Assembly (NCBI RefSeq): GCF_006345805.1
Contig: NC_043007.1
Coordinates: 43,896,001-43,960,000, forward strand
Origin: Octopus sinensis
Lineage: Eukaryota
DNA length: 64,000 nucleotides
Reading direction: 5' to 3'
Every line of letters starts with the position of its first letter. Position 1 is the stretch's first letter. Under the pieces are notes generated by a model. It saw only the letters and a list, made by a program, of their open reading frames with translations. It ran no database searches and had not been told where the DNA came from. This document shows positions 1-64,000 of the stretch, in pieces. A program made the position numbers and the translations under genes.

Positions 1-683
1 TATCCCATTCCAAACTTCCTGCCCAACATATATCCACACACCCATACCCATACACTCAATACCTATACTTCACTTGCACCCATACCAAAACCCTATGTTC
101 ATTAACTTGTTCATTCAAAATGTTCATTCAAAACTATTTCTGTAACAGTGTGCCGGTGTATCAACCCTTGGGCTGCTTTCTGCCAGCTTTACCGATAGAC
201 ATACAGCTAGTTTCTAGTTTGACTTACAGCTTTCTATAAGACTTAGAGATAAGTTTCTAGCCTTGAAGCTGCCCTTCAGGCTAGCTCCTGAGGAGGGCTT
301 TTCGGAATTTTGTAGGGTATTCAGGTAAAAAAAAACCTTGAGCTATCGGTCCTCAAAACTACTTCTTGGAACCTTTTGCTCCATTAAATCTTAGTTCGAG
401 AGTATGATTTTTCAGTCTTTTAAATCATTTCGTGTTTATTAATTGTAATATTTGTGGATAGAAGAATGAGATCACGAACCGTTCGGAGTAATTTGATATG
501 ATAACCGTTAGGAGTAATTTGATTACTGATACCATACATTTACTATAGCATGAAGTATGGTTGATAATAACAAATGCATTATAACCGCTCATAAATTTTA
601 CTATGTTGAATATGTACATTGAAAATCCTTTTATTTACAATACAATAAGATTAAATTATATTTATGTGTTTCATGAAAAAAGT

Positions 684-883
684 CTAATTAGGAATCAGAA
701 CATCCCTAAACACGACATTGTCAGTGTGTTCTGGCAGTTGTCCTTCTTGCTGCTTCATAGTAATCTTCAGTGCAGAAGGATTGCGTGTTCTTGAGCAGGC
801 CACATAAAGTTGACCATGGGTAAATTTTTGCTTCATCATGTGCATTTTCGTGTTAATTGCCGCTTCTTCTGGGTGCTGTTGTA
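684..883 (-). pseudogene. Helitron RepHel C-terminal (PIF1-type helicase) remnant
   Basis: ORF 684..1058 contains FTHGQLYVACSR...TDNVVFRDVL, matching the HGQLYVA(C/L)SR...NVV(Y/F)xEVL end of Helitron helicases. The upstream part of that ORF is really the inserted element at 892-1218. Confidence 0.75.
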
Positions 884-891
884 TATATATA

Positions 892-1218
892 CTAGCAGTA
901 TCGCCCGGCGTTGCTCGGGTTTGTTTCGACCCGCTAGAATTGTAATTTTGAAAAGTAAAAATTTTGTGAACATTTTTCTGGTCATAATACACCGAAAAGT
1001 GGCGACACAGCATAGTAAAAAGCATCTTTTTGATGTAAATAATTTTTGGTGTTAACATGGTCCGATTTGAATTTTATGTTCTACAGAAGGAAGAGCAACC
1101 CTTCTTCTATCATACTCTCAATTTTGGTCAACTTGCGCCGCAGGGTCTCGGAGGAGATAGTGTTAGTTGAAGGTTACCAAACGTGACGCACACAGACAAC
1201 TTTAGCTTTATATAGAGA
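892..1218 (-). mobile_element. Non-autonomous Helitron
   Basis: The minus strand starts TC(TCTATATA...) and ends with a CCCGAGCAACGCCGGG hairpin then CTAG (892-895) followed by T, i.e. canonical Helitron termini. Confidence 0.7.
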
Positions 1219-2051
1219 TAACACACACACATTAATACACATACATAGACACACACACACATGTATGTATGGATGTATATATGGGTACTTGTATCGCAGA
1301 GTGATCCCGGTTGCGCACACGCGGATTCGCGCGTGCGAGCCAGACGTAGGTACTCGATACTCGATCGCCCTTAAATAATTACTTTTTTTTACAGAAACGC
1401 GAACGTATATAACGCGCAAAATTATTCCGTAGAATTTATCAAATTAAATAACGCAAAATTAATATATTTTTTGAAATTGCAAATTATTTAGAATATAAAA
1501 ATCTGGCTGCTATTTCTAGGTGCCTGAGTAACAACCTCGCGGATTTACAGATAAATGAATTAATTACTATTTTACAGAATAAAATTAAATAATTCTTGAA
1601 AATTAATTAATATTAATATTTTTTGAACAAAGTAAATAATTTTTAAAACTTAAATAATAATTTTTTTTACACAAACGCGAACGGGGAAAAGGGGGTGGCG
1701 AATTCGATTTTTTTATTTTCGTTGAATGAATATAAAAAATGTGTAATATATGTTGTACATACCTAAATTTTTTCTTTTTCATGACATTGTAGCAAAATAG
1801 TAGTGAATTATATAAATACCAGCAGTACATTTTTTTTTCTGGGGTATTTTTTTCAACCTCGTCACATATTTGCCCCTTTCAATTTAAACAAAGTCTTAAT
1901 TAAGCAATTACGGCAGCTTAGCAATGGTTTCAATACAGGCGTGACATGTGTATCTCAATTGTTCAAAACCCTTCGAATTTTTTCGCACGTGATGATATCA
2001 TAGTGAAAACTTTCAATTACGCGCGCTTAGAAGTACGCTCGCAAATTAATA

Positions 2052-3115
2052 CTACCAAAATTTTGAAGCTCGCGCTCCGCTTGTGTGTGTGTGTGTGCGT
2101 GCTTTAGGTGTACGTAGGTATGTGTTTGTGTGTGTGTGTGTCACTGAAGCCATACATACATATATACATACATAACCTCTCTCTCTCTTTTCTCTCTCAG
2201 TCACTCACTACAAAAAGTGAATAAAAAAGTTCAGTTATTTCTGTCTTTCACTCTCTGTGTCTCTTTACACACACTAACAAAAGCACTTCACTTACACACC
2301 ACACTTTCTGTGTCGCACAACCCATCAAACACACACACACACACACACACACACTCACGCACGCACACATGTACATCAATGCTTTCGGAGTGAAATGTTA
2401 AAATATTGAGTTTTCTCGAATTTTGTCTTAATTGGGGGTGAAATTGAAAGAAATTTGTTATGGCATGACCGAATGGAGTACTTTGAAAAATCTTAGGTAA
2501 ACTCTAATTGAAGAAATTGTGTGAGGAGTAAATCGTTATGTATTTATTTGTTTCTGTTTGCTGTGTTTTTTTTTTATTTTTGAGTAGTGGTTTAAGGTAC
2601 TCTTGCAAAGAGAAAGTGGGAGAAATTATGTTGATAGCATGCGTGATCCGTTTTATAGAAATACTTTCAGTTTAGTCTTCCTCAAATCACTCTGTCGCTA
2701 TTTACTCTCTTCCAAGAACATTTTCACTCACTCTTATCTCTTAGCTTGCCATACATTTTACTCATGTATCTATCAGCGTGATAGACAGAAACAAATATTA
2801 CATCGCCATCGCATTCTATTGTCTACCTGTCAACACACACACAGTGAATTAGTTTCGCTTTATTCGTTGCACACTGTGTGTGTGCGTTTGCGTGTGCTGT
2901 AAACCAGACTAAGAAAAGCATTTGACATACACACCAGAATGTGAGTTTTCTGTAAATTTTGCTTAATTGGAGTTTAAATTTTAAAACTGGACCTGGCATG
3001 ACCCGATGCATTCTACTCTTAAAAATGCTAGGTAAATTGTAATTGAAGAAATCCTATATTGTAGATTTCTATAAGTGACAAAGGGAGGCAGATAAAATCT
3101 GCCTTTTATAATAAG
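2052..3115 (-). mobile_element. Probable non-autonomous Helitron-like element with internal microsatellites
   Basis: The right end reads TCTTATTATAAAAGGCAG on the minus strand, with a perfect GGCAGAT-AAA-ATCTGCC palindrome (3087-3103). The left end has an AAGC..GCTT hairpin and a GTAG (degenerate CTAG) terminus. Segments ~2410-2520 and ~2943-3050 are similar to each other. Confidence 0.4.
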
Positions 3116-3126
3116 ATTATAATAAG

Positions 3127-3191
<65 letters not shown>

Positions 3192-3199
<8 letters not shown>

Positions 3200-3620
3200 A
3201 GTGAATGGAAGAAATGGAGTTGAACGAAGATTGTACAGAATTCCTTTTATTACATTCTACACATGTTTCAAAGGCCACAAATTTCCAAATTCCAATTTTG
3301 TTCTGTCAACGGAATTCCTGTTTTTTCCTGAAGAGAAAGCCACAATATGGTACCCTTATTTAATAAGAATTTGGAAATTTGTGGCCTTTGAAACATGTGT
3401 AGAATGTAATAAAAGGAATTCTGTACAATCTTCGTTCAACTCCATTTCTTCCATTCACTAATAATATTAAACTTCAATTATCCGCACCAACGCACGGTTG
3501 CAACACCAAATGGTCTTATCTCCAACCGTGCTTTTTTCTGGTGTGATTTTTGCTACCCAGGTATCGGTTAAACTTTTGAATAATCTGTAACAAGAAAATT
3601 CATCTTTCTTTTTCAACAAA
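3192..3620. mobile_element. Fold-back element in (TA)n, Penelope-like terminus with hammerhead core
   Basis: Perfect 101-bp inverted arms (3192-3292 and 3367-3467). CTGAAGA (3328-3334)...GAAA-CAT-loop-ATG-TA (3390-3408). (TA)n on both sides. Confidence 0.6.
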
Positions 3621-3642
3621 TATATATATAATATATATATAT

Positions 3643-3686
<44 letters not shown>

Positions 3687-3738
3687 CGGGAAGCTTTATG
3701 AAAATAAACAAAAGACGAAGGCAGGTGGAAAACAAACG

Positions 3739-3782
<44 letters not shown>

Positions 3783-3785
<3 letters not shown>

Positions 3786-4170
3786 TTTTATTCTTTTATT
3801 CTCTTACTTGTTTCAGTCATTGGACTGCGTGCATGCGGGGCAACGGATTGAAGTACTGTAATCGAACGAATCGACCTCAGCACTTATTCTACCAGGCTTT
3901 TTTTCCGAACCGCTAAGCTACGGGGATGTAAACACACTAGCACATGTTGTCAAGTGCCGTTAGGGGACAAACAAATACACAATGATACATATACATAGAT
4001 ATATACATATGTATAGACTGGCTTCTTCTAGTTTTTTCTTCCAAATCCACTCAGAAGGTTTTGGTTGGCCCGAGGCTATAGTGGAAAACACCTACCGAGG
4101 GTGCCACGTAGTGGGAATGAACCCAATACCACGTGGTTGGGAAGCATGCTTCTTACCACACAGCGACGAC
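3783..4170 (-). mobile_element. tRNA-derived SINE, family B
   Basis: Reverse complement of the intact copy at 29772-30136: same head (TGTGTGGTAAG..GGTTCATTCCC), central (TA)n and TGACTGAAACAAGTAA tail. Confidence 0.85.
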
Positions 4171-4939
4171 TGTCTGTCTCTCTCTCTCTCTTTCTCTCCC
4201 ACCCTCTCTCTGTTTCTCTCTCTCCTTTTCTCCCACATTATCTTTCAATACACACACACGCACACACACACTTACATATATACATACATATATGCATGTA
4301 TATTTTTTATCTGTATATCTTTATACTTACATCCATCCATCCATACATCCATATATTTATATAAACTAGGATTAGAGAGAGGAAGACAGGGTAAGAACAA
4401 TAGAAATATATATATATTCTATAGGAAAAAGAAATTTACTTCCACTCAAGCTGTAATAGTGGAGAATTGGTTTTGACGTTGAAAATGTACCTGAGTCTTA
4501 AAACAAATTGGTTTCAAAATCTTTTTACTAATTTAGGAAATACCACAGCAATTGCAAAAATCTTTCCTTTCTTGTTTTCTCCTTTTCCATTGCAAGAAAA
4601 AAGAAACAAGATAAAAGTTTAAAAGAAAATAAATGCTGAGGAGAAAATTCCAAAGCGGTAAAACATACTAAAAAATTCCAATAAGAAAATTCAAATAAAT
4701 TTCACAGTAATAGCAAATGATAAAAATTCAAGTGTTCAATAAATTTCATAACTATGATACATGATTGAGAGTCCAATTGGTTTCAGAATAACAAGTTACA
4801 CAATTAGATAAGCATCTAACAATTAAATACGATGAAGTTTTTAAAAATACGAAATTTGTTTTTAGAAGTTCCGTTTCAATGGAAAATTGTTCGTCGTCTG
4901 CTCTACTGTTGAAAAACTGAACTGTTTCAAGCCGATATT

Positions 4940-4988
<49 letters not shown>

Positions 4989-5931
4989 TGTGTGTATTTA
5001 ATGCGCAGTATATGGATTTATCTAACCCGGGGGTAATCACAAAATGCTCCTTTAGTAGACCAGCTTACGAACCACACAGTAAACCAATACATAGGGGTGT
5101 AAACGTAGAGTCCTGTGCAGTTGAAATCCAGTAAATCCAAGCAATGAAAATTATTTCATAAGGAGTTTTATAGAATATAAAGTCAGGAGATATGAAATGA
5201 ACAAATTTATTTCCCCAGTTGATATCCATAAAATGGCGGTCTTTTCAGAGCCAACATCATGGAAAGTTGATGTACTTTAGTGTATAATAAATTATTCTAC
5301 TTGGCTGCACTAGTGTATATGTTATAAATTGCGTCGTACCATTGTACATTTTACAAGCTAATGTAGCTACAGAAGGCTATCTCTTCAGAATCACAGAATA
5401 TTATGGTTACATCCACCTTTTCAATTCTAGAATACACATACAAAAAGCCCTCTTAGAAATATTAATGCATAGAAGACAATAATTAATAAAAAATATTTTC
5501 TATGGAGGGTAGGAATTGTGATTTCGTGAGATATTAAAAAGGAAACAGTGTTTAGTGGTAGTGGAAATGAAGATTGTGTATAATACGATAGAGAGGGAGA
5601 GTCAGATATTTTCTCGTTAATAATCTAGAATAGAGAGAGGAAAAGAGATTTTTAAACAGAATCAGATAGAAGTTTGCAGATATTGTGTTTATGAAATATA
5701 GAGAGTAATATCAACAAAAAGAGAAATAAAATGAGAGTAAAAACTAGGATTAGAGAGAGGAAGACAGAGTAAAATCAATAGAAATTGGTATGGTAGATCG
5801 GAGGATTCTGATCTTTATAAAGTAATTAAAATATGGTGAATATTAACCGGAATGGAAAAATAATGAGAAAAAGTAATAAAATTAGTGTTTAAAAATATAT
5901 AATTAATTGTATGATAGCTATATATATATAT

Positions 5932-5985
<54 letters not shown>

Positions 5986-6565
5986 TAACTAGGGAATAAA
6001 TAACTATAATTATTAAGATATAAAATAATGGAAAAGAGACAATAGAAAGTAAGTATATGTGTTTATATATATATATATATATAAATGAATACCAAAAATG
6101 AGACAACAACGCAAAACATCCAGACAGTTAGATGATACAAAAAAGGAACAACAAATCATCCAGACTGATGATACAAAAAAAAGCAAAGGCGGGTCATTCG
6201 GAGTTTTCTTTCTTCAGTCGAGTTCCACATTATCTTTGCAATTTTGGCTGGTTATACTCGAGATTGCTCCAATCTGGCCAGCCCCAAAGAAAAAACTAAG
6301 CTAAGAGCACTAGATTCGTTGGAAGAAAGCAGCGAATGTACACAAAAACAAGGACGGAAAAAACGGAGAAATGGTACACTAATACAAATGCAAATAAAAT
6401 ACATTAACAACAGATGTCTTTCGACTAAGGACGAATTAAATTAAGCTGGCGTATGCACACACAACAATGTACGTAGGCAAGTACGAATATACACACACAT
6501 ACATAGACATACTCTTTCTTTGTATTTTCTCTGTATTTCTCCTCTCTTTCTCCCGCCCTCCCTCC

Positions 6566-6605
<40 letters not shown>

Positions 6606-6608
6606 TAT

Positions 6609-6704
<96 letters not shown>

Positions 6705-6705
<1 letters not shown>

Positions 6706-8057
6706 TAGCAAACGCACCCGTTCCTTTGGACGGTGTAATTTATTATAATGCCGCACTCCTTTGGACGGTTTCGGTTGAATTAGCCCGCAGTTAGAAGTCG
6801 TTTCAAGTCGATAAACGTAAAATGTATAATTACCAATTTTGCATTTTATTATATGGTATCTTTACATATCTATGAAAATGGCGGGCTTATTCGCAATGCA
6901 TTTCGGTAACAAATTGTCTAGTCGGAATAAAAATTCAGTATTGAACTATTCCGGTGAAAAATATAAATTAACAATTGAGGATAAAATCTTTAAAAGAAAT
7001 TATCAGTAGTCAGCGTGAAAAACCTCGTAAGAGAAAAAATCCGTAAATTCTTCCTCTTTGAAAATATTCATTTATATTATATTGAGGGTACTACTATTCG
7101 TAGATACCAACACGCTAAGAGGGACCAATGCGGTCAAAACTACTAAAAATAAACAAAATTTTACCGAATGCAAAACTTCAAAACACATCATTTTAAAAAA
7201 GAATTCAGTTACATATCACATGTGATTTCGTATTTAAATGCAGAATATGCATTTCATGTTCATCAGTGCAACAAACTCAAGAAATATAAGAGAAAAACAT
7301 AACATTACAAGCTCGATACAAGCTTTTTTAAAATGATGTGTTTTGAAGTTTTGCATTCGGTAAAATTTTGTTTATTTTTAGTAGTTTTGACCGCATTGGT
7401 CCCTCTTAGCGTGTTGGTATCTACGAATAGTAGTACCCTCAATATAATATAAATGAATATTTTCAAAGAAGAAGAATTTACGGATTTTTTCTCTTACGAG
7501 GTTTTTCACGCTGACTACTGATAATTTCTTTTAAAGATTTTATCCTCAATTGTTAATTTATATTTTTCACCGGAATAGTTCAATACTGAATTTTTATTCC
7601 GACTAGACAATTTGTTACCGAAATGCATTGCGAATAAGCCCGCCATTTTCATAGATATGTAAAGATAAACATTCGGACATGCTACGACGAATTCTACGGT
7701 TGGCTATCGAGTTTGTAATGTTATGTTTTTCTCTTATATTTCTTGAGTTTGTTGCACTGATGAACATAGAAATGCATATTCTGCATTTAAATGCGAAATC
7801 ACATGTGATATGTAACTGAATTCTTTTTTAAAATGATGTGTTTTGAAGTTTTGCATTCGGTAAAATTTTGTTTATTTTTAGTAGTTTTGACCGCATTGGT
7901 CCCTCTTAGCGTGTTGGTATCTACGAATAGTAGTACCCTCAATATAATATAAATGAATATTTTCAAAGAGGAAGAATTTACGGATTTTTTCTCTTACGAG
8001 GTTTTTCACGCTGACTACTGATAATTTCTTTTAAAGATTTTATCCTCAATTGTTAAT
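6705..8057. repeat. Complex fold-back (A-B / A' / B'A') starting at a Helitron 3' terminus, flanked by (TA)n
   Basis: 6857-7200 is mirrored at 7324-7667, and 6967-7318 is mirrored at 7705-8057. The left end has CTAG (6705-6708) plus a CCGTTCC-TTT-GGACGG hairpin. Confidence 0.85.
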
Positions 8058-8071
8058 ATATATATATATAT

Positions 8072-9147
8072 CAGGGGCGTGCGGTGATCTTTCTGGTCAA
8101 AATTTTGTGTCACATATATTTGAATCAAATAGACACATTCATATTACACAGCTATTTTGAAAATAAAAAGTCACAATTAAAACTGACCTATTTTATTTAA
8201 ATGTTAATTCAATTCTTCTCTCTTATCTTATTGAAATTGTTGATAACATCATTGTAGAAGGTATCATTCTTAATGCTTTTTAAAACGTCTTTTTCTATGA
8301 CAATTAGAGCTAAACTGCTCGACCTTTCTTGTCCCTGCGAATTTCTTCTATAATTATGAATTCTCCCTAGGTATGAAAAGGAGCGCTCCACTGTAGCACT
8401 TGTTGCTTGTAGTGTTAATATTAATTCACAAAGCTTCGTTAACTGGGGCAAAACTTCATCTAATCCACTGTTATGCAGAACGGATTTTCATTTTAGTTCA
8501 GCATCTTTGTACAAGGCAGTAAGTTCGCTTCTTAACTTTTGGCTGTCGAAATGGTCTCCATAAGAATGTTTAACGCAAGTTAGAGATGTTTCCTGGACGT
8601 CGTTATTTTGTCTCATTGGATCGAGAAGCGCTAAAAAATATAATTCATTTAGATTTTGAAATCGTATCTCAATTTGCTCGCAAATTAAATCTATAATTTT
8701 GTAGAACAGCTGTCTGTATTTTTCTTCTGTTTCAAACGCATTTTTTCTTTTCTTCATCTGAGGATAAATGCCATCCATGTTAGCCCAAAATTTTAAAAAT
8801 TCATGCTTTTTCTCTTTCAGAACTGTCACAATTTACTTTAAAAATACAGAATTATGTCACATCTTTTTCTGAGAGATGTCAAATGCTGCATTTATGTAAA
8901 TAAAAATATCTCCGAATATATTTAGCAAAAAATTGAATTCACAATTTTGTAAATTAGAATACAACGCCTGAAAATAGGTATAGCTTTCCGTATCACATTT
9001 ACTTGAATTATCAATGGTGTTTAGGAATAAATCAGCAAGTTCCTCATGATACCCACGTACTGTTTCTACCACAGAATGATTCAAGTTCCAGCAAGTTGGC
9101 GCCACTTTTGGAAAACGCTTTTTAATTTCAGTATCTAATAGATGCAC
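8072..9147 (-). pseudogene. hAT transposase remnant (C-terminal dimerization domain)
   Basis: ORF fragments 8857..9147, 8488..8829 and 8209..8451. The last contains LILTLQATSATVERSFSYLGRI..R..ERSSSLALIVIE (hAT dimerization motif). CAGGGGCGTG terminus at 8072. Confidence 0.8.
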
Positions 9148-9355
9148 GCGTTTGGTCGACTTACAAAAAAATAACGAAAAATACTTTATCTGTGAAAAAA
9201 AACTTATCGCATTCTTGAATATTTGTAGCCGCTTGAGACTAGATTTAATCTATGGGCCATATAATGAACAAAAAAGGGTATTCTGTAATTTGAAAATATA
9301 TAAAACATATATATATACACACATACACACACATACATATGCACACACACAACAC

Positions 9356-9387
<32 letters not shown>

Positions 9388-10375
9388 CATGAAAAATAAA
9401 AACATTTACCATCTATCTCCTGGACCATGGTCTCTGACCTTTTTTTACCATATAAAATAATTTGCTAGGCGAAGTCTTCCTCAACTAGGCCATCAACAAC
9501 GCCTAGGCCACAGGTAGTAAAATTTCTAAAATCTTTATTAACCTGATATTATTAATCACGATATTTTTATGTACATATACATACTTACATACCTGCACAC
9601 ACATATATACATATATACACACACACCTATAGATATTTCCACACATATATGCACATGCGTACTTAAGATAGTACAAAAAGTGTGTATATTCATATCAGGT
9701 GGATGTGTCATCAAAAAGCAGGATTAGATCTCTCACTCTCAGGAGTCCCAGATGAATTTAGCTTCACAGCAAGAAGTGCAAGGGAAGGCAGCGGTGTCAG
9801 ATTCTCTCATGCATCGAATGTCTAGTTCTTAATACCTTTTTTTGCAAGTAAAAAATGTGTATGTTGTAAAATCAAATGGTAGTGCCCCAGCATGGTCACA
9901 GTTCGTGAGCTGAAACCAGTTCAATTCAATTCAATTCATATATACTTTTCCTTATTCAGGCAGTGGTTGGTTGGTGTCGTTCGTGGATTGTTGAGATGGT
10001 AGTTTTTGTTCAAAAAAAAACACGCACACACCCACACATGCACACATCTACCTACACTAGATACGCACACACATACACACACGCATATACACATGCGCAT
10101 ACACACGCGTGCACACACCCGCATGCACACACACAAGCATACATAAAATCTACACACCTGTAGAATTTATCTCGACGGTATGAGAGAGGACGCGAAAGTT
10201 AAGTCGACAGGTTCGAAACCAGAGACGAATGCTGTTGTATGATGGGAGAGGGGTGGAATTAAGAAAGGAGAAAGGAGTGGGAGTGTAGATGCATGTATAA
10301 TAGTATGTCTATGTCTGGAAGCAAGTATAAGAGGGAATGGTGTGTGCATGAGCATGTAGTGTATGTCTGTAGATG

Positions 10376-10976
10376 CGTACAGAGCTGGCAGAAACATTAG
10401 CACGCCGGGCGAAATGCTAAGCAGTTTTTCGTCTGCCTTTACGTTCCGAGTTCAAATTCCGCCGAGGTCGACTTTGCCTTTAATCCTTTCAGGGTTGATA
10501 AATTAAGTGCCAGTTACGCACTGGGGTTGATATAATCGACTTAATCCGTCTGTCTGTCTCTGTTTGTACCCTCTGTGTTTAGCCCCTTGTGGGTAGTAAA
10601 GAAATAGGTATTTCGTCTGCCGCTACGTTCTGAGTTCAATTTCCACCGAGGTCGACTTTGCCTTTCATCCTTTCGAGGTCGATAAATTAAGTACCAGTTA
10701 CGCACTAGGGTCGATGTAATCGACTTAATCCGTCTGTCTGTCCTTGTTTGTACCCTCTGTGTTTAGCCCCTTGTGGGTAGTAAAGAAATAGGTATTTCGT
10801 CTGCCGCTACGTTCTGAGTTCAATTTCCACCGAGGTCGACTTTGCCTTTCATCCTTTCGAGGTCGATAAATTAAGTACCAATTACGCACTGGGGTCGATG
10901 TAATCGACTTAATCCCTTTGTCTGTGCTTGTTTGTCCCCTCTATTTTTAGCCCCTTGTGGGTAATAAAGAAATAAG
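10376..10976 (+). mobile_element. tRNA-derived SINE family A with tandem 184-bp body repeats
   Basis: Head GAGCTGGCAGAAACATTAGCACGCCGGGCGAAATGC followed by three body copies (period 184 bp, e.g. 10608 vs 10792). Confidence 0.85.
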
Positions 10977-11229
10977 ATGTGTACAGAGGTGAGGAATGTT
11001 GGTGAGGGCTTGTAATTGTTTGGTGAGTTGTGGTAAAGCGTGTATGTAAGCACTTGAGAGGATTGCGGGTGGAGAATAAAACCGTACGAACAAAGGTGGA
11101 AAGTGTTATTTATGTGTGCAAGTGTATAAACGAAAGAATGTGATGTTTCTTTTTAAGGCGTTTGGCTGTGAAGTAAAATAAGGGGAAAAAAATGTCTCCG
11201 ATAAACTGATTGAAACACCTATGTATAAA

Positions 11230-11291
11230 TAGACACATACACACACATACGCACACACATACATACACACACATACATATGCACACATATT

Positions 11292-11338
<47 letters not shown>

Positions 11339-11645
11339 GCATGTAAATATATATATATATATATATATACATATATGTACATATATGTATATATATGTGT
11401 GTGTGTGTGTATAACATACATACACAGGCTCACATAATACAAATTTACACACATATATACATACTATACTCACATATACATACGTACATATATCCATGCA
11501 CATACATACGTATATACACACATATATATATATACAGGTATGCATGTGTTTGGATGTGTGTGCGTATGTATATATATGCTATATTATCAGATATATATAT
11601 ACACATACCCATGTGTATGTGTGTGTGTGTGTGTGCGTGTGTGTA

Positions 11646-11706
<61 letters not shown>
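11230..11706. repeat. Compound (CA)/(TA)/(GT)/(GA) microsatellite
   Basis: Read directly from the sequence. Confidence 0.95.
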
Positions 11707-11707
<1 letters not shown>

Positions 11708-12329
11708 ATAGTGTTATTTTGAAATGTTCCTGTAATTATTGATCATTCGCTCAACAAAAGACGTAATTTTCGGGAAATTACTTCAGATCCGACTTGAAAC
11801 CTTATCAAAACTTCAACCTGCTGGCAGATAACATTTGATTCTACAGGACTCTTCAGCATTGATTCTTCTTCTCTGTAATTCCAGAGTATAAGTAATAAGA
11901 ATTTGTAATGTTCATACCTCTCCTGCAAACGTTAAAAGCGTAGATAATATAAAATGGACTCAATCGGAAATCGAAACCGATCAGCATGCTTTGTCGTCTA
12001 TCTTACAGCAGATGTCTTTTTTGTGGAGAAGAATGAATCTGATATGTTGTCGATTTCTCGATTTCTTGCATACTCGCAATAAGCGCAAGATGGTTAAGAA
12101 GTTCACCTCGGAACCACAAGATCCTAGGTTCGATCCCACTGCAAGTTATCTTCGGCAAATGTCATTTTACTGTAACTTCAGGTCGGTTCATTTCGTCAGT
12201 TTTTGTGTACAGAATTTTGTGGTTACAAATTTTATTGTAACCACAAAAACTATATTACCGAACAATAACTATAAACAAAATAACATACTACACAACAAAT
12301 TTACTGATAACTGTTAATTAATCTTTATA

Positions 12330-12720
12330 TTGTTGTCATGATGCTTGACATCGATTTTTGCTAACTAATTTTCATATATTTGGTTCAAGTTGTTCGTGCA
12401 GTTCCACCTTTCATCAATGATAACAAATGCTTGTCAATTAACCAGACCCTTTCAGAAGTCTCTGTTGTTTTGAAAACAACAGTTTACACACCTAAATTGA
12501 ATCAACCATTGTCATAATCCTTGTGGAAAATTACCTGATTTTTCTCAAATCGTTCAGGCAGATAGGAAAAAAAGGTTGGTGATCCCATTTCATTGTACAA
12601 AGCTGAATGAAGAATCTGACTGCATTTCTAACAGTTCCATCAGTATTCTTTCATCTGCCTCGACAGTTTCGTAAGAACTTTTTACTACTAAGTAAAAATC
12701 TTTTAAAACATTTTATTTGC
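12330..12720 (-). pseudogene. Degraded hAT (Charlie/GTF2IRD2-like) transposase C-terminus
   Basis: Manual minus-strand translation gives ELLEMQSD..., RIMTMVDSI*VCKLLFSK and LIDKHL, resembling the E-L-Q-D / FGSTYxCEQLFS / RSRLTDxHL motifs of Charlie-type transposases. Confidence 0.55.
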
Positions 12721-13089
12721 TCATCAATAATCTTATTTTCAATTATTAGTTTATTATTAATTATTCTCATCATTAAAAGGTTTGGCAGGGTTCACCATTT
12801 TTAAACCCCTAGCAACGCCACTCGCTGGCTGCACTTGTGTTTGAAAAGATCCACGCGTTTGATATGCCTCGGGTAGATGAAAACAGTCTTGGACTCCATC
12901 GGATGATTGCACCTGTAATTCAAAGGATAAAGTCTTGAAGTATATTGTGTCATGCTAATTCTGTTAAGGGTACACGTGTCTTTAAAATACTCAGCAACTT
13001 ACGCAATTAATTCGGGAGCAAGACAAAGATCCATCATAGAGCCACAATATTTCTAATTTGAAGGAAGAGGACACTCAATTGCTTTGACT

Positions 13090-13230
13090 CTAATACCTGA
13101 CTCTATTTTTCTAGACCCCCGAAAGGATAAAGGGCAAATTTAACGTGAGCAGGATTTGTACTCAGAATGTAAATTACCCCAATGAATACCGTAAAGCATT
13201 TTGTTGGACGCTCCAACGATTCGGCTAATC
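13090..13230 (-). mobile_element. Degenerate SINE family A fragment
   Basis: Reverse complement resembles the family A body (CCCCGAAAGGAT..GGCAAA..ACTCAGAA). Confidence 0.55.
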
Positions 13231-13598
13231 TATTTATTATTGACATCTGATGATCCTGCTGTATAAAACCAGAATGTTATCCGTCATATGACGAGTAACT
13301 TTGGATGTATACTTTTATCGCCATGAGTAATATCAGAGAATACGGCATATATACATTAATTATAATAATAACTTTTTCAAATTTCTAGGAATTTTTACAA
13401 AATAATTAAATGAATGCTAATTTTCAAAAGAAAAATATTTATTACCTTCAAATGAATTTAAATAAAACAAAACAATGACGTAAATATTCATTCTTAACAT
13501 ATTCTCGTACATCAGAACGGGTATATGCTAATTACTCTTGCATTTTGTCTACTCAACTTCAATTTAACTCCTTTATTTATTACTTTGTCATTTACTCT

Positions 13599-13648
<50 letters not shown>

Positions 13649-14276
13649 CTCCTATATATCTATGAATCTCTCTTTCTCACTACGTGTGTGTTTGTAGCAT
13701 TCTCTCACTCATCCTGTACTTCTTTTGTCAACTCTCACCTTATGTCTATTACTTCCCGCCCTTTCTCCATTCGATGTAATGCGTGACTAGACAAATCAAC
13801 CAACCAACATTTTATAGAGAGATAAAATTCCATTGGTTTCTGTTTTTTAGTAAATTTTCCCTGATCAATATTTTACGAAAGGAGAACTCTAAACAAGGAA
13901 GTATTTATTTACATACAGGGTTCAAATCTCGCAGAGGTCAACTTTGCCTTTCATTTTCCCGAACGTCAATAAAATAAAGTATCGATCAAGTTCTGAGATA
14001 GAGCTAATCAGTTAAACCCATCTCTCGAATGTGAAGTATTGTCCCCGTGCCAGGAAATGTTTAAAAAATGAAGATGGTGTTTAGTACTGCGTTAAAAAAT
14101 TATTTACCAATAAGACAAACGTTAAAATAAGATATGTGGGAGAGAAACAATTACTTTTTAAAAATAATTTCCGGACAAATTTAAAACAGAAAAAATATAA
14201 TGGACCATCCCATAAATAATGTGGGGTTTTTTATACTTTTTTTATTTTTCTGAATTAAGATAAACAGACTTCTTTC

Positions 14277-15242
14277 TTAATCTAAAATATACTCTCCATT
14301 TTCTACAATCCTCTTCCATCTAACTGGTAGACTTGCAAGGCTCCTCTTCCAAAATTCACTTGTCCATGACGAAAAATACTCCTCCAGTACTGTTCTGACC
14401 TCGTCTACAGAATTCATATTTTTTTCCGTCCAAATGATTTTGAAGACTGCGGAATAGATGATAATCAGATGGGGCAATGCCGGTGAATATGGTGGGTGGG
14501 GCATTGTTTCGCATAAAAACTGCTCCAGCCTTTGGAATGTCATCCTCGCTGTATGTGGCCGAGCATTATCCTAATGGAAGATCACCTTTCGTCTTGAAAC
14601 CAAAGATGACTTAAGCCGCTCAAGCTACTCGCAGTAGATCTCCTTTGTTATCGTTTGGTTTGGATTTGAAATTCCAAAGTGGACTAAACCTTCCATATCC
14701 CACCCAACAGATAACAACACCTTACGTGGGTGAAGACCTACTTTGGCCTAGAGTTCCGGTGTTTCTCTTTTCCCTACCCACTGTCTTCGGCGCCTGACAT
14801 TTTTATAGAGAACCCATTTCTCGTCACCAGTCACTATTCGGTCAAAAAAAAGTTTCATTCGTGAGATGTGACAGCAAATAAGAGCACACATTCACTCTTT
14901 GCGCGCGATTAGACTCGGAAAGTTTGCGAGGAACCCATTGACTCAATTTGCTGACTTTTCCGGTGGCACGCAGGTGTTGATGAATGGTTGAATGACCAAT
15001 CTAAGCTTCTCTCTGCTAGTTTCCCAACAGTTACAATGGGATTTTGTTCCACCAGGGTTTTCAGGACGTCCTCATCAAGCTCATTGTGTTCAAGGCTGTA
15101 GTTTCTGGCTCGGAATTTCTGGATTCACCGTTCATACTAGCTTACACGTATTGTCCATTCCCCATACACTGCATTAATATTCCTCGCACTTTCTGTTGCG
15201 TTGTTGCCTTTATTAAACTCATAAAGCAAAATATGCCGAATA
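14277..15242 (-). pseudogene. Degraded mariner (DD34D) transposase, near full length
   Basis: N-terminal IRHILLYEFNKGNNATESARNINAV (~15240), IVTGDEKW (~14830), DNARPHT (~14570), HPPYSP and C-terminal LPVRWKRIVENGEY (ORF 14277..14543). Confidence 0.85.
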
Positions 15243-15859
15243 TAGTTGCCATGGCGATACCTGCTCAGAGGCCTACATAAAGTTGCAACACTAGTGTATG
15301 AAGTGACTCAGACGTTTCCAAGATGGTCGAAAAAATGTCGATAGTAACGAACGTTCTGAGAGTCATGCAACAAGCAAAACTGAGAAAAGCATTGCAGACG
15401 TGCGTGCAGCTGTGAGGGGAAATCGTCGAATCACTATCCATGAGTTATCAGAGGATGTGCAGATTTGTTACGGTTCAATTCAGTCCATTATCACAGGAGA
15501 TTTGGGTATGAGACGCGTGTCTGCCAAGTTTGTGCCAAAATTGCTTTCAGCTGATCAAAAAGATATTCAGTTTTCAGTTGCACAAGATTTCCTTGATTGT
15601 GTCGAGAACGATGAAAACTTTTTTAAAACTTTGCGTATGCCTCTGAGCAGGTATCGCCAAGCTTTTGGCAAAATTTGATGCAGATACTCTGCTCAACTTC
15701 CTCTGTCATGGTCAATGCTAGAACATTAAAACTTAGTGCACATACACAACAGAGTTCAAGGTCAGAGTTCAAGGTCAATCTGTACCAAGCGGCTTCATTC
15801 TGTGTGCTTTAACTTCGTTACTATAGCAACAGCCCGGATAATTATTGATCAGACCACGT
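15243..15859 (+). mobile_element. Second mariner family remnant (HTH region plus right TIR)
   Basis: ORF 15400..15678 has RRITIHELS..GSIQSII..LGMRRVSAKFVPKLL (mariner HTH/linker). 15812-15859 is the reverse complement of the TIR at 25634. Confidence 0.8.
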
Positions 15860-16597
15860 CCTTCGGATAGCAAGACCACAACTCTCTAGAACACCAAAAT
15901 TATTTACAGAAATGTTGAATATGCATAATTTATTTGTTTAGGCAACTATGCAGTTTTGGGTCCATCCCGTTTTGTGGCATCTTGGGCAGTTGTCATATAT
16001 GATAGTCTGGATAGACCCATGTTTGTCTACAGGTAAAAGGACATTATACCGTATTCTGTAAGGACGCCATACAATAAGGACATTGTATCGTGAGAGCCAT
16101 ATGAGTAGCTCTAATAAGGCCCTAGCCGTAAATATTCTGTTCGAGATGTAAGCGTCCAGGCCATAAACATACTGCAGTACTGAAGATATGATTCGAAACA
16201 TTGACCTCTCGGTTACTTAGGTAACTCTTTCCAGAACACAAGACTCATTCTGCTGGAGAATTAAAAGCCCTGGCCAAGAACTTACTGTGGCATTAAAGAT
16301 ATTATTCGAGTCGTTGATCTCTTTATTACCTTTAGCCTCTTCTTTGAATACATGAAGAGATACCCGCCTGGATTTGATTTGTGATCTGGTGTTGAGGCAA
16401 TTATTTCATATTGACTCATCATTTGAATTAAGTATTTTTGTGTATACTATTTCGTTAATAAATGTATCTCCTTCCTCCATGTTGATCAGAATGTGAGAGT
16501 GAAACAATCTGTTTCTCAATTCGATAGAATTATAAAATCAATATATTCCAAAATACTAAAATTCTAATTTTCTAAAATTAACATTTTCTAGGGTATT

Positions 16598-16800
16598 AAG
16601 GCAGAGAGCTGGTAGAATCCTGAGCACGCCGGACAAAATACTTTGCGGTATTTCGTTCGTCTTTACTTTCTCAGTTCAAATATTGCTGATGTCGTCTTTA
16701 CCTTTCGTCCTTTCGGTGTCGATAAAATAAGTATCAGTCAAGTACTGAGGTCGACTTACCCATACTCGGAACTGCAGGCCTTGTGCTAAAATTTGAAACC
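16598..16800 (+). mobile_element. SINE family A (diverged)
   Basis: GGCAGAGAGCTGGTAGAATCCTGAGCACGCCGG head and TTCGGTGTCGATAAAATAAGTA body. Confidence 0.75.
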
Positions 16801-19800
16801 TATGTTTTCCAGGGTATTACACGATAAATTTGTCGATTATATCTTGGGCGTTCTTGTCGGAAAATTTGGTCTGTCCTGACAGGAATTATCCAGAAAAGAA
16901 TTTATCTCTAATGTCATACCTGGAAGAATTGTATGTCATAGTAGGAAAATAAATATGCCTGTCCAAATTCCTCACCGAGGTCAAGATATCATGACAGCAC
17001 AATTCTTTTATGTTTCTAGGAGATCCATGAAATAAAGGTGCTAAAATAATAGTACTTTCTATTAGATCCTGCATAATCTACAAAAGAAACAGATGATCGA
17101 TAAGTCTTTGATTCTGTGAAACTCAAAAATGTCCTTGATAGTATCCTACATAATTGAAATTATTTACCTCAACTTGAAGAGAATCACCATCCCATTGCTA
17201 AAATAATTGTTCCACGATATGCAAGTTGCTTGCTGCCTTCTTTTACTACTGTTTGAACAACAGTATATAAATAGTGTATATCACAACATTAAAGCGTGTA
17301 CTCTTGTTAATTAGCTCAAGATTAATGAACAATCTTAGTTGATGTTCTCGTACTCCTTATGGGTAGAATAAAGTGCAAGTCTTTGAGTCAAAACTGGGGG
17401 TCGGTAATATTAAATTTGATCAATGGAGGTCTCAATATGGAAGGCAAATACGGACGTGACACTTAGAAGGATATTTATATCAATATTTTCTAAAAGTCAT
17501 TACTACGACATAATTTGTTAAGTTATATCGTCTCTGTCCATTGTTTCTGTCTCTCTTAAATACGATATTGATTACTGGCGTTGGAATATATTCTGCTGCT
17601 CTCTATTGAGTTTGTACCCACTTTCCTAACATTTTATACACGAAAACGTAAACGTTTTTCTTTGTGTTGATCTGATTTAAAGTAGTTAGAATTTGAGGAA
17701 TACAACTGCCATCATTCAGATTCTGGAATCTAATATGAACATCTAATATGAATAGAATCGTTTTAGAATCAATGATGTAAAGCTTGTTAAATTGTCGAGG
17801 TTCTTCTCCATTAAGACAAGATATTGCTCGTGCGACATTAACTTTTATCATAAAAAATAAACTATAACAGCCTACGATTTAAAACATCAGATATCTGAGT
17901 TACCACTGAGGAAAAATATCGTGTTGTAAAATCTAATGCTGTCTTGGAAGTGTTTGTAACTGGGATTCCTTGGTTTTTTCATTATATTACGGTGATATGG
18001 TGCTGTTTATCTTTGGTTATGCACGGCCATTTTACTCTTGTGAAAGCAGGGGAACTCTCTGGTGAGAATGTTTAGCATTTCAAAGTTAGTAATAAATATT
18101 CATAGATCCACATGAATGACGTAGTAAATTTTCTTTGGAAAATAAATGCTGTTGACTCTATTATTTGGAACTCTGATATTCTATTTTGAATAATGTTTAT
18201 ATTTCTTTCTCTCATGTTGATAGTCCTGCTTTCAGATAGTCGCTTATGTTGTAGTCCTGTTTTCAATATTAGCATTGCTTCCTCCTCTGTTGATACTATT
18301 TTCTTCCATTTTTTTCTATTTGAAATAACATTTACATTTCTTTGTACAGATACAAATTTGCTTCCATTCTGAAAGCAATAACAACTCTAGATCAATCTCT
18401 AGCAATTAACCTTCTTCTTTCGTAAATCCTCTTGCACTCTTACGCTTATTCTGCTTTGTTTTGTTTGTTTGTTTGTTTTTTGCTTTTTTTTTTGTTTGTT
18501 TGGAACGTTGTCATATTTTCTTCTTGTATTTTATCTTGTTCTCTTTCAGCTATTTTTATACTTTTTATTGGTAGCCTTATTTCTACTTCTTTATGTGTCT
18601 CTTGTTATTTTACAGTCTTTATCTCTGTTTCTTTATGAGTTTCTTGCCATTTTACAGTCTTTATTTCTGCCCACTTAACATCAAGCAGTGACTTCTGGTG
18701 ATAATCACCAATCTAGATTTCTGATTAGTAGCTTTTTCTCTGTAACTGAGAACTTGTTCGCCAGTTTCCCTTATATATATATATTTGTTGTATAAGTAAA
18801 AATCCGAACATTGTGTTGCTGATCTCTAGACGTGTAGTTGTAGATATTATCTAGCTTTCCTCTGTCGAGCAAATTTCCATCACTTTTTGTGGATTATGAG
18901 AAAGAGGCGCTGAGAGAGAGGGAGAGATAGAGGAGGGTGAGTTGAGAGTTAATTATTGTAAGTTTCCTGGTAGAAAAAAAAACACTAAAAACCATACTAG
19001 AATGTTTACATGAAAAAATAATGTTACAAAAGTAGAAATACTTCTACTTCAGAATTCATAAAGAATGCAGAAGCAAATAACCAGAAAAATAAATCTTCGA
19101 AATTGAACATTTAAGAAGAAAATGTGCGATCTGCATAATGAGATATTAAACATAAAGTGGATGATTTGTGTTACGACATATTAAACAGAAAAGTGTATAT
19201 AATGAGATATAAATTATGTATAAAAAAGAAAACAATTATTTCTACTCTAAATTCTAATTAGCAGGAAAATCGGGAACTTAGCTTGGAAGATTTACATTGC
19301 AGAAAGAAACAGCAACAATCTTTTCAAAACAAAATAATATTAATTATATAAAAACGAATGACATCTACTGAGGTAAACAACATTTAAAAAATATAATAAT
19401 TTTTACAAAAACAAAATTACTTCTGCTACCAAATTTTTGAAGTATAAGGGGTACCTTGTTCTTTATTAAAAAAAAAACAGGAAAACATTGTTAATAAATA
19501 AATAGACAGGATTGGCTCCAGCCTTACAATATGAGCCTTCTTCCAGCTCTTCAATGTGTGCCCTCATCTTCCGGTCTTACAAAGTGTACTCCCTTGTTCC
19601 AGTCCTACGGGGTACGCCTCTTCATTCAACCCTACAGTGAGAGTACTCTTCTCAGTTTTAACCCCTTCTACATCTTCCAACCATCACCCTTATTACACTA
19701 GCCATGTAATTCAATCGGAAAATTATAATAAACTTGCGGACAGGAAATCTGTTCGTTTTATGATCATGCATATCACTTGTAAATTACTGGGTTACATCAG

Positions 19801-20220
19801 ACGAATTTCGCAGGCTAGCCGTGTGCTCTGTTCTCCTCTATTCCGAGTGTCACCTCACCGGCTCTTTTCAATATTAAGTTCTAGTGTTTTCAATTGGATT
19901 GTAAAAAGTCATGTAAATTATCTCTGGCGTCCCCAGGTTTATCGCTATAGACAATCGTCTAATTTGCTTGGTAAGTAACGCCGGCCCTATATACAGAAAT
20001 TCGATGATGTGGACAATGAGGTGTTAATTCTAACAAAAGCGATTACTTCTAGTGACCTAGAAACATTAACTTCTACTTACGAATTTCTAATCAAATCTTT
20101 AAAAGAAAAATAGAAACGAAAATAGAACGAAAGTGCCATTGAAATGGTTTAGTTCTGATTTGAATATAAACTGCCCGTCGAAAACGCTCAGAGTGTTGAT
20201 AGTCTTCCTCTTTGTACTGT

Positions 20221-20480
20221 TTATATATATATATATATATAGATAGATAGATAGATAGATAGGTAGATATATAGATAGATATATAGATAGATAGATATAT
20301 AGATAGATAGATATATAGATAGATAGATATATAGATAGATATATAGATAGATAGATATATAGATAGATAGATAGATATATAGATAGATATATAGATAGAT
20401 AGATATATAGATAGATATATAGATAGATATAGATAGATAGATATATAGATAGATATATAGATAGATATATAGATAGATAT

Positions 20481-20557
<77 letters not shown>
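20221..20557. repeat. Compound (TAGA)n/(TA) microsatellite at the LINE 3' flank
   Basis: Read directly from the sequence. Confidence 0.95.
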
Positions 20558-20558
<1 letters not shown>

Positions 20559-20898
20559 CTTTCTTTCTTTTATTAGCCACACAGGGCTGAATACAGAGGG
20601 GACAAATACAAATGCAGAGCTTTTCTTTTCGAGGGTGGAAAAAAAATAAAAAATGTAAGATTGCGATCAAAAGGGATCGAGAGGAGGAAAAAAAAAAAAA
20701 AAAAAAAAAAAGGAAAAAAGGAAAAAAAGGAAAAAAAGGAAAATCGTGTATCACAGAAATAATGGTGTAAACATTGATATAACAAGATTGGGTTCATCCG
20801 TGGGAAGAAAAGCCTACAGAAAAGACCACGGGAACCCCAGTCAGGGAGGAAATAAACACATGAGGTCAAAAATGCTCTCTTTCTTTCTTTTTTACGAT

Positions 20899-23800
20899 CT
20901 ACAGGATCATGCTCAAAATGGTTTCGTTACTAGCACGCACCATCTTTGCAACATTCACCCATCTTTTTTTGAATCTTTCGCGAGACAAAAATTTCCTCTC
21001 CATTCTCACCTTCCTTTTCAAGTGGTACTTGAAAAAGTTGATGAGCGATTGGCCAGAGAGGTAAGTGTTTGTCTCTAATCCTTTCGCTCGAGTCCACCAC
21101 ACACATTCTTTCACCATGGCCACCAGTACGATGAAAACTGCCTTGCCTTCCCGGTTGAGGGAAGGGGGCGGAGCAATTCTCACGATAGACTCGGCCGATA
21201 GGCGGATTCGTCCCACACGTGACAGCAGCCGTTCGGCATAAGCCCACAGGTCGGAAATGGTTGGACATTGCACGAGTGCGTGCAGAACGGTTTCGTCGCT
21301 CTGACCGCATCTCGGGCAAGTCGGTCCAGTGTGTCTGGAACCGTGTCTGTAGAGCTTATCCCGAACAGGTAATGCTTCTCGATAGCACTGCCAGGCCAGG
21401 GATCTTTGGTGATTGTTCATAGGTCCCGGCCCGAAAGTTGTCCTGAACAGGCGGGTCAGGTGTTCCTCGTCGACGCCCAGACTCTGCCCGAGTTCGTCGT
21501 CGCACCTCCCCTCCACTAATCCTCTATAGAATGCCTTTGTTGTGATGGAGTCGCACAAGTTCGATCCCGGACGGCAGAGTTGCTTGAGAGCAACGCGACA
21601 CTCGCGGTGCCATTTGCCTAGCCTCGGTCTCTGCTTGATCCATGACTGTAGTTCGTCCAAGGAGACGAGCTGCGGGAAAGCGCGCCGCACAAAAGGCGAC
21701 CACCCCTGTTCACCGTTGTCTATGAAGCGCCGGAGATGTCGCAGTCTCAGCGCATGTCTGCGCATCATCAACCACGGCATGCCCAGCCCTCCATTTAGCG
21801 GGTGTTGGCAGCAAATGGATCGCCTAACCATCGGAACGTTTCCCTTCCACAAGAAGCGGAAGAGTATGCGTTCCAGTTTGGTGATGGTAGGGTCGGGACA
21901 AGGCACGACGGTCAGACGATACTCGATGACGGATGCGATGTACGCGTTCGCCACCTCCGCCCGACCATTTAGGGATAGCTTTCTCTCAGTCCATTTCTGG
22001 GTGAGAGTAGCCACCCTAGTCGTTATCTCGCCCCAGTTCTTCTCCATTTGGAGGTCCGGACCGAACCAGACCCCGAGCAATTTAACCGGTCCGTCCGTCC
22101 AGCGTCCCACGATGGAGACGCTGTTGGACGGCATGGGCTTGCTTCTCCAGGTGCCGAGCCGCAAGCCCACTGACTTTTCCCGGTTAATTTTTGCTCCCGT
22201 TACCGCTTCGTATTCTTTCAGTGTCTCGCCGACCAGCTCGATGTGCTCGTAGCTCGACACTATGACGGTGACGTCATCCGCGTATGCAGACACGCTCCTC
22301 CCGCATCCCAGCTCTCGTGGGATGCCCCTCAGCGTCGCCAGTTTCCGCAGTAGTGGCTCAAGAGTCAGTACATACAGCAGCGATGAGAGGGGGCATCCCT
22401 GACGAACCGAACGCATGATGTTAAAAGGTCTGGATAGATGACCATTTACGCGAACTACTGAGCGGATGCCGCTGTATAAGGCAGCGATCCAACCGCGGAA
22501 AACTGGACCGAAACCAGCCGCTTTGAGGACAGCCTCCAAGTAGTGATGGTCTACCCTATCGAAGGCTTTTGATTGATCCAATTGATCAGCGCCCCACCCA
22601 TGCCAGGATTTTTAACTACCCTGTCTATGATGTAGCGCATCAGATGGAGGTTGTCATGAATACTTCTACCCGGCACGGCGCATGTTTGCGCCTTGTCGAT
22701 TAGTTTCTTGATGACAAGCGCCAACCTCTCGGCTAACACCTTGGCCAAAATTTTCAAATCTGCGTTGAGCAGAGTGATGGGCCTGAAATTATCTATGACG
22801 TCCCCCTTGTTTGGGTCTTTCTTGATCAGTGCCACTGCTCCTCGCTTTACAAAAGCAGGAATACTCCCGTTCTGCTGCCAGTTGCAGTAGACAGCTGCCA
22901 AGACGCCTCCAAACAAGTCTGGCATATGAAAATAAAATTCGTAGGGCAGACCATCCAAGCCTGGTGACTTGTCTCTCGCGCAGCCTACCATCGCATCCTG
23001 TACGTCCGCAGCTGTGATAGGCTTTTCACAAGACTCCACCTCCCTTGCTGAGAGTCGTGGCAAGGCATGCAGGTAGGCACTAAAGTCCACTCTGCTTTCT
23101 GACTCACCACTTGTCCCAAACAGTTGGGTGAAGTGTTGTTGAAAAACCCCACACATCCTTTTAGGCTCGAGCAATTCGCGCCCCTGTTCATCTATAAGAG
23201 ACTTGATGGTGGATCTGTTGCCTCGTTGCGTCTCCACCACTCGGGCCTCTTGGGCGGCTCCAACTCCTTCGTTCCTCAGAGCACGCATCCTAGCTCTGAC
23301 AACGCATCCCTCGTGTTTAGCGTTGAGGTGTTGGTCGAGGGCCAATCTCGCCGCCAGTACGTTGGACGCGATGCCAGTTCTAAGTGCCTCTTCTAAAACC
23401 TTAACTAATTCTCCCTCTATTCTATTTCGGTCTAATGCTAGGGCTCTACTGTATCTGACTGATTCTGCTTTAATCGTTTTTTTAGGGCATACCACCATCT
23501 GTTGTTGATGATGGTACCCGTCAAAGCTCTCTTAACTAATGTGCTGATCCGGTCCCTGTAAACCTGTCGTGCTGTAAAAGACGCGTTCAGTTTCCAGTAA
23601 CCAGGACCCTGCCTATGTGTCTTATCTAAGTCAAGTGTACAAGTCACAAACTTGTGATCTGTGTAACTGACTATATGAAATTGTGGACAACCTACACTAT
23701 TTTTATCTATTGTCCTACAGAATACTCTATCTAAGTATGATCTGGACGACCCGATGCGGTTACTCCATGTCCACATTGGCACATTCGGGTGGTCCAGTCG

Positions 23801-24333
23801 GTACCTGTCAGACAGTTGGAAACGTCTGAGCAGGTCTTTGAGGCATTTGCATCCCCTTCTATTGCTATCTCTGCCCACGTAGTCTAGATGCGTGTCCAGG
23901 GTGGCATTCCAATCCCCCACTAAAAGTAAAGGACGAGACGTTCCCATGAAAGACTCTAGACGTCGAAAGAAATCTGGTCGGCCTGTTAAGGACGGAGCAT
24001 AAACTGCTATCAGTCGAAAAGCACACTCATTGCTGCCATCGACATCCAAAACGACCAGCCTACCCTCGGGTCTAGGAAATTTGCTCTTACTTTGAGATCC
24101 AGACTCTTCCGGATAAGCACCGCGGTGCCACCTCCGCCCATTCTCGGTAGACACGGAGAAAAATAAATGTTGAAATGTGTACCGAAAATGTGCTGGAGTG
24201 CCCGCAAGCTGTGGAGTCTGGTCTCACTGATGGCTATGATATTCAGATTTAGTGACTTGATGTCATTTAACAGGTAGCCTTGTTTCCAAGGCGACCCCAA
24301 GCCACGTACATTTATACTACCTATTCTGAGCAT
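20899..24333 (-). CDS. LINE ORF2 (APE endonuclease + reverse transcriptase + CCHC), about 1145 aa if three 1-nt frameshifts are repaired
   Basis: INVRGL/ISET, YAP, GDWN, YLDRVF and TDHK (APE). KSPGLDGLP, FRPITLLN, DQSKAFDRV, VRQGCPLS and YADD (RT). CPRC..ETVLHALVQC (zinc finger). Four overlapping ORFs joined at ~24068, ~23480 and ~22580. Confidence 0.9.
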
Positions 24334-24375
24334 GTTCCGATAAAAGTGCAAAAAAGGAAAAGGAGAGAGAAAAGG

Positions 24376-25351
24376 TTACTTGTTTTTCGAAAGTTCTTTG
24401 TCTTTCACCTCACGGTCTTCTTCTATGAGGCTTTTATACAGTTTTTTCGATGAGTACTTTTGAAATCTCCCTACTGCATCAGCAGGTAAAGAGATTTCAG
24501 GGTGCTGTATGTGTTCTGTGTCACGTGTATTATTTTAATGTGTTGTGGTGGTTTGTGTGTGGGCGGTTACTTGTTTTTATGTCGTTTTCAGTAATGTTAG
24601 TGTTTGACCTAATGTGTTCCATTAGGTCGTGGTTGTTTGTGTTTATGGCTGTCAACATTTTTGGGGGGTTTGATGATGGTGTGTGTTGTGTGATGTGTGT
24701 GTTTTCTGTGGATGTTTTTGTTTCGGGAGTGGTGTATCTTCCCGCTTTGTTTGTTATTTTTTCTTTCTTTTTTTCCCCCTTTTTCTTCTCCCCCTGTGGC
24801 TATTTGCCAATCTTCCGTGTCTTCTTCGTCTAATGACAGATCAGACGAATCGGAGTCTGGAAGAGGGAAAGTATTGGGGGTCTATTGTCGACTGTGTTGG
24901 TGTTGGTTGGTGAGCGTTTGGTTGTGGTGTATGCGGTTTTGGATGTGGGGTTTGGGTATTTTGTGTTTGAGTGATTGTGGGTATTGTTGTGTTGTTTAGG
25001 GTCTCAATTTTGTGGGGATTTGGAGTTGTAATTGTTTCTTCATTTTTGCTGGGTGTCTTTTTGGCAGATGTCCTTGGTTTGGGAGTTGGTATATTCTTGG
25101 TTGTTGTTGGTGATGCTGCTTCTGTTCTTGGTGCTGCAGTTGGTGTGGTTGTTTGTTTGGTGAGGTTTGTCCCTGCAAAAAGTGGTGTGGGTAGTAAACC
25201 TTGTTTATTTGTTTTTGTTTCCGGCTGCTGTTGTTGTTGCTGTTGTTTTCTTGCGGCAGATTTGCAGTCTTTTTTGAGGTGTTGCTCACTGCCGCATATG
25301 TAGCAACGTGGTCTTCTGCCATCGACGACCACATATAACTTGTGGTCGTCT

Positions 25352-25352
<1 letters not shown>
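24376..25352 (-). pseudogene. LINE ORF1 3' portion (zinc knuckle plus Thr/Pro/Lys-rich tail), frameshifted
   Basis: DHKLYVVVDGRRPRCYICGSEQHLKKDCK lies in ORF 24841..25647, whose N-terminus is microsatellite. Coding-like sequence continues in other frames to a TAA at 24376-24378. Confidence 0.7.
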
Positions 25353-25387
<35 letters not shown>

Positions 25388-25394
25388 TAGATAC

Positions 25395-25473
<79 letters not shown>

Positions 25474-25523
25474 CATACATACATACATACATACATACAA
25501 CATACATACATACATACATACAT

Positions 25524-25611
<88 letters not shown>

Positions 25612-25620
25612 TATATATAA
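25353..25620. repeat. Compound (CA)/(TAGA)/(TACA) microsatellite at the LINE 5' flank
   Basis: Read directly from the sequence. Confidence 0.95.
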
Positions 25621-25631
25621 TATTATGTATA

Positions 25632-27188
25632 TACGTGGTCTGATCAATAAATATATGGACTGTTGCCATAGTAACGAAGTTTGGCACAGATTAACCTTGA
25701 ACTCTGTTGCGCATGTGTACTAAGTTTTAATGTTCTAGCTTACTTCCGCTGTTTACAGCAGTGCTTGAAATGAACGCGTGTAGCGTGTGATCCTCGCATT
25801 GACCATGATAGAGAAAGTTGAGCAGAGAATCTGCATCAAATTTTGCCAAAAGCTTGGCAATACCTGCCCAGAGACCTATGCAAAGTTTTCAAAAAAGTGT
25901 TCATCGTTCTCGACACAATCTAGAAAATCTTGTGCAACTGAAACCCGAGTGTTTTTTTTTTTTTTTGGTTAGCTGAAAGCAGTTTTGGCACAAACGTGGC
26001 AGACACGTATCTCATACCCAAATCTTCCGTGATAATGGTCTAAACTAAACCGTAACAAATCTGCACGTCCTTTGATAACTCATGGATAGTGATTCGACGA
26101 TATCATCTCACAATTGCACGCACATTTGCAATGTTTTTCTCAGTTTTGCTGGTTGCGTGTCTCCCAGAATCTTCGTCACTGTCGACATTAAACGGCCATC
26201 TTGAAGACATCTGAACCACTCGTAAACTTGTGTGTGGCTCGCGAATTTTTTTTTTTTTTTGCTCGAGAGTTTCGGCCCCCAGTTATGAACTCATTTTCAT
26301 GCAGCCAATCAGAGCTCGACTACCAAACTAGTTTTCACCTAGTCACGATAATACTCTGGATGGGCTCAGTGGAAAATGTGCGATATTGCAAAATCTAACG
26401 GTTCTAAACGGGTTAATAGGGGTGACCAATGTGAAATTTAGTGTATAAAGTGAATGGAGTGCTGCTCACAGATGATGCCAAAAGTGTTGCCAATTCGCGT
26501 AATTTACTAGAAAATGTAAATGAGTTTAGTTACTTAATTTTTTGACTTATTTTGTACATTCTTAATTTAATATGTTGGTGTTCATCTGGAAATATCGTAA
26601 CCAATATGCGTTGTGTCATATTGTACCCTCCTTGCATATATCAATGGGTAAATTCAGTATCACTAATCTCTGTCTGAGCATAGGTACCTAATATTAGCTC
26701 CATGTAGAGATAGCGCTCAATTGATCTATGAGGATAGTGGGAAGGTTATGTTGTGCTTATGTGAGACCTCTTATGCAGTACTCACAGAGTGGCATACATC
26801 ATTCTATGCCTGACTGGATGTACTGTAGTAGTACACAATATGTGGATTTTCAAGGTGAGCTGTGGCTGTATAAAAATGAGTTTATTACTGGGGTCCGGAA
26901 CTCTCGTGGAAAAAAAATTTCGCGTGAGGCTCATACACTCGTCTCCATACACTTTTTGCAACTTTGCGTAGGCCTCTGAGCAGGTATCGCCATAACAACT
27001 TTCTATGTCATGGTCAATGCGACGATCACACGCTACACACGTTCCTTCTCAGCACTGCTGTAAACAGTAGAAGTGAGCTAGGGCGTTAAATCTTAGTGTG
27101 CATGCACAGCAGAGTGCACAGTCAATTTGTGCCAAGCGTACTTTAGCTTTGTTACTATGGCAACAGTCCGGATACTTATTTATAAAAC

Positions 27189-27192
<4 letters not shown>
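25632..27192 (+). mobile_element. Rearranged mariner element with TA-flanked TIRs
   Basis: Left TIR TA-CGTGGTCTGATCAATAAATATATGGACTGTTGCCATAGTAAC and a matching right TIR at ~27145-27192. N-terminal EQRICIKFCQKLG (25787..25972). An inverted transposase piece at ~25980-26210 matches 15360-15545. Confidence 0.8.
26236..26930. mobile_element. MITE-like insert with imperfect terminal inverted repeats inside the mariner
   Basis: CTCGCGAATTTT..CGAGAGTTTCGGCCCCCAGT (left) versus ACTGGGGTCCGGAACTCTCGTGGAAAA..TTTCGCGTGAG (right). Confidence 0.5.
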
Positions 27193-27225
<33 letters not shown>

Positions 27226-27439
27226 TACTCCAATACATCTTGTAAGCTATTTGTGGACATTATCCGAAATATATGTTCGCTCCACACACCATTACGGTCC
27301 ATGAGCAAAATTAAACACAGGCTCCATATTGCCAGCTGCAACACTCGCACTTGACAAATATAACTTTACTGGAATCAAAGAAACATTACCTTCAAAACTG
27401 CATTAAGACTATCATCGATAGTCAAATAACATCAGAAGA

Positions 27440-29270
27440 AAAGTGAGCCATTGAGAAAATAAAATCAATCACAAAGTGTTCTTCTCATTTTCGAAAAGCA
27501 TAAGGTCGCTGTTTCTCTGTTGGACCCCTGATGTATGAGGATGGCACTCTGTACAGTGGTGCCGAAGACATGGTTGAGATTCTGCGAAAGCAGTACTACT
27601 TCACTTTCAGCAATCCAAGCATGGTTAATCCTGACGGCATAGGTGAAATAAATCCCCAGCACACCATATCCGCTATATCACTTGGCGCCCTGGATATCAT
27701 AGCAGCTATTAACAAAATTACAAACTCAGCTGCAAGCCCCGACAGGTTTACCACTAGAGTCCTGAAGGGGTGCCGTCATCAACTAGCACTCGCTTTTGCT
27801 ATTCTCTGGAGATAGTCATTGGACGTTGGCTATATTCCCGATAATTTCCTATCCCAGTCGATTGTCCCAGTTTTCAAGAAGGACAACAAATCGCTGGCAG
27901 TGAATTGTCGACCGGTCTCACTTGCCTCTCGCATCGTCAAATTATTTGAGAGGGTTGTGAGATATCGTGTAACTCACGACCTGTAAAGTAACAGCCTACT
28001 GATTCCCAAACAACATATCTCCTGAAATGGTAGTTACTGCCTAATACATCTCCTGCATCACTTTGATGATATTCTAAAGGCTCTAGGAGGAGGTTCCAAT
28101 GCAGATATTACCAATCTGGACTTCAGCAAGCCCTTCACAAAGTTTACCACAACATCCTATTAAAGAAAATATCGAACGTTGAAGTCCGAGGAAAAATTTT
28201 AAGTGAACTGAATGTTTTCTAGTGAACAGAACCCAGTATGTTATGATAGTATTCGATCGAGCTCGGGAAGTGTCATCAGTGGAGTCCCACAGGGCACAGT
28301 ATTAGGAGCACTTTTTTTCATTATTTACATCAATGACATCACAGACATCATAAGACACAGCAGTATAAGATTTTCGCAGACGACTCTAAGCTTCTGAAGA
28401 TCGTTAACAAAACCGGAGACCGAACAGATCTCCAATCGGATCTGGTCGCTGGGTGGAAAAATACAATATGCACTAAACGAAAACAAATTTGAATTCATTC
28501 CCTTTGCGCAAAGATGCTGCACTTAAGCTACCATATGGCATCAAACACTGTTAGGAACCTTGGAGTAACTGTCGACAACAACTCAAGCTGGAGTGCCCAC
28601 ATAAACAACGAAGTCGACATGACAAGTAGAGCGGGCTCGTAGATCCTCAGGGCTTTTTTTGGTTTAGAGACGCTCCTACCATTAACCTTGTGTTCTCCAC
28701 CTTTGCCCGTGCTCACGCTGAATACTGTTGTCAAATGTGGTCTCCCTGCACGAAACAAAATATATAAACTGAAGTACCCCATAGATCGATCACAAAGAAA
28801 ATAGATGAAATGACAGGTCTTGATTATTAGGATCGTCTCGAAAAACTTAAACCTTATTACCGCCAACACTGCCATGAGTGCTATACCATTTGTATAATGT
28901 GAAAAAATATTCTGGCCGCATTACCCAAATGATGTTGGCTTCAACTTTAAAATTCATCCAAGACTTGATCCCAGTGCCATTCGTCTTCTACTAAAATCAT
29001 GCTCGCGTCATATTACAACACTAAGACAGAACTATTTCACTTCAACTGGGCCTACTTTCTTTAACATCATACCAAGATACGTAAGAGAAGAAAAAAGATA
29101 ACATTCAAGCGGTTCTTGCACGAATATCTCCAACAAATTCCAGATAAACCACCTACACATGCTTTATCTCTGCAAACTGTAACTCTTTACTCGAATGGGT
29201 TATGATGTCCAAAGAATGACTGTAATATGAAACATAAAATGTTTTTTCCAAGTGGTGCTATTAAGTTGGG
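27440..29270 (+). pseudogene. Degraded CR1/L2 (Jockey-group) LINE ORF2 3' half
   Basis: SAASPDRF (GPD motif), SGVPQGTVLGALFFIIYINDI, RNLGV..D.NLSW.AHIN and AEYCCQMWSP-like motifs, with many stops and frameshifts. Confidence 0.8.
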
Positions 29271-29771
29271 TATGGCTTGGGCCAATTCTGACCGAAACGA
29301 GAGAGAGAGAGAGAGATGTGATAAGAATATCCTTTAGTGAAACGAGTTTTGCATACATTTCGTCAGTTGAGTCCGTAACAACATAAGACTATATTTCGCT
29401 TACGAGTCATAATAACACAGAAACATATCCTATATTATCACACGTACTTAACGAATAAAAATTAAAGTTATAATTAATTATTGACAAACACAGTTCTTCC
29501 CTCTCACTAGAATTGTTTCTTGCGGACTTTTTAATAGTTGCATTAAATATATAAATAATAATTCACCTTATGTAACCACAATTTGCTTCTCTCTGGCTTC
29601 TTTCTTTCTCACCCCACTTCAATATAATGTGGGAATTTACATACTATAAAATAAGTTCTTTTCTCCTTAAAGCTATGTATTTTTAGATATCAGCAAATTT
29701 GATCAAAAATAAAACGTTTCCTTTTCCTTTTGGATTTTCTCTTGATTTATTTTTGATTTGAAATGAACAAA

Positions 29772-30136
29772 AGGCGCAGGAGTGGTTGTGTGGTAAGTAG
29801 CTTGCTTACCAACCACGTGGTTCTGGGTTCATTCCCACTGCGTGGCACCTTGTGCAAGTGTCTTCAGCTATAGCCTCGGGCCGACCAAAGCCTTGTGAGT
29901 GAATTTGGCAGGCGGAAACTGAAAGAAGCCCGTCGTATATATATATATTTGTTTATGGTGGTGTGTTTATGTCCCCGTAACTTAGCGGTTCGGCAAAAGA
30001 GACCGATAGAATAAGTACTAGGCTTACAAAGAATAAGTCCTGGGGTCGATTTGCTCGACTAAAGGCGGTGCTCCAGCATGGCCGCAGCCAAATGACTGAA
30101 ACAAGTAAAAGAGTAAAAAAGAGTAAAAGAGTAAAA
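29772..30136 (+). mobile_element. Intact tRNA-derived SINE family B (shows the empty target site AAGTAGCTTGCTTAC at 29795-29809)
   Basis: A-box-like TGGTTGTGTGGT, B-box GGTTCATTCCC, central (TA)n and AGAGTAAAA-repeat tail. Confidence 0.9.
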
Positions 30137-30739
30137 GGAACCAGTTCCAAAAGATTATGCACAACGCTGATATTTTCAATTTTATTTTGTTTCTCAAGAG
30201 ACGCTATCTCAGTTATATTATTTTAACTTAATCGTAATTGCTTCAATAAGTAAATGTTGTTTATGTCTTTTAAAAAAGAACTGGCGATTATGAAAACTGC
30301 TTTTACAAGGAAATTTTCTTAACTGTATCATTAAAAGTTTTTAATGACCCAAATCATCCAAGTTCTCATATATTATGATGTAAAAGCCAGATGGTTTTCT
30401 ATTGTTGTTGTTCAATGTGATTATTGTGTTCAATAAGCAACATTCAGTGAATTTACTATAGTTTATAACATGAAATTATCTTTATACAATCTTACCTCTA
30501 AGTTCTTCATAAGTATCTTTTCAAATAGTGTAACTTCGAATGCCAGATATTAAGTAGGATATTTCGGTTTTCGTATAATTTACTGTTACAAACTTTACCG
30601 ATTATCCTTTGTCCAATGTGGGAAAAAATGAATCTCTCTCCAAGAAATCCAAACTCATCTCCCTAAAAGTTTATTTCCATTCATTGACACGTGCCACCAT
30701 CTTTTTTATGAGACTATATGTTGAATTTGGTATTGGTTT

Positions 30740-30900
30740 CAAATTTTGGCACAAGGCCAGCAGTTTCAGAGGAGGGAGCAAGTCGATTAAATCGACACCA
30801 GTGATCAATTGGTACTTATTTGGACTCTGAACGTAAGGATGGACGAAAAGCTGCTAAGCAATTTTTCCTGGAATGCTAACAATTCAGCCAACTTACCACC
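30740..30900 (-). mobile_element. Degenerate SINE family A fragment
   Basis: Reverse-complement similarity to family A (TTTGGCACAAGGCC..AAATT, CTCTGAACGTAA..GACGAAA). Confidence 0.5.
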
Positions 30901-31380
30901 TTAAATGTTGAATTTATATTAACGCTGAGTTGTTAGATGTAATCATATTTTCTAAAAGAGAGCCAAATTATATTGAGTCACCAGCTAATAATATCTATGA
31001 AATGAATCTTCAGCACCTTGATGTAATCTAAACGAATCAGTAGAGTGCAGACGAAATATCCTGATATTTAGTCACGTCCTTTTACGTCTCAAGTTCAATG
31101 CCCGCTAATGTTGGGCAGTAATTTTGATCTCGAAAGAACATGGTTCTGAAGCAGCCTTCTTAACCAGACGATTAACCTTGTAACCTACTTAACCAGATGA
31201 TTAACATGAGAAATCTCGGTTTCTCTTGTAACAATGTCTCCGTCGTCTATGAAATGAACAATTTCCATCGGTCCAATTATATTTATGAATTCTGTATTTT
31301 ATTGCTTACTTGTGTAGTCTTTGTGTTCTATAATTGTATTATCAAATACGTAGAAACAAATAATTCGATTAGACGAGCCA

Positions 31381-31425
<45 letters not shown>

Positions 31426-31465
31426 TGATGATGATGAAATGATGATGATGATGATGATGATAATG

Positions 31466-31506
<41 letters not shown>

Positions 31507-32246
31507 CGAAAGTCTTTTGGCGACATTTGCAGAGGACAATTTTCAATTAGTAATTAAGTGTGAAACAGTGATTCGAAGAAGATATAACAACCACTCAAAG
31601 GTCGGTAACCAATCGTTAGCTTTTTCAATTTCTTCCGTGTGTTCTTCACTTACTTTATTTTTCTCATTTATGTGTTCTTCACGTCTGCTTTCACATCAAC
31701 TTTAAATTACAAAGAATGTATTCTAGATTAGATTAACTATCGGGAGTTCTATTTATAGAAATACATATTTGCGTGGCAGTTAAATAATTAACAGTACTTG
31801 TTAATAAATCTTTTAAACATAAAGCCATATGGTTTTATTGCAGTTGTTTAGCACCACGTTGGTCCTGATCGACCAGATGTACAATGAAAGCTATTCCAGT
31901 TGTGACCGTCTCGACTTTATTATATATTTGAAAGCATAGTATACTCAAAACTCACTTATCCTATATATCCTTAAGTGGAAGGTGGGTTGAGTATGATTTG
32001 GCTGTTATTTCATGCAGGTCGAGATTATAACTTCATTTGTTGCTGTTGTTGTTTAGTCCAGGTAATCCCTGACAAAATAGATCTATGTTCAAAAGCGTTT
32101 CGGCCGTGACCATACTCGTCATGTTTACATTGTCCCTTGTGCTTACCCACTCTCTCGAAGGATGTGATTTCAGGGAGTTTTGACTGTTCAGGTTACCGTG
32201 TAGAGGTTCTCTTTCATTTGTTCGAGGAATCTATATTTTTACGAAA

Positions 32247-32478
32247 AGGCGGCGAGCTGGCAGACACGTTAGCGCGCCGGGCGAAATGCTTAGCGGTATT
32301 TCGTCTATCGTTACGTTCTGAGTTCAAATTCCGCCGAGGTCAACTTTGCCTTTCATCCTTTCGGGGTCGATAAATAAAGTACCAGTTTAGCACCGGGGTC
32401 GATATAATCGACTCAATTCCTTCGTCTGTCCTTGTTTGTCCCCTCTATGTTTAGCCCCTTCTGGGCAGTAAAGAAATA
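32247..32478 (+). mobile_element. SINE family A with 15-bp target-site duplication
   Basis: TATATTTTTACGAAA at 32232-32246 and 32479-32493 flanks a near-consensus copy. Confidence 0.92.
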
Positions 32479-33199
32479 TATATTTTTACGAAAGTAGTTA
32501 CATTCAAGATGTTACCTATGAATGTAAGTGGTTGCTGACAAGAATATGAAAACTGTTTCAAGCGGGAATCGAAACAGCAACGCAATGAAGTAAACGATTT
32601 TACTCGTCGACGCTCACCCCACCACCACCACCACAACCAACAATGACAGAAAATTGCACCAACAGGAAATACAATGTCAACATGTTACAAATGACTTTGC
32701 CTTTTACTTACTGATACTTAATTAAGTTATTTTCTCATTCTTAAATGAATAATTCAATGAAGGTAAACAGCACAGTTAAATAATATTGGTTAAAAATCTT
32801 GCTTTAAAATAATCTTATTTTTGTTTATACGTTTGTTTGTTCTCTAACCTCTGAAAAATGGTAAACAAAGATCCACCTGAGGCATATTTCATTTCTGTAA
32901 AATAATATTAATTTGTTGTTGTTGAAGTTGTTTCATACAGTTTCGTTTTAGTAAATTCTTTGACTTTGAGAAGTGGGTTTTTTTTCTTTTGTAAATTTGG
33001 TTAATTTTTATTTACTTTCGTTTTATCAAGAAAATTCTAATTAAAGGAAATTAAGTTCTGATTTGTTAGCAAAAATGCTTCATAGGTTGTGAAATAAATG
33101 TATTAATTTTTTTTTTCTTTTAGATTTTATTTTTAGCTCGAAAAGAGATGTTTGTGAGATTATGAGTTTTGACAAACTATAACACCGAAAATTAAAACT

Positions 33200-33415
33200 T
33201 ATTATTATTATTAATATTATTATTATCATTATTTTTATTATCATTATCATCATCATTATTATTATTATCATTATTTTTATTATCATTATCATCATCATTA
33301 TTATTATTATCATTATTTTTATTATCATTATCATCATCATTATTATTATTATCATTAATTTTATTATCATTATCATCATTATTATTATTATCATTATCAT
33401 TATTATTATTATTAT
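33200..33415. repeat. (ATT)/(ATC) microsatellite with ~45-bp higher-order period
   Basis: A 15-aa periodicity is visible in ORF 33080..33400. Confidence 0.85.
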
Positions 33416-33690
33416 TTCTCTTTATCACAGGTTTTCTTGGAGCTCCTGGAGTCTAGCATGCGTCGTGGGCTTACTACCTGCAGCCTACGGTACCATGCTA
33501 TTCGTTCTTTTCGGCTATCTAATACTTTCCTGATTATTCTGGCCGTGCCAAAGAGGCAAACCTTTTGTAAAAGTTCGACTGGGCACTCTATTCCAATTTC
33601 CTTTATATCTCTCTTGATGCCTTCTGATACTATTCCCAAGGACCCAACAATAATTAGCTTCTTCATTTTCTGTACTTAAGAGGGCTGTAT
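33416..33690 (-). mobile_element. Dong/R4-type RLE LINE 3' end abutting (TAA)n
   Basis: LIIVGSLGIV...LLQKVCLFGTARIIRKVL matches the C-terminal motif of R4/Dong ORFs and the element at 49192-50093. Confidence 0.75.
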
Positions 33691-34110
33691 TTATCTATCA
33701 ATCTTTTCGTCTTCCTTCTTGACTATTGGTGGGTCAAAGGGGCATACAGCGTCAACTATATCGCATATGTTGTGCACCTTGTCCACCACCACTAGGTCCG
33801 GTCTCGAAGAATCCTATCTCATTCCATTTTATTTTCATTCGTTGTCGGAATCGCCTTCTGCTGGGTTCACTCCTGATCCAGCATTCAATTGCCGTTCGGT
33901 TTGCCTCCTTATCCTACCTTCTTCTCTGCCTCTGGCTTTGTTTACAAGCAGTCTCTAGATGACGACCGGGCCTGCGCTGCTCAACCACAAAGCACCTGCC
34001 GAGCGAAAGGTTTTCACCTTTGGTTCCAACCTCATTAACACCATTATTTGATACATTTTTATTAGACATTTTCACCCAAAATTGAGGTATGAGTTTAAGG
34101 ACATTATTAT

Positions 34111-34163
<53 letters not shown>

Positions 34164-34251
34164 ATATCAAGGCGGTGTGCTGGCAGAATTGTTAGCGCGC
34201 TGGACGAAATGCTCAGCGGTATTTTGCCCCTCGCTAAGTCCTGAGCCCAAT

Positions 34252-34727
34252 ATACCCATCATGACTACCTGTCTGATAAGGATACATCAGGCACATACAT
34301 CACAACCATTTGTGCTCGACATAGTGATCTCATATCAAGATAAACAGCGCATGACCTTGCAGGTGGGACCCGGTTAAAATTTTATTCAGGTCGAGTAGCC
34401 CATCCCGCTCAAAAGGTCCCAGAATAAGGAATGTTGAACAAAACACCCATGTTTCCATGGGTGACTTATTCAAACCCCAAAGAATTCCTCTCTAGAATTG
34501 GTTATGATGGTCTCCCACTACCTCTGCTCGTGATCAAAGATACACATATCTTCAGCCACCAAGGGACATTCTCAACTGGTTGCGGTCAAACAACTGACGA
34601 GTAAATCTGTGGTACAGAGCAGAATATTGCTGTAATCCGTCTTTTATACCAATACAAAACATGTACATGATAACACTTCCAATCAGTTGGGATCAGAAGC
34701 AATGAGAGCCACTGCATCAGGGCATTT
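34252..34727. repeat. Dispersed ~480-bp repeat, copy 1
   Basis: Colinear similarity with 36277-36768 (CCATCATGACTACC..TCTGATAAG..GGTCGAGTAGCCCATCC..GAGAGCCACTGC). Confidence 0.8.
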
Positions 34728-34760
34728 ATTATCATCATCATCATTATTATTATTATTATT

Positions 34761-34970
34761 AGGCGGCGAGCTGGCAGAATCGTTAGTACGCTGGGCGAAA
34801 CGCTTAGCAGTATTTCGCCCGTCGCTACGTTCTGAGTTCAAATTCCGCTGAGCTCGACTTTCATCCTTTCGGGCTCGATAAATTAAGTACCAGTCTCGAT
34901 TACTGGGATCGATGTGATCGACTTACACCCTCCTTCAAAATTTTAAGCTTTGTGCCTACAGAAATAAGGA
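34761..34970 (+). mobile_element. SINE family A
   Basis: GGCGGCGAGCTGGCAGAATCGTTAG head and TTCAAATTCCGC B-box-like motif. Confidence 0.85.
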
Positions 34971-35469
34971 TTATTATTATTATTATTATTATTTACTACG
35001 GAATAGTTCGGACGTATTTCTGATTACGTTTTGTAAGTCTCCCTTAAAACCATTGTTTACACCACCCGTTTTGTGTGTTTATATGTATAAATACTGTTGC
35101 ATTTTCATTCAAAATGCAGAAAAAATTTTTGATTAGTGTTTTGTGGTTACTTTTTGTCCGTTAAGGGAAAAATTTTGGATCTTTTCTAAAAGATGGACAG
35201 AATTTTCTACTTAACTAAATAATTTGAAACTTCGTATACTGGTAGAATGTGTCAAAAGAAAACATTAATTTCAATTAGTTTTTTTGAGAAAAATGTATTT
35301 TGTAACTTTTACGTAGTTTAATTCTTCGAATTTTAACCAATCGTATTCTCTGTTTTGAGCTCATTTCATTTCCTGCTGTGTTATTCATCCTTATCACTGT
35401 CTTCTGTCTTCAAAGGCTTCTCCCATGTTTATTTCAATGTCATCCCTGACTTACGGAACGATTACATGT

Positions 35470-35960
35470 GAAGGGCTATTAAAGCAGAGGCGTTGGGGTT
35501 AGGGTTAGCAATAGAGAAGTCATGAGTAAAGTGAGATATAGTCAGGAAGCTAGAAGAGGCACTTAGAAAAGGTATAGCAATCGACGTTCTGGCGACGAAA
35601 TTGACTCTCGATCGATTCTTCAATGCCAAGCAAAGAGGTTGCATTGTCAGAGCTAAGACGCGTGCTCTAAAACAGTAGTGAAGGAGAGATGTTCGATGAG
35701 CCAGAATGGCAGAGCCGCAACGTGGCAACAATTCGGTCTTCGACGGGTGGGTACGGGCTCTTGCAAATGGAATCCGAAGAGATGTGTGCAGAATTTCAGC
35801 GACACTTCGCTAAACCGTGCGCGGCGCGCGGTGGGTCGGAGACAGTGGTGACTTTCACCTCCTACGTCGACGGCTTGTCGCAGCTTTTGGTCAGGAATGA
35901 TCAGCCAAAAACATACGTGACACGATAACTAACTACGCAAGGGAAAATCTCCGGGGTTGG
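35470..35960 (+). pseudogene. Degraded Tx1-like ORF2 internal fragment
   Basis: LTLDRFFNAKQRGCIVRAKTRAL and EMCAEFQRHFAK align with LALDQHLNAKHEGCVVRARMRAL and RMCGVFQQHFTQ of the LINE at 20.9-24.3 kb. Confidence 0.75.
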
Positions 35961-35983
35961 ATTGTTTACCCTTCAAGTTTTAT

Positions 35984-36190
35984 CTTCAGCTAGCAGAATC
36001 ATTAGCACGCCGGGGAAAATGCTTAGCAGCATTTTGTCCGTCTTTACATTTTAAGTTCAAATTCCACCTAGGTCGACTTTGCTTCCATCCTTTCGGGGTC
36101 GATAAAATAAGCACCAGCACAGTATTGGGGGTCAATGTAATCGACTATCCCACTCCCCCAAATTTCAGGTCTTGTGCCTATAGTAGAAAG
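35984..36190 (+). mobile_element. SINE family A
   Basis: AGCTAGCAGAATCATTAGCACGCCGGG head and CCTTTCGGGGTCGATAAAATAA body. Confidence 0.8.
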
Positions 36191-36276
36191 GATTATTATT
36201 ATTATTGTTGTTATTATTATTGAGTAAGAGCGTAATGCATGCAATCAAAATGATACTGGGGAAACTACGAAGCTCA

Positions 36277-36768
36277 GTACATCCATCATGACTACCCGTC
36301 TGATAAGGATACATCAGGCACATGAATCACAACCATATGTACGTAACATGGTGATCTCATATCAAGATAAACAGCGTATGACCTTGCAAGTGGAGCCAAG
36401 TTAGAACTTTCTTCAGGTCGAGTAGCCCATCCTTCTCAAAAGGTCGCTGAATAAAGTTTGTTTAAGGATGATGGACGAAACACCCATGTTTCCAGGGATA
36501 AATTATTGAAACCCCAAAGAAATCCTCTCTACGCATGGCTATGATGCTCCCCCCACTACTACTTCTCGCGACCAAAGATGCACATGTTGTCAACCGCAAT
36601 GGGACATGCTCAACTGGTTATGGTCAAGCAACTGACAAGCAAATCTGTGACAATGAGCAGAATATTTGCTGTAGCCCATCTTTTAAACCAAGACAAAATA
36701 TGTACACGATAACACTAAGAATCAGTTAAAATCAGAAGCCATGAGAGCCACTGCCTGGTACTGCATCG
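36277..36768. repeat. Dispersed ~480-bp repeat, copy 2
   Basis: Colinear with 34252-34727. Confidence 0.8.
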
Positions 36769-38249
36769 GAACTGTCGAAGTGAGGAGACATGTCTTTTGC
36801 GAACTTCGAATTAAATGGGGGTTTTTTTCAATGAAATACCATATGAAAATTTTTTCCATGGAATATTTGCAAGTAAAAGATTATTAACGGCGTCTTCCCC
36901 TGATGCATCTTCCCCAGATGCCTAGTAACCGATTAAATAGATTGTTCATGCAGATATTCTTTCATGTTTTGACATTTTCACTTCAAAATGGCCATCAGAT
37001 AAAGAAGAAGAGTGAATTTAATACAAAATGAATTCCACACATCAATGCTCACAAAAACACAAGCAAAAAAAAAAGAAAAAGAAACAAATTGCACGGTCGA
37101 TTAAACTTAGAACATACAGAAAAAAAGAATCTTCAACAGGAAATGAAATTGTTTAAACAGCTTTAATAATACATGAAACGATAACAACAGCAATAATTAC
37201 AATAACACTTGACTATAGACAAATATGATAGTAAGCGACGGTGAAAAAGACGTTGAAAATGATAGTAAAAAATATGTTGAATATAGCAGCAATGAGATTG
37301 ATGTAGGGCGGCGAGCTGGCAGAATCAACGATTCTGCACGCCGGGCATTAGCGGCATTCGGTACAAGATCGACTTGTACAAAAATTGCTTGCCTTGTGCC
37401 AAAATTTCAAACTAATATTAATGACATTGATTGTGCAGGAAAGATGTCCCTGTCAGCTCCAGGAATCGCAGAGACAACCAAGATTAGCAACCTGACACCC
37501 AATCCCCCGACTATATCGACTGTTTATTCCTTCTCATAGATTTGAGTCAAAGAGAGACAGATTGAAGTTAAAACGTCTTTGGTATAATGAGAATTTTTAC
37601 CGAAGGCACCCGGAGGATGTCAGCTTTCTCACACCCACTCTGACACCAGGAGTTTTCATGGACAAAATGTGTGGCATTTATCCTGACTCTTTATGTCAAC
37701 TTTGCCTTTTATATTCTCAAGGTCGGAAAAGTATAGTACCGGGCAAGACTAACCGCCACCCACCCTCCCTCAAAACTACAGACCTAGTAAAACAGAATCG
37801 TTTGAGGGTCTGAAAAAAAAAAAAGACATTGCACTATTTGTTCCGGTTTTATACATTCTAAGTTCAAATGCTGCCGAGGTCAACTTTGCCTGGCAACGGT
37901 CTGGGATCGATGAAATAAAGTACTGATCAAGTATCGGCTAGTCCTTTCCTCGCAAAATAATTCTTGGCCTTGTGCTAGATAAAGTTGTAATTATTGTTGT
38001 TATATTTATATAACAACTTGTCATTGTCTGACAAACACGCCTCCAAGAATTTTGAACAAGTCCTCGAATATTTCGTTAACGCGAAGATGAATTGATAAAA
38101 CAGATTTGACAAGCAGAAAGATGACATTTAAACAAATACAGATTCTTGCACTACACAGTAAAAAAAAAAGAAGAAAAGAAGATTCATAATTGATGTCATC
38201 GACATATAATGCAAATACTTTGCCACGATTGTCTGCCACAAAGTTATTC

Positions 38250-38790
38250 AAGCTTTGAGCCAAAACTCAGAATAACAAAAGAATATGGGATAGGTATGCA
38301 ATAAAATCTGTTTCCTTGCTCGTATTGAAGAAAAAGCAAGGAGAAAAGTGACATGTTCTTGTTTTTCAAAATGCGGAGGAGCTTCCTGTATTCCCTCGAA
38401 AGAGCAGTTATAAGAAGCCGTGGCAGGTATCTGGAATATTATGGTTTCCATCGATTATGAAAAAACATATGGGACAATATAATTGGTCTTTAAGACAACA
38501 CAGTGCAAATCACATGCCGAATCGATGCTCCACAGACTTGCCAACTGTCTCGTGCTGCTACACAAGGCGGGGTGGGCACAGACAGAAACAATGACGGTGA
38601 TTATGACCTTTTGAGTCGTCCTCACTTTTGTATTACAGTACAAGAATACCAAAAATGACTGTTTACATTTGGTCCATTTAGGTATGTTGATCATGATGGT
38701 CCTGAAGGTCACAGTAACCATTCCGAAGTTGTCCCCATCGTTGATGTTGAAAGCAAAGCGATCTCAACAGGGCAGATATCTCAACTGTTA
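38250..38790 (+). pseudogene. Highly degraded RTE-like reverse transcriptase fragment
   Basis: Manual translation FSKCGGASC..KEQL*E..MVSIDYEKTYGTI resembles the FRxGRxCxDQIF..FIDYEKAFDSV region of RT. Confidence 0.45.
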
Positions 38791-39187
38791 CATATGGAAC
38801 TGTAATAGTTATTTGAGGGATGGATTTCTACCCTGAAGAGCTGGAAAGCAGAGTAAGAGGGAGAGGGGGGAGAAAGAAATGATAGAGAGAGAGAGAGAGG
38901 AGAGAGAGAGAAAATTAAATGTCAGTAATATCAGGAAGCCTGTCTCAGCTGCTACTATGGCCGAAATACTCGCCCCGTCCTCGATGCCAGCAAATAACAA
39001 CTAGGATGCAAATGCCCCCTTGCACTTCCACTAGAATCATGCCATCGTTTTGCGATCCAGTGAGGGCAATGAAAGTTCACACATTAACACGCTTCACTCG
39101 TTTACTTACACACATGCTCTACTTTTTTCTCTACATATGTGTATGCATGTATGTAGTAGGACTGACCTGAGTTTCAACAAAAGCATT

Positions 39188-39220
<33 letters not shown>

Positions 39221-39650
39221 TACGTGCGTGCGTGCGTGCGTGCGTACATACATACATACATACATACATACATACATGTCAGGACTGACCTGGGCTCAAG
39301 TAAGAACAACTACTACATATATGTATGTACAGCATATGTGTTGATTTCGTGATTGTGGACGTGGGGCTAAACAAAAACAAAATATAGTTTATCTATAAAG
39401 GAAGAATTAAAAGCAAAACCAACATTCAACTACTACCTTTATTTTAACTGACGAAAGAATTAAACGACAGAGTTTGAACTCAGAACGCCAAGGCATGCAG
39501 CTACAAACCCCAAGGCTCTTTGCAGTCATTATACCACTTCTACTAATCTAATAGTAACAACATACAGGGTGTGACAGCTGAAACTCCCATATTTTGCACG
39601 GTCAATGGTGTTAATAAAGTTAGACAGTTCATTAAAAAGATTTTTTTTTT

Positions 39651-39870
39651 TTTTACTTGTTTCAGTCATTTGACTTATGGACACGCTGGAGTACTGCCTT
39701 TAGTCGAGCAAATCTACCTCACAGCTTATTCTTTGTAAGCCTAGTACTTAATTTATCGGTCTCTTTTGCCGAACCGCTAAGTTACGGGGACGTAAACACA
39801 CCAGCATCGGTTGTCAAGCGATGCTGGGGGGACAAACACAGACACACAAAAATAGACACACACACACACA

Positions 39871-39906
<36 letters not shown>

Positions 39907-40046
39907 GACTGGCTTCTTTCAGTTTCCGTCAACCAAATCCACTCACAAGGCTTTGGTCAGCCTTTGGCTATAGTAGAAGATACTTGCCCAAAGTGCCACG
40001 CAGTGGCATTGAGCTCGGAACCATGTGGTTCGTAAGCAAGCTACTT
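39651..40046 (-). mobile_element. SINE family B, 3' portion (split by the ORF1-element array)
   Basis: Matches 29772-30136 in reverse up to GTAAGCAAGCTACTT (40032-40046). The missing first ~22 nt are at 48526-48547. Confidence 0.9.
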
Positions 40047-42325
40047 TATTTCATAAATTTGTCATATAGACAGTACAAAGAGCTTTGCAGGCTGGACAAA
40101 CACGTTAATAAATGAAATGAATTATAATGAATAGATGAGAGACGAAACCCAACACCCGCCGATTGGATTTTTCTCGAAAACATATTTTCTTTTCTTTCTT
40201 TTTAAATCAGTATAAGGTTTCAAACCTTTTACAAGGAGGCACTAAAACCTCTTACTTAACATATTTTCTTTTTTCTTTCTTAAAACACAAAATTAAGGTT
40301 ATAAACCACTACAAAATAGTCCAATAAAGTGAGGTTTCAAACTCTGTAACGAGGGTCTTTCACCTCCTACTCTTCGATATATCCATCGATATATTCATCA
40401 TTATCTTCAGTGCCGCTTGAGTTCCTGTATCCCGCCGTTTCCCATGCCTCACTCATGTAGGACATGTAAGTCGTGTAAGGGCCACCCGGCCATATGCGAC
40501 ACTCCTCCCCAAATCCTTTAAGCCTTTCCCACAAGGGAAACCTTATGACCTCCACAGCTATCTGCGGAGGCCACTCGGGATCCCGTGTGAAGGGCATATC
40601 TACTGTTTCTTTATGTTCTTCTACTATTTTCCCCCTCCCCGCCCTTGTAGAAAAAGATAATCAATTGATCATCTTTAAGGGTGGGGTGGTTTCTTCCACC
40701 GTGGGTGGCATAACTTCGGGGCATGCAGTCGGTACATCATCTCCCTGCTGAAATGACCCGTTCTTCTTTCTTTTTTTCTTTTCTTCCTGACTTCGGTAGA
40801 GTGGAGCTCTTCCGCTTTGTCCAGAGACTCTTTCCCGCCTCCCGAAGCCTTAGGTTCCTTCGGCGGGCAACTATAGTTGCCCGCCTTCCTTTTTAATCCT
40901 TTTAGAGTTGAGGAGGCTGAAGCCTCCTCGACCACATCCACCTCTCCCTTTGACCGGGTAGGGGAGGTGGCATCTGGTGACTGTTCCAGGACCTTACCAT
41001 GGTCTTGGGGGTAGTTCCTTCTAATGTGGCCTGGCTGCAGGCATGAGTGACACTTTGGGGGACGTCCCTCAAGTATCACCGGATACCTGCAGCCAGCCAT
41101 TTTCAAGAAATCTGGAAAAACCAGTTCTGCTGCGGCCGATGGGGTCCACACACAGGTCAAAATCGCTTTTGACCATTCCCAATCGACCGCCGGCAATACC
41201 CTTACATTTAAGAGCCTGGGCCCACCATCCCCCAGTCCCAGTCGGATGGTATCTTCAATCCAATCCGCTTCGGTGCCCAGGGGGAGCCCACATACCCAGG
41301 CTCGTATTAATTTTCTTCCACAATATGATGGGAGAAACAAAATTTCCTTGCCTTCTAAAGGCTGACTGGCGAGCCTTTTCCCCGTTGTCAAGCAGCAACC
41401 ATACGGTTGCATGTTTGACACCACGGGATATATATTTTACGGAGGACAAATGTTCTTTGAGTTCATTTTTTATGACTTGTTTCGGGAAGACGGTGATGGA
41501 ATTAAGAATTTTAGAATACGTTCTAAGTACGATCGTCTTCTCCTCCATATCTTTTAACCATTGCTTAAGCGGGTTAATTTCCCACTCTAAGACAGAGTTT
41601 TTCTTTTTAAGTTCCTTCTCTGCCATGTCAAAAAAGTTCAAAAGTAGTTCAAAAGACAATCTGCCAAAAAATTAAACCGAATAAAAATAAAACAAAATAA
41701 AGGGGAGGGGAGGAAACTGAAATTAAAGTAATGAAAAGAATGAACCAAAAATTTTTAGAAAGCAAGAAATAATAGAAGGGAAAAGTAAAAGAAAAATCTC
41801 ACAAATAGCACAGACAGGGAATCCTTTGTATAATACTCCAAAAAGGTAATCCAAAAAGGTAATCCAAATGGCTTATTCTTTTTTTTTTTTTTTGTTTTGG
41901 CGAGATACGCCCACTAGAATTCACAAGAAGAATTTTCAAAAAAATTCGCAATTCACCGTTACGGCCAAAATTTAACAAAACTGTAAAACAGTTTAAAAAA
42001 TCATTCCAAATTTCTTCTAGGTACTCCTTAACAGGAACAACACTATTTTCAAACAAAAGTTTGGCAGGATACGCCTACCAAACCAATAATTTTCACAATC
42101 AGGCGAATAATATTTTCACTCAGCCTCCGGCATACTAGAGCCTACTAAGGACTTGTTGCTTGTAAAAATAATCTGTTACATACAACAGGTCCCCACTAGA
42201 CCCCCAAAATTCTTACCTTACGGCTGAGTATTCAAAAGTCTTCAATTTAAGACGGCTTTGAAAAACTCGTCTTACATCTTCGGTGTCACGCTCAACACTG
42301 ACTTGCACATGCGTAGAAGCAACCT
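40047..42325 (-). mobile_element. ORF1-only (half-LINE) element, unit 1 (divergent subfamily)
   Basis: Bounded by target copies 40032-40046 and 42326-42340. Single frameshifted gag-like ORF, no EN/RT. Confidence 0.82.
40367..41626 (-). pseudogene. LINE ORF1/gag-like protein (RRM-like region + zinc knuckle), unit 1, two frameshifts
   Basis: MAEKELKKK..., LFLPSYCGRK..WVCGLP, YPVILEGRPPKCHSCLQPGHIRRNY (last Cys to Tyr). ORFs 41255..41659, 40675..41424 and 40367..40597. Confidence 0.8.
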
Positions 42326-42340
42326 GTAAACAAGCTACTT

Positions 42341-44274
42341 TATTTTATATAATTTGCCACTAGGGCAGCACACAGAGTAGTAGCTACGGGCTGGACAAGG
42401 ACATTAATGGATGATGGTGGTGGTGGATGAAGATGGTGATGGGAGAAGTCGAAAGCGCCCGCCGACTTTCGCTTCTCTAAAACAATGTTTCAATTCACAA
42501 TGATTCAAATTACATAAAAAATGTTCAACAATTCTCCTCGTCAGGTCCCCGAAGCAAATTGTCTTGCCGCCTGCAGACAACTCTGCGACGACAAGTCGGG
42601 GCCTGCAAAGAGAAAAGTAAAATCTTTCCTTTCAAAGGTCTCTGCGACCCTTGACAAAGTATCTTCCGTTACTTTTTCCGCAGCTACCCACGGAGGCCAT
42701 AACGGACTCCTTGAGCCGACCGTGCCCTTACGTTCTCGGTCACCCAAGCCATTCAAAAATCTTTCCACCTCCTCTCCCTTGTGGTAAAGGAGGAGAAGCA
42801 TCTCCTCTTCACAGGAAGGGACCTCACACTGCTCCGTCAGTGGCACACTTCCTACTGGCGGAGCCTTGTTCGCAGGTGGCACACATCCCACCCGCGGCTC
42901 CGTCGGCGACACAGAAACGTCAGTCGTCCGACCTCTCCTTTTTCTCCTCCTTCTTTTGGGGGAGACTGCTGACCCAGGGGACTCCGTCACCAGACACGGG
43001 GGATTGCTATCCCCCTCCGCCCCTGTTGCTCGCCTGTCTCTTTCTTTTCGTGGAGGCAACCTCCTCCACGACTTCCACCGTCTCCCCCTCCAATGAGGGG
43101 GCGGCGGGCGCCTTTTCCCCTTCTGCTCCGGGGCACCACCACGGCCCTCGGGACAATTCTTCCTGATATGTCCGGGCTTCAGGCACAGGTGACACTTGGG
43201 GAGGCGACCCTCGAGTATCACCGGGTACCTGTGCCCAGCCATTCTCAGGAAGTCCGGGAATTTCATTTCTCCCACGGCCACCGGTGTCCACAGGGTCAAA
43301 GTTGCCTTTTACCCCTCCCAGGCGACCGCGGGAGCCATTTTCACACTCAGTAGTCTGGGTCCGCTATCCCCCAGGCCTCGCCGGATGGTCTTCTCGATCC
43401 ATTCCGCCTCCGTGCCCGGGGGCAGCCCACACACCCAGGCTCTTTTTACTTTTCTGCCACAATACGAAGGGAGGAACAAAATTTCCTCTCCCTCCAGTGG
43501 CTCGCTAGCAAATCTGCTAGCTTCCTCGGGGGTACCAAACAGCAACCACACCGTTGCAAATTTAGTCCCCGAGAAATAAATTTTATAGTTGGCAGGTGGT
43601 CCCCCAACTCTTTCTCTATAGTATTCCTGTCGAAGAGGGCAATGGCTCCACGCGACCTAGAATAGGTTCGTAGGACCACCGTCCTCTTCTCAAGACTTTC
43701 AATCCACCGCTTGGGTGGGACGACCTCCCATTCCAAAGCGGTGGTTTCTTTTGTTGCCATGTTTTTTTTTTAAATAAATGTATCAGAATAAAACTAAAAA
43801 ACGAGAAGAAAAGGAAATCCGAAGAAAGTCACAATGAAAAAAGGAGAGAGTCAAATAAAGTTAAAAAGAAAGTCAAATAAAGTTAAAAAGAAAGTCAATA
43901 ACACAGCAAAATCCTTTTGGCCACTTGGTACTCCCGGCCTAAATCGAACCAGGATCGCACAACTTCCACAAAAATTGGTGTAAAATTGGTAGTTCTTCAC
44001 AGCACAATACAATTCTCACAATTCGAAGACGGATACGCCCCAAAAAATTTTCTCAGCGAGAAAAATATATTTGCCACATGTCGGCAGAATCAGAATTCTG
44101 AATCCAGTAGGACTTCCTGCATGTAAAAAACAATTCTCAACAAAAACTCCCACTGGACCCAGAAAACAGAATCTTACCTTACATGGGGCTTCCAAAGTTT
44201 TCAATTCAAGACGGCTTCAAAAGCACATCTTCACTGCTTCAGTGCCAAACACAACACTGACTCGCACATGCGCA
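42341..44274 (-). mobile_element. ORF1-only element, unit 2 (subfamily A)
   Basis: Bounded by target copies 42326-42340 and 44275-44288. Confidence 0.85.
42541..43760 (-). pseudogene. ORF1/gag-like protein, unit 2 (1-nt indels, in-frame TAA at 43309-43311, 26-nt deletion)
   Basis: MATKETT..., KCHLCLKPGHIRKNC CCHC knuckle, basic PKRRRRKRRGR, C-terminus ...FLFAGPDLSSQSCLQAARQFASGT. Confidence 0.85.
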
Positions 44275-44288
44275 GTAAGAAGCTACTT

Positions 44289-46370
44289 TATTTTATTTCA
44301 TTTAATTTGCCACTAGGGCATCACACAGAGGTAGCAGTAGCTCCGGGCTGGACACAGACATTAATGGATTATGTAATGATGGATGAAAATGGTGATGGGA
44401 AAAGTCAGAAGCGCCCGTCGACCTCTGCTTCTCTAATACAATGTTCTTTTTACAATGTTTTTAATCTTACAAAATTCAAAATTCAAAAATTTCAGAAAAT
44501 AACAGTGTTCAATGAATACATTTAGTAAAATGTTCAAAAATGTTCAAAATGTTCAAATTACATTTTTTCAGACGAGGTGATAAACCTCCTCTTCAACATG
44601 TTTAAAATGTTCAAAATGTTCAAAAAGTGTTTAACAATTCTCCCCGTCAGGTCCCCGAAGCAAATTGTCTTGCCGCCTGCAGACAACTCTGCGACGACAA
44701 GTCGGGGCCTGCGAAGAGAAAGGTAAAGTGCCTTCTTTCAAAGGTCTCTGCGACCCTTGATAAGATAGCCTCCGTTACCCTTTCCGCAGCTACCCACGGA
44801 GGCCATAACGGATTTCTTGAGCCGACCGCGCCCTTGCGCTCTCGGTCGCTCAAGCCATTCAAGAAATCTTCCACCTCCTCTCCCTTGTGGTAGAGGAGGA
44901 GAAGCATCTCCTCTTCACAGGAAGGGACCTCCAGTGGCTCACTTCCTACTGGCGGAGCCTTGTCGCGGGTGGCACACATCCCACCCGCGGCTCCGTCGGC
45001 GACACAGAAACGTCAGTCGTCCGACCTCTCCTTTTTCTCCTCCTTCTTTTGGGGGAGACTGCTGACCCAGGGGACTCCGTCACCAGACACGGGGGATTGC
45101 TATCCCCCTCCGCCCCTGTTGCTCGCCTGTCTCTTTCTTTTCGTGGAGGCAACCTCCTCCACGACTTCCACCGTCTCCCCCTCCAATGAGGGGGCGGCGG
45201 GCGCCTTTTCCCCTTTCTGCTCCGGGGCACCACCACGGCCCTCGGGACAATTCTTCCTGATATGTCCGGGCTTCAGGCACAGGTGACACTTGGGGAGGCG
45301 ACCCTCGAGTATCACCGGGTACCTGTGCCCAGCCATTCTCAGGAAGTCCGGGAATTTCATTTCTCCCACGGCCACCGGTGTCCACAGGGTCAAAGTTGCC
45401 TTTTACCCCTCCCAGGCGACCGCGGGAGCCATTTTCACACTCAGTAGTCTGGGTCCGCTATCCCCCAGGCCTCGCCGGATGGTCTTCTCGATCCATTCCG
45501 CCTCCGTGCCCGGGGGCAGCCCACACACCCAGGCTCTTTTTACTTTTCTGCCACAATACGAAGGGAGGAACAAAATTTCCTCTCCCTCCAGTGGCTCGCT
45601 AGCAAATCTGCTAGCTTCCTCGGGGGTACCAAACAGCAACCACACCGTTGCAAATTTAGTCCCCCGAGAAATAAATTTTATAGTTGGCAGGTGGTCCCCC
45701 AACTCTTTCTCTATAGTATTCCTGTCGAAGAGGGCAATGGCTCCACGCGACCTAGAATAGGTTCGTAGGACCACCGTCCTCTTCTCAAGACTTTCAATCC
45801 ACCGCTTGGGTGGGACGACCTCCCATTCCAAAGTGGTGGTTTCTTTTGTTGCCATGTTTTTTTTTTAAATAAATGTATTCAGAATAAAACTAAAAAACGA
45901 GAAGAAAAGGAAATCCGAAGAAAGTCACAATGAAAAAAGGAGAGAGTCAAATAAAGTTAAAAAGAAAGTCAAATAAAGTTAAAAAGAAAGTCAATAACAC
46001 AGCAAAATCCTTTTGGCCACTTGGTACTCCCGGCCTAAATCGAACCAGGATCGCACAACTTCCACAAAAATTGGTGTAAAATTGGTAGTTCTTCACAGCA
46101 CAATACAATTCTCACAATTCGAAGACGGATACGCCCCAAAAAATTTTCTCAGCGAGAAAAATATATTTGCCACATGTCGGCAGAATCAGAATTCTGAATC
46201 CAGTAGGACTTCCTGCATGTAAAAAACAATTCTCAACAAAAACTCCCACTGGACCCAGAAAACAGAATCTTACCTTACATGGGGCTTCCAAAGTTTTCAA
46301 TTCAAGACGGCTTCAAAAGCACATCTTCACTGCTTCAGTGCCAAACACAACACTGACTCGCACATGCGCA
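44289..46370 (-). mobile_element. ORF1-only element, unit 3 (A/B recombinant)
   Basis: Bounded by target copies 44275-44288 and 46371-46384. The 5' half matches unit 2 and the 3' half matches unit 4. Confidence 0.85.
44647..45855 (-). pseudogene. ORF1/gag-like protein, unit 3
   Basis: Same TAA (45403-45405) and 26-nt deletion as unit 2. C-terminus EVEDFLNGLSD..RRHFTFLF as in unit 4. Confidence 0.85.
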
Positions 46371-46384
46371 GTAAGAAGCTACTT

Positions 46385-48511
46385 TATTTCATTTAATTTG
46401 CCACTAGGGCATCACACAGAGGTAGCAGTAGCTCCGGGCTGGACACAGACATTAATGGATTATGGTAATGATGGATGAAAATGGTGATGGGAAAAGTCAG
46501 AAGCGCCCGTCGACCTCTGCTTCTCTAATACAATGTTCTTTTTACAATGTTTTTAAATTTTACAAAATTCAAAATTCAAAAATTTCAGAAAATAACAGTG
46601 TTCAATGAATACATTTAGTAAAATGTTCAAAAATGTTCAAAATGTTCAAATTACATTTTTTCAGACGAGGTGATAAACCTCCTCTTCAACATGTTTAAAA
46701 ATGTTCAAAATGTTCAAAAAGTGTTTAACAATTCTCCCCGTCAGGTCCCCGAAGAAAATTGTCTTGCCGCCTGCAGACAACTCTGCGACGACAAGTCGGG
46801 GCCTGCGAAGAGAAAGGTAAAGTGCCTTCTTTCAAAGGTCTCTGCGACCCTTGATAAGATAGCCTCCGTTACCCTTTCCGCAGCTACCCACGGAGGCCAT
46901 AACGGATTTCTTGAGCCGACCGCGCCCTTGCGCTCTCGGTCGCTCAAGCCATTCAAGAAATCTTCCACCTCCTCTCCCTTGTGGTAGAGGAGGAGAAGCA
47001 TCTCCTCTTCACAGGAAGGGACCTCCAGTGGCTCACTTCCTACTGGCGGAGTCTTGTCCGCGGGTGGCACACATCCCACCCGCGGCTCCGTCGGCGACAC
47101 AGAAACGTCAGACGTCCGACCTCTCCTTTTTCTCCTCCTTCTTTTGGGGGAGACTGCTAACCCAGGGGACTCCGTCACCAGACACGGGGGATTGCTATCC
47201 CCCTCCGCCCCCTGAGCGTTCTTTGGTGGGCAACCATTGTTGCTCGCCAGCCTCTTTCTTTTCGTGGAGGCAACCTCCTCCACGACTTCCACCGTCTCCC
47301 CCTCCTATGAGGGGACGGCGGGCACCTTTTCCTTTTCATGTTCCGGGGCGGCACCACGGCCCCCGGGACACTTCTTCTTAATATGTCCAGGCTCCGAGCA
47401 CCGGTGACACTTGGGGGCGCGTCCCTCAAGCATCACCGGGTACCTGGACCCGGCCATCTTCAGGAAGTCCGGAAAAACCAGACTCTTGGCCGACTGGGTC
47501 CACAGAGTCAAAGTGGCCTTTGACCCTTCCCAGTTAGCCGCAGGCTGCATTTTAACGTTGAGGATCTTGGCGTCCCTGTCACCCAGCCCCCGGCGGATAG
47601 AGTCTTCTATCCACTCGGGTTCAAAGCCGGGCGGCAGGCCACAGACCCACAAACGTAACAATTTTTCCCCCCTGTAACTGGGAAGAAACAGAATTTCATT
47701 GTCCTCAATGGGCTGGCTTGCACATTTGCAAGCTTCTTCGGCGGAGTCAAATAGCAACCAGACCGTTGCGTACTTGACCTCCCGTTGTATATGTTTAACG
47801 GCTGGCATATAATCTGCCAGCTCGTTCTCAATGGTATCTCTCGGAAAGACCATTATGGTGTCGAGTACCTTTGAAAATGTTCTCAGCACCACGGTTCTTT
47901 CCTCAAGATCATGTAAATATTTTTTGGGAGGTGCCAACTCCCACACAGTAAAATTCCTTGCCTTCGCCATAACGTAAAATACAATAGTTCAATAATAACT
48001 AAATTTAGCCACAGAAAGGAGAATAAAAATGTAACAGAAGGGAAGAAAAAATAAAAATGGCAGTTCAAAAAAGTTTTTAACAAATAAATGATAGAAGAGA
48101 AAGAGAGTTCAAATTAGGCAAAGGAATTCAGTTTTCTTTTTTTTTCTCACTTCTTCGGCCAGAATGTAATCCGTGCCAAATGCATTGGTAAGACCCTTGG
48201 TAAACAATCCTTGGTAATCCCGTGGACACACAATGACGATTTCACAATAATCTCTTCAGTCGGACCAAGCCGCTTCAAAAATACAATTTCTTTCGCTCGA
48301 CACAGGCAGAAAAATTACATTCGGAGAAAAGTGGAGCCTTATTACTTGCTAAAAATATTAAATGTTAAAAAACATTCATGCAAGCAATAAAGCTTCACTA
48401 AACCCACAAAAACACAAAATTCCTACCTTTAGTCGAGACGAAAGTTCAATTTTCGCGTTGAAACAACACGACATCTGGAGCAGCAAAAAAACACGTCTAA
48501 CTCAGACGAAG
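46385..48511 (-). mobile_element. ORF1-only element, unit 4 (subfamily B)
   Basis: Bounded by target copies 46371-46384 and 48512-48525. Confidence 0.85.
46741..47970 (-). pseudogene. ORF1/gag-like protein, unit 4: 409 codons, single in-frame TAG (47305-47307)
   Basis: ORFs 47305..47970 and 46741..47292 are in the same frame. Knuckle KCHRCSEPGHIKKKC. The TAG aligns with TTG (Leu) in units 2/3. Confidence 0.88.
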
Positions 48512-48547
48512 GTAAGAAGCTACTTACCACACAGCCATTCCTACGCC
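48512..48547 (-). mobile_element. 5' head of the split SINE family B copy
   Basis: GTAAGAAGCTACTT-ACCACACAGCCATTCCTACGCC is the reverse complement of the SINE start (compare 29773-29809). Confidence 0.85.
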
Positions 48548-48589
48548 TCTCTCTATAGTTAGTAACGATGTCTTTATATCTTTATCTTT

Positions 48590-48841
48590 TATATTTTACT
48601 TGCTTCAGTCATTGGACTGTGGCCATGCTGGAGCATCACCATGAAGAATTTTTAGTCGAATGTATCGACCCCAGTACTTATTTGTTTTAAAGCCTGGTAC
48701 TTATTCAATCGGTCTCTTTTGCCGAACCGCTAAGTTATGGGGACGTAAACACATCAGCACCGGTTGTCAAGCTGTGGTGGAAGGAAAAACACCGACTCAG
48801 TGACACACACACGTAGTATGTATGTACGTATATATGTATGT

Positions 48842-48936
<95 letters not shown>

Positions 48937-49101
48937 CGATGGGCCTCTTTCATTTTCGTCTACGAATTTCACCCACAAGGCATTGATCAGTTCAAGGCTG
49001 TAGAAGACGCTAGCCCAAGGTGCCATGCAGTAGTACTGAACCCAGAACCCTGTGGTTGGGAAGCAAGCTTCTTCCTACATACACAGCCAATTCCTGCGCC
49101 T
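48590..49101 (-). mobile_element. SINE family B with internal (TAGA)n
   Basis: Tail TTACTTGCTTCAGTCATTGGAC at left and head ..CACAGCCAATTCCTGCGCCT at right. Confidence 0.85.
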
Positions 49102-49126
49102 ATACACAGCCAAAGGATACCTCATA

Positions 49127-49191
<65 letters not shown>

Positions 49192-50090
49192 CCAAACTAA
49201 AAATAGAACAGCAACGAACCATGATAAAACGATGGCAAGAAAAGCCCCTTCATGGTAAATACTGCACTAAACTAAACGCAAAAGAAATAGACAAAGAAAG
49301 ATCCCAGCAATGGTTGAGAAGCTCAGGACTCAAAGCAGAAACAGAGGGATTTTTAATTGCAGCACAAGACCAAAGCCTCCCCACCAGAAATTACCAAAAA
49401 CATGTAATGAAAAGAAATATTACAAGTAACTGCAGAATATGTGGAGATGGACAAGAAACAATAAATCATATTATCTCTAGCTGCCCAGTCCTGGCTAAGA
49501 AGGAATATATTCACAGACATGACAGAGTTGGAACCTACATACACTGGAAGCTATGCCAACATTATGGAATAACAACAGAAAAAAGATGGTATAGGCACAC
49601 ACCAGAAAAGGTTACAGAAAACGAGAAAGCAACCATACTCTGGGATATGCCGATACACACAGATAGAGAAATTAAGGCCAATAGACCAGATATAGTTGTC
49701 AGAGATCATGACGAAAAAAATGCTTTCTAATTGATGTATCAATACCGGCAGATGACAACGTGTCTCTAAAAGAAATGGAGAAACTCTCAAAATACAAAGA
49801 CCTGGAAATAGAGGTAACTAGAATGGGAATCTGAAAACAGAAACAATCCTATCATAGTAGGTGCATTAGGCATAATAAAAAATATTCAGACAAATACATA
49901 ACAAAACACCAGGACTTACAAACACATATATCATACAGAAAATTGCACTACTGGGCACTGCACACATCCTACGCAGAGCACTTTCCATACAATAACCATC
50001 AGAGCATCACAACAAATCACAGCACATACCCAAGGCACACAGAGCTGCGCTCGGTAGTGAAGTGAAAGCACGCTATAAAAATAAAAACTA

Positions 50091-50093
<3 letters not shown>
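49192..50093 (+). mobile_element. 5'-truncated Dong/R4-clade LINE (zinc finger + restriction-like endonuclease) inside (TAA)n
   Basis: ORF 49221..49730: CRICGDGQETINHIISSC, RHD, RPDIVV. After a frameshift in an A-run: LIDVSIP..KLSKYKDL..PIIVGALG. (AAT)n on both sides. Confidence 0.88.
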
Positions 50094-50175
<82 letters not shown>

Positions 50176-50439
50176 TAATAATAATAATAATAAAAGAACA
50201 TTTAACAAATGTATATAAAAAATTTACTAAAAATACACACAACTAACGAGAAAGACAAGTCATTTGTTCCATAGGAACAAGCTCAATGTTCCTCCTCATT
50301 TCAACCCTTTATTCAACATAACCTTATTTAGAATAAGCATTATGAATGTATTTGGCCTTATGTCACCTTAGAAGCATGGCTACCCGCTCACCAACCTTAG
50401 GTTATAAGACATAGATGTGGTGACCATCAGTGAGGCAAT

Positions 50440-51670
50440 GATTTGAGGCACTAGCCTTCATGCCCATCTTCGGTGGGTATGAGGTGTTCTCATCTCTAAG
50501 TCATACTGGTTCGAGATGTGGAATCGCTATATTGTTTCGAAAAGGTCTAGATCTTGCGATTCGGAATATCTTCTTGGATTTGGTAGATAAGTTGATAGTG
50601 TTGTACGTAACTAGCAGTGAACGCCATCCCTTCCGATCAATAGCCGTCAATAGACATGAAACAACTAGATTTCTTTTGGTGTCTAGTATCTTTCCTGGAA
50701 ACGTCTCGCTCTTTGGTGCGGGTGGGGGATTGGAACGACATCTTGGAAGCATGCTGGGACTACATGGAATCAGCTGATAACAAAGAAGTAATTCAAAAGC
50801 CTCTCTAGCCTACTCAGATGATTCCAACGATTGCAGTGAGAGTGACCCTTGACCAATTGTTCAACGCGAAGTACAAAACTGCGTTGTTAGAGCTAAAGCA
50901 TGTGCTACAAGACCCAAATGAACAACTGCCGTTCGATGGACCCGAGTAGCAAAGGCACAACAGGACAATAAATCCACAGCTGAGTCTTTGACTGGCCATG
51001 GTGAGAGCGCGCTACACGATCCCAGGTTGTTGTCTGCGGCTTTTTAGCGGCACTTTGCTCGACTGTTCGGGAAGAGTGCCGGATTGTATTGCAGGATATA
51101 TTTCAAAATTTACCTCGATATCTATCTACGACTCAGCAATGGATGTAAAGTGTTGGGAAAATCTGATAACACCACAATTTCTAGTTACACAAAAGGCTAA
51201 ATGCCTGGTTTTGATCCTCTACCCTACTAGCCTTAGGTTTATATTCCACACTTGTTCAGTAACATCTTGGCAAATATCTACTACAAATGACAGCAGCAGG
51301 CAGCAGAACAAGATAATACTCAGTTGTGTGAACCGAGGAGCGGAGACGCTGTGAAGAATGGATCCGAGCATGAACTACCGTATTGCTAATTGTCAAATTT
51401 CAAGTTTTGGGCCAAGGCCTTAGCGAAGATTTTGGCAATTGCCGTTAGTTGTCTGATTGGTGATGTGCAGACATACGCCATCCCAAACATATCTATCCAC
51501 AGCAACCCCCACTTCATGCGATACCTCACAGAAAGGATGAGTAAGGAACCTAGCACGTATGGACTCCTGATAAATTTAGATCAGCCGAAAGCTTTCGATT
51601 ACAAATACTTAATGGCTGTCCTTGCAGTGTCGGTCCCGTCTTCGGAGTCTGGATTACTACAAGGTATCTC
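50440..51670 (+). pseudogene. Old, internally deleted Tx1-like ORF2
   Basis: GIAILFRKGLDL..FLD..KLIVL..FRSIAV (APE) and KALAKILA..SIHSNPHFMRY..LINLDQPKAFD (RT) align with the LINE at 20.9-24.3 kb. Confidence 0.75.
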
Positions 51671-52216
51671 CCCTTTTTAGGAATTATTCTTTCTTTCAAC
51701 TTTTTTTGCTTCTGTTATTTATTTTTACGTACCTTTTCCTGTACCTTTTCATTGTATTGTACAGTACCTTTCTTGCTGTGTTTGTCCACATTTGGTGGTT
51801 AATGAACAAAACATTATTATTATCATTACAAACTTGTTACCAGTTCAAATAAGCTTGAAGCATATTCGAACTCTTAAGAAAGCCATTTCTCGCTGTAGAC
51901 AAATAGGTGTAAATACACATAGTCAGCTCACATTGTTACTTAACCAGACTGTGGGATGCATGCATTTCTTCAACCACAGATACCGGAAAGAAAAGCACTG
52001 GGAACTGAAACACGAGAGGTAAGTCTCTCTTATGATGTTCCCATCATCATTCGATGACTGGTTGCGCTATTCAGCGGCTCACCGTAAATAAAATACGAGG
52101 TGACAACGATAAGCAGTTAGGTATAGAAATACAAACTTGTTACCAGTTCAAACATATTTGAACTAGTAAAAAGTTTGTATTATATGTATAAGAAAGTCAA
52201 GCGCTGTATTTTGGCA

Positions 52217-52603
52217 TTATTACCTCCGCCTTAGCGAAGGAGGGGATATTGTTTTTAGTCGTGATTGTTTGTTTGACTGTGGACAGGATATCTCAATAAC
52301 CGCTATTTGGATTCGGATGAAACTTTCAGAGATGTTTGGCCTCGTGACTGGCATGAACTGATTAAATTTTGGGATCGATCCGGTACCGGACAAGGATTCC
52401 GGATTATTTTTCCTGTTTTTTTTTTGTTTTTTTTTTTTACTTAATTTTTGAGAACGGTCGGGTTACTTTTTTTAGTATTCTCGTTTGTGAGAGCAGTCGA
52501 GTTTATTTCAGATATTCTAATTTTAAAAATCATCTCTGGCTAATCGTTGAGAGGACGTTGGTGTTGCCTTGGCGGAGGATTGCGCTCTCTGAGTGCTCTT
52601 GTT
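52217..52603 (+). mobile_element. Helentron-associated non-autonomous element (HINE/DINE-1-like)
   Basis: 5' TTATTACCTCCGCC..GAAGGAGG palindrome, subterminal inverted repeat CCTTGGCGGAGG (52567-52578), 3' hairpin GCGCTCTCTGAGTGC and TT end. Confidence 0.7.
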
Positions 52604-52825
52604 ATCATTATTATCACAGAGCGCTGATTCATCAGAACGTCAGTAAAAGTGTTTTGCGACATTAATCCAGCTCAAAACGTTCTAAATTCAAATCTTGCCA
52701 AGGTTAACTTTGCTTTTCATCCCCCTGGGGTCAATAACATAAAATAATACTCATGTGCAGGGGTCGATGTTATCAACTAATCCTCTTCCTTAATTCCTCA
52801 AATTCCAAACCCTGTGCCTATATTA

Positions 52826-52828
52826 GCA

Positions 52829-52879
<51 letters not shown>

Positions 52880-53015
52880 GATACTGCTACTACTACTGCT
52901 ACTACTACTACTGCTACGGCTACTGCTGCTACTACTACTAACACTACTACTACTACTACTACTACTACTGATACTGCTACTACTACTGCTACTACTACTG
53001 CTACTGCTACTGCTG

Positions 53016-53047
<32 letters not shown>

Positions 53048-53057
53048 GCTGCTGCTG

Positions 53058-53091
<34 letters not shown>

Positions 53092-53092
53092 A
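52826..53092. repeat. (CTA)n/(CTG) compound microsatellite with internal duplication
   Basis: Read directly from the sequence. The CTGATACTGCT motif occurs twice. Confidence 0.95.
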
Positions 53093-53374
53093 CAAGGTGA
53101 GGTTCTATTATCCATCTTCGAAATACTGGAAGGAACATGAGTATCATGCAGGAAGCCAACTAAACGAGAGAGGGAGAAAAGTGAGAAGAGAAAATGGAGA
53201 GTGCATTTCATATTGTGCGGAAAAATGCCATTAGTTTATAATGTCTTTCGGGGACATTTGATGGAGAAATTATAACTTGAGAGTTCTTTGGATGGTAATG
53301 AAGATGCTAAAATATCTTCTCACAACAACGACAACAGCAACAGCAACAACAACAACAACAACAACAACAATAAT

Positions 53375-53650
53375 AATAATAATGAAATTGTTCTCATGAG
53401 TACCGCCTACATCCTGAGAAAAAAATATATAGTCAACCTGAAAATACATGATTCTCTCAATATTCTTTCAAAAACCGAATCATTACAAATTTAAAGGAAT
53501 CTTGATTCCTGGATTGTAGTCAATTTCCTCTACAATATATCATTGCTAGTCGTAAGTAACACCGATAGCAAAAGGTCCAGCTTATTGTTACACGAGGTCT
53601 CTGACTGGGTTTTGGAATGGTTCATATTAAAACAAAGCAACAACATAAGT
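53375..53650 (+). mobile_element. Probable Dong/R4-type 3' end between (AAC/AAT)n tracts
   Basis: IVLMSTAYILRK resembles the (A/V)LLGTAxILRK C-terminal motif, and both flanks are triplet repeats. Confidence 0.5.
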
Positions 53651-53672
53651 AATAATAATAATAATAATAATG

Positions 53673-53707
<35 letters not shown>

Positions 53708-53921
53708 TAATAATAATAATAATAATAATATATAATAATAATAATAATAATAATAAATAATAATAATAAAACAAGAAGAAGAAGAAGAAGAAGAAGAAGA
53801 AGAAGAAGAAGAAGAAGAAGAAAGAAGAGAAGAAGAAGAAGAAGAGAAGAAGAAGAAGAAGAAGAAGAAGAAGAAGAAGAAGAAGAAGAAGAAGAAGAAG
53901 AAGAAGAAGAAGAAGAAGAAA
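53650..53921. repeat. (AAT)n-(GAA)n compound microsatellite
   Basis: Read directly from the sequence. Confidence 0.95.
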
Positions 53922-54260
53922 GAAAAGCCCCTTCATCGCAAATATTGGATTAAGCTAAACAGAAAAGAAATAGACAAAGCAAAATCCCAACAATGGCTGA
54001 GAAGTTCAGGACTCAAAGCAGAGACTGAAGTATTTTTAATTGCAGCACAAGATTAAATCCTTCCCACCGGAAATCACCAAGAACACGTAATGAAAAGAAA
54101 TACAAGTAACTTCAGAATATGTGGTGATGGAGAGGAAACAATAAATCAATTTGTCTCTGGCTGTCCTGTCCTGTCTAACAAGGAATATATTCACAGACAC
54201 GACAGAGTTGGGACCAATATAAACCGGAAGCTATGCCAACGTTATGGAATAACAACAAAT
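53922..54260 (+). mobile_element. Second fragment of the Dong/R4 family at 49.2 kb
   Basis: Clear nucleotide similarity to 49238-49580, with stop codons. Confidence 0.85.
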
Positions 54261-54595
54261 ACCTAAGTTGTATGAGCTCCATATGAACAATGACGAAGCC
54301 CTACCACAATATAGTTAGAACGTGACAACTTTCTTGACATTAAACAAAATGAATGGAAATTACCATCAACTATATGATAGGACTGAAACATATATGTAGG
54401 TTCTTTTTTACTTTTTTATCTTAATTTATTTTCTTTGAGCTTTCAACTTCCAATCAGTTTATTTGTACTGTTTTTTTAATGTCATCTTTTTGTAACATAC
54501 AAATAAATTAGTAATTACATTCATCTATTCTCCATTTTCTGCTTCTTGTTTTCCCATATATATATATATATATAATATATATATATATAGATATA

Positions 54596-54641
<46 letters not shown>

Positions 54642-54643
54642 TT

Positions 54644-54869
54644 ATTTATTTTATAGAAGGAGCTTCTACAGGACTAGAACTGTTTCATTCAAAAGAAATC
54701 ATCAGGAAGCTAGGTGACAAGAATCTTGTCACCTAGCTTCCTGATGATTTCTTTTGAATGAAACAGTTCTAGTCCTGTAGAAGCTCCTTCTATAAAATAA
54801 ATTAATTTACTCTGCTATGTATTGAGTACCTTATTTACTGTGGTTAACCCCGACTCAACCGGGACCTAC

Positions 54870-54872
<3 letters not shown>
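54644..54872. mobile_element. Perfect palindrome in (TA)n carrying a type I hammerhead ribozyme (Penelope-like terminus)
   Basis: 79-bp arms, 54644-54722 and 54724-54802, with (TA)n on both sides. Confidence 0.75.
54735..54785 (+). ncRNA. Type I hammerhead ribozyme (predicted)
   Basis: AGCTTC-CTGATGA-TTTC/TTTT/GAAT-GAAA-CAG/TTCTAGTC/CTG-TA-GAAGCT: helix I AGCUUC:GAAGCU, intact core, GUA cleavage triplet. Mirror copy on the minus strand at 54661-54711. Confidence 0.75.
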
Positions 54873-54909
<37 letters not shown>

Positions 54910-55074
54910 TATATATATTATATATATATATATATTATATATATATATATATAATATATTTATATATATATACACATACATATTGACATCATAAAAAATT
55001 TATAAACTTTCGAGAGTAGGTGAAATAATTCTTTCTTGAAAATAGAAGCACACACACTCGCGCATACACACTCG

Positions 55075-55255
55075 TTTCAAATTTTGGCACAAGACCAGAA
55101 ATTCCGGGGACGGGGTAAGTCGATAATTAGTTCAACTAGTACTTATATTATTGACCCCGAGAGGGTGAAAGGCAAAGTCGATCTCCACGAAATTTGAATT
55201 CAGAACGTAAAAACCGACGAAATGCCGCTAAGCATTTTTCCCGATGTGCTAAAGA
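55075..55255 (-). mobile_element. SINE family A (diverged)
   Basis: Reverse complement of the family A head/body (GGCAAAGTCGA..ATTTGAATTCAGAACGTAA..AAATGCCGCTAAGCATTT). Confidence 0.75.
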
Positions 55256-55310
55256 TCCTGCCAGATGGTTGCCTCTCCACACACACACATACATACATAC
55301 ATATATGTAT

Positions 55311-55417
<107 letters not shown>

Positions 55418-55433
55418 ATATATATATATATAT

Positions 55434-55634
55434 TCGCCATGATTGATCGCTAGCCACTAAACCTTTTTTTATTCTCTGTTTATTTTCTCGTGTTCCTTTG
55501 TGTTGAAGAGCGTAGGCTCGAAACGTAAAACACTTTCTCACCTTGCTGAGCGTTAAACTAATACATCTGTTTGTTGTTTACACACCCGTCTTCGTCTTTT
55601 GTTTTGTTTGTTTGTTTTTTTTGTAAATTCCAAC

Positions 55635-55640
<6 letters not shown>
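55434..55640 (+). mobile_element. Penelope-like terminal repeat fragment in (TA)n, degenerate hammerhead
   Basis: TGTTGA-AGAGC-GTAG-GCTC-GAAACG (mutated core, intact helix II), with (TA)n flanks. Confidence 0.5.
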
Positions 55641-55675
<35 letters not shown>

Positions 55676-56235
55676 TATATAATATATATATATATATATT
55701 GATTTCAGTTTGCTATTCAAACAAGCTGTCAGACAAGTGTTAACTACGTAAATTATCTATCCAGTTTACTTTAGCCACTAATATTGTTAACATCAGCAGG
55801 ATTATAAAATAATGAATACATAGATTGCTAAAGATGGCACAAAACTGCTAACGAGATTTGAAACAGAGTTGAAATGTGCCGTGCACCATATAACATGCGA
55901 AGCTGTCCTCTCTTTTTCCGTTCACAAGCATATTGTGTATATAAACATAATATTTTCATTCATCGTAACATACAGAGTTGGCTAAAAATCCATAACGATT
56001 GTATTCTATACTTCTGTGACATTATAGTTGTCAATCCTGATAGTGGCTATTTTCTTAGTTTACGGTTCCCCCAAAAGAAACCCAATGAAAATATATGCAA
56101 TGAAAGTCTACCATGAAAAATAATTCCGCCATTGCTCCTAAAACAACTAAACTATGATGTACTTGAATACCATGAAAATCGCTTGGTTCAATGAAAATAT
56201 ATCGCGACTTTTATTTACACACACACATACACACA

Positions 56236-56302
<67 letters not shown>

Positions 56303-58390
56303 CCCTCCTTATCTATCTCCTCTCTCTTTCTCTCTCTCTCCCTCTCTTCAAAAGGATGATTAACAAATAACTGATCTGAAAATGTTTTCAAGAAAAAAGA
56401 AGCACATTCAATATATTAACATTCACTTCCTTCATAACAAAATAGCTTTAAAGAAAGTGTTTTCAAGGGTATTTTTCGTCAACAATAGAAAAGCAAAAAT
56501 AATAAATTATTAAAAGAAACAAAAAAAAAAGTTAGTTGATTGTAATAAAAGAATTACAAACGAAATTAACAAATATTTCGTTTACTTTAAGGCTAAACAA
56601 TTTAGTCTTAAATCTTTAGTTTTGCTATATGCTTTGTTCTCTATTCTTTATTGTCTTTCTTTTATTCCGAAGTGAACAGAGGTATTTCTTGGATGTTCTA
56701 AAAATAGTAAATTTTTGCCAAGTTTACCGAAGGAAAAGTTACCTTGGATAATTTTCAAACAGGGAATCTTGCAAACATAAATATTTACTCAAATACCCGG
56801 TGTGAACAAAAATAACCTGCTTTTAGTCACATTGCAGTTTATTTTCATGTGTTTACCTTTCTGTTAAATATGATTTCTCGTTTGAGAGTAGCAGCAAATG
56901 ACTCCATAAAATTTAATACTGAAATTAAGAACATTGAATATAAAAAGAAAAAAAAAGACAAGAAATTCAATTAATCTAGCAGACACACTGTCAAATGAGA
57001 AAATAAAGCAATTTTAACAAACGATAGCATTACACGACACAAACAAAAGCATTGACGACAGCAACTTGAACAATTATTTTTTTAATGTTACAAACAAAAG
57101 AGAAGTAGAGACATTGAAAACCTGCCGTAAAAAAGGATGTTAATATTTTGTCCCTAACGTAAGTACCTCTTTGCCAGAGAGAATTATCCAAGAACAAATT
57201 AAAAGGAGGGTTCATCCAGTTTAAGGTTTTATGCGATCAGCCGAAGTTTTGCGAACAAATAACTTATTTAAATGCGATATATTAATACATATATTCTATC
57301 TAACAATGTAATATAAGTAGGGTTTTTTCCGTTGTCTTTTTGACAAAAAGTCTTGACTTTCCGATTGCTTCCATAGATTCTGAATATTTCTAATCACATT
57401 TGGTGTTTGATTAGGAATTTCATTATCTTCACTTAAACTAGACAATATCATGCCTCTGTTTGTGACATTTGCAAATAAAGTATTTGATTGCCTTGATAAA
57501 TATTTTTTTCCCTCTCAAACATTTCTGTATTCCTTTATTTGTTCTTTTTCCTCTTTATTCCGAAAGATCACCAACACATCTAACTGTTTAAATCATTCTT
57601 TGAACAAAAGGTAATTGTTTATATAACATCGTTGTTGTTCTTGTTGCTGTTGTTTAGCCCCAGATCAGCCCTGATTGACCAAGCTTATGATCAAAGGCAT
57701 TTCAGCATTGAATATCTCATTGTATTTTTCAAACATTTGCATCTACAATTATATTATTCAATGTGTTCTTTTTAAAAAAGACAAGGCGTGATTTGCGAGA
57801 GAATTAGCTGCTTTTTTCTAGTAGGTAAAGTGACCACATAGAGGTCCTCATCGAAAGTTCTATATTTCAGTTTTGCAAGCAGGTAAAGCAGTATTTTTAA
57901 CACTAAACATGTCACCTGGAATAATTGAATGCACAAAACAAGCTGTATGAATACTGGATATAGCCGTAAAACTATTTTATATCTAATCGATAATTCATAC
58001 AAATGAATTTCGGGTTTTCTTCTTTAAATTTAATGGTGTTTTTTTTTTCTTTCTTTAAAAAAAGACAGTATAGAGTAATTTTTTTACTGCAATAACAGCA
58101 TATAAATTTTAATCACCTGCAAACTTAAAACATTCTTGCGGAATGTAAAATAAGAACATTAAGTTAAAAAAAAAAGATTAAATTTTCTTTATTGGAAAAG
58201 AAATAAAAAGAATCAAATATGGTTGGTTTGGTGTGTAGTTGACTGGTGACAGCTTAAACATCTTTGCAGACAACAATGACAAGTTCTTTGGATAGTTTCA
58301 ATGGCAAATATTTTAATACATCACAAAATGGAGAACTCAAGAAAGTGATATTAACATAAATGAAGATAAGATATAAATATATACTCACAC

Positions 58391-59200
58391 ATATCATAAT
58401 GATATTTATTCTATGATTTTGAAGCGACAATTTTTAAATATAAACAAATGAGAGAAAGAGATGAACTAACCTCACGCTGAATTGAACTCACAACTCAACG
58501 CTTTCATGGCTCCTTGAGAATCTGATTGGCCAAACGCTCACCCATCAATTTCAGTCAAATTTAGTTATTATATACTTAAACTGTCTTAATACTACATAAA
58601 TAATATTTTTTTATAAACAAACCCGAAAGGCTTTGCGAGTTACGGAGAGAAAGCTTCTATGGAAGGCTTATAATAACTGTATATAATATATATCATAGTG
58701 ATATTTATTTTCCGATTTTGAAGCGACAATTTTTAAATATAAACAAATGACCGAAAAAGGATGAACTAACCTCACGCTGAATTGAACTCACAACTCAACG
58801 CTTTCATGGCTCCTTGAGAATCTGATTGGCCAAACGCTCACCCATCAATTTCAGTCAAATTTAGTTATTATATACTTAAACTGTCTTAATACTACATAAA
58901 TAATATTTTTTTATAAACAAACCCGAAAGGCTTTGCGAGTTACGGAGAGAAAGCTTCTATGGAAGGCTTATAATAACTGTATATAATATATATCATAGTG
59001 ATATTTATTTTCCGATTTTGAAGCGACAATTTTTAAATATAAACAAATGACCGAAAAAGGATGAGCTAACCTCATGCTGAATCGAACTCACAAATCAACG
59101 CTTTCATGGCTTCTTGCGAATATGATTGGCCAAATGCTCATCCATCAATTATTATACTATGAGCCTTCTATGGTAGCTTTCTCTCTGCATCTCGGACCAA
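58391..59200. repeat. ~300-bp tandem repeat (~2.5 copies) closed by an inverted end
   Basis: Lines 58501 and 58801 are identical, and 59101 is a diverged third copy. 59150-59190 is an imperfect reverse complement of 58944-58975. Confidence 0.9.
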
Positions 59201-61263
59201 CTTGCATAGCCCCTGGAAGAGATGAGCTGTGAACTTCATTCTCCCGTCTGCATTCTTCTATCTACTGTTTTAGACTTTATTCTTCTATCTACTCTTTTAT
59301 TCCTTTATACACTGTGAATTTTCTGTCTAGAGCTTTCTTACATATTCACCTTGTCTCTGATGGCAGACTACCTAGTGTATGGAGATGCTAACCTATCATT
59401 TGCGATATCTCAAAAACAGCTGTAAGATATCCAATAATGAATGAATGAATTAATTAATTAATTAATTACTTCAAAGTCACCTTACTCCAATTAAATATTT
59501 TAAATGACCTGAGATATTAGTCTCACCTTGGTTTTGTCGTCCTTTCTGTTCTAATATATGTGGCCGAATGCTTCAAAAGTTCATTTCCCAATTACCAGAG
59601 CTTAATTTAGATCTCGCTACCTGTCTTTTACCACAGCTCCGGTCAGCCCATGTATTGTAAAACTGAATGTATGGAAACTGTACGGGAGCCAGTTTGGAAA
59701 GACTGTACCTGTAATTCGAAACTTGCGTTTTGTCATACACTGTATCACACTGGTTTTGCTTGAGAATCATATTAAAGGTCCATATGTCTGTGGAATACTC
59801 TGCTACCTACACTTTAATTTGATGATGGTTGATGGTACAACTGGCGTAGGTCTATTTCCTTATGCCTTCACCTCCCTTTTCCTCTAGAAATAAATGTGTG
59901 TGGTTGTGTCTCTAATCTAGAAATTGTAATTCAACATTTGGAAGCGAAGAGCATGGCAGTAACGAAGAACTGCAAGGCTAAGTTTCTGTCTGTATTTAGC
60001 ACCGTTTCAGAGAAACAGTTGGCACTCATCCCTTCCTTTAATCAATACAATAAGTACCAGTTTCTTACTGGAGTTGATTCAGTCAATTGTAGTAATCTTC
60101 CTCAACAAATGTTTGATCTTGCACCAGATATAAACCATTACTTAACTTTAAATACAGCAGTCTTTGGTACAACATTAAATTATCAGTATACTCACACTAC
60201 ACTTCACTTACTTCTATTGACCTCCTTCAGTGTATATTAATGACTTCGTTCACTGTAATTTGCAATGTCGTGTCCAAGAGCACATTAAGAGAGATTTGTT
60301 GTTTTGTATCATGTTAATACGACATATAAATCTATCTAATTGAGATATCGATGTTTCTTGTAAAAACCATCTCTTGTCAGGTGAAATGGGAATTCAAATT
60401 TAAATCGACTGAGTGTGCCAAATATTTGGCAGTGTTACAAATAGCATGAGAATCTTTCTAAAGTTTATTGCTCTGTTTATTGTTCCTATTGAATATTAAA
60501 GAATTGCGTGCGTTTGTGTGTTTATGGAGCCTATAAATCGAATTTAATCAAATGCAACAACAAATATTATTGCGACATTCTTATAATTCATATTCTAGTT
60601 TTACCTTCGGGGAAAGCTTCTCCTTAATCGAAGCCACAATGCAAATAAAAGCAGATCGATTGAAATCAAAATTGTTACGGATATCTTTCTCAAGGAATGA
60701 CTAGGAAAACGAAAAGAAAAGAGTAAAACATCTCACTTCATAAACCTATATGCACCACATCATAAGACTATAAAAACGATAAACCTACACACATCAATAC
60801 TTCAAAAGTCTAGCATACGTTAGACCTATATACACGGCTTCTTACAATTCTACTCATTGCACATGCACGACCGAGTTCTACAGAATTTTCTTACTGCCTG
60901 TTTCCATAGTTAATGCAGATAAAAGCTTTCTTGTATTCAGCCAGCAGACTCGGATTGAATGTTAAATATGATTATAATAGGACGCACCAGGGAAGTATCT
61001 TTACTGCACATTCATTCAATTATTGTTAATGGATGGCATAAGGACCAGCTCTCGCAAGTTGCTAATATGGAGCACTTAAGTATATATACTCTGCGAAGCA
61101 GTTTGTTATTTACTGTGTGGGAATTCTCCTGTTTCATCCACGATCATTACATTTATTGTCGACTTCGGTAATAAATATATCAGTACGTATCATTCACGCG
61201 CGCGCGCATTTATATACATAGTAGAATATGACATAAAACTCATTGGTACAGTATTATTTATTT

Positions 61264-61392
61264 GAAAAAATGAATAGAAATGGCTTTTCTGATAATTTTC
61301 TCAACTTTAATAATTAGATGTTTAACTTGTAAACACCTAATTATTAAAGTTGAAAAAATTATCAGAAAAGCCATTTCTATTCATTTTCTCAA
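61264..61392. repeat. Imperfect ~60-bp-arm palindrome
   Basis: AAAATGAATAGAAATGGCTTTTCTGATAATTTT..AAAATTATCAGAAAAGCCATTTCTATTCATTTT. Confidence 0.85.
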
Positions 61393-61409
61393 ATGTACAT
61401 GTGTGTGTG

Positions 61410-61439
<30 letters not shown>

Positions 61440-61441
<2 letters not shown>

Positions 61442-61565
61442 ACAATTTTATTTCGTAATGAGATAAATAAAAACCAAGGCTGTGTAGATTTTAGAACATC
61501 TATAAATGTTCTAAAATCTACACAGCCTTGTTTTTTTATCTCATTACGAAATGAAATTTTTATAT
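61440..61565. repeat. Fold-back adjacent to (TA)n
   Basis: ATTTCGTAATGAGATAAA..AAGGCTGTGTAGATTTTAGAACAT / ATGTTCTAAAATCTACACAGCCTT..TTTATCTCATTACGAAAT. Confidence 0.85.
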
Positions 61566-62029
61566 ACACACGCTGACATGTGACCAACGTTGAACCCCTC
61601 ATTCGCATAATCACTGAATCTGGAACTTAACTGCGGTCCATCTATAGCACTTATTAAGCATTACCTGACACCTTTGGGTCTCAATGACACCATTACCTCT
61701 CATAACCCCCTATATATATATAACATACAGATACATATACCTACACATATATACAGGTATATATGCATGTAAATATACTTTTATTAAAGCTGAACATGAA
61801 ACTCTGAGTACCAGTTTGTGAAGATCTTTACACTTTAATAAAAGAAAGTTACTCTACCTTCGGTATTTGAGTACTATTTTTTCCCACCTTGTTTTGCATT
61901 TATGTGCTTACTCGTGTACATGCGTATATATATACATGTGCGTATATTATACATTATATATATATATATAAAGGCGGTGCTCCAGCATGGCCACAGTTCA
62001 AATGACTGAAACAAGTAAAAGAGAAAGAG

Positions 62030-62091
<62 letters not shown>

Positions 62092-62095
<4 letters not shown>

Positions 62096-62270
62096 TTGTT
62101 GTATTTAGGAATGGTCATTTTGCCAGTTTAGCCAATAAAACACACGCACTATATATTTGGTGTTACTTTGCTTCAGCGTTATTTATTTTTTTCATTAATC
62201 TTAATCTTATTTCGGCCAGAATTCTGTCGTCTAAACTGGCAAAATGTCCATTCCTAAATACAACAATATG
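62092..62270. repeat. Inverted ~39-bp arms adjacent to (TA)n
   Basis: ATATTGTTGTATTTAGGAATGGTCATTTTGCCAGTTTAG versus CTAAACTGGCAAAATGTCCATTCCTAAATACAACAATAT. Confidence 0.85.
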
Positions 62271-62486
62271 TTTCAACACACGATTTCACATCAAAAATCT
62301 TGCAAAACAAATATATATGTGTGTGTGTAGAGAGGGGGGGGGGGTAAAAGACAAAAAATTATATATTGCAGCAATTCTTTCGTATCAGATGTATACATAT
62401 TCAGCGTGCAATCTTTTCTATGCTTAGAGTAGCGTCTATATCCATCCATCCATTCATCCATACATACATGCATATGTATGTATGTT

Positions 62487-62527
<41 letters not shown>

Positions 62528-62635
62528 TTCTATTTCGTTATAGGTAGGATCAACAAAAAGTATACACAAAATTTTTAAAAGAGCTACTAATAGTTTCATG
62601 CCGTAGAGACACTAATTTGGCAAATTTATATAACA

Positions 62636-62930
62636 CTAGCAGTACCCGAGGAAATTCCACGGTAAATGAGAAAGTTTTTAGATGATTGTAAGTTTATATA
62701 GATACATAAGAATTAGCATTTCTTTATAAATTGTATATTCTGCATAATTTTCGTTTAAAAACACCTTTTAGTTCTGGATACGGCTGTAGTCGAAGGAGCA
62801 TGAATTTTCCATACTCTCAGAAGTTCAGAGGTTCATTTGTAAATCTAAGAGTGTGTGTGTGTGCAGACAGAATTTGCAACATAGCTCCATATAAATCAAA
62901 TATAAAACCTGTCAAGCGTTTTTATATATT
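62636..62930 (-). mobile_element. Non-autonomous Helitron 3' terminus (right boundary approximate)
   Basis: A|CTAG at 62636-62639 with the hairpin ACCCGAGGAAATTCCACGGT a few nt inside. Confidence 0.5.
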
Positions 62931-63583
62931 TTAAAATCTAAATAAATTCTAATGTTTTCTCTGTGTATTTTCAACTTGGTTTCTGTACTAACACCTGTAT
63001 GGATTAATAACGATGTATATGTTTGTGTGCGTGTACGCGTGTATATGTCTTTGTGTGTGTGAGGGCATGTGTGTGTAAATGTGTATGCATTTAGGTGTAT
63101 GCGTGTGAGTGGGTACACTCATACCTCGGTACAACGGACCTCTCTTTAACGAATTTCGAAAGCAGCGGACAAAATCACAGCATATCACACCTCTTCCCCA
63201 TCAATGGTAAGTCTAATTTTAAATTTAAAAAATGTTGAATTTACTGTATTATAGTGCATATTTACATTGTACAGGTATTCTACACTGTCGGATTGGATAA
63301 GTGTGTTTGATTAAAAGGACAGTACAGTATTCATTCCTCTGTTTTTCATAATGTAATTGTCGGTTGGATTGTACCTGTAATTCAAAGGTACAGCTTTGGT
63401 CACACAGGCACGCTGATTCTACCGGAGAATTACGTTAAGGTTACGCGTGTCTATTGAATACTTAACCAGGTTAATTCCGGATCAGGTAATCCAGTGAACC
63501 GAACAAGTGAATCCTCATCGTCGACCGACGAAGTTTTACTACCATGTGTGAAAGATAGTTTGTGTGTGTGTGTGTGTGCGTGT

Positions 63584-63668
<85 letters not shown>

Positions 63669-64000
63669 TCCATCACAACAGATTGCCGTCTTCCTTTGAG
63701 ATTCCTCTATCAGATAGTGTACTAATGATATCCAGCAGTTCCAGAATGAGTGAGATGTTTTACCGTTATTTATTCACGCCGAGAGATTAAGGACATATTC
63801 TGTGACAGTTATGTCACTTCGAACCATTCCATTTTTATCACAAACAATTAAACGTTTAACGAGTAAGGCCTACTTTCCACGTCTTCACTAGATTTTTCAT
63901 TTTTTAACTTTTCATTAATGACATACAATTATTAATGCATATAATTATTTCACAACCTCCAATTACTCGTAATTTTTCAATATCTTGTATTTAGACGTTC

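What the first reader, a model, noticed from the sequence alone, without database searches (positions are those of the whole stretch)
40032..48547. Tandem stack of ORF1-only 'half-LINE' elements inserted site-specifically into a SINE head
Seen: a SINE-B copy is split. Its body ends at 40046 and its first ~22 nt resume at 48526. Between them lie four ~1.9-2.3-kb co-oriented units. Each is separated by a copy of the same SINE-derived 14-15-mer: 40032 GTAAGCAAGCTACTT, 42326 GTAAACAAGCTACTT, and 44275, 46371 and 48512 GTAAGAAGCTACTT. The empty site is visible in the intact SINE at 29795-29809, just 3' of the A-box inside a GGTAAG/CTTACC hairpin. Each unit has a 5' UTR, one ~400-codon gag-like ORF with a CCHC knuckle, and a short 3' UTR, with no endonuclease or RT. 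Units 1, 2 and 4 are clearly divergent, so at least three independent insertions hit the same site. Known: Tx1-clade LINEs are often sequence-specific and form tandem arrays because the TSD regenerates the target, and HAL1 elements are ORF1-only L1 derivatives. Inference: an ORF1-only, SINE-targeting Tx1 derivative, i.e. a non-autonomous element parasitizing another non-autonomous element. I do not recall this combination being described, but cannot check.
Basis: partly seen in the sequence, partly recalled or inferred. Interest (0 to 1): 0.9.

Follow-up and report, generated by a model that had tools for sequence, protein, structure and literature searches.

The report
ORF1-only LINE array splitting an octopus SINE
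An octopus SINE is split at one exact spot in its tRNA-like head by a head-to-tail stack of about 2-kb retrotransposons that encode only an RNA-binding (ORF1-type) protein and no reverse transcriptase. They look like site-specific parasites that borrow another LINE's enzyme, a new combination of features that are each already known.

Summary
On the minus strand, a tRNA-derived octopus SINE is split between head (48547-48526) and body (40031-~39640) by four co-oriented 1.9-2.3-kb units. One copy of the SINE 14/15-mer AAGTAGCTT(G)CTTAC sits at every junction.

Each unit has a 5'UTR, one ~400-codon ORF and a 3'UTR. The ORF encodes two RRM folds, one CCHC knuckle and a C-terminal region. There is no endonuclease or RT. 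All four ORFs are disabled.

- Correction: only three units (U1, U2, U4) are independent. U3 is an exact U2-5'/U4-3' mosaic made by unequal crossover.
- Site specificity: two other Octopus sinensis loci carry further subfamilies joined to a SINE head within 0-3 nt of the same position.
- Selection: dN/dS between subfamilies is 0.07-0.27 with saturated dS, so this is an old ORF1-only lineage kept under selection.
- Relatives: distant ORF1 homologues belong to full-length APE/RT LINEs that form tandem arrays or sit in microsatellites in octopus. These share the units' 3'-terminal motif.

Clade assignment to Tx1 rests on behaviour and ORF1 type, not RT phylogeny. No SINE-head-specific ORF2 donor was found. 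Precedents exist for each trait (HeT-A, HAL1, Tx1-Mar/SINEU-3), so I rate this a new variant of a known kind, of moderate interest.

The parts
48526..48547 (-). 5' head fragment of the split tRNA-derived SINE (GGCGTAGGAATGGCTGTGTGGT, carries the A-box-like TGGCTGTGTGG)
48512..48525 (-). J0: target copy AAGTAGCTTCTTAC between the SINE head and U4. It is identical to J1, which fits a target-site duplication made by the U4 insertion.
46385..48511 (-). U4, the 5'-most and least decayed unit: 5'UTR 47971-48511, ORF 46741-47970, 3'UTR 46385-46740
46741..47970 (-). U4 ORF of 409 codons, broken only by an in-frame stop at 47305-47307. It encodes two RRM folds, a CCHC knuckle, a basic linker and a C-terminal region with a WPPW motif.
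46371..46384 (-). J1: target copy AAGTAGCTTCTTAC between U4 and U3
44289..46370 (-). U3, a recombinant unit. From 46370 to 45017 it matches U2 at 555 informative sites; from about 44939 to 44289 it matches U4. ORF 44647-45855 has stops and frameshifts.
44940..45016 (-). Crossover interval of the unequal exchange between U2 and U4 that created U3
44275..44288 (-). J2: target copy AAGTAGCTTCTTAC between U3 and U2, a duplicate of J1 made by the crossover
42341..44274 (-). U2: 5'UTR 43761-44274, ORF 42541-43760 (one frameshift, one stop, an out-of-frame linker stretch), 3'UTR 42341-42540
42326..42340 (-). J3: target copy AAGTAGCTTGTTTAC between U2 and U1. It is followed by 10 extra target-like bases (AGGTTGCTTC) before the canonical U1 5' end.
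40047..42325 (-). U1, the 3'-most and most diverged and decayed unit: ORF about 40367-41626 with frameshifts and stops. It is 67-72% identical to U2 and U4, and only in the ORF core and the termini.
40032..40046 (-). J4: target copy AAGTAGCTTGCTTAC (canonical SINE sequence), continuous with the SINE body
39640..40031 (-). Body and tail of the split SINE: B-box region, (TA)n/(TG)n middle, 3' part
46395..46421 (-). Conserved 3'-terminal motif CTCTGTGTGATGCCCTAGTGGCAAATT of U4. The same motif is in U3 at 44304-44330, in U2 at 42351-42377, and in diverged form in U1 at about 40060-40090. It contains a 4-bp hairpin shared with autonomous octopus LINEs.
29772..30120 (+). Uninterrupted copy of the same SINE showing the empty site at 29795-29809

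Best explanation
The region is a head-to-tail array of a non-autonomous, ORF1-only derivative of an L1/Tx1-type LINE. The element inserts by target-primed reverse transcription at one specific position in the tRNA-like head of an abundant octopus SINE.

Shown:
- Three diverged subfamilies (U1, U2, U4) occupy the same site, with a 14-15-bp copy of the SINE sequence AAGTAGCTTGCTTAC at every junction.
- U3 arose later by unequal crossover between U2 and U4.
- Two further subfamily copies elsewhere in an octopus genome join a SINE head at the same place.
- The only ORF encodes two RRM folds plus a CCHC knuckle (type I LINE ORF1p). It evolved under purifying selection while the subfamilies diverged.
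- There is no endonuclease or RT.
- The 3' end carries a short hairpin motif shared with full-length APE/RT LINEs of the same genome.

Inferred:
- An ORF2 protein supplied in trans by a related, so far unidentified, autonomous LINE nicks the bottom strand between GGT and AAG.
- It primes on the element's 3' end, which it recognises through the shared 3' motif.
- The top strand is cut about 15 nt downstream, at CTTAC|C and up to 3 nt further, which gives the duplication.
- The target is the palindrome GGTAAG...CTTACC, so both nicks fall in a CTTACC hexamer, one on each strand.
- Each new copy appears to have entered the 5'-most target copy, the only one that keeps the upstream SINE context. This would explain why the youngest-looking unit (U4, identical flanking copies, one stop) is 5'-most and the most decayed (U1) is 3'-most.
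- Insertion separates the SINE's A and B boxes and so should silence that SINE copy.
For: - Junction oligomers and rebuilt SINE. Empty site in the intact SINE.
- U3 mosaic: 555 informative sites match U2, then a switch to U4.
- Units differ strongly. U1 against U2 or U4 is 67-72% identical, in the ORF core only. The flanking SINE is 85-88% identical to another copy. The units therefore diverged before they arrived here.
- Independent loci: L001 9452-9489 and L006 15704-15741 show SINE head, then target copy, then element 5' end.
- In 242 kb of octopus DNA, 3 of 12 SINE heads are interrupted at this site, all by this family. Two of the loci were chosen through the element, so the sample is biased.
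- ORF: CCHC. AF2 model with pLDDT 88.7 has two RRM folds matching HuD, Sxl, UP1 and Npl3. dN/dS is 0.07-0.27.
- No ORF2 similarity in the array.
- Distant ORF1 homologues (E about 1e-20) lie in full-length ORF1+APE+RT+zf-RVT LINEs. These form 5.3-kb tandem arrays in O. vulgaris, O. sinensis and O. bimaculoides or sit in (TATC)n.
- Shared 3' motif with a hairpin that shows compensatory changes. Homologous 5' and 3' ends among subfamilies.
- Literature: Tx1-clade elements and their non-autonomous partners target other transposons, with 16-bp duplications and tandem copies (PMC4494074). RRM+CCHC ORF1p in non-mammalian animals is consistent with Tx1 (PMC5203782). L1-Tx1 families were recently active in O. 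vulgaris (PMC13282606).
Against: - Only three loci are known, and complete 3' junctions exist only in the window. The L001 and L006 copies lose homology before their 3' ends and have no SINE body downstream.
- No ORF2-bearing element was seen at this target, so the trans-mobilisation partner is hypothetical.
- Tx1 clade membership cannot be tested on an element without RT, and the related autonomous LINEs were not placed by phylogeny.
- All copies seen are disabled, so current activity is unknown.
- The nick positions and the 5'-most-copy rule are read from one array.
- Near-identical units in an assembly can be assembly artefacts.
Confidence: 0.72

Rival explanations
1. The units are recurrent internal-deletion copies of a full-length, SINE-head-specific Tx1-like LINE. 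On this view there is no long-lived ORF1-only lineage: ORF2 was lost separately in each copy or subfamily, and the real family is autonomous.
For: Repeated independent ORF2 loss is documented in target-specialised Jockey elements (bioRxiv 10.1101/2025.06.09.658640). Full-length relatives with intact ORF1 and ORF2 exist in octopus. Sampling here covers only three loci.
Against: U1, U2, U4 and the L006 copy all end the ORF at the homologous place. In the window units it is followed by a short 3'UTR with a homologous ~150-nt tail, although synonymous sites between subfamilies are saturated (dS above 1). Independent deletions would not share end points. No ORF2 remnant is present in any unit.
Confidence: 0.13
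2. The array is a product of local duplication only: one old insertion was amplified in place and the copies then diverged.
For: U3 did arise locally, by unequal crossover.
Against: U1, U2 and U4 are alignable only in the ORF core and the termini, at 67-72% identity. The SINE they interrupt is 85-88% identical to another copy, so the units are older than the host SINE. Related copies with the same junction occur at two other chromosomal loci.
Confidence: 0.03
3. The SINE head is carried by the element rather than targeted by it. On this view head-plus-unit chimeras (5' transduction or read-through from one ancestral insertion) spread as composites, and the shared junction reflects descent rather than specificity.
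For: Both extra loci (L001, L006) show a SINE head 5' of the element but no SINE body 3' of it.
Against: Inside the array the units are separated only by the 14-15-mer, without the 22-nt head. The window shows a complete SINE body directly after the last unit. The 5' junctions differ by 0-3 nt and the head sequences differ between loci. Three diverged subfamilies at one SINE cannot come from one composite.
Confidence: 0.06
4. The specificity comes from the RNA rather than from a dedicated endonuclease. Read-through transcripts end in the downstream target copy. That 3' homology anneals to nicked or extruded DNA at the palindromic SINE hairpin, so any related ORF2p could prime there.
For: Every 3' junction is exact, and the 3' end (..AAATAA|AGTAGC) overlaps the target by 1-2 ambiguous bases. 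The target is an 8-bp-stem palindrome. No partner with this target was found, and the autonomous relatives seen have other targets.
Against: There is no direct evidence. A regular 14-15-bp duplication and the near-constant 5' junction fit two enzyme-made nicks better than random breaks.
Confidence: 0.1

Closest known systems
Tx1-clade target-specific LINEs and their non-autonomous partners (Tx1L in Tx1D; Tx1-Mar and SINEU-3 in Mariner-N4_AMi; Kojima 2015, PMC4494074)
   Same: Insertion at one sequence inside another, non-autonomous, transposon. A 15-16-bp target-site duplication. Tandem copies sandwiching one duplication. A non-autonomous element sharing the target. An RRM+CCHC ORF1 type.
   Different: The target here is a tRNA-derived SINE head, not a DNA transposon. 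The non-autonomous element is 2 kb and keeps a selected ORF1, whereas SINEU-3 is a small non-coding SINE. RT-based clade membership is untestable here, and the autonomous partner is unknown.
HeT-A and other ORF1-only telomeric Jockey-clade retrotransposons of Drosophila (bioRxiv 10.1101/2025.06.09.658640)
   Same: Gag/ORF1-only elements that depend on ORF2 from other elements. Head-to-tail arrays at a specialised target. ORF1-only lineages that persist and give rise to new ORF1-only lineages.
   Different: HeT-A belongs to a different LINE clade (Jockey) and has a different ORF1 architecture. Its target is the chromosome end rather than an internal sequence, it makes no target-site duplication, and it has a host-beneficial role. 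None of that is shown here.
HAL1 (half-L1) of mammals (Bao and Jurka 2010, cited in PMC4494074)
   Same: A LINE derivative that retains ORF1 and lacks ORF2, presumed to be mobilised in trans.
   Different: HAL1 has the type II (Transposase_22) ORF1p, and from my own knowledge it shows no strict site specificity and no tandem stacks. Here the ORF1p is type I (two RRMs plus CCHC) and the element is site-specific.
Dewa (Tx1 clade, zebrafish; targets the spacer of tRNA-Leu arrays; PMC3706591)
   Same: A Tx1-type element tied to tRNA-related multicopy sequence.
   Different: Dewa is autonomous and sits in the spacer of genuine tRNA gene arrays. It is not found inside a tRNA-derived SINE head.

Membership tests
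LINE ORF1p, type I (Khazina and Weichenrieder classification, as summarised in PMC5203782) | At least one RRM fold | tested here: met
   The AF2 model of U4 residues 1-221 (pLDDT 88.7) has two beta-alpha-beta-beta-alpha-beta modules. Foldseek matches tandem-RRM proteins HuD, Sxl, UP1, Npl3 and IMP3.
LINE ORF1p, type I (Khazina and Weichenrieder classification, as summarised in PMC5203782) | CCHC zinc knuckle after the RRM(s) | tested here: met
   Pfam zf-CCHC hits in U4, U2 and U1 with E from 6e-4 to 8e-3, just under the gathering score. The motif CxxCxxxGHxxxxC is visible in all units.
LINE ORF1p, type I (Khazina and Weichenrieder classification, as summarised in PMC5203782) | Homology to the ORF1 of elements that also carry an APE/RT ORF2 | tested here: met
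   A profile search gave octopus proteins at E about 1e-20. Their loci L002, L003, L005 and L007 carry ORF1 followed by Exo_endo_phos, RT and zf-RVT.
Tx1 clade of non-LTR retrotransposons | Placement of the RT domain inside the Tx1 clade by phylogeny | not testable with these tools
   The element has no RT. The related autonomous octopus LINEs were not placed, because no reference Tx1 or L1 set was available. The source names for their homologues were uninformative.
Tx1 clade of non-LTR retrotransposons | APE-type endonuclease encoded by the element | tested here: not met
   No APE similarity anywhere in 40032-48547. At most the element is a non-autonomous derivative.
Tx1 clade of non-LTR retrotransposons | Sequence-specific insertion with a target-site duplication and tandem stacking | tested here: met
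   Five independent 5' junctions within 0-3 nt and three exact 3' junctions, with a 14-15-bp duplication at every junction.
ORF1-only non-autonomous LINE derivative ('half-LINE', in the sense of HAL1 or HeT-A) | A single ORF homologous to LINE ORF1 and no ORF2, in complete (not truncated) copies | tested here: met
   U1, U2 and U4 have homologous 5' ends, one ORF and homologous 3' tails, and are flanked by target copies.
ORF1-only non-autonomous LINE derivative ('half-LINE', in the sense of HAL1 or HeT-A) | The ORF is kept by selection across the lineage | tested here: met
   dN/dS is 0.07-0.27 over about 215 codons between four subfamilies, with dS 1.0-3.4.
ORF1-only non-autonomous LINE derivative ('half-LINE', in the sense of HAL1 or HeT-A) | A 3' end shared with an autonomous partner that supplies ORF2p | tested here: inconclusive
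   A 3'-terminal motif and a 4-bp hairpin are shared with several autonomous octopus LINE families. None of those has the same target, and none is close enough to name as the partner.
ORF1-only non-autonomous LINE derivative ('half-LINE', in the sense of HAL1 or HeT-A) | Many dispersed copies | tested here: inconclusive
   Three loci were found (window, L001, L006). Octopus genomes could not be scanned by DNA with these tools.
HAL1 proper | L1-clade type II ORF1p (Transposase_22) | tested here: not met
   No Transposase_22 hit. The architecture is two RRMs plus CCHC.
tRNA-derived SINE (the host element) | A tRNA-like head with A and B boxes, and dispersed copies | tested here: met
   TGGCTGTGTGG and GGTTCAGTCCC are read in the head. 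Twelve heads occur in 242 kb. ARAGORN and Rfam call no tRNA, so the tRNA origin is by resemblance only.

The most novel reading that the evidence does not exclude
Cephalopods may harbour an old, selected lineage of ORF1-only retrotransposons that lives exclusively in the anticodon-like hairpin of the genome's most abundant SINE. It would stack head to tail, inactivate each SINE copy it enters, and depend on an ORF2 donor. This would be a HeT-A-like lifestyle evolved independently in the L1/Tx1 group at an internal, hundred-thousand-copy target. A second ORF1-only family (L004/L008) hints that ORF2 loss is recurrent among target-specific LINEs in general.
Probability: 0.4. Interest if true: 0.7.

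Novelty: new variant of a known kind. Interest (0 to 1): 0.5.

Why it matters
SINEs make up about 12% of octopus genomes, so a retrotransposon that uses the SINE head as a safe landing site has a very large harmless target pool.

An ORF1-only lineage kept under selection in such a niche would be a second, independent case of the pattern seen at Drosophila telomeres, after HeT-A. It would suggest that target-specialised LINEs readily shed ORF2 and become dependent on relatives, which bears on how cooperation and cheating evolve among mobile elements.

Each insertion also separates the A and B boxes of the host SINE, so the element is a parasite that disables another parasite.

Practically, these units are annotated as host genes in octopus assemblies (LOC115225585, and part of a 'K02A2.6-like' model). 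They should be masked.

Tried and rejected
- Word-indexed protein search with the U4 N-terminal half found only one relative, O. sinensis LOC115225585.
- A search with the C-terminal region found nothing, and Pfam gives it no domain.
- A look-up of the exact U4 ORF product found no record, so the source assembly was not identified.
- A PDB sequence search found only CCHC knuckles.
- ARAGORN and Rfam found nothing in the window.
- The bacterial-type promoter and terminator scan and TRF were uninformative for this eukaryotic element.
- Searches for the conserved 3' tail in L001 and L006 found no 3' junction.
- Literature searches for SINE-targeting LINEs and for ZCCHC3/Tx1 links returned nothing relevant.
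- Considered and rejected: purely local duplication, a host RRM-CCHC gene family, and chance recurrence of the 14-mer.

Full report
**What the window is.** The sequence is AT-rich eukaryotic DNA full of repeats. The best protein match of the region is an Octopus sinensis prediction. All related loci come from O. sinensis, O. vulgaris and O. bimaculoides assemblies. The window is therefore octopus nuclear DNA.

**Checking the observation.**
- Everything reads on the minus strand.
- In element orientation the order is: SINE head (48547-48526), J0, U4, J1, U3, J2, U2, J3, U1, J4, SINE body (40031 to about 39640).
- Joining the two SINE pieces in a script gives one SINE of about 440 nt. It aligns at 85-88% to the uninterrupted copy at 29772-30120, where AAGTAGCTTGCTTAC lies at 29795-29809.
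- The site lies in an 8-bp-stem hairpin, TGGTAAGT-AGCTT-GCTTACCA, directly after the A-box-like TGGCTGTGTGG.
- The exact 14-mer occurs three times. The search found four matches at up to two mismatches against 0.5 expected.

**Anatomy of the units.**
- Each unit has a 5'UTR of about 515-700 nt, one ORF of about 400 codons, and a 3'UTR of 200-360 nt.
- U4 is nearly intact: 409 codons with a single in-frame stop at 47305-47307. U1, U2 and U3 have stops and frameshifts.
- Pfam sees only the CCHC knuckle.
- An AlphaFold model of the first 221 residues is confident (mean pLDDT 88.7). It consists of two RRM folds followed by the knuckle. Foldseek returns tandem-RRM proteins such as HuD, Sex-lethal, hnRNP A1 UP1 and Npl3.
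- This is the type I LINE ORF1p architecture, which in non-mammalian animals is described as consistent with the Tx1 clade (PMC5203782).
- The C-terminal 100 residues, with a conserved R-x-P-x-WPP-x-[IV]-A-x-E stretch, have no detectable relatives.
- tblastn with an intact octopus ORF2 (1132 aa) and with APE, RT and C-terminal pieces finds nothing in 40032-48547, although it finds other LINE remnants elsewhere in the window.
- The first 200 nt of the 5'UTR and the last 150 nt of the 3'UTR are homologous among the subfamilies. These are therefore complete elements with defined ends, not truncated LINEs.

**How many insertions.**
- U1 against U2 or U4 is alignable only in the ORF core and the termini, at 67-72% identity. 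The first half of U2 and U4 is 46-66% identical.
- The host SINE is much less diverged from its relatives, so these three units diverged elsewhere and arrived separately.
- U3 is different. At 555 sites where U2 and U4 differ, it follows U2 from its 5' end to window position 45017. From about 44939 to its 3' end it follows U4, with only a handful of private changes.
- That is the expected product of one unequal crossover between U2 on one chromatid and U4 on the other. It also explains why J1 and J2 are identical.
- The ancestral array was therefore U4-U2-U1.
- J0 and J1, which flank U4, are the same variant (AAGTAGCTTCTTAC, lacking one G). J3 (..GTTTAC) and J4 (the canonical ..GCTTAC) each differ.
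- This fits serial insertion into the 5'-most target copy: U1 first, then U2, then U4. Each new insertion would duplicate the copy as it then was.
- The degree of ORF decay (U4 least, U1 most) agrees. This ordering is an inference from one array.

**Is the site specific?**
- L001 (O. sinensis CM016886.1) holds a further subfamily, 65% amino-acid identity to U4. Its 5'UTR starts directly after GGCTGAGGCATGGCTGTGTGGT-AAGTAGCTTGCTTCC, that is, a SINE head plus the target.
- L006 (CM016865.1) was found through a chimeric gene model that borrowed the element's first 45 codons. It shows GGCGCAGGCGTTGCCGTGTGGT-AAGAAGTTTGCTTCCAC followed by TGCGCATGTGCGAG, the same 5' end as U2.
- In total, five independent 5' junctions lie within 0-3 nt of each other in a 440-nt SINE, and three 3' junctions are identical to the base.
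- In 242 kb of sampled octopus DNA, 12 SINE heads contain this region. Three are interrupted there, all by this family. Two of those loci were reached through the element, so this is not a frequency estimate.
- Weakness: both extra copies lose homology before their 3' ends, L001 at about 10975 and L006 at a (TG)n tract near 17770. Neither has a SINE body downstream.
- I considered that the head might travel with the element. The array junctions lack the 22-nt head, and the window shows the full SINE body after U1, which argues for targeting.

**Is the ORF1-only state a lineage or an accident?**
- Between U1, U2/U3, U4 and the L001 copy, about 215 codons of the RRM-CCHC region give dN/dS of 0.07-0.27, with dS from 1.0 to above 3.
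- The subfamilies therefore separated long ago while the protein stayed under purifying selection.
- All of them end the ORF at the homologous place, and the window units follow it with a homologous 3' tail.
- This favours an old ORF1-only lineage over repeated fresh deletions.

**Relatives with ORF2.**
- An exhaustive profile search gave, after L001's protein, a set of octopus proteins at E about 1e-20.
- L002 carries an ORF1 of 615 aa followed by Exo_endo_phos, RT and zf-RVT pieces.
- L003 (O. vulgaris), L005 (O. sinensis) and L007 (O. bimaculoides) carry head-to-tail arrays of full-length elements, with a 5.28-kb period in L003 and L005. The L003 array includes an intact ORF1 (503 aa) and ORF2 (1132 aa). 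A recurring junction sequence (GAATACTCGTCAT in L005) differs from the one studied here.
- The window itself holds a 5'-truncated member at about 25350-20560 (minus strand), embedded in (TATC)n on both sides. L006 has another 3' end followed by (TATC)n.
- The ORF1 of the units thus belongs to an octopus LINE group that has APE and RT, forms tandem arrays and uses specific targets. This is the behaviour described for the Tx1 clade (PMC4494074).
- L1-Tx1 is listed among recently active O. vulgaris LINEs, with a mean insertion length near 5.4 kb (PMC13282606).
- I could not run an RT phylogeny with reference clades, and source names of ORF2 homologues were uninformative. 'Tx1-like' therefore remains an inference.
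- All these families and the units share a 3'-terminal motif..CTCTGTGT..GCCCT.GTGG..AAT.A...
- The motif contains a 4-bp hairpin in which three pairs show compensatory changes. It is a plausible recognition element for a related ORF2p.

**Mechanism (inferred).**
- A partner ORF2p nicks the bottom strand opposite GGT|AAG.
- The element RNA is positioned through its 3' motif and is reverse transcribed from that nick. Positioning may be helped by read-through into the downstream target copy.
- The top strand is cut 14-18 nt downstream, which gives the duplication and the small variation seen at 5' junctions.
- Because the target is a palindrome, both cuts fall in a CTTACC hexamer (CTT|ACC on the bottom strand, CTTAC|C on the top). 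This is a simple way for one endonuclease to make both nicks.
- No element with ORF2 was seen at this target in the DNA available. The partner is therefore the main missing piece.
- An RNA-homology-guided alternative is listed among the rival explanations.

**Comparison with known systems.**
- Tx1-clade LINEs that target other transposons are published. So is a non-autonomous partner (SINEU-3) that shares the target and stacks in tandem around a 16-bp duplication (PMC4494074).
- ORF1-only, ORF2-dependent, head-to-tail, target-specialised LINEs are also published: HeT-A and about 40% of telomeric Jockey families in Drosophila, where ORF1-only lineages give rise to new ORF1-only lineages.
- HAL1 is the L1 example of an ORF1-only derivative.
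- Two features appear new as far as the held literature shows. One is the target, a tRNA-derived SINE head. The other is the union of the two traits in an L1/Tx1-type element of a mollusc.
- Repbase and Dfam could not be consulted.

**Verdict.**
- It is unproven on Tx1 membership and on the partner, and too strong on novelty.
- I rate the finding a new variant of a known kind, with interest 0.5.

Noticed in passing
window 20560-25350 (minus strand): A 5'-truncated autonomous LINE: the tail of an ORF1 with CCHC, then APE, RT and zf-RVT. Its ORF2 is about 70% identical in amino acids to the L002 element. It is embedded in a (TATC)n microsatellite on both sides. A second 3' end of the same kind, followed by (TATC)n, is at L006 32232. 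This suggests a microsatellite-specific LINE family.
   Followed up: partly
L003 4623-19300; L005 2666-20850; L007 10055-20287: Head-to-tail arrays of full-length LINEs in O. vulgaris, O. sinensis and O. bimaculoides, with a 5.28-kb period in L003 and L005. L003 4623-6134 (ORF1, 503 aa) and 6058-9456 (ORF2, 1132 aa) are intact. The L005 junctions share GAATACTCGTCAT, a different specific target.
   Followed up: partly
L004 9900-11660; L008 10001-11710: A second, unrelated-looking ORF1-only family in O. vulgaris. L004 has an intact 389-aa RRM+CCHC ORF, the conserved LINE 3' motif at 11615, no APE or RT within 10 kb, and a possible duplication TGCTGGGTTCG(G)CTA at both ends. L008 holds a diverged copy that also lacks ORF2 and is flanked by an ~80-bp direct repeat.
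   Followed up: partly
window 48398-48408, 44172-44182, 42205-42215; L001 9583-9593; L006 15836-15846: A splice-donor-like motif, (T)GTAAG|GTAAGA or AAAG|GTAGGA, is conserved about 110 nt into the 5'UTR of all five subfamilies. A pyrimidine tract precedes the ATG. The 5'UTR may contain an intron.
   Followed up: no
window 42316-42325 (minus strand): Between J3 and the canonical 5' end of U1 lie 10 extra bases, AGGTTGCTTC, that resemble part of the target. They may be a 5' extension copied from an upstream target copy in the donor.
   Followed up: no
window 48587-49101 (minus strand): A second, uninterrupted copy of the same SINE family lies about 40 nt upstream of the split SINE's head, so the two SINEs are in tandem.
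   Followed up: no
window 49221-49730, 50457-51626 and 35472-35992 (plus strand): Other LINE remnants: a zf-RVT-containing ORF of 169 aa, and RT fragments about 33-45% identical to the L003 ORF2. They are unrelated to the array and lie on the opposite strand.
   Followed up: no
L001 10001-10846; L006 10001-36638: Two NCBI gene models are built from copies of this retrotransposon: LOC115225585, and the 'K02A2.6-like' XP_029639579.1. The second fuses the element's first 45 codons to an integrase-like fragment.
   Followed up: yes
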